A stretch of DNA of 32,000 bases from contig NW_008806276.1 in assembly GCF_000400465.1 (NCBI RefSeq), positions 120,001-152,000 of the forward strand, given 5' to 3'. This stretch comes from Wallemia ichthyophaga EXF-994. Lineage: Eukaryota > Fungi > Basidiomycota. This document shows positions 1-32,000 of the stretch, piece by piece; positions within the stretch are counted from its first letter, which is position 1; each line of letters opens with the position of its first letter. Below the pieces are notes generated by a model. The model did no database searches. It saw nothing but the letters and a program-made list of their open reading frames with translations, and was not told where the DNA came from. The position numbers and the translations under genes were made by a program.

Positions 1-456
1 GCTGAGCTTACCGGAGAAGAGGGAAGAGGAAGAGGAGAGGGAGGAGAGGGATGACTGTAATGACTGTGATGATTGTAGAGAATGCGTAGACTGCGATGAC
101 TGCGATGACTGCGACGAATCCAATGACTGTGAGCTGATAGAACTCTGTGTGCTCTGAGAACTAACGCTGCTAACGCTGCTAACACTGCTAACACTACTAG
201 CGCTACTAGCACTGCTAACACCGCTCTGTATCGATAAGCTGCTGACGCCCCCACCAATCATCGTAGTTCTACCGTCCGTCGCTGCATCTGGAGAAGCGAA
301 AGTAGGTGCTGGGCTCTGAGTACTTAAGATGATTGTTCCGGTGCCGTCGCCGCCAGCACCATCGTCACCACCATCAAACCACAAATCCCTCTTATTCGTA
401 CGCATCAAACGCCTCGGGTTCCTCGTCAGTGAGGGTATAGAATGTGCATCTGACAT
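1..456 (-). CDS. 5' part of a Ser-rich low-complexity protein, running off the left edge of the window
   Basis: ATG at 456 in ACCATG context. The frame is open to base 1: MSDAHSIPSLTRNPRRLMRTNKRDLWFDGG...SSASSASSVSSVSSVSSVSSQSTQSS...SSQSSQSSQ...SLSSLSSSSSLFS. It is absent from the ORF track, presumably because it has no stop in the window. Confidence 0.7.
   Translation of the reverse strand, partial: MSDAHSIPSLTRNPRRLMRTNKRDLWFDGGDDGAGGDGTGTIILSTQSPAPTFASPDAATDGRTTMIGGGVSSLSIQSGVSSASSASSVSSVSSVSSVSSQSTQSSISSQSLDSSQSSQSSQSTHSLQSSQSLQSSLSSLSSSSSLFSGKLS
50..220. repeat. Imperfect 9-bp coding tandem repeats (GACTGCGAT-like and TGCTAACAC/G-like units) encoding SSQ and SSV/SSA repeats on the minus strand
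   Basis: Seen directly: gactgcgat gactgcgat gactgcgac at ~90-117 and ctaacgctg ctaacgctg ctaacactg ctaacacta at ~160-196. Confidence 0.85.
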
Positions 457-641
457 GGTAATTGATAGCCGTGTCTAATTATTATTTGTTATTAAAATGA
501 GCGTGATTTGCTGTTTTCTATTTATCTTCCTCTTGGTTCTGAATCAGATGCACCTAGCAGTCGTCGATTCGCTAAAAATTATTTTGTAAATTATTTTCTA
601 TTTTATACAGCGCGCATTATCAACACTCATTACTCAGCTCA

Positions 642-2496
642 CTACACTACACTCCCTCCCTTAACCCACCTCATTCCCCCTTCCACCATCGTCACACTCC
701 CCGGCCTAAGCGCGTGCAGTGCCAACCTAGCTCCCACCTCTCCCACTGCCACCAAACACGCGATAACAATCAGCCATATGATTATTATCGTTATCCTGCT
801 CATTCCCTGCTCATTGACGTGTTCGTGAATGACTGTTTGCTTAATTAGTTTCTGCGATATTCCCCTAATGCTTACTTACTGTCTAACAAATCTCCCGCAA
901 CCGCTAACCGCTCATTCAGTGTCTGTACCCGCGCTCCTATTTCGAAATAATCCCTCCCCGCATCGTATAGCGCTTTGAGTCCAGCTTCTGACCAGAATAG
1001 CTCAGGTACATCGAGCACATTACTCACCAGATTAACATCCACACGCAATTTGAATAGCTTTCCTGTCAGTCGTATAGCCTGTCGACGATCGAGTGCTAAT
1101 GTCCCTGTCGCTGCCAGTTCCTTAGGTATAGTCGATGCACTATCTAGTACTCCCAGCGTCAATTCTTCAAACGCAGACAATTTCGTCGACTGCGCTAGAG
1201 CATGTGCCAATGACAGCTTCAAATAGTGCGAATTAGTCTTGAGAGTGAAGAAATCGTTCAATATCCTCGACGATGGTATGTTACTGTCTTGACCATAGTG
1301 ACATTGCTCCATCTCCCGACTATCTGGGTGCAGAGGTCGGACTACTACACCGGCATTCACCATGTCTTGCAATATATCCCGCTCTTGACTTTCTGTCATG
1401 TTGTAAAATACTGAAACTCCCTATCGCCCAGTTGTTAGCGTTGTTAGCTAACAGACTCACACTCCCAACTTACATAGTCAAAATGTATCACCTCCGCTAC
1501 CGTATCATTCACACTTTCCAGCTGCGTCTTCCATTTCCGTTTCGGTTTCGCTTTCTCTTTCTGAGTCTTTGTCTGTGTCTGCCTTCTCGACTCAGTGCTC
1601 TGCACATCGGCATCGTCGCGAGGTTCGTCCGTGTTGCTTTCTGGAATAGCTGCAACACTCGCACTACCATTCCCGCTCTCGTCCACACTGCCAGCAACGC
1701 CACCACCCTCGCGAATAAATCCATCGTCGTCAATCCTAGGGGGACTATTAGCGACGTCGTCGAAGGGGCGCTGGTGGCTATGATCCATCTCTGCTAGCTG
1801 GGGTAGCTCGTCTGCTTCCTCGTACATATCGATAATGCTGCCCCCGCCTGGGCTACGGGAGGGGTTGCTTGAACGAATACACGAAGCTGCGCTGTATCCT
1901 GGAAGCAAGGGACGATGGTAGACTGTGTAGATAGCCTCATCGTACTGCCTCGCCCATGCATTGTGCTCCCGCTTGCTGTATGCCGCTAGACTGCGCATCT
2001 TGTACCGCTCCCCCACGGCGTATGCGGTGAGACGATTGTGCGACGCTCGCTCTCGCTCCTCCTTCCCCATTCGCTCAGCCAGCCTGAACCGCGCCGACGT
2101 TCGCTCTTCTTCTTCTTCTTGTTGCTGTTCGTGCGCTGTGGGTGGGCGGTGCATGTGGCTGCCGGATGTACTCTCTCCCCTCTCACTCTCGTACGGCAAC
2201 GCTCGCGTCTGTATCTCCCCCGGCAGGAATACGTGTTTTTGGGATAGCTTCGACGTACGCACTGGGAGTGACTGCTTCGGAGGTCCTCGTGGAGGTGTGC
2301 CGCGCCCGATGAATCCATCTGATTGGTATTGGGAGTGGTGTGGTTGGTTTGTTAGAGATGCTGATGCTGATAATGCTGATTGCGGCTTGCGTAGATCGTA
2401 CGCTGTCCTCGCTATGCCTGGCAGCGGAACCTTAGCACGCCGCGCGTGTGTGTGCGCTGTGTGCGCTGTTTGCGTTGATTCGTTCGAGCTGCTCAT
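642..2496 (-). CDS. RMD1/RMD8-family DUF155 protein with a C-terminal TM helix, ~584 aa, 3 exons (2496-1474, 1420-880, 832-642)
   Basis: Splicing introns 1421-1473 and 833-879 (both GTAAGT..AG) joins the ORFs into FDY|GVSVFYNM, LDVPELFWSE and RVQTLNERL..LLD|IIHEHV..RITIIIIWLIVI. These are the characteristic DUF155 motifs. The long insertion within the domain resembles RMD8. Confidence 0.85.
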
Positions 2497-2559
2497 GGAG
2501 GTAAAGGTACAAGAGAGATAGTGTATTTTACCATGAATTATAATCCATGCATTGTACAA

Positions 2560-3183
2560 TCAAAGATCCTTCTCGGCGCTGCTCCTGTACTCACTTCTAT
2601 CGCTATCGCTGACGTATTCGAAATCCTCACTGGATCTGGGGAAGTTTGTCAAGTCAGTATCGATAGCTGGAGTTGATTGAGTTGCACTAGTAGATTGAGG
2701 TATACCATTTGTACCACTGGCGCCTCTCAGCTGATCCCAGCGTGAGCTACCCGCGTTACTACCAATACCATGGCTACTACTGCCACCACTGTCACCACGA
2801 ACCGTCTCCACACTCCCGCCGCCAGCCATCCTCTGCGCCCGCTTTACATCGCTCTCCCTGCTGATTCTCGCCAGCGTCTGGAGAACGACGCGTGGATCTC
2901 TGCCTTCTTGATTGAAATGACTGGCGAAACTCATCGCACCGACGTACTGGCCGAGGAAAGTGCCACTCACTCCACCCGCAAATGCCGGTAACGCCCATCT
3001 GCGCTGGTACCGCCTAGCCAGGTAGAAGAGCGAGCCCGCACCAGCCACAGCGCCGAATCCAACGTATCTGAGAGTTGTCTGGAGTGAGTTGTTGAGCATA
3101 TCCAGACTGTGTGTTGTGTGAGGTGTGAGATTTGTGCAAGCGTCGAGCATTCGCTGGCTGCTCGGCTGCTCCCACCCACTCAT
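2560..3183 (-). CDS. Hypothetical 207-aa protein with two Gly/Ala-rich hydrophobic helices and a disordered C-tail; probable small membrane protein
   Basis: Single long ORF containing YVGFGAVAGAGSLFYLA and ALPAFAGGVSGTFLGQYVGAMSF. Family not recognised. Confidence 0.75.
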   Translation of the reverse strand: MSGWEQPSSQRMLDACTNLTPHTTHSLDMLNNSLQTTLRYVGFGAVAGAGSLFYLARRYQRRWALPAFAGGVSGTFLGQYVGAMSFASHFNQEGRDPRVVLQTLARISRESDVKRAQRMAGGGSVETVRGDSGGSSSHGIGSNAGSSRWDQLRGASGTNGIPQSTSATQSTPAIDTDLTNFPRSSEDFEYVSDSDRSEYRSSAEKDL

Positions 3184-3256
3184 TCGCCTTGAGCTCCCCT
3201 TTGCTTATGTACTCCTCTACTAGCTCCCTATCTAGCCTTGTTCTCCGTTAGCTTGG

Positions 3257-3574
3257 CTAATTTCCTTTCTCGTCCACCCACTGTATCACTTTCGGCATTT
3301 TTATCTTGAATGACGTCGCGAACAAAGCAGGAAACTGTCGAATCGTCGACCAACTTGTTAAAATTTGGGATAAAATTAAGTCGATTGGGGCTGGATCCTT
3401 AGCTTTTGCCTGTAGATTCTTGCTCATTATACCCACTCTCCATTGTCTGCTCGACCATTTTGAACATTGAAACACCGAATTAGCTTGAAAGACACAGTAC
3501 AATTTGTATAATTTAGCAGCACCATTATAATCATAGATTCTCAAGCAATCCAACTCTACCTTTATGTCAGCCAT
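3257..3574 (-). CDS. Possible orphan ORF or last exon (105 aa); may be non-coding
   Basis: Open frame in a 685-bp gap between two genes, with GCTGAC..AAG resembling a branch point and acceptor near its start. No recognisable domain, and I could not find an in-frame donor. Confidence 0.25.
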   Translation of the reverse strand: MADIKVELDCLRIYDYNGAAKLYKLYCVFQANSVFQCSKWSSRQWRVGIMSKNLQAKAKDPAPIDLILSQILTSWSTIRQFPALFATSFKIKMPKVIQWVDEKGN

Positions 3575-3867
3575 CCACCCAATTTCCAGACTTCAACTTG
3601 CACTTAGCAGTTATCAGGATTCTTGCCTTTTATCATCTTCAAATAAAAAGGCTTGATAAATTGCCCTGATCCGTATTTTTAAGACTATACTAAAATTAGT
3701 CCTCTTCGGTAGCAATTTCGCCCTGTATTCTCCTTTGCCGTTTATATCCGGCATCACTATAGAGCACCCACGTGAGCAGATAACCAAGAGAGAGAGATAC
3801 ACGCTCTCATTTAATGTATCATATACATTTCAACATACATGCCATTCCATATTTCTAATTCTAATTT

Positions 3868-4659
3868 CTAATCCAGTGCAAGATGTTCAAAAGCCTTGCC
3901 GAGTTTGTGTTGCAAGTCTAAAGCCGGTGTATTTTTCGCCTTCTCTTCCTGCTCCTCTTTAACTTGCTCGCCCTCCTCATCGCCTTCCAACATGAAAACG
4001 TCTGCACCAGCATCAACGAGTGCGTCTCTGAGGGTGTGCGGCATGACCTCATACTCATCAGGATAAGCGTTGAGGGTAGCGATAGGATCCAACAGCACCA
4101 CTGCGAGTTTTTTGTGTGGGTATTTCTCGCTGAAATGGCTGCATACTCTACTGGCAAAATTTTCAACAGCAACTGCATCCAAATCCTCCTGCTCATCGCA
4201 CAGCTTCTGCAAGTCTTCCTTCTCCTCGAGCTCCATAGCGAGTATATCGCTCACCTCGATCAGTTTCTCGTTGTATCTCACGAATGTCTTCTCGTCTTGG
4301 CTGTCTCTGTCTGCGTACATATCGATCAGCTCGTCGTGCGCTTTGCGAGCGGTACCACTGAGATGTGAGCGGAATTGTTGAGTGAATTGCTCAAAATGCA
4401 CTGCGTTCCTAAGGTCGGTGAGGGTGAACACTAGCTTGTCATGAACAGCTTCTCCAGTCACACCTACGTCTACCACCAACATCTTCTCTTCTTCGTCAAT
4501 ATGCGCTAGTAGAAACACATGCGTTGCCACCTCTTCTTCACTAAGCGACGAAAGCGGCTTGATCGAGTCACCCAAGTTGAGATCACTGAGGTTGCTGATA
4601 TCGCTCAGGTCGCTCAATTCCGAGGTACTTGAGGTGTTTTCGACGTCTTGTTTTGTCAT
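3868..4659 (-). CDS. Acidic hypothetical protein, ~263 aa from the likely ATG at 4659 (MTKQDVENTSS...)
   Basis: Long uninterrupted, strongly D/E-rich ORF. The ORF track extends it to 4737 using a non-ATG start. No family recognised. Confidence 0.75.
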   Translation of the reverse strand: MTKQDVENTSSTSELSDLSDISNLSDLNLGDSIKPLSSLSEEEVATHVFLLAHIDEEEKMLVVDVGVTGEAVHDKLVFTLTDLRNAVHFEQFTQQFRSHLSGTARKAHDELIDMYADRDSQDEKTFVRYNEKLIEVSDILAMELEEKEDLQKLCDEQEDLDAVAVENFASRVCSHFSEKYPHKKLAVVLLDPIATLNAYPDEYEVMPHTLRDALVDAGADVFMLEGDEEGEQVKEEQEEKAKNTPALDLQHKLGKAFEHLALD

Positions 4660-5500
4660 TGCGTGGTACAGCGAGAGAAGGCGAGAAGAGTGATTCGCGC
4701 ACAGATAAGGGACAGATGAACAGATGAGCTGATGCACAGACGCGCAGTTGCACAGCTAAAGAATACGCCTAACGCACACTGCATAAGTAGAGCGTGCCGT
4801 ACGTGCCGTGTGTCAAAGTAAATTGGAGTTACAATTATAGTAACATATTACATGTACATTCAAGTATGCATTACATTTCACACTACACGCACCCAGTAGA
4901 AAACGCAAGGCAACACCCATCATCACACCCGCCGCTCCGAACGAAATAAGCAACGAATGGCTCTGGATCGCTGAGCTGCTTCGTCTACCTAATCCTACGC
5001 TCAGCCGCTTCCTTCTTCTCCCTATCCCCCTCTACTGTATTACGCGCTTTTTCCTGCTTGGTTTCTCTTACCTGCCTCTTGAAGTTGTTGAGGATATCGT
5101 TGGGTGTCTATGGAGATTGGTGTGTGGGGAGTATCTTCAGTGCCATAGTTGAGAATTTTGTCGTCTACCACTTCTATCCTATCGCGACAGTCAATCATCG
5201 CCTAGAAATCGCCAGCTCGCTGCCAACTTACTTCAGTGGATGATGGTCTAGAAAGTAGCAAGGTCATTGGAATGTGTGTGGTGTGCAGAAGAGCGTATTT
5301 CAGGGATCTATCTCCACTATCTGCGTAAAGTGGGCGTTTATACCACTTCTAGCTGAATATTTTCACTTAAAGCTCATAAAACACGCTACGCATCACCGAA
5401 GCACCAACCATACACTCCCTGCAACGCACGCACTCTACCTACAAACCATTCACTCACAATCACCTCTCGATCCTCCTTCAAATAGTCACACATCACGCCC

Positions 5501-5767
5501 ATGTCCATGCCAGCGAAAGAGGAAATAAACGCGCCAACGCCAGGAGACATAAACCAAGTGCGAGAATGGCTGACAGAGCACAATTACACCACAGATCCAA
5601 TGCAAGCGGTGCAGGAATTGAAGGAGCTAGTAAACGCACACGCCAGGCAGACGAGTGAGGGACTGGAAGTGGAGGAAGGGTATTCGGAGGCTTTCACCAA
5701 GCTCAGCGCGCTCATCAATAGCTTCAGATTCGCTTTAGCGGAGGAACAGCGCAGACAAGAGCAGTAA
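5501..5767 (+). CDS. Small helical hypothetical protein (88 aa)
   Basis: ATG-initiated ORF preceded by a CA-rich leader like those upstream of other genes here. The sequence is amphipathic and protein-like (INQVREWLTEH, AVQELKELVN, AFTKLSALINSFRFAL). Confidence 0.6.
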   Translation: MSMPAKEEINAPTPGDINQVREWLTEHNYTTDPMQAVQELKELVNAHARQTSEGLEVEEGYSEAFTKLSALINSFRFALAEEQRRQEQ

Positions 5768-6111
5768 AGGTATATCTTCAATTGTAATCATGTATAAATC
5801 GTTAAATAGCCATTGATAGACCATCTCTAGCCCACCATTGGCTGTCTGCGTTGCCACCACTCCACCTCCTCAGTACCACTCCAATCTCACCAGGGAAAAG
5901 AGAAATAATGATAAAAATAAGCTAGGAATACAACTGAGCCTACAAACACCCTTCACACACCCTCCCATACTCTCCACGGTTTAAAATCAGATTTTCATTT
6001 CAATCGCATCTCAGCAGAATTGCTCGCCTTCTTCCCCCAGCGACCTTCAGCAAGTAAAGTGAGGAAATTGAATAAAACAACGAAACCAAGCTCACAGAAT
6101 ATTTAACCAGG

Positions 6112-6734
6112 ATGCCTCACTCATTTGGTCTCCGCGCTCGTACCCGTCACTGTGAGTATGGCTTACAAGTTTTATTAAATGGCTGATGGAATGAGCAAGT
6201 GTTCTCCCGTAACTTCAAGGGTGTGTGAGGTGTACCCAACTCGCTGCATAGTCTAACGTCCCTCAGAGCACGGTCCAATCCACCTTAAAACCTACCTCAC
6301 TCCATACAAGGTTGGTGACATTGTAGACATCAAGGCTAACCCAGGTGAGCAACGCGGTATGCCACACAAGTTCTACCACGGGTGAGTTTTCATTCAAGCC
6401 CAAGAAGGCGCCACTCATTCCTCCATACAGTCGCACCGGTATCGTATTCAACGTCGCTCCACGTGCCGTTGGTGTCATCGTCTACAAGATTATCCGCTCC
6501 CGCTACATCGAGAAGCGTGTCAACTTGCGTATTGAGCACGTCAAGCACTCCAAGTGTCGTGAGGAGTTCTTGAGACGCGTTAAGAGCAACAGACAAGCTC
6601 TCTCTGAGGCTAAGCAAAAGGGCGAGCGTGTCAACCTTAAGCGTTCACCAAAGCAACCACGTGAAGGTCAAATGCTCAAGTCAAAGACTACTCCAGAGAC
6701 CATCGCTCCTATCGCTTACGATACTTACATTTAA
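6112..6734 (+). CDS. RPL21: 60S ribosomal protein L21 (eL21), 159 aa, 4 exons (6112-6151, 6200-6220, 6267-6381, 6431-6734)
   Basis: Spliced translation [78 protein letters not shown] matches the eL21 consensus. Introns are 6152-6199, 6221-6266 and 6382-6430. Confidence 0.97.
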
Positions 6735-6867
6735 ACTCGAAGAGTCTTTGTATTTGGCACTATTCATTCAAAACACTTGCTTAAAAATTCTTGTGAAATT
6801 GTCTCAAACCAAGTATTCATTCGAATTTCTGATATTAGAATACCCAGCCTTAGAAATTGTCTGCACA

Positions 6868-6921
6868 CATACTGCTGATAAGCCTTTTGAATGCCCTCAC
6901 CCGAGCTGCGATAAACGTTTC
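6868..6921 (+). pseudogene. C2H2 zinc-finger fragment (linker plus first half of a finger), apparently an orphan exon or relic
   Basis: Translates to HTADKPFECPHPSCDKRF, matching the HTGEKPF-C-x4-C-xKxF pattern, followed by a GTAGGA possible donor. No ATG lies between the RPL21 stop and the motif, and I found no downstream exon with the His pair. Confidence 0.5.
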
Positions 6922-7046
6922 GTAGGAAAATAAATGTCTCAAAAAATATTCATTCATTTGAATTCTTGTTATATAAAGTTGATAAGGGTAATTGAATCAA
7001 TGAAATTGTATCATATGTTGAAATCCGCTGCATTCATTCAAACGTC

Positions 7047-7217
7047 TTAATAGACTGGTTGTCTTCCGATTCCAAAGAAGTTTTCCTCTGAGTTCTAAGT
7101 GGTGTCAGTGTGTGCTAAGCGCGCTCGGTGTGCCGGCTGTGTATTTCAAACACTCACAACTGGTACAGCGGTTACTGCTGCGAATGCTGCTGCTAAAGCT
7201 ACTAATTTGATTTGCAT
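7047..7217 (-). CDS. 35-aa secreted microprotein or peptide precursor, MQIKLVALAAAFAAVTAVPVNSEENFFGIGRQPVY, 2 exons (7217-7158, 7094-7047)
   Basis: Exon 1 encodes a textbook signal peptide (n-region K, poly-Ala h-region, V-T-A then VP). The phase-0 intron 7095-7157 has a GTGAGT donor, CTGAC branch point and TAG acceptor. A TATAA lies at 7270-7274 on the minus strand. Confidence 0.75.
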
Positions 7218-8244
7218 ATTTCAATTTAACTGTCGTCGTTCGTCTACAAGATGTGAGCCGAGCGAGCAGTTATAAGTGATCCGACACTTGAATGCAGTTA
7301 CAAATAAAATTAATATTCTGGAACGTATTCGATAGCAAGGCACATGAGACTGTACAGATTCACGCATTCTCCATTCACTCTCACTCCCCTCGCCTTACGA
7401 ATGAGTTAACGCGTTCCTGTCCCTGGAATGTCCAATGAGGACTAATTGAAGTGGGGCACGTAAAAAAGTGTCATTTTAAGCGTATTGAGCAATATTATAT
7501 ACGCGTTTATTGTGGTTGTTGGGATTTTCTGCGTGTATGCAGCTATCTACATAGCGCATACGGTGAGCAAATAGGAGGAGCGATTATCGCGCGCTAATCA
7601 AATAGCCTTTCAGTATCTCTCTTTTATTTCTTAGGGCGCATATCACACTCGCACTCGTGATATCACTGTCGGCGAAATGAAATGTAATCAATTAATAACG
7701 CTGGAGCTGTCATATACAGCGTGACTTACGCTAGGTCTATCATCTTGGAATTTGTTTGGCTTGTGGAGATTACTTAGATGAGGGAATTATGTGCACTACT
7801 CTCTGTGCCTTCTTTGGAATTAATTACGGGTAAATTTTGATCCAATTGATCCATTCTAAACCTAGTTGGCACGCCAAACATGGCTATACATTCTTAGTAT
7901 TTCAAATTGGCTGTCTAAAAACAGTACAGAATGCATATTGCATTTAACGCGTTGGTAAAATCCACGTGATTTATGTCACTTTGAATAATTCGAGCCGTTG
8001 TCTATGTCTGGGAATGTCTACAGTTTCCAACGATAAAGAGCATATAAGCCCAAGTCCAAGCCATACAGACAATAAGACTTTACCGGTAGTCCGTATAACC
8101 GGTAACGTGGGGTGCTGTACATTAACCCGGGTACGCTGCACACGGTAAATTATAATCTATACTCTAGCTGATGATGTGCCAACCACTGTGGCCACCTATA
8201 CCACAACACGTAGCACCTCCATCTCCTCTAATTCTCTCTCTCAC

Positions 8245-8565
8245 ATGATCTTGCAAAGCCTGCAGAGCAGAGCGGATGGACTATACCAGAAAGCGCACCA
8301 AACAATCCACCCACTGCACCTCTGTTTGGCTATTTTCAGCTGCTTACTTACGCTCATAGGAGTTTGCAGTTTGGTAGCGTGAGCAAATACAAAAACGCAC
8401 GCACACAGCTAAAGTCGTCTAATCAGTGATAAAGAGGACCTGCCAATAGGTCCACACTCATACAAGGCTGGGATCGTTGCACTCGTCGCTGCCGTCTTTC
8501 TTTGGTTCGGAAATAGTTATTTGGTTTATAATCATTACATTAGCAAGTTAAGAAGGGGTGTGTAG
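8245..8565 (+). CDS. 90-aa two-transmembrane-helix orphan protein, 2 exons (8245-8378, 8427-8565)
   Basis: Intron 8379-8426 (GTGAGC..CTAAT.CAG, 48 nt) joins the exons in frame: MILQSLQSRADGLYQKAHQTIHPLHLCLAIFSCLLTLIGVCSLVADKEDLPIGPHSYKAGIVALVAAVFLWFGNSYLVYNHYISKLRRGV. TATAAT at 8151-8156. Confidence 0.7.
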
Positions 8566-8716
8566 GTAAACCAGCTACTTCGATACCTCCAAAGCCTTTC
8601 TACGTCTCATTGATGTATTTTTTCATCCTCAAATTTTCTTCTAAACTAATCAAATCCCTTTTCTCGTCGTGGCTTTTCTGCATTTTGTTCGAATATTCTG
8701 AGCATTTGGCTGTGAT

Positions 8717-9167
8717 TTAAATCTCCAATCCCACCTCAGATAATCCACAGGCGTTACAGCAGTTTAACTTGCCGTTCAGCCTCGATCTGTGCCAGTCTGT
8801 GAAGCGAGTCGCGTTTGAGACAGTCTCACCTGTACAAGTCTCACTCACAAGGCGTATATGAAATTTTACAGTTATAGCAAAATCTTTTAAATTTCTTCCT
8901 ATTTGCTGACTCGAGACACTCCTGGCGTATATACTTCTCATTCAAATTCTCCTCGAAAGGTCTCCTGGTTACCCCCCTCCCACTGAAATAGGCAATTACT
9001 GTCTGTTTGTGTAAGTGTGTATGTATGCTAGTTTCAGCATCGTCTGAAATTCTGTGTTTAAGATCGACCTGTCTTGCTCACCAGCCAGACAGAAGCGCGT
9101 TATGAGGTATGGAACAACAGGGTCTTTTCTCATTGCTTGAAGCTGGTAATTTATAGTTGCAACTCAT
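8717..9167 (-). CDS. Small GATA-type zinc-finger protein (~114 aa; exons 9167-9082, 9027-8849, 8796-8717); 5' and 3' ends uncertain
   Basis: Intron 8797-8848 (GTGAGT..CACAG) joins CYNCKISYTP|YWHRSRLNGKLNCCNACGL, the GATA pattern C-x2-C..TP.W.R..CNACGL. An upstream 54-nt intron (9028-9081) gives a frame-consistent start at ATG 9167. An alternative 3' exon ending at 8650 would need a 37-nt intron. Confidence 0.7.
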
Positions 9168-9466
9168 CTTACAAATATTCCTCCTTAAGTATGCAGCTTT
9201 GATTGATTTCTTGGAATGTGGTGAATTCATCCGTGGCCGCGGGGGTCTTTAATAAATGTGAAGAAGCCACGCTGCTAAATGAAACATACCTATGTGTAAA
9301 ACCGTAACTCCCTTCTCCAACATACATCCCACTTGGCTTTGTTCTGAGTAGGCAAAATTTCACGGTAATAAGAAGTCTCAGTGAGAAGAAAGATAGCGAG
9401 AGTGTAAGGAGGGGTTGTAATGAAAACACACGACAGTAAGATACAAATCTCAACTTTCGTAACCTT

Positions 9467-9479
9467 TTCGAGAAGCTTC
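9467..9479. promoter_or_regulatory. Perfect three-unit heat shock element (TTCgaGAAgcTTC) upstream of STI1; a second GAAgaTTC at 9566-9573
   Basis: Sequence seen directly. It matches the nTTCnnGAAnnTTCn HSF consensus ~160 bp upstream of a known heat-inducible co-chaperone gene. Confidence 0.8.
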
Positions 9480-9638
9480 CAAGACTTCAAGACTTCAAGC
9501 CTTCAAAATGAGTTCTGCGTGAGACTTGTGTTTGAAATTCAATGAAACCTTGGCAAAAATATCCAGAAGATTCCAGTGTATCATATACATCGTGGTACAT
9601 CAATCCCACGACACACACCTCTACTACCAACTTCCATC

Positions 9639-11410
9639 ATGTCCGCAGACGAATTGAAAGCCCAAGGAAACGCAGCGTTTAGCGCAAAAGACTTCACGAA
9701 AGCTGTAGACCTCTTCACGCAAGCCATCGCTCAAGACGCCAACAATCACGTCCTCTACTCAAACAGGTCGGCTTCTTACGCAGGTCTTAAGCAATACCAG
9801 AAGGCGCTAGACGATGCCAGCACCACAATAAGCAAGAAGTCTGATTGGCCAAAAGGTTACGCTAGAAAGGGCGCTGCGCTGCATGGATTGCAGCAGTACA
9901 TGGAATCAGTTGAGGCTTATGAGCAGGGTTTGAAAGCAGCTCCGACAGATTCTGGCTTGCAGAAGGGTTTGGCTGACGTCAAGGCTGCTGCTCAATCCGA
10001 CGACGACGGTCCAGGCAGAATCGCTGAAATGTTTAAAGATCCTAACCTCATTGGAAAATTGGCACAAAACCCTAAAGTTGCCCCAATGCTCGCTGATCCT
10101 GCGTTCATTGCTAAACTCAAGGCTATCCAATCGGGTGGTCAACCTTCACCAGACATATTCCAAGATCCACGCATGATACAGGTTATGGGCGCTTTGATGG
10201 GTGTCGATTTACAAGCATTTGAACGTCCAGAGGGTAGTGATCAACTTCCTGAAAACCTCCAGAAGGCAGACCCACCTAAGCCAGCAGCAGCCCCAGCTCC
10301 TTCTCCCTCACCCGCACCAGAGGCAAAGATGCAAGAAGCAACTCAACCAGCTGAGTCTTCTACTTCTGACGAAAAGAAGGAGGCTCTCAAAGCCAAACAA
10401 CAAGGTAATGAGCTCTACAAAGCCCGCAAGTTCGATGAAGCCATTCAAGCATACGAGAAGGCTTGGGAACTCGACAACTCGGACATCTCATACCTCACTA
10501 ACCTTTCAGCTGTTTTCTTCGAGAAGGGAGATCTTGAAAAGTGCCTAGAAGTTTGTGAAAAGGCTGTGGAAGAGGGTAGATCGATGCGAGCTGACTACAA
10601 GCTCGTCGCGAAGGCTCTCGGTCGTATCGGTAGTGTGTACTACAAGAAGAAGGATCTTGACGCGGCTGTGAACTACTTTAATAAGTCGCTCACAGAACAT
10701 CGCTCAGCTGATGTGCTCAACAAGCTCAGAGCCACTGAGAAGGAGAAGAAGGATGCCGAAGTGGAGGCATACATCAACCCAGAATTATCAGAAAAGTCGC
10801 GCGACGAAGGGAACGTAGCTTTCAAGGTGAGTCTAGATCACAATAGTGCCATCACATCACTAACAATCTTACTCAGCGTGGAGATTTTGCAGAGTCCGTC
10901 AAACTCTACTCCGAGGCAATAAAGAGACTGCCAGACAACGCGCGTGCATACACAAACAGAGCAACTGCGTACAACAAATTAGCTGCCCTTCCTGAAGCCC
11001 TCAAGGATGCCAACAAAGCTATAGACATCGACCCATCGTTCGTCAGAGCGCATATTCGCAAAGCTATGGTGTTGTTCGGCATGAGAGACTACACGCAAGC
11101 AGCAGCAGCGCTCGACAAGGCCACTGCAAATGATAAGGAGGGATCAAACGGCAAAGAGATCAGAGATTGGTCAGCCAAGATAAACTCAGCACTGTATAGC
11201 CAGCGTAGTGAGGAGTCAGATGAACAGACACTCGAGCGAGCAATGAGGGATCCAGAAGTGGCTGCTATCATGGGTGACCCAGTTATGCAGTCTATTTTGC
11301 AACAGTCACAAACTGATCCAGCTGTGCTGCAACACCATATGAAGTCATCGTCTGCTATTCAAGAAAAGGTGATGAAGTTGATCAACGCTGGTATTATAAA
11401 GACACGTTAA
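9639..11410 (+). CDS. STI1: Hsp70/Hsp90 organising co-chaperone Sti1/Hop, 573 aa, 2 exons (9639-10826, 10877-11410)
   Basis: TPR1 (MSADELKAQGNAAFSAKDF..LYSNRSASY), DP1 (DPRMIQVM), TPR2A, TPR2B and DP2 (RAMRDPEVAAIMGDPVMQSILQQ..KLINAGII). Intron 10827-10876 is GTGAGT..CTAAC..CAG. Confidence 0.96.
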
Positions 11411-11471
11411 AGTTTTACCTGTGTACTGTATGTGCATTGCTACAAATTGATTTTCTTATTTCGGCACTCCG

Positions 11472-12807
11472 ATGACTGAAAAAAGCGTGCTTATCGTTGG
11501 TGCTGGAGTGTTTGGGCTAAGCACAGCGTACGAGCTGTTGCAAGATGGATACAAAGTCACAATCGTTGAGCAGTCAGACCAAATTCCTTCTGAGAGCTCC
11601 AGTTCAACGGTATGTACGCCGAAGACCATCCCAGCCACGTTAAATACTCGCACAGGACATTTCCAAGATTGTCCGCGCAGACTACAGCTCAGCCGTCTAC
11701 TCAAAGCTCGCAGCAGAATCGATAGCGGATCTTGAGAAGAACTGGACAGAGGCTGGCTTCTTCCATCAGTGCGGGATGGTTGTTCTAGGGGAAAGTGACT
11801 ACGCTAAGGCGTCTTACAAGCATGTGAAATCTATGTATCCTGAGCAGGTGCGTTTGCTCGACCAATCTTCCATACAAGACGTCCTGCCGAAGAATGTTCC
11901 ACTGAATAGCCTCACGCGCACAGCATATCAAAACAAAGCAAGCGGATGGATCGAGTCTGGGAGAGCTACAGCCGAATTGGCCAGACGCTGTGAGGAAATG
12001 GGTGCGACACTCATCCCTAATTTCACCGTTGGCCGTGTTATTTGGAGTGGTGACAATGACAGAGTTGTAGGCGTAGAGAGTGCTTCCGGAGAGGTACTTG
12101 ATGCTGCTCTTACCATTATCGCGTCAGGCGCGTGGTCCACTCTGCTCGACGACCAGATCAACAAGATGCTCCTCGCGTCTGCGCAGTCTGTGGCCATGAT
12201 TAAGCTCACTGAAGAGCAACACGAGCGATACAAAGACTCCCCTATCGTCATCAACCTCAATACCGGGATTTATATGTTTCCCCCCACTTCCACGCGCTAT
12301 TTCAAGGTATCCAAGCATCACGCAGGGTACATCAGTAGAGAGCGCAATGCACCAGTCTCGATAGATACCAAACGCGAGCAACTAGGTGAAGACGAGCCTC
12401 CACTGTCCATCTCCAAAATACCTAGCGTGATGTACGACGAGCTCCGAAATGGTTTGAAAGAGGTTTATCCGGAGATAGCTAATGACTCGTCGCTGGAGTG
12501 GAAAACGAGGATGTGTTGGTACTGCGATGCTCAGAACGGCGATTATATTATAGATTACCACCCCCTTTCCAACAAGTCGCTCCTGTTCGCCACTGGCGGC
12601 AGCGGACATGCCTACAAAATGTACACTGTTCTCGGCAAACTCGTCAAGCAACGTATGGACGGTACACTGGATGCGGAGATGAGCGACATGTTTAGTATAC
12701 AGCGCGATACAGAGCAGGTGCCTGTCGTCGATAAAAGCAGATTGGACACAGTCAGGCGCGATTTTTCGGTCGCGTTCATGGCTGAAGGCCAGCAGCAGCC
12801 CAAATAG
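11472..12807 (+). CDS. FAD-dependent oxidoreductase of the sarcosine/pipecolate/fructosyl-amino-acid oxidase (DAO-like) family, 429 aa, 2 exons (11472-11609, 11656-12807)
   Basis: Rossmann motif VLIVGAGVFGLSTA, ST|DISKIVRADY across intron 11610-11655, CWYCD..GDYIIDYHP and ATGGSGHAYK. Confidence 0.88.
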
Positions 12808-12965
12808 GCATGAAAATTTTGTACTGCTATTTGGTACGACGAAATTTCGCTAAGTCTCAAGATATAAAATGAGAACCACTACCAGGTGGATATAGAATAA
12901 TTAGACTATAATTTGTTGAAAATAAGTGTATGCTTTCATGCTACACCACATTGCATCCTGACATC

Positions 12966-14020
12966 ATGCAAGATAAGACTGCAATCGTGTTTGTGCATGG
13001 GTGAGTGGGATGCTCCCTTCTAACAAGCACTCAATCACACCGAACAGCTTTAAAGGCGGCGTGGATACATTCGGAAGTCTACCGCAAGATATGGAGTGTT
13101 GGCTGGGCATGCAAACCGAGCTAGACAAATACACCTCAACAGTGTATCCTGCGTGGAAGACGTCTGGGAAGTTGGTGGGTTGATGGACGAGGTACTCAAA
13201 TACAATAACCCCAACACACTTGCAGGAAATCGCAGTAGACAATCTGCAAGCCTGGATGGCAGAGCAACAACTGCAAAACCAGTACACGGCCTTCGTACTA
13301 GTCGCGCATTCAATGGGTGGACTTCTCGCCTGCGACGTGTACCTCAAGTCCCTCCGAGAAGGAAACAGACTGAACATAAAGGCTGTTCTCAATCTCGACT
13401 GTCCCATGATTGGCTTACACCCACATGTATTCGCTAATACTACGAACGACTATTACAACAAGTTTAACAAAGTCAAAGATGTCGCAAGTGGCGCATCGGT
13501 GCTGATACCTTTTGTCGGTGCATTGTGGGGCGCGAATAAGTCTGATAAAAGCGGTGCCGAACAGAGAGATGAGCGAGAGAAAAAGGTTAAAGACAAGGAA
13601 CACAATGTACAACCTAACACAAACTACCTCAAACCGGCAGGCGCAGCTATAGCAGCTATATCTGCAGTAGGCGCAGGTGCTTACTTTGGGAGAGATAAGA
13701 TATTAGAGGCGTATCGAGCAGCAGCAGGTCTGACTACCGATCACTTGCTCTTTTTGTCAAACTTGTGGAACACGCGCAGCCTCAAAGAGCGCCTGGATAG
13801 CATGTCTAATGCACCTGTGGTATTCAAAAACTACTATACCCACCTTCCACATCTCAATGATAGGACTTTTTGTCTCATACCTGCTAAGCACAGCAGTTTC
13901 ATCAAGACTTCAAACTCCCTCGCCAACGATGAGATTAGCGCACATATTAACATGTTCAACGCTTCTTCTAACAGCAGCTACCATCAACTTCTCAAGCATC
14001 TTGTCGAGGATGCACTCTAA
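12966..14020 (+). CDS. Alpha/beta-hydrolase-fold protein (DUF676-like putative serine esterase/lipase), 318 aa, 3 exons (12966-13000, 13048-13174, 13226-14020)
   Basis: IVFVHG|FKG after removing intron 13001-13047, a second intron at 13175-13225, a nucleophile elbow AHSMGG, and DCPMIG. Confidence 0.8.
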
Positions 14021-14038
14021 CAAATATTTTACAACAAT

Positions 14039-17000
14039 CTATGACGACTTGATGCTATCAGTGTATTCTTCCAACATTTTCAGATCGTGGTACCGCGCCA
14101 CTGAGTTTATAACTTGGAGACGCCTTTTGAATGCTTCGCGTGATGTTGTCAGCTTCCAAGCACCAGAACAGTGACAATGTGCAGCTAAATCGGAAGATCC
14201 TGAGACGCGTTAGAGTAGCCAAGATAACATTTCAGCACCCACTAATCGTGCCACACTTGGAGCATTTGAGATCTTGCACGGCGAACCCAGCAACCAGCTT
14301 GTCTACAACACCTAACAGTGACAGCTCCACCTCCATCTTGTCCTGTGAGCGACCGCAGGAAGCACATGGCCATTCTTCTTCAAGAAGCTCTACATCACGC
14401 ACGAGGTCGAGATCCTGAACAAATGTACATGCTTTGCACACCACACCTGTCACCTTAAAGCTTTCACAAGGCGGCTTGAATTGGGCATCCTCGGAGCTGG
14501 AGATGGGTGTTAGCGGGACTCACAAGAAGTACGAATACACCCACAATTCTCGTACTTTCAATATATCCAGCAGGTTGCGTTTCAGTACTGTCACCTCAAT
14601 AGCAACATCTCTAGACAACCCTAACACAGTGCACACACTCTTAACAAATTCCAACGTTGGGTTCTTCATATTACCCTGTGAGCCTGGAAGGAGAGGGAAG
14701 ATAAACATGTTGGCCTCTTCGTTGTCTTCCACACCGCTCGCCAACTCCGTCGCCGCTTCCGACTGTTTGCGAGACATCTCGGTGACTATCTTGAGTAGTC
14801 TCCTAGTGATCACACGCGTGATCAAATTCCTCTCAAAGTCTATTTCTTGCTTTTTGTAATCATCAACCGCAACCTCGCCTCCTTCGTTAGCGATCGCTCG
14901 CAGTGGTTTTCTGTATTGTAGACCCATCTTGCGTTTCTCAGAATACATGGCGTAGATATACTCAGCTATGACTATATCAAAGTAGTTTTGCAAAGCTGGT
15001 GGGAGATACTGTGGGACGTTCCACTTCATATCGACATGGAACTCCTCAGGCGGAGAGGATGAATTTGGAGCGTGATTGACGACACCACCGAAATTGGACA
15101 GATCCATCCACACCAGATAGTCCCAGAAGTTTACCGTCGTAAGTGTAATGTGCTTGAACAATTCAGCCGAGGTTGTAGCCGAGAGAATGTACTGTGCGTA
15201 CGCGGCAGCTGAGCCAGCAGTTGGTTTCGATGTGAGGATGAAAATTCGTCCAAAGTCCGCATAAACTATACCTGAACCAAGTCTCTTGATTTCCGCTAAA
15301 AGCTGCAAGAATACTTTCTTCATTAGTCCTCGCAGGAAGCGATGAATACCTGGATCGAAGAGTCGTGACACTGGTGAAGAGATCCACCTGAGCAAATGAT
15401 CAACCAATAAATGTCCAAATGCACTCTGTCCGTCAGCTGACTTTGCCTTATCTAGATACCAGCTTTTGACCATCGACTTGAGAATGGAGAAGACCTGCGA
15501 TGACACGACAGCCTCTCCCAACGTGACAGAAGCTTTGGCCTGCCCTTTTGTATACTCATCTATGGTGTGTGATGTACTGTCAAAGACAGTAGCTGCAGAT
15601 CCTGCACCTTCCATCTCATTTACAAGCGACGACTGAAGGATAGAGTTGACGGCAATATCTCGCAACTCAACTTCAAGTACGACGTTTGAAAATGTGCCAG
15701 GGTTTGAGAACTCTTCAGGCCCACCGCCTTCGTCTGCAAATTGTTGAGGAGGCACATCCTGTTCACGTCCACCGAGATCAGGCTTCGACGAATGAGACCA
15801 CCAAAGTAGGATATCACTTTTAATTAATCGCCTAGCAAACGATATGTCAGACAGCTGTATAGGGGCGTCCCTCTCTATGTTACCAACAGGGACGTCATAA
15901 TGCTTAGCCAGCCCGATCCTCTCGTGAATCCAAGCCGACATACGGAAGTACATACCAATCATCCTCTTAGATATCTTCGGCAGCCACATCAGACTCTCGT
16001 CGATACTCAAATCTTTGCGGGACGTGGGCACTGCAATGACAGGGTAATTGTTTAGTCCGTCACCAAATTGAGAGAAGTAGGATTGCGATTGGGGCGAGTT
16101 TAGGACAACAATTGTAGGACCTTGCCTCTGACCACCAAGGGTATTGAGATATCTGAACATGTTCTTGACAGCAGACTGTTCGCCACCGTGGAAAGTAACT
16201 TCAAAAGACATTTCAGAACTATACTCAAATGCCTCGTCGTTCTCCTCAGATTTACGGGATAGATAACTTTCATAACTCTGTCCATAGACCTTGTCCAAAT
16301 TTGGCAGCTGTGGACGCGTCCTACTGGATGAATCCACAATAAATATCTTGCATTCACCATCTGGAGAGAAGACACTATATATGTGGCGGCGATCTACGTA
16401 AGCGTGGAACATGTAGATGTACCGCAGCTGGTTGAAGTTTTGCAGATAGGTTTTAGAATTTTGAGCTGCATTGGAGAGCTCCACTAATTCGAAACCGCGG
16501 TCAAGACCCTTGCTTAGTCCACCAGTTGATGCTTTCGAAAGTGCGCACTTTGATCCCAGCCTGATCAACGCACGATCAATAAGTGGTACCTGAATTTTGC
16601 GTTAATGTGAACAGTCAGTGAGGTACTACATCCAACCCACCTGCATCTCGTAGACACTGTCAACATTTATGTTACTCGTCAGATTCTTGAAGTGAGACTC
16701 ATTGTCGACGTAGAGTCGCTCAGGGACAGTCAACTTGAAAAGATTGAGACATGGTTGGTCACGTGGCAAGCTTCTCACGACCCTCTCAGCCATATACTCT
16801 TCCGCAAATTCACCTTCACCAGGTGCATTTTTGAGGTTGAGATAGAACTCCCTCGGTATCCTCAAGCGGACTTGTTGGAAATTACCGCCAAGGCTTAACC
16901 ACAACCTGAATTCACCAGGTCTAACGGAGGGATAGATTTGCACTATATCCCAAGCACTCCCACTAAATCCAACAGAGCGGTCTTGGAACATACCAAGAGC

Positions 17001-20000
17001 AGTCTGACGCGAAACGCCTGCTTGATTCCTCGAAGCCTTCGATCCATGCTTCCTCTTATATGCCCTCTGCAACTTCCAACGCTTACGCATTACTCTAATG
17101 AATGCACTGTAATCCTCATCGGCATCTGGGACAGGGATGGACATGACTCTCTCATACTCTTCCTCCTCGAGCTGCTGACGGTTTTTCTTGCGCACTGCTG
17201 CCTGCTTCGGTTTGCCATTGACAGATGGACCGATGCCCAAGTCCTCCATGTCCTGGTTAACCTCTCTCTGCTTCTCGAACATATCAGTCAGCTTGTGCTG
17301 TCTGAATTTGTCATCCGAATTCGCTATTCTCTTGTAGAGCCAATCCGGGTGAGCGATGCGTGGGACTGGGTTGGGTATCTTCTGCAGGGCTGCTGGAATA
17401 GTGATAATTTTTTGAACAACTGAACCGAATCTCTCAATATAGTAATCCCAATCGAGAATGCTTCTAATATCAAAGTCAGTCAGACTGTTATCCTTCAGCC
17501 ATTTACGCAGATAGTGAGATTTGATAGACTGTTCAGCAGTGAAGATGGTAACCGGTACAGCTCTTTCAGTAACAGGAGCACCGAATGGTTTGGCAGAAAT
17601 AATGTATCGACAACTAAGACCCTTATCTTTGACCATCTGCTCACCCAAGAACTCTGCAAGTCTGCGAGCTGTTGATATGGAGGTGGATTTCTGACCCTCG
17701 TACTCGGCAAGTGTTTTACTCATTGATCGATTCTCGGAAATCAGTTCAACTAGCTCCTCATCAGATAAAGTGGAACCTTTACCGAAGAGAATATCCAGCC
17801 ATTGGTCCGCAACTTTGGCGACAGCATCGTAGCACTCCTTTGTCGTCGATCCTAACAAAAATTTACTGAAAATTTCGCTTTGGAAGAATTTGATGAGCTG
17901 CAGTTCACCCCTGCGCTTCACTTCGAATCCCTTTAATTCTGCTAAAGAACCGTCCTCTTCGAACACCGCGTATCGCTTCTTCAGCAGCTTATCTTCTTCT
18001 TTGGAGGCAGGTAAGATCATCGCACGATATGGTCCATCCAATTCGAAGAAAATACTATTCTCCGAATGCATTTCATACTCCCCTTTGTCCTTGTTGGTGA
18101 GAGTGTGGTATTGGTCGTTGGTGAATTTTCCGTGGACAAGGTGATTAAGCATAACACATGGGTAAGAGAAGCCCATGGTTTTGCCGCCCTTAAGAGTGAA
18201 TTTAAAGTTTTCAGGAAAGCAGCCTGGAAGCATACACCAAATACCGTCAGTATCTAATTCAAGCGGTCTGCCAATCTGTTCGACGAGCTGACGAGCCATC
18301 TGGATGATAGTCGCACCAGTCAAGCAAGTTATACCTGCCATCTCCATAGAATACCATCTCGCACCTTTACGCATGACATAACCGTAGAAAGAGTTAAGAA
18401 TGCACTTGTGGGCGAGTTGAAGGGAGTCGTAAAGAGTTATCATATTCTTAGCCTCAACTGAGGCAGACAAACTGCCCTCTTCATTTGCATTGTCTAATTT
18501 ACCTTTCCACTGCTTGTGAAAACCTTTGTACTCATACCGTCTATCGCGAAACGCCCTAACTGTGTCAATGTAGAACGGGTTTTCGCGCTGACAGATTATA
18601 GCTTCACGGTTGATGATTTTGGTATCGTGTGTTTTGCGATAAACCTTCCTCGAGTAATCCCCAAGACGCTTCTGTATTAGAGCGGACTGTTCAGTAGGCG
18701 AGAGCTCGACAAAGCGTCTCTTGGGCGCACCTATCTGACGACCAGGGAAAGACTCCGATTCGAGTGCGTGTCTAATCATATTGTACTCATCTCGCTTTGC
18801 AGGGAAAAATTCACCACGCCAAGCCCATGTCAAACGCCTATCACACTGCTTATCGGGGGTGTTGTAGTCACATGCTGCGCACATTCCCTCATCAACCACG
18901 GCATCTGGCTGTAGCCTGTTTGACAACATGATCTAAGAGAAGGTGTGTTAGCATGTGTGTAAGACATACTACTCACTCACATTCGGATACATGGCAGCAA
19001 CGTCAAGATGGTAGATCAACGGTGGATCTTGTCTGACGGGATTATCACGAAGATTCTCCAAAACCCCCTTGATCTCATTCTTGACTTGCTCGTAATTCTC
19101 CACATCCTCCAACCTCTTCTTCTCCTCGACGACAATGGAGAACTGGAGTGCGTTGTCGAGGTCATCAATGAGCTGAGGCGAGGAGAATGAGTGTCATCGC
19201 CACCGAATCAAACAAATCCTACTAACCTGCTGAATAGCCTTGGGGACAATCTTGAAATCAGTAGCTATGTCATTCCTGAACACACCAGCTTCCAACGCTT
19301 CGACGTGACCACCGACATAAGTCTCTGACGACAGCAGATGTCCTTCATACATACTGCCTTGTGGGTCGACGTGTCTGTTGGGCATTATGACGCCAGCACT
19401 GTAAGCCTCGACCATGAGCAGAGTTTCACAGAGCGTGCCAGAACCCTTGCGAAGGACATCGTCGGGGTTGAGAGGTATAATGTTGCAGAGGGAGAAGACG
19501 AAACTGAGAGAGCGTTAGTGTGAGGTGATGAAAGGAGAAAGTGAAACTGACGGATGGATATATTTCATGTAGAGGTAGTAAGTAGCTACGGCGTCAGACA
19601 CCGAATACTGAGCGAGCACTTGCGGCTGCTCAATGGCGTATCTAGAAAAAAGGGTGAGTGGTGTATTCAAAGTTGAGCCTGAGAAAACCTACGGTGTCAT
19701 GAGCTCTGGATCAAGTTCAATGGGGTTGTAGCCGAGTTTGGCAACAGTGACAGCTTTGAGACCGTGACTACCCTGGGGGAGATAGGAATCCCGCTTCACC
19801 CATCTGAAACAATCCATGTGTGAACAAGTTGCACTTTTATACTCATCCTCATTGTCCCTCTCGAAACCTGTCTCGGCGTAGAGACTCAAACCATTTGCAG
19901 TGGCGCGAGCATCGACGTAAGGAAAATCGAAGAAATCACCGTTGTAAGTAGCCATGACGGTGGGTTGAACCTGTCTGATGTGCTCGAAGAAGCGTTTCAA

Positions 20001-21063
20001 GACACCAGCCTCATCGGGCTCGTTGAAGATTGAGAAAGGGCCATCGTACTCGTCTTTGGGAGTGTAGTCGAAATCGTGGATGTCTTCAGAGACAATTTCG
20101 CGGTTGGTGATGAGGTATCCCTGGCCGTCTACCATATAAGAGATCATCATGATGGGATCGACGGCGCTGTCTGGGAACTTAAGAGGCGCCTTACACGTTT
20201 CAATATCATACGCCATGACGACTGGTTCAGCGCGCTTAACACGGTGTTCAACTTTTTCCAGTTTTATTTTGCCCTCGCTTGCTGAGACGGTGTACCACAT
20301 ACCAACTCGTATACCTAGCAGAGAGTGAGCTGGGGAGAGTGAAAAAGAGGGAATGCCCACCTAAATCAGTTGCAACGCGTAAGTAATATGGTACGTCATA
20401 CTCGCGTGCGTCTACGATTAACTGCGAGGGATCTTCTTTGCTTTTAGCGTCGTTTCCGGAGTTTTCAAGGGTGATATCTTGGTCAGCAGAAGCGACGACG
20501 TCAGCGTACGCATCGACGGCAGATCTCTTCTCGGCATTTGATTGAGCAAGCGGGAGAACTTCTCTGCGAATGGTGAGGAGGTCTTGAACGTTCCTGAATT
20601 TAAGCTGTAGATAAACTTTCGGGAGGCTGAGGAGGTGGTTGGGTGCCTTAAGATCGTCCTTGTAAATGCGTTCAATCTTATAGATAAGCGATTCAAACCG
20701 CCGTAAAAGCCATTCTTCGACAGCAGCTTCTGTGCCTGGCTTGCAAGATAAATAGAAATAAGGCTCGTAGGTTATCGTAGATTTAAACATTCCGCCATCG
20801 TCCTCGAGGAAGTAAAAGTCAACGGCTGCTTTTCCACCAATGTAGTCGTCATCTTCGATGAGCGTGGGGTGCATATTCACCAGCCACGCCTCCCGCGCTC
20901 CTCCCTCCTCAAATCTGGAGAATCCTAGCCTGGCGTCGAGATGGTCGCTTTCTTTGATTTTATCGAATTTAGCGGCAAGTAGCTGACGTTCGTCGACGAT
21001 CTTTGGTGCCGATGGTTCTTTGCGGCCTGTGCCTGCTTTTTTAAATTTCGTACGGCTGCTCAT
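14039..21063 (-). CDS. POL2: DNA polymerase epsilon catalytic subunit, ~2211 aa, 9 exons
   Basis: Exo I motif YDIETCK, motif A DVAAMYPN|IM, Cys cluster CAACDYN..QC, motif C ELDTDGIW, and C-terminal Cys motifs CKAC/CASC and CSKC/HCHCSG. Introns at 20315-20360, 19642-19692, 19504-19551, 19173-19226, 18933-18980, 16590-16640, 14497-14544 and 14200-14242 give one continuous frame of 6636 nt. Confidence 0.97.
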
Positions 21064-21081
21064 GGCTGTTGTTAGCCTGAG

Positions 21082-21114
21082 TCGCGTACTTGTATCTCAG
21101 AAAGACGCGCGCGA
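21082..21114. promoter_or_regulatory. MCB-like CGCG elements immediately upstream of the POL2 start
   Basis: TCGCGT (ACGCGA on the minus strand) at 21082-21087 and ACGCGCGCGA at 21105-21114. MBF/MCB control of replication genes is established in fungi. Confidence 0.5.
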
Positions 21115-21289
21115 GGCTAATTTTACAGAGGCGGTGATATTGATTCTATTTAGTAATTGATGTGTGCTGTACATTTTAAAGTTTATATAAAACACACAGC
21201 CGAAGCCACACACATGCAAAATTCAGAAAAAGTGAAAATTCTCACCAAATGACCTCATACAATCATTCTGCCTTCTCTCGTCCATCACG

Positions 21290-23656
21290 ATGATAGTGCG
21301 AGCGGGAGTGCGATTGCGATTGCAGCGGCAGCGGTGGACAAGCAGGAGCACACCACGCACCTCTTTTACGCGCACGCTAAGCAGTGCATCCTGGAGCGAC
21401 ACCCGGCGTACGCGCAACATAGGCATAATGGCGCATATAGACGGTGGCAAGACGACGCTCACGGAGTCGCTTCTGCACGCTACGGGTCACCTCAAGCACC
21501 GCGGCAACGTCGACGAGGGTACAACAACGACAGACTTCCTCCCTGCAGAACGCGAGCGCGGTATTACCATACAGAGTGCGTCGATCCCTCTGCAATGGCG
21601 TGACCACCGCATTAACCTCATCGACACACCCGGACACGCAGATTTCGCGATAGAGGTCGAGCGTGCAGTACGCGTGCTTGATGGCGGGATTGTCGTGCTC
21701 GACGGCGTGGAGGGCGTGGAAGCGCAGACTATGGGCGTGTGGGCGCAATGTCGCAGATACTCTCTCCACCCGCTTCTCCTCTTCGTCAACAAGATGGATA
21801 GAGTAGGCGCCGATTACAGACATTCGATTGAGAGCACTATAAGGAAAATGCATAGGAGACCCCTCGTGCTGCAGCTGCCGATTTATAGCAATGGCGTTGG
21901 CGGTGATGCCTTTGTTGGCGTCGTCGACGTCCTCGGCGATGCTCCGATAAACACACCCCAAGATATCCTCGATCAGCGCTCTTTAGCTCGCAATTGCCTC
22001 ATAGAAACCCTCTGTGAAGTCGACAGTAGCCTCCTCGACACTTACCTTGCCGTGGAGGACTATAGCAGGGTGAGTGATGCCGATATTCACTCCGCCTTGC
22101 GCCGGAATGTCCTTACTGGGGAGGTCCTGCCCGTGTTGTGTGGCTCAGCGCTCAAGAACATCTCCATAGACAGCATCCTCGATTCAATCATTACCTATAT
22201 TCCTTCCCCACTAGACGTTCCTGCGCCGCGGACGACCGGCGGCCACAGCATTGGCAGTATCGGGGGTAGCAATAGCGCAGTGAACAGCGCAAACAAATCA
22301 CAAACCACGCAAACCACACAGCTCTCACAAAGCACACTAGCCATGGCATTCAAAGTAGTCCACGATGCCAAAAAGGGCTGGCTAACATGGGTGCGAGTGT
22401 ATGGGGGTGTCCTAACGCGTCAAGGTGTACTATGGAACAGTTCGCGGGGGGTAAAAGAGCGCGTAAACCGGTTGCTAGTGATGAGTGCGGACGATCAAGC
22501 GGAGATCGACGCATTACACCCAGGTCAAATAGGGGTGATACTAGGTTGCAAGAGCACGCGAACGGGTGACACGCTTACAGAAGCGCGCGACACGTCGCTG
22601 CGTAATGTCACACTGCAAAACATAGCCATCCCCCCACCCGTGTTCAGTGTTGCGATAGAGCCCGAGTCCCTGTCAGATGAAGCAGGCGTGGTAGAGGCGC
22701 TGCGCAGTCTCGTCCGCACTGATCCCTCGCTCGTCGTTAGCGAGGCCAGCGAGAGTATCGCGGCGGGTGGTGATGGTCAGACCCTCCTCAGCGGGTTGGG
22801 TGAGCTACATCTGGAGATTAGCTATGCTCGCCTGCGTGAGGAATTTGGCGTTCGTTGCCGTATGGGGCCCATGCGCGTCGGCTTTCTCGAAACCCTCCCG
22901 CTAGATGCACACGCTGTGCGTCAAGAGGACTACGCTCGCGAGGTGAGCAGGAAACATACACAGGCCGGTGTTACAGTGAGTGTGCGGCGGAGAGAGGATG
23001 TGGAGGGTGAGAGTGAGAAAGTACACAACGCACACAACGCAGACAACGTGATCGTGTTCAACACCCCACACACACAGCTCGCACCAGAGTACGAGGAGGC
23101 GGTCAAGAGCGGTGTGATGGCAGGCACGGCTCGTGGACCGCTGCAAGGGCATCCTGTGCGGGGGCTGCACATTACCATCACAGATATACGTCTCCTCGAC
23201 AAAGACCAGTCGCCAAGTTCGGCACTAACGGCGGCTGTTTCGCTTGCTGTTATCAAAGCTGTACGCACAGCTTCGACGGTGGTGATAGAGCCGCTGATGC
23301 AAGTGGATATCATAGCACACGAGGGAGATGTGGGCAGAGTGATTAGCGATCTCACCTCGCTGAGGAATGGAGTGGTTGTGTCGATGGAGGAGGATATGCA
23401 TGGCGCAAACTCAGACGCACACGCTCACACTGACACTCGCACCTCAGTTTACATTCCCCCTCCCACACAGGCTTCCACACGCTCCTTCGAGAGCGGTGAT
23501 AAGGGCGCGCGGATGGTCGTGCAAGCTCATGTGCCCCTCACCAATATGATAGCTTACTCGAGCAACCTCAATGCACTCAGTGGTGGCAGCGGGACTTTCT
23601 CGATGAAGGTGTGTGGCTGGAAGGAGACGAGTGGGGCGGTGGCAGCGACGTTGTGA
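21290..23656 (+). CDS. MEF2: Mitochondrial ribosome-releasing factor 2 / EF-G2mt, 788 aa, apparently intronless
   Basis: Arg-rich presequence, RNIGIMAHIDGGKTT, TDFLPAERERGITIQSA, NLIDTPGHADF, NKMD, CGSAL, GLGELHLEI and C-terminal EPLM. The TDFL/ITIQSA signature points to GFM2/MEF2 rather than EF-G1. Confidence 0.9.
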   Translation: MIVRAGVRLRLQRQRWTSRSTPRTSFTRTLSSASWSDTRRTRNIGIMAHIDGGKTTLTESLLHATGHLKHRGNVDEGTTTTDFLPAERERGITIQSASIPLQWRDHRINLIDTPGHADFAIEVERAVRVLDGGIVVLDGVEGVEAQTMGVWAQCRRYSLHPLLLFVNKMDRVGADYRHSIESTIRKMHRRPLVLQLPIYSNGVGGDAFVGVVDVLGDAPINTPQDILDQRSLARNCLIETLCEVDSSLLDTYLAVEDYSRVSDADIHSALRRNVLTGEVLPVLCGSALKNISIDSILDSIITYIPSPLDVPAPRTTGGHSIGSIGGSNSAVNSANKSQTTQTTQLSQSTLAMAFKVVHDAKKGWLTWVRVYGGVLTRQGVLWNSSRGVKERVNRLLVMSADDQAEIDALHPGQIGVILGCKSTRTGDTLTEARDTSLRNVTLQNIAIPPPVFSVAIEPESLSDEAGVVEALRSLVRTDPSLVVSEASESIAAGGDGQTLLSGLGELHLEISYARLREEFGVRCRMGPMRVGFLETLPLDAHAVRQEDYAREVSRKHTQAGVTVSVRRREDVEGESEKVHNAHNADNVIVFNTPHTQLAPEYEEAVKSGVMAGTARGPLQGHPVRGLHITITDIRLLDKDQSPSSALTAAVSLAVIKAVRTASTVVIEPLMQVDIIAHEGDVGRVISDLTSLRNGVVVSMEEDMHGANSDAHAHTDTRTSVYIPPPTQASTRSFESGDKGARMVVQAHVPLTNMIAYSSNLNALSGGSGTFSMKVCGWKETSGAVAATL

Positions 23657-23766
23657 TATTTAATTGTAAAACGCATGCATAGACTGAACTTGAAAGGAGT
23701 GTGGATGGAATAATGCAGTAAATATCAGACATGAAACATGAGTCAAAAGCCAAGAGAAATGAGACA

Positions 23767-24577
23767 TCAGACATCCGCCGACATGTCAATTTCGACTTTC
23801 TGACCAGGTTCAAATGCAGGCAGGCCTAGAGGAGAATGTTAGAGTGATTCAAGGAAATGATGGAAACTGACCAGCATATGGACAGGAAGCACACCTGAAA
23901 GCGTCTCCGAGGTAGCAGCTGCCGCAGCTAGAAGTGGCACCTTTAGCTTGGGCGTCTTGTACGCTGTTGAAAGTTTTCTTGAGGTCAGTCGAAGTGTCGA
24001 TGTTCACCTGGGACTGATTCGCGAGCTCCTCCTTCAAACCACAGCTGCAGTCAGCACACGCTCTTCTCTTCTTGGTAGTGGGGCAAGAGAGAGGGGTAGC
24101 AGGAGCAGCCTTGTCCTCTTGGGTGAGTAACTGGGAAGGATCGATCGGTGGGGCGGATTCAAAGTTCCAAAGTGACTTGGATGGCTTCTGAGAGCGGTTG
24201 AGGGAGAGGGAGACGGCGGGAGTGTGTGCTGGCTTGGTGGTTGTGGTTGTGGATGACTGCTCGCTGTTGACTGGAGCGGTGTAACCCGTCAAGATGAGCT
24301 GGGAAGACAGCGTGGGTGGTGTGAGCTTGTGGATCGTGAGATTGCCGTTCGGAGCCAGTGCCTGGAAAAGGAGCAGGAACAACTGATCCGAGTTTATCGC
24401 GGCATAATCATCCTCCGTGATTGATAGATTTACCTGATCGAAGCTGTTCGCCGGTAGCTCGTAGCCACCCTCCAAAATTCTATCATAAACTAAGTTGAGA
24501 GCCGCTTTGTTTTCCTCCACTAGCTTGAGATATTCCTCAGACTTTAAACTTCCAACGAGGAGATGGGCGTTTGTCAT
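23767..24577 (-). CDS. DRE2: Fe-S cluster assembly protein Dre2/anamorsin, 254 aa, 2 exons (24577-23872, 23825-23767)
   Basis: [14 protein letters not shown] and [20 protein letters not shown]|[11 protein letters not shown] after removing intron 23826-23871. Confidence 0.95.
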
Positions 24578-24839
24578 CTTGATCGTTCGTAAGCAAGATG
24601 TTCAGATAAGAATATGCAGCTCGATATGTAGACATATATCCTAGATAACATTACATCGTTCATTACTCCCCATTCAATTCCGCCCTGCTTCTGATTTCAG
24701 TCTATGCAAATTTTCATTGATTACAAAACAGCCAAAGGGGGATTTGAGAAGCGGAGAATGTACTTATGCCATGGATCAATCTGAAATGATACGCATAAAG
24801 TGTATCCGGTGAAATTAGAATTTCGAGTCCCTTGCGAGA

Positions 24840-25949
24840 ATGCTTCGTACGCGGCAATTCAACAAAGCAAGCCAAGCAAGCCAAGCAAGCAAGGGAGGCA
24901 AAGGAAGGATTCAAATTGCCAGCTGGAATATACTTTCGCAGTCTTTGATCAAGAGAGAGCTCTATGAGTCGTCAGACTGTCTCAAGATCAAGTCGAGGCT
25001 GCCACGGCTGAAAGAGGAACTGGGCAAGTACGCATCGGATGTGATATGCCTGCAGGAGGTGGACCAATTAGAAGCATTGAAGGATTGCCTGCCACGCCAC
25101 AAGTATGCCAGCTGTTTTGGCACGCAGAATGACAACGCCACACCGAAGAAGCATGGACTGGTGATATTCTACCGCGATAGCTTTACACTCGTGCATTCCA
25201 AAGCGGTGAGCTACGACGAGCACCCCAAGTGGCCACTGTCGCGCAAAACTAATAACGTCGGATTGATAGCCGTGCTGAGCACCGGGGATGAGCCTAGCGA
25301 CGGGATAATCATCGCAACCACTCACCTTTTCTGGCATCCTGCCTTTGTCTACGAGAGGACTCGCCAGACGTACATACTCATCGAGCAGTGCGAGCAGATG
25401 AGGCGGGATATGGCACTCAGTTACCCTATAATACTCTCTGGGGATTTCAACAGCGAGCCACATGAGCTGGTGTATCAGTCCATCGTCGGCGGTAGTATTG
25501 ACGACAAGGAGAGGGAGCGAGTGGGTGTATCGCGTGTCTGCCACGCTAGCGTTAGCGGGAGTGGGCATGTGCCTCCAGAACAAGGCGCGAATCTCCCGAT
25601 AACAAATTCAGTACCCAACGACAATGCACCATCTGTTGATGAGCTGATTGAAGCATTCAGCGATATGCCCAACTTTATTTCCGCTTACGACGCGTGCCCG
25701 GGTGGTGAACAGCGCTATAGCCACAGAGACGCGTCTTTGAAGGGCAGAAAGGGCGCCAACGAGCCTTACCTCACCAACTACATGCCCAAGTATGGAATGC
25801 TGACTTTGGATTACATTTTCCATGAGAGGGATATGGCCACACTGTGTACGCTGGAGGTACCGCACGCAGACACACTCACTGGTGGCCTGCCGAAGCAAGA
25901 CACGACGGCATCGGATCACATAATGATAGCCGCGCAGGTAATGCATTAA
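24840..25949 (+). CDS. EEP-family RNA exonuclease/phosphatase of the NGL/Angel/CCR4-like group, 369 aa
   Basis: SWNILSQ, DVICLQEVD, THLFWHP, GDFNSEP, LDYIF and SDH motifs. Confidence 0.88.
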   Translation: MLRTRQFNKASQASQASKGGKGRIQIASWNILSQSLIKRELYESSDCLKIKSRLPRLKEELGKYASDVICLQEVDQLEALKDCLPRHKYASCFGTQNDNATPKKHGLVIFYRDSFTLVHSKAVSYDEHPKWPLSRKTNNVGLIAVLSTGDEPSDGIIIATTHLFWHPAFVYERTRQTYILIEQCEQMRRDMALSYPIILSGDFNSEPHELVYQSIVGGSIDDKERERVGVSRVCHASVSGSGHVPPEQGANLPITNSVPNDNAPSVDELIEAFSDMPNFISAYDACPGGEQRYSHRDASLKGRKGANEPYLTNYMPKYGMLTLDYIFHERDMATLCTLEVPHADTLTGGLPKQDTTASDHIMIAAQVMH

Positions 25950-26071
25950 TGATGTATATTTTATATTCCCTGATTCATGTGCCTAGCCCTCCCTGAATCC
26001 CCGCTTGGTCGACTCGTGCCCCGCTTTCTTAAACAACCAAAAACGAAACCAAAAGAAAATTAATTTGACGT

Positions 26072-29000
26072 ATGGGCTGTTGTAATTTCCTATTACCACA
26101 GAACAGCACGGGTAAATTAGTCGATGGATGCTACACCCACACAGAGCACCCAGATAGCAGCGCGGTGAGCAAGCTCATCTCCCAGCTGCACGCGCCCAGC
26201 AAGCAGCAGGCGACAGGTGGAGCATTGCTTAAGCACATGCGGGCAGCCAGCCGCGTCTACCACGACCCACGCAAACGGAGGTGTGTGCGCTGTTTAAATC
26301 CGGAGTTACGCGCCGCTGACCGGATTATGAGCAGTGTGGTCCACGCGACGCTGCGTATTTTGCAACAAATAAACTCACAGACGATGCCCGATGGCGCGCT
26401 CTACACGCACACGCTCCTCATCATCGATACAGCGCTTTCCCCACCCATTCCGCCTGACTTGCAACTGCGCGAGCTAGCGGTGACTCTTGTGGGTGGCGTG
26501 CTTGGGGATGTGTTCTATACTCATACACTCCCACAGCTCAGAAATACCCTGCTGAAAAACCAACACGCGGAAATAGCACATGAGTGCATTACGTCATTCC
26601 ACTCGATTCTCTACAGACTCAACGGTATGGGCAGTCTGGACGACGCGGATGAGAATACGCGTAATCGCACGCGTAGGATAGCCCTGCTGGGTATAGAGGC
26701 CGTCTTTGAGTCTGATGTCTTGGGTGGATTACCGGTCGACGACCGTCGCAGGGCTATCAACCTGCTTGTTCCGCCGCTCATCGACAATCTTCTTCCCCGT
26801 GACACTAAGCTTGATCTACTCGAGCACCGCGTGTTGCCGTGTATAAGCAACAAGGTCGACGACCGCAACACAGACGATGTGCTTCTCGCCACCATAGCTC
26901 TGCGGGTATACAGGACCATCTACGCACACTCTGCGACAGGGCGGTGGATATCGATGTGCACGAAACCCACACTCGACTCGTTCGACAAACACAAGCGGTG
27001 GCGGGAAGTAGAGTGGGTGTGTTGGGTGTTGGCGCACGCTTTGCAGTGGACACCAGCGCATTACGCAGCCTATATTCCCACGACCATTCTCGACATGCTC
27101 ATTGAAAGCCAGGATACCTTCCCTACGACGACTAAGCAGTCAGGGTACCTGCATATCCTCACCCACCTCTTCACGCGCGAGTCCACAGTGAACGGGCTGC
27201 AGGTGCTAGCTACGCTCGACAGACTCCTCGCTTTCCTCGTTCGCAGATTTAGACTCGATGGGCAGGACGCTCTCGGTCCAATGACGATCGCTGCTGTCGG
27301 AGCACTCGCCAAACACCTCTACTACGCTGACCAGATATCCGATATGGCGGGACGCGTTGTGGTTGTAATCAACGATGTTCAGTTCGCTGATACTACTGAA
27401 CGCCGCGATGACCTACTTCGCCTCCTCCTCTGTGCTCTCGGAGGGGTGATGGCCGAGGCGTATGACGGTCCTTCGGAGGATGGCGCGTTGGGGCTGCAAG
27501 AGGCGGAGAAGACGTCCAAGGCATCTATCTCATCCAAGTCGTCCGTCTCCTCACATTTGCAGCCCTCGCTACAGTCCCCCGCCTCACCCACCTCGCCTAA
27601 GGGTAAGGAGAGAGCGGTGCTAGTGTCAGCAAGGGGCGTAGATGGACGAGAGGCACGCGAGACAAGCAACGGACGCGATAAACCCGATACACACTTAACA
27701 CACTCAACACTCAACACACATAACTCAATTGCACCGCGACCACCTCCATCTCCACCTCAACCTCAAAATCCGCCTCTTTCACAGCAAACTCACACACGCT
27801 CACGCATCTCGCCCACCGATATGGCCTCGACAGTCAGTCTCCTGATAGAGCCGCGTTACAGTGTGCGCGCGGGGTATGTGCGCGCCTTGGCAGGATTCGT
27901 GCAGGGCGAGTTCGCTGCAATACACGTCCACCGCGCCAAGTTGAACTGCTTCCTCACCGCCCTCCATGCTGCCATGTGGGTGTTGGCAACGTGTCGCAAT
28001 CTTGCAGATGTGCCCATCGTGGAAGAGGCAGGCGGCGGCGAGGAGGCGGACGATGGCTATGAGAAGGAGCGGGAGGGCAAAGGTGTGGAGGAGAAGGAGA
28101 AGGAGGTTGAGAAGAAAGATGATAACGAGGAGGAAGATGAGAATGAGAATAACAAGGTAAACAAACACAAGCGGAAAAATAGCAACAGCACGTTGAACGC
28201 ATTAGCACGATTGAAGCAGATGGCAAGCCACCGCCACACAACACCCTCTCTACCGAGCAACACGGCGACGCTAACGGACTATACGCACCTGCTAGGACTG
28301 ATAACGTCGCTACTTCGGCGAGGAGGAGCAGAAACGCTGCTAACGATAGTGCCATTCCTTCGCGCACTCGATGGCTATGCCGTGGAAGTGCAGCTAGGGC
28401 CTGGTCTCCAGACAGCTGGGTCTCGGCGGGGCAGCCAAGCGAGCTGGAGTTGGAGTAGTTTGAATGGAATGACACAACCCCCCGACTTCAACATGGCCGT
28501 CGACGAGCGGTGCAAATGCCGCGCTATCCGCGAGCTTGTCGCTCGTTGCTGGATGGAGATAGGGGAAGGATGGGGCAACGCGACTGTGCGCCAACTTGCT
28601 CGAAAAGGTTTGGACAGATTGGGTGGGAGTGTGCTAGGAACTCCACCACACCTGCACCCAGCAGAAACGCCGTCTTTCACCGTCGCTCCAGCTCCCCCGC
28701 TCCTCTTCCCGAGCGAGGACGACTGGGATGCAGTGCATGACGGAGAGAGCAGCAGAACCGTGACGGGGATCGTCGACGAGGTGGCTGCGATTGAGGAACT
28801 TGCCGGTGATGCTCACGTGCTGCTAGCTACTGGTCTCTCTAGGCTGGAGCTGGATGAGAGATTGAAGAGGGTGTGGACTTTCGATGATGCTGTAGAAGCG
28901 GCGGGGATGTATGCGGGTGCCAAAGGTGTTGCGGATAGCGCGGTAGACGTTTTAATACACCATACCAACCATACCAAACAATCCAACACCAGACACGTTG

Positions 29001-29104
29001 ATGTGTACCACCTCAAAGAAGCACTCTCGAATAGGACAACACCGAACATATCGCGTAATTCAAAGGAAGTGGATGTAGAATTAGTTTTGTCTAGAGCGGA
29101 ATAA
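26072..29104 (+). CDS. EFR3: EFR3-like ARM-repeat plasma-membrane scaffold for the PI4-kinase complex (~990-1010 aa); probable intron at 26281-26334
   Basis: N-terminal MGCC, a CY..P.SS..S.L and V..TL.IL pattern resembling fungal Efr3, KHLYYADQISDM (HxYYxxQ motif), helical repeats and a disordered acidic/basic insert. Confidence 0.65.
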   Translation: MGCCNFLLPQNSTGKLVDGCYTHTEHPDSSAVSKLISQLHAPSKQQATGGALLKHMRAASRVYHDPRKRRCVRCLNPELRAADRIMSSVVHATLRILQQINSQTMPDGALYTHTLLIIDTALSPPIPPDLQLRELAVTLVGGVLGDVFYTHTLPQLRNTLLKNQHAEIAHECITSFHSILYRLNGMGSLDDADENTRNRTRRIALLGIEAVFESDVLGGLPVDDRRRAINLLVPPLIDNLLPRDTKLDLLEHRVLPCISNKVDDRNTDDVLLATIALRVYRTIYAHSATGRWISMCTKPTLDSFDKHKRWREVEWVCWVLAHALQWTPAHYAAYIPTTILDMLIESQDTFPTTTKQSGYLHILTHLFTRESTVNGLQVLATLDRLLAFLVRRFRLDGQDALGPMTIAAVGALAKHLYYADQISDMAGRVVVVINDVQFADTTERRDDLLRLLLCALGGVMAEAYDGPSEDGALGLQEAEKTSKASISSKSSVSSHLQPSLQSPASPTSPKGKERAVLVSARGVDGREARETSNGRDKPDTHLTHSTLNTHNSIAPRPPPSPPQPQNPPLSQQTHTRSRISPTDMASTVSLLIEPRYSVRAGYVRALAGFVQGEFAAIHVHRAKLNCFLTALHAAMWVLATCRNLADVPIVEEAGGGEEADDGYEKEREGKGVEEKEKEVEKKDDNEEEDENENNKVNKHKRKNSNSTLNALARLKQMASHRHTTPSLPSNTATLTDYTHLLGLITSLLRRGGAETLLTIVPFLRALDGYAVEVQLGPGLQTAGSRRGSQASWSWSSLNGMTQPPDFNMAVDERCKCRAIRELVARCWMEIGEGWGNATVRQLARKGLDRLGGSVLGTPPHLHPAETPSFTVAPAPPLLFPSEDDWDAVHDGESSRTVTGIVDEVAAIEELAGDAHVLLATGLSRLELDERLKRVWTFDDAVEAAGMYAGAKGVADSAVDVLIHHTNHTKQSNTRHVDVYHLKEALSNRTTPNISRNSKEVDVELVLSRAE

Positions 29105-29401
29105 ATGTATTTGATTTGTACAAGTGAAGCTTGAAAGGGTTTGAAAGGGTGGACACTAGAAAGTTAAACAAGACACTAGTAATATTGTAGTGAATAGAGA
29201 AAAAGATAGTCAAGGTGAATAGAATGTTGAGTGAATATCCACGCAGGTAGATAGAGGGGGAATCAGAGGATATATTAGACCAGGAAGATATTGCATACAA
29301 AACCATCTGCAAACTCCAAATAAATTATATCCCATTTCTTACACCGTGACAACCGTGACAACAACGACTAGGACGGATACACGTGAAAAGGGGAAATAAG
29401 A

Positions 29402-30851
29402 ATGAGGCAGCCAGCAGTGAGAGTGAGGAGTGAAAATGAGAATAGCAGCAATAGAGTGAGGTATACAGTAAAGCATGTCAAGGATAAGGAGGTTATATCG
29501 CTTGATGATTCTGAGGAGGAGGGGGATAACCCAGGGCAAGTATCCCAAGTATCCCAAGTATCCCAAGTACCCCAACCAGCACCTACACCAATATCCTCAA
29601 AGCCGTCAATTTCAAACACCCGCAAAAGGAGACAGCCAGCAGCTTCAACGAGCAACAACAACGCATCGGCAACCACAATTCCAGCGAAAACACCCTCCAA
29701 GAGAAAGAAAGTACGCGGCAATACACCTCCTTTACCCACTTGCACTCCATTGCCCGTCCCTTGTGACGATAAGGAGGGTCATTTGATTATACTCGAAAAC
29801 GTTGAATTAGACGGGCGTTATAGAATACAGAGACTTCTTGGTCAAGGTACCTTTGGTAAGGTCGTTGAGGCTTATGATAGACTCGCTAGGAAAAATGTCG
29901 CAGTGAAAATTATCAAAAGCATTCAGAAGTACAGGGATGCCAGTAGAATCGAATTGAGGGTTTTGAGCACACTACGCGATAACGATCCCTCCAATGATCA
30001 CAAGTGCATCGAGATGATTGATTGGTTTGACTTTAAGAATCACATTTGCATCGTTTCTGACTTGTTGAGCGAGTCCGTGTATGACTTCCTCAAATCGAAC
30101 AAATTCACTCCCTTTCCCGCCACACACATACAGGAAATAAGTTATCAGTTACTCAAATCCGTCGCATACCTACACACACTCAAACTAGTCCATACTGACC
30201 TCAAACCAGAGAATATCCTCCTCGTCAGCAACAAATCCAAGATGGAATTGGCTAACGACAAGAAACCCCAACGGAAGATTCTCGCTAATACTGATATACG
30301 CTTGATTGATTTTGGTAGTGCGACGTTTGAATCTGAGTATCATTCGAGTGTGGTTAGCACGCGACATTACAGGGCGCCTGAGATTATATTAGGTGAGTTT
30401 CGCTGTTTCAAGAGGCTTACACCTTAGTTAACAATGTACAGGACTTGGATGGTCATATCCCTGCGACGTATTCAGTCTTGGGTGTATAATAATAGAGCTG
30501 ATGACGGGGGAGGCGCTGTTCCAGACACACGACAACCTCGAACACTTGGCTATGATGGAGGTGGTCATGGGTCCAATGCCACTCAATTACCAGAAGAAAG
30601 CGTCGAAAGCGAAACCTGAATATTTTCGTGGATTGAAACTCGATTATCCTAATGGGAATACAACAAAGCAATCGCGAAAAGTGGTAAAGGGGATGAAGTC
30701 TATCGATCAGATAATAAAAGCACGAGATCTTTCTTCACTCCAGCTGATTGATTTGTTGCAGAAGATGCTGACGTTCGACCAAGACGAGCGGATACGAGTA
30801 GATCAAGCGCTAGAACACCCGTACTTTAAATCAAAAATATTTGTAGATTAG
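29402..30851 (+). CDS. LAMMER (CLK/Kns1/Lkh1-family) dual-specificity protein kinase, ~466 aa, 2 exons (29402-30392, 30442-30851)
   Basis: LGQGTFGKV, VAVKII, HTDLKPENILL, IDFGSAT, STRHYRAPEIIL|GLGWSYPCD and HDNLEHLAMMEV. Intron 30393-30441. The true start could lie further upstream. Confidence 0.93.
29537..29572 (+). repeat. 9-bp coding tandem repeat (CAAGTATCC)x3 plus CAAGTACCC, encoding QVSQVSQVSQVP in the kinase N-terminal tail
   Basis: Seen directly in the sequence. Confidence 0.9.
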
Positions 30852-31169
30852 ACAGATCGCACAGATGAAATTCAACCAGTTTGTAAATATAATTGGATTT
30901 TCTATTTCAGGTGGTGGGTGTGGTTGTGTATATGGGGGTATTTGACATGGGCTTATACACACCACAGTCACAGCAACTTGGTGCGTCTTGTTCGCAGATT
31001 TCGGTGAAAAAGAACACGTCTTCTCTGGTGTAAGTGGGGTGCTGTGATGTACGCCTATACCACATCTAACACGCTAAAGATACGCCGTGAATACACAAAG
31101 CAAGCGAATAAATTATTTGAGTTATAGATTCTTATTTGTAGAATATATTCACTTTCCTCTATATCCATC

Positions 31170-32000
31170 ATGTCCACTTCAATTTCAAACCAAGAAGCAA
31201 GCCTGTACGATAGACAGATACGTCTATGGGGTTTATCAGCACAGAACAAGATACGCAGTAGCCACGTTGTACTGGTCAATGCTCTGCGTGGATGCTCATG
31301 CGAAGTCGCAAAGAATCTAACACTCGCCGGTGTAGGCAAGTTAACGCTTATAGTGGAGCATACCGACTGGGATAATGTAAAAGTCGATGGAAGTACAGCC
31401 ATTTTTATACGCGGCGGTGAGAACAATACACAGAGCACAGAGGATACATTCAAATCAAATATCAATAACCTCAATCCACACGTGCAAGTAGAAATTAAAT
31501 CAGTGGACAGCTACAGTAACCTTGTGGACGCGTACAAAACAGCGAATATCGTCATAGCTACAGATCTACAGCCACACAATTACAACGCCATCCACTCACA
31601 GCTCAACCCACTAACACCACTCTACTTGATTGGCACTCTCGGACTGGCTGGGTACGTGATTGTGACGAATGGTTCTGTTGACGCGAGTGGGAGTGAAATG
31701 GTACACAAAACTCTCGACCAACTTACTCAATCAAAACCTGGCACCAAAACACGTAAATTGCGCGAAAAAAGAGATTTGCTGGGTAAATGGAGGGGATGGC
31801 TATTGGTAATGGCGTGGTGGAGTTGGCTAGAAAACGAGAGGAGGAGTGTAACAACAGAGAGTGAGGATGTTGACAGGTTCTACGACACCCTCCTCAATAA
31901 AGCCAAGTATGCTGATTTAATTGATGACAATCCACTGCCATTCACAAAGGCAGACGTAGCTCAGCTTATACCCTCACTCAACACCTCGATAGCTCCCGTA
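31170..32000 (+). CDS. AOS1: SUMO-activating enzyme E1 subunit Aos1/SAE1, running off the right edge of the window
   Basis: ATG at 31170 gives MSTSISNQEASLYDRQIRLWGLSAQNKIRSSHVVLV..CEVAKNLTLAGVGKLTL..NLNPHV, open to the window end. YDRQIRLWG with this short architecture fits Aos1; Ula1 is a less likely alternative. Confidence 0.8.
   Translation, partial: MSTSISNQEASLYDRQIRLWGLSAQNKIRSSHVVLVNALRGCSCEVAKNLTLAGVGKLTLIVEHTDWDNVKVDGSTAIFIRGGENNTQSTEDTFKSNINNLNPHVQVEIKSVDSYSNLVDAYKTANIVIATDLQPHNYNAIHSQLNPLTPLYLIGTLGLAGYVIVTNGSVDASGSEMVHKTLDQLTQSKPGTKTRKLREKRDLLGKWRGWLLVMAWWSWLENERRSVTTESEDVDRFYDTLLNKAKYADLIDDNPLPFTKADVAQLIPSLNTSIAPV

Follow-up and report, generated by a model that had tools for sequence, protein, structure and literature searches.

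Kex2-processed repeat proteins (KEPs) have been defined by a signal peptide, the lack of a transmembrane segment, at least four KR/RR fragments and at least three similar repeats (Le Marquer 2019, PMC6339444). Wallemia species are relatively KEP-rich (PMC6339444) and, by BLAST, are not among the species missing KEX1, KEX2 and STE13 (PMC6339444, Table S1b), and work on other basidiomycetes has demonstrated that KEPs are processed into short linear peptides, some of them with Trp at the end of the core (PMC9769878). The window analysed here, a 32-kb stretch of DNA from Wallemia ichthyophaga EXF-994 (KE007226.1:120001-152000), contains a locus that most likely consists of the two ends, 5' and 3', of a gene without annotation whose product would be an alpha-factor-like KEP, as judged from its sequence and that of its counterparts in other strains and lineages.

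The locus lies in the interval between RPL21 (5501-6734, plus strand) and STI1 (9639-11410, plus strand), for which the deposited record has no annotated gene; Rfam and tRNA scans of this interval returned no match, so the region is not explained by an RNA gene. The first-pass annotation had proposed a small intron-bearing gene encoding a secreted short-peptide precursor, and on direct reading all of the features that it listed are present, the anatomy of the two-exon gene being exact on the minus strand. The TATAA box is located at 7274-7270 (minus strand), about 57 nt 5' of the ATG start codon at 7217, and as such is not kept in the sister lineage L006 (see below), with which the 5' leader has the block CGAACGACGAC in common. 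An in-frame TGA is found two codons 5' of the ATG. Exon 1 (7217-7158, minus strand, 60 nt with a phase-0 end) translates into the signal peptide MQIKLVALAAAFAAVTAVPV, and is followed by a canonical intron of 63 nt (7157-7095, minus strand) displaying a GTGAGT donor, a CTGAC branch site and a TAG acceptor, as had been described; left unspliced, this intron leads to an in-frame TGA stop after 23 codons. Exon 2 (7094-7047, minus strand) encodes NSEENFFGIGRQPVY followed by TAA, and is the sole unit in the reference assembly, corresponding to the terminal repeat-unit exon of the arrays described below. The mean intron length in W. ichthyophaga is 61 nt (PMC3849046), and verified introns of the same class as intron 1 are present in the neighbouring genes STI1 (50 nt, GTGAGT..CTAAC..CAG) and DAO (46 nt). 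A mechanical scan for an ATG with a signal-peptide-like exon of 15-30 codons, a GTRNGT donor, a CTRAY branch site, a YAG acceptor and an exon of at least 10 codons found exactly one locus in the window, namely this gene, compared with 0.025 loci per window (one match in 40 simulated windows) when the same scan was run on a first-order Markov simulation, a figure that is merely indicative, the criteria being post hoc.

The contigs of three other W. ichthyophaga strains (L003, L004 and L005) match the window by blastn with 99-99.8% identity as far as position 7111, past which they run into a 102-nt tandem array and end inside it. The array unit is composed of a 57-nt exon, NSEENFFGIGRQPVYKRDD, and a 45-nt intron (GTGGGT..CTGAC..AG); every inter-unit intron carries an in-frame stop (TGA), and its 3' segment of 17 nt, ACACTGACACCACTTAG, is the same as that of intron 1 (7095-7111, minus strand). 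Internal units read ..GTT TAC AAG AGG GAT GAC (V-Y-K-R-D-D) before the 45-nt intron, and the last unit is identical to the reference exon 2 in all three strains, bar one synonymous GGA/GGT difference in L004. In L003 the array comprises 3.2 copies with 97% matches, which provides three KR sites and four units before the contig end. The absence of KR repeats noted in the first-pass annotation therefore does not extend beyond the reference, since the other strains carry tandem copies of the exon-2 unit in the form NSEENFFGIGRQPVY-KR-DD. The arrays also bear on splicing: the alternative acceptors that had been named (7115 and others) exist in the sequence, and in the other strains each repeat unit has the same ..CTGACACCACTTAG/AACTCAGAGG junction, which points to the acceptor at 7095 as the one in use and rules out that at 7115, with its 46-aa product.

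As deposited, the reference holds one unit and no KR site, which leaves it outside the KEPs by number of repeats, and GTTTACAAGAGGGATGACGTGGGT is not present in it. The EXF-994 reference was assembled using SOAPdenovo with K=21 (PMC3849046), and the 17-nt intron end together with the next 42 nt of exon constitutes a stretch of about 59 nt, common to intron 1 and every unit, that is well over this value. From the use of K=21 we infer that de Bruijn assembly most likely collapsed the EXF-994 array into a single unit. The other strains were sequenced with 150-nt reads, assembled with k up to 120 and reported to have genomes highly similar to the reference (PMC6738226); their contigs break exactly at the array, and because all three end there unresolved at k up to 120, several near-identical units are to be expected. 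If EXF-994 instead possessed a real one-unit allele, the product would be the stand-alone 35-aa precursor first proposed (signal peptide, VPV and one 15-aa peptide), for which Kex2 would be unneeded. The deposited sequence does read so, and since each array closes with a unit ending in Y-stop, one copy would be releasable without Kex2. Given the length of the shared stretch relative to K=21, the arrays in all three other strain contigs examined and the close similarity of the strains, in the flanks of this locus as well as genome-wide, such an allele is improbable; even if it were true in EXF-994, the gene family would still be one of KR-repeat precursors. The 35-aa form is thus most likely an artefact of K=21 short-read assembly, and at best a minimal allele of a repeat gene.

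A complete orthologue is found in the sister lineage L006, in the same synteny (RPL21 - gene - STI1), and it is only there, not in the W. ichthyophaga contigs, that exon 1 is physically linked to a multi-unit array. The L006 gene (7271-6353) has nine exons and eight canonical introns of 43-98 nt, and its spliced product is a single ORF of 161 aa composed of the signal peptide and eight units, one per exon. The units have the form [SG][YL]xxxxPNQx[WY], with KR after seven of the eight and a stop after the last. In a third lineage (L013) the same signal-peptide exon is followed by NSEESYTN.. at the contig end. For exon 1, nucleotide identity is 81% with L006 (7206-7274) and 76% with L013 (128-193), in contrast to the flanking intron, which could not be aligned; the orthologous signal peptides are MQIKLAALAVAISAVVAGPV and MQIKFLGIAALVAAVSAGPV. 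A block just 3' of the stop codon (6988-7035, minus strand), in the 3'-UTR, is 79% identical to the segment that directly follows the stop codon in L006 (6300-6347), and an upstream block in the putative promoter region (7361-7457) is 72% identical over 104 nt to L006 7414-7514. Gene structure, repeat architecture, KR sites and synteny can thus be read from the contigs themselves. In the more distant lineage represented by L007-L012 (74% STI1 identity) the STI1 neighbourhood is rearranged and contains no orthologue, and a search of the window and the L007-type loci revealed neither paralogues nor further [WYF]-KR clusters.

Conservation between species extends to exon 1, the 3'-UTR, KR and the NSEE spacer, but alignment was not possible for intron 1 or for the cores. 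The spacer after KR is DD-NS-EE in W. ichthyophaga, and GD.., AD-EE.., D-NS-EE or G-NS-EE in L006, and the core NFFGIGRQPVY of W. ichthyophaga compares with SYMNLRPNQVW and SYTGPGPNQTW in L006. The earlier description of an acidic NSEE spacer with an aromatic core remains valid, its elements now being the conserved spacer and the variable core of a repeat unit.

The assignment of exon 1 to a signal peptide is supported by its sequence. Rule-based examination of the n-, h- and c-regions, together with the -3/-1 rule, identified the n-region MQIK, an 11-residue h-region with a mean Kyte-Doolittle hydropathy of 2.65-2.74, and V-x-A at positions -3 to -1, followed by x-P-V. These features, including the predicted V-x-A/x-P-V cleavage context, are kept in the window, L006 and L013, and the x-Pro start after the cut, to which attention had already been drawn, reads VP, GP and GP in the three lineages. 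No other hydrophobic stretch is present in the 161-aa L006 product or in the W. ichthyophaga units, and the L006 product and strain L003 both have the characteristics by which KEPs are defined. The tandem KR units of the strains and the L006 orthologue, with its eight units and seven KR sites, place the gene in exactly the class that the first-pass annotation had excluded, having judged that it did not look like a Kex2-processed repeat protein.

Transcription of the gene, the processing steps and the extracellular role of its product are predicted to be as follows. The precursor would consist of a 17-residue signal peptide and tandem short peptide units encoded by one small exon apiece, and the mRNA would be spliced at each unit boundary. 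The signal peptide would send the precursor to the ER and be cut after V-x-A; in the Golgi, Kex2 would cleave after every Lys-Arg and the carboxypeptidase Kex1 would take off the K-R, with the release of n copies of DDNSEE-NFFGIGRQPVY (17 aa, net charge -3), whereas the last copy would terminate at the stop codon and not require Kex2. N-terminal trimming of the acidic spacer could leave the 11-aa core NFFGIGRQPVY. The Ste13 signature (X-Ala/X-Pro) is absent directly after KR in the W. ichthyophaga and L006 units, and x-Pro occurs solely behind the signal-peptide cleavage point (VP/GP), at the start of the first copy, from which a Ste13-type dipeptidyl aminopeptidase could remove this dipeptide. 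The secreted peptides would be linear or minimally modified, 11-17 aa in length, and would most probably have an extracellular function, in signalling or in the interaction with other organisms. A more specific proposal, possible though unlikely, is that they serve as a secreted cell-cell signal of the W. ichthyophaga lineage within the Wallemiomycetes, be it of an autocrine/quorum kind or as a non-canonical cue for mating or development, with alpha-factor-style release and an undescribed peptide receptor, the latter being implied because the phylum is said to lack Ste2 receptors. Were this true, the conserved KR-acidic spacer, the fast-changing 11-aa core and the exon-per-unit layout would represent a signature of ligand-receptor co-evolution, and the layout would allow the modular gain or loss of units.

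Searches of protein and nucleotide collections were in agreement with an orphan gene. Neither the spliced product nor any relative was found among approximately 15 billion predicted proteins, including ORFs from assembled public sequencing runs, and the peptide, extended by padding to 40 aa, had no match when 5.8 billion proteins were queried through a word index. A profile search with the L006 and W. ichthyophaga products returned solely the L006 ORF fragment P0121; when this fragment was compared by phmmer with 1.84 billion representatives, only bacterial surface-repeat proteins were obtained, which matched the intron-derived part of the query and were rejected as noise. The degenerate pattern N-S-E-E-[SN]-[YF]-x8-[WY]-K-R had a single metagenome match, a chance occurrence on an AT-rich unrelated contig. 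Using hmmscan against Pfam-A at E up to 10, the L006 product and the four-unit W. ichthyophaga product gave sub-threshold chance matches only, with no MF_alpha or other family. The motifs FFGIG, RQPVY, PNQVW and PNQTW do not occur in those supplements of two KEP surveys that were searched, and a limited search of the literature found no earlier description of an exon-per-unit KEP architecture. On sequence grounds, the gene is a new family within a known class of fungal peptide precursors.

The KR-flanked cores might also be regarded as tailoring substrates of a RiPP precursor, undergoing macrocyclisation or oxidation of the ustiloxin/dikaritin or epichloecyclin type with NSEE as the recognition sequence. 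A layout of signal peptide, KR-separated repeats, conserved flank and hypervariable core is that of ustiloxin-type precursors (PMC7329392), the cores contain Tyr/Phe/Trp and Pro, and a FAD-dependent oxidoreductase of the DAO family is encoded two genes off (11472-12807). However, Pfam assignments for the called genes and large ORFs of the 32-kb window (RPL21, STI1, DAO oxidoreductase, alpha/beta hydrolase, DNA pol epsilon, EF-G, CIAPIN1, Exo_endo_phos, EFR3-like, kinase, DUF155 and ZIP transporter) include no DUF3328/UstYa, tyrosinase, P450, methyltransferase or prolyl-oligopeptidase, and the DAO gene still adjoins STI1 in the L007 lineage, with no peptide gene nearby. A DUF3328 neighbour is found for only 6% of basidiomycete KEP genes (PMC7329392), and one fixed cross-link chemistry would be unfit for cores as unlike as NFFGIGRQPVY and SYMNLRPNQVW. 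A RiPP precursor is distinctly improbable, and a KEP releasing linear or minimally modified peptides remains the preferred reading.

The same KEP layout, being that of prepro-alpha-factor, raises the question of a genuine alpha-type mating pheromone, in other words a basidiomycete sex pheromone that is freed by Kex2 and secreted. With 11-13 aa, aromatic ends and a central Pro/Gly-Gln, the peptides would suit such a role, and their cores diverge quickly between sister lineages in a pheromone-like manner. Saccharomycetes alpha-factors end in ..PGQPMY or ..PGQPIF, and the likeness of the Wallemia peptides to these is a lead, not a test. Alpha-pheromone-like KEPs are on record in Basidiomycota (PMC6339444). 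Nevertheless, no MF_alpha/MF_alpha_N match was obtained at E up to 10, KR is not followed by X-Ala/X-Pro Ste13 spacers, STE2-class receptors have been reported from Ascomycota only (PMC12842992), STE3 and two CAAX pheromone-precursor candidates are already present at the W. ichthyophaga MAT locus (PMC6738226), and the gene lies outside this locus, between the housekeeping genes RPL21 and STI1. We consider a mating pheromone of the alpha type very unlikely, and the more general reading as a KEP is retained.

Purifying selection acts on the encoded peptides, as is apparent from the distribution of substitutions among units. L006 unit pairs encoding the same peptides have a pS of 0.58 with a pN of 0.00, and a pS of 0.88 with a pN of 0.03; pooled, 11 of the 12 changes are synonymous (P ~2e-7), and TRF detected no DNA-level repeat in L006. 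Within the W. ichthyophaga units, variation affects two of the 57 exon sites, both synonymous third positions, versus seven of the 45 intron sites (Fisher P = 0.04). A non-coding minisatellite or decaying pseudogene with chance open frames, in line with the lack of annotation in every assembly, is extremely unlikely in view of the eight consecutive canonical introns that hold one frame in L006, the identity of L006 peptides despite near-saturated synonymous divergence, the restriction of W. ichthyophaga variation to introns and third codon positions, and the signal-peptide exon and KR sites kept in three lineages. Amatoxin/cycloamanide (MSDIN) precursors lack a signal peptide and consist of a conserved MSDIN leader, one Pro-flanked core and a conserved follower; an amatoxin-like precursor with a Pro-flanked core was ruled out here by the signal peptide, the KR repeats, the lack of an MSDIN leader and the presence of only VY after the last Pro.

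The gene adds an orphan Kex2-repeat precursor family to the most halophilic fungus known, in a class that is widespread and whose functions are almost all unknown. It also reveals a blind spot, as both large KEP surveys drew on annotated proteomes: the gene escaped GeneMark-ES and MAKER, and its architecture of one unit per exon makes it invisible to proteome-based surveys. It is built of 44-70-nt exons encoding one peptide each, in an array that short-read assemblers collapse or break, and other fungi rich in introns probably harbour comparable genes that have been overlooked. The exon-per-repeat layout offers a simple route to copy-number change and core diversification, as seen in L006. Concrete and cheap targets follow in the form of synthetic 11-17-mers for bioassay and exact masses for peptidomics of supernatants from high-salt cultures, the candidate peptides being DDNSEENFFGIGRQPVY, NSEENFFGIGRQPVY, VNSEENFFGIGRQPVY and NFFGIGRQPVY.

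Among described systems, the basidiomycete a-factor-like lipopeptide precursors are short peptide precursors of the same organism (PMC6738226), but they lack a signal peptide, carry a C-terminal CAAX box, undergo prenylation, are exported by ABC transporters and are encoded at the MAT locus. The Wallemia gene lies between RPL21 and STI1, and its product, with a signal peptide, no Cys or CAAX box and an end in ..QPVY-stop, is unlike a lipopeptide pheromone, in agreement with the first-pass annotation. The Ustilago maydis repellent Rep1 is likewise a secreted basidiomycete repeat protein cut by Kex2 into many peptides. The Rep1 peptides are much longer (tens of residues) and form amyloid-like surface fibrils, which the Wallemia units, being of 15-19 aa, acidic and, in L006, Pro-rich, are unlikely to build. 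Ustiloxin/dikaritin and epichloecyclin (GigA) RiPP precursors resemble the Wallemia product in their signal peptide, KR-separated repeats, short core and conserved flanks, and differ in that the Wallemia 32-kb window has no tailoring gene and the cores are not kept between sister lineages.

The resemblance on paper to S. cerevisiae prepro-alpha-factor (MFalpha1/MFalpha2) comprises the signal peptide, the tandem KR-spacer-peptide units, the Kex2/Kex1 processing, a peptide of 11-13 aa with an aromatic C-terminal residue, and acidic spacer residues. In contrast, the Wallemia precursor has neither the glycosylated pro-region of about 60 aa nor (Glu/Asp)-Ala Ste13 dipeptides, its gene is intron-interrupted without a Pfam MF_alpha match, and no Ste2-type receptor is known in Basidiomycota (PMC12842992). 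From described KEPs it differs by its acidic spacer (DD-NSEE, ADEE) in place of X-Ala/X-Pro, by the location of each unit on its own exon with 43-55-nt introns between units, and by the lack of a sequence relative in the databases searched. It shares with them an N-terminal signal peptide without other domain, at least three near-identical KR-separated units and a last unit at the stop codon (PMC6339444, PMC7329392, PMC9769878), and its cores end in Trp/Tyr, Trp being also the last residue of the peptides QYKAPSW and SGVAADW from C. cinerea and Pleurotus (PMC9769878).

In Wallemia ichthyophaga EXF-994, a basidiomycete and obligate halophile (PMC4987115; PMC3849046), the peptide gene is located on the minus strand of KE007226.1:120001-152000 (assembly GCA_000400465.1), within a 2.9-kb stretch without annotated gene that is flanked by RPL21 (5501-6734, +) and by STI1 (9639-11410, +), which encodes an Hsp90 co-chaperone. 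An in-frame stop precedes its ATG (7217) by two codons; exon 1 (7217-7158, 60 nt) encodes MQIKLVALAAAFAAVTAVPV, intron 1 (7157-7095, 63 nt, GTGAGT...CTGAC...TAG) introduces an in-frame stop when unspliced, and exon 2 (7094-7047, 48 nt) encodes NSEENFFGIGRQPVY followed by a stop. Together with a TATAA read on the same strand ~57 nt upstream of the ATG, all elements of the gene anatomy proposed in the first-pass annotation are thus present in the sequence. The verified introns of neighboring genes resemble intron 1 in size and signals (STI1, 50 nt; the DAO gene, 46 nt), and scans against Rfam and for tRNAs gave no RNA gene at this locus. A mechanical scan for a two-exon signal-peptide gene pattern gave one match in the window, compared with 0.025 per Markov-simulated window, a frequency to be read as indicative since the pattern was set post hoc.

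The RPL21-STI1 interval contains two more conserved, intron-containing and unannotated genes, which leaves the peptide gene an upstream region of ~1 kb (7217 to about 8246), shared with a divergent small membrane-protein gene. The latter (8246-8566, +; exon 1 to 8378, intron 8379-8426, exon 2 8427-8566) encodes a product of ~90 aa with two hydrophobic segments (MILQSLQSRADGLYQKAHQTIHPLHLCLAIFSCLLTLIGVCSLVA|DKEDLPIGPHSYKAGIVALVAAVFLWFGNSYLVYNHYISKLRRGV) and reaches the threshold of no Pfam family; by tblastx, its two exon segments are 80% and 91% identical at the amino acid level to the sister-lineage contig L006, and 52% and 76% to L013, a contig of a third lineage. The second, a small intron-split gene on the minus strand (about 8720-9170; ..KRFCYNCKISYTP|YWHRSRLNGKLNCCNACGLSE), carries a GATA-type zinc finger (Pfam GATA 25.3 bits, E = 1e-5, below the cut-off of 26.8) and has blocks that are 57-72% identical at the amino acid level to L006 and L013. 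On the RPL21 side, the reference model of 247 aa (5501-6734, +) joins an 88-aa ORF (5501-5767, MSMPAKEEINAPTPGD...) to RPL21 and is probably a merged gene; the MAKER annotations of other strains give two genes at this locus, one of 69 or 86 aa and a 159-aa Ribosomal_L21e.

Contigs of three other W. ichthyophaga strains, SPOD01000055 (L003), SPOJ01000042 (L004) and SPOB01000057 (L005), were found via look-up of a neighboring single-exon gene. They are 99-99.8% identical to the window up to 7111, within the proposed intron 1, where the alignment stops; past this point they enter a tandem array instead of exon 1, and terminate in it. The 102-nt array unit is comprised of a 57-nt exon (AAC TCA GAG GAA AAC TTC TTT GGA ATC GGA AGA CAA CCA GTT TAC AAG AGG GAT GAC), encoding NSEENFFGIGRQPVY-KR-DD, and of a 45-nt intron, GTGGGTGGATGTTTGCAGTGAAGGATAAACACTGACACCACTAAG, with a canonical donor, CTGAC branch site, AG acceptor and an in-frame TGA. 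Tandem Repeats Finder (TRF) detected 3.2 copies with 97% matches in L003, up to the contig end. The last unit corresponds to exon 2 of the window, with Y-stop in place of Y-K-R. The units are joined through Lys-Arg, so that a canonical Kex2 site is present, contrary to the first-pass annotation, which had seen neither KR repeats nor a Kex2 site. Every unit seen (L003 1-330, L004 1-125, L005 1-122) encodes the identical peptide, a homogenized array.

Every array unit contains a stretch identical to the 3' end of intron 1 (17 nt, 7095-7111) plus the 42 exon nt after it. The EXF-994 genome was assembled from short Illumina reads using SOAPdenovo with K = 21 (PMC3849046), at which the array would form a skippable loop in the assembly graph; the 21 later W. 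ichthyophaga strains were assembled from 150-nt reads with k up to 120 (PMC6738226), and that their contigs break in the array points to several near-identical units. Based on the ~59 nt common to the intron 1/exon junction and the units, the K = 21 assembly and these contig breaks, we infer that this 35-aa gene most likely represents the collapsed form of a multi-unit gene. That EXF-994 truly carries a one-unit allele, as its assembled sequence reads, is possible but unlikely, and would leave the family assignment made below unchanged.

Relatives were found on long contigs by a search with the STI1 ORF, the comparison covering the loci around STI1 and RPL21. On L006 (Logan assembly of run SRR25399871; STI1 ORF 88% identical to that of the window, same gene order), the RPL21-STI1 interval holds a complete peptide gene (7271-6353), whose strand matches that in the window. 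Its 60-nt exon 1 (MQIKLAALAVAISAVVAGPV) is followed by eight exons of 35-70 nt, separated by eight canonical GT..AG introns (98, 55, 47, 48, 47, 49, 43 and 46 nt), which splice into one 161-aa ORF: MQIKLAALAVAISAVVAGPV NSEESYVNPPPNQLWKR GDVEAESYTGPGPNQTWKR ADEEEGLVNIPPNQVYKR ADEESYTGPGPNQTWKR GDNSEESYMNLRPNQVWKR DNSEESYMNLRPNQVWKR GNSEESYTNVRPNQTWKR ADEESLVNNPPNQVY-stop. This product consists of a signal peptide and eight units, one per exon, with KR after seven of them and a stop after the last. The introns are either phase 0, directly before NSEE (..KR-[G/D]-[D]|NSEES-Y..), or phase 1, falling inside the Ser/Glu codon that follows the acidic spacer (..KR-ADEE|S-Y..); these two position classes suggest duplication of exon-plus-intron modules in two rounds or of two types. 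The gene carries five distinct core sequences, and compared with the homogenized W. ichthyophaga units this implies very different modes of repeat evolution. L013 (run ERR12743352; STI1 81% identical) has the same first exon (MQIKFLGIAALVAAVSAGPV) and an intron, followed by NSEESYTN... up to the contig end. In a more distant lineage (L007-L012, ENA and Logan metagenome/genome contigs; STI1 74% identical), no orthologue was found within the 21 kb examined and the neighborhood is rearranged: compared with window 9639-21063, the upstream side of STI1 is occupied by DNA polymerase epsilon and the alpha/beta-hydrolase gene, both inverted, and RPL21 and the peptide gene are not adjacent, which indicates an inversion or transposition breakpoint beside the locus.

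KEX2-processed repeat proteins (KEPs) are defined by a signal peptide, the absence of TM segments, four or more fragments upon cleavage at KR/RR and three or more similar repeats (Le Marquer et al. 2019, PMC6339444). The predicted products of L006 and of the W. ichthyophaga array fall within this operational definition; the EXF-994 reference sequence as assembled falls outside it. The signal peptide, predicted by rule, displays a basic n-region, an 11-residue h-region with a mean hydropathy of ~2.7 and a V-x-A cleavage context at -3..-1 followed by x-P-V, features common to the window, L006 and L013. W. ichthyophaga and W. sebi were highlighted as relatively rich in KEPs, and the list of species lacking KEX1, KEX2 or STE13 does not include Wallemia (survey PMC6339444). 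Basidiomycete KEPs yield short linear peptides, as found by peptidomics and heterologous expression, several of them with a C-terminal Trp (PMC9769878). By the most likely mechanism, the precursor would enter the ER co-translationally and be cut after V-T-A, Golgi Kex2 would cut after each KR, and Kex1 would take off K and R, so that n copies of the 17-aa DDNSEENFFGIGRQPVY (net charge -3) would be secreted, possibly after further N-terminal trimming towards NFFGIGRQPVY, the 11-aa core (net charge +1). Starting with V-P-V, the first copy offers an x-Pro dipeptide that Ste13 could plausibly remove; the spacers that follow KR do not have the X-Ala/X-Pro form, and the model therefore does not fix the extent of acidic-spacer trimming.

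A true alpha-type mating pheromone would fit the alpha-factor-like precursor layout, and the cores are reminiscent of ..PGQPMY-type alpha-factors. Against this identity, there is no Pfam MF_alpha match, Ste13 spacers are absent, STE2-class receptors have been reported from Ascomycota only (PMC12842992), and the W. ichthyophaga MAT locus already possesses STE3 and two CAAX precursor candidates (PMC6738226). Against a RiPP precursor, genes for DUF3328/UstYa, tyrosinase, P450, methyltransferase and prolyl oligopeptidase are absent from the 32-kb window, and the nearby DAO oxidoreductase keeps its place beside STI1 in the L007-L012 lineage without the peptide gene there.

Judged by its substitution pattern, the KEP-like gene is really coding. 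TRF found no DNA-level repeat among the L006 units, which are too diverged as DNA while the peptide pattern is kept. The two SYTGPGPNQTWKR units of L006 differ by five synonymous and no non-synonymous changes (pS 0.58, pN 0.00), for the two SYMNLRPNQVWKR units pS is 0.88 and pN 0.03, and GLVNIPPNQVY compared with SLVNNPPNQVY gives pS 0.80 and pN 0.08; taken together, the first two pairs show 11 synonymous changes out of 12, versus ~20% expected (P about 2e-7). Across W. ichthyophaga units and strains, two of 57 exon positions vary, both synonymous third positions, versus seven of 45 intron positions (Fisher P = 0.04). Conservation between species covers exon 1 (nucleotide identity 81% with L006, 76% with L013), the NSEE spacer, the KR sites and a block of the 3'-UTR; intron 1 and the peptide cores are not alignable. 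A non-coding minisatellite, contradicted by this selection pattern, is excluded.

The family has no detectable relative in the databases searched: a profile run against 5.8 billion clustered proteins matched solely an L006 ORF fragment, exhaustive phmmer comparison with 1.84 billion representatives gave noise only, Pfam assigned the product to no family, and one metagenome scan for the unit pattern gave a single match attributed to chance. Its motifs are likewise absent from the accessible part of the supplements of both KEP surveys (PMC6339444; PMC7329392). The one-peptide-per-exon structure, for which a limited literature search found no description, is unusual, and explains why the gene was missed by gene finders and proteome-based surveys. 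The KEP class itself is known and widespread, with 7878 KEPs across 1345 strains (PMC7329392), and we rate the peptide gene as a further member of this class with an unusual gene architecture.
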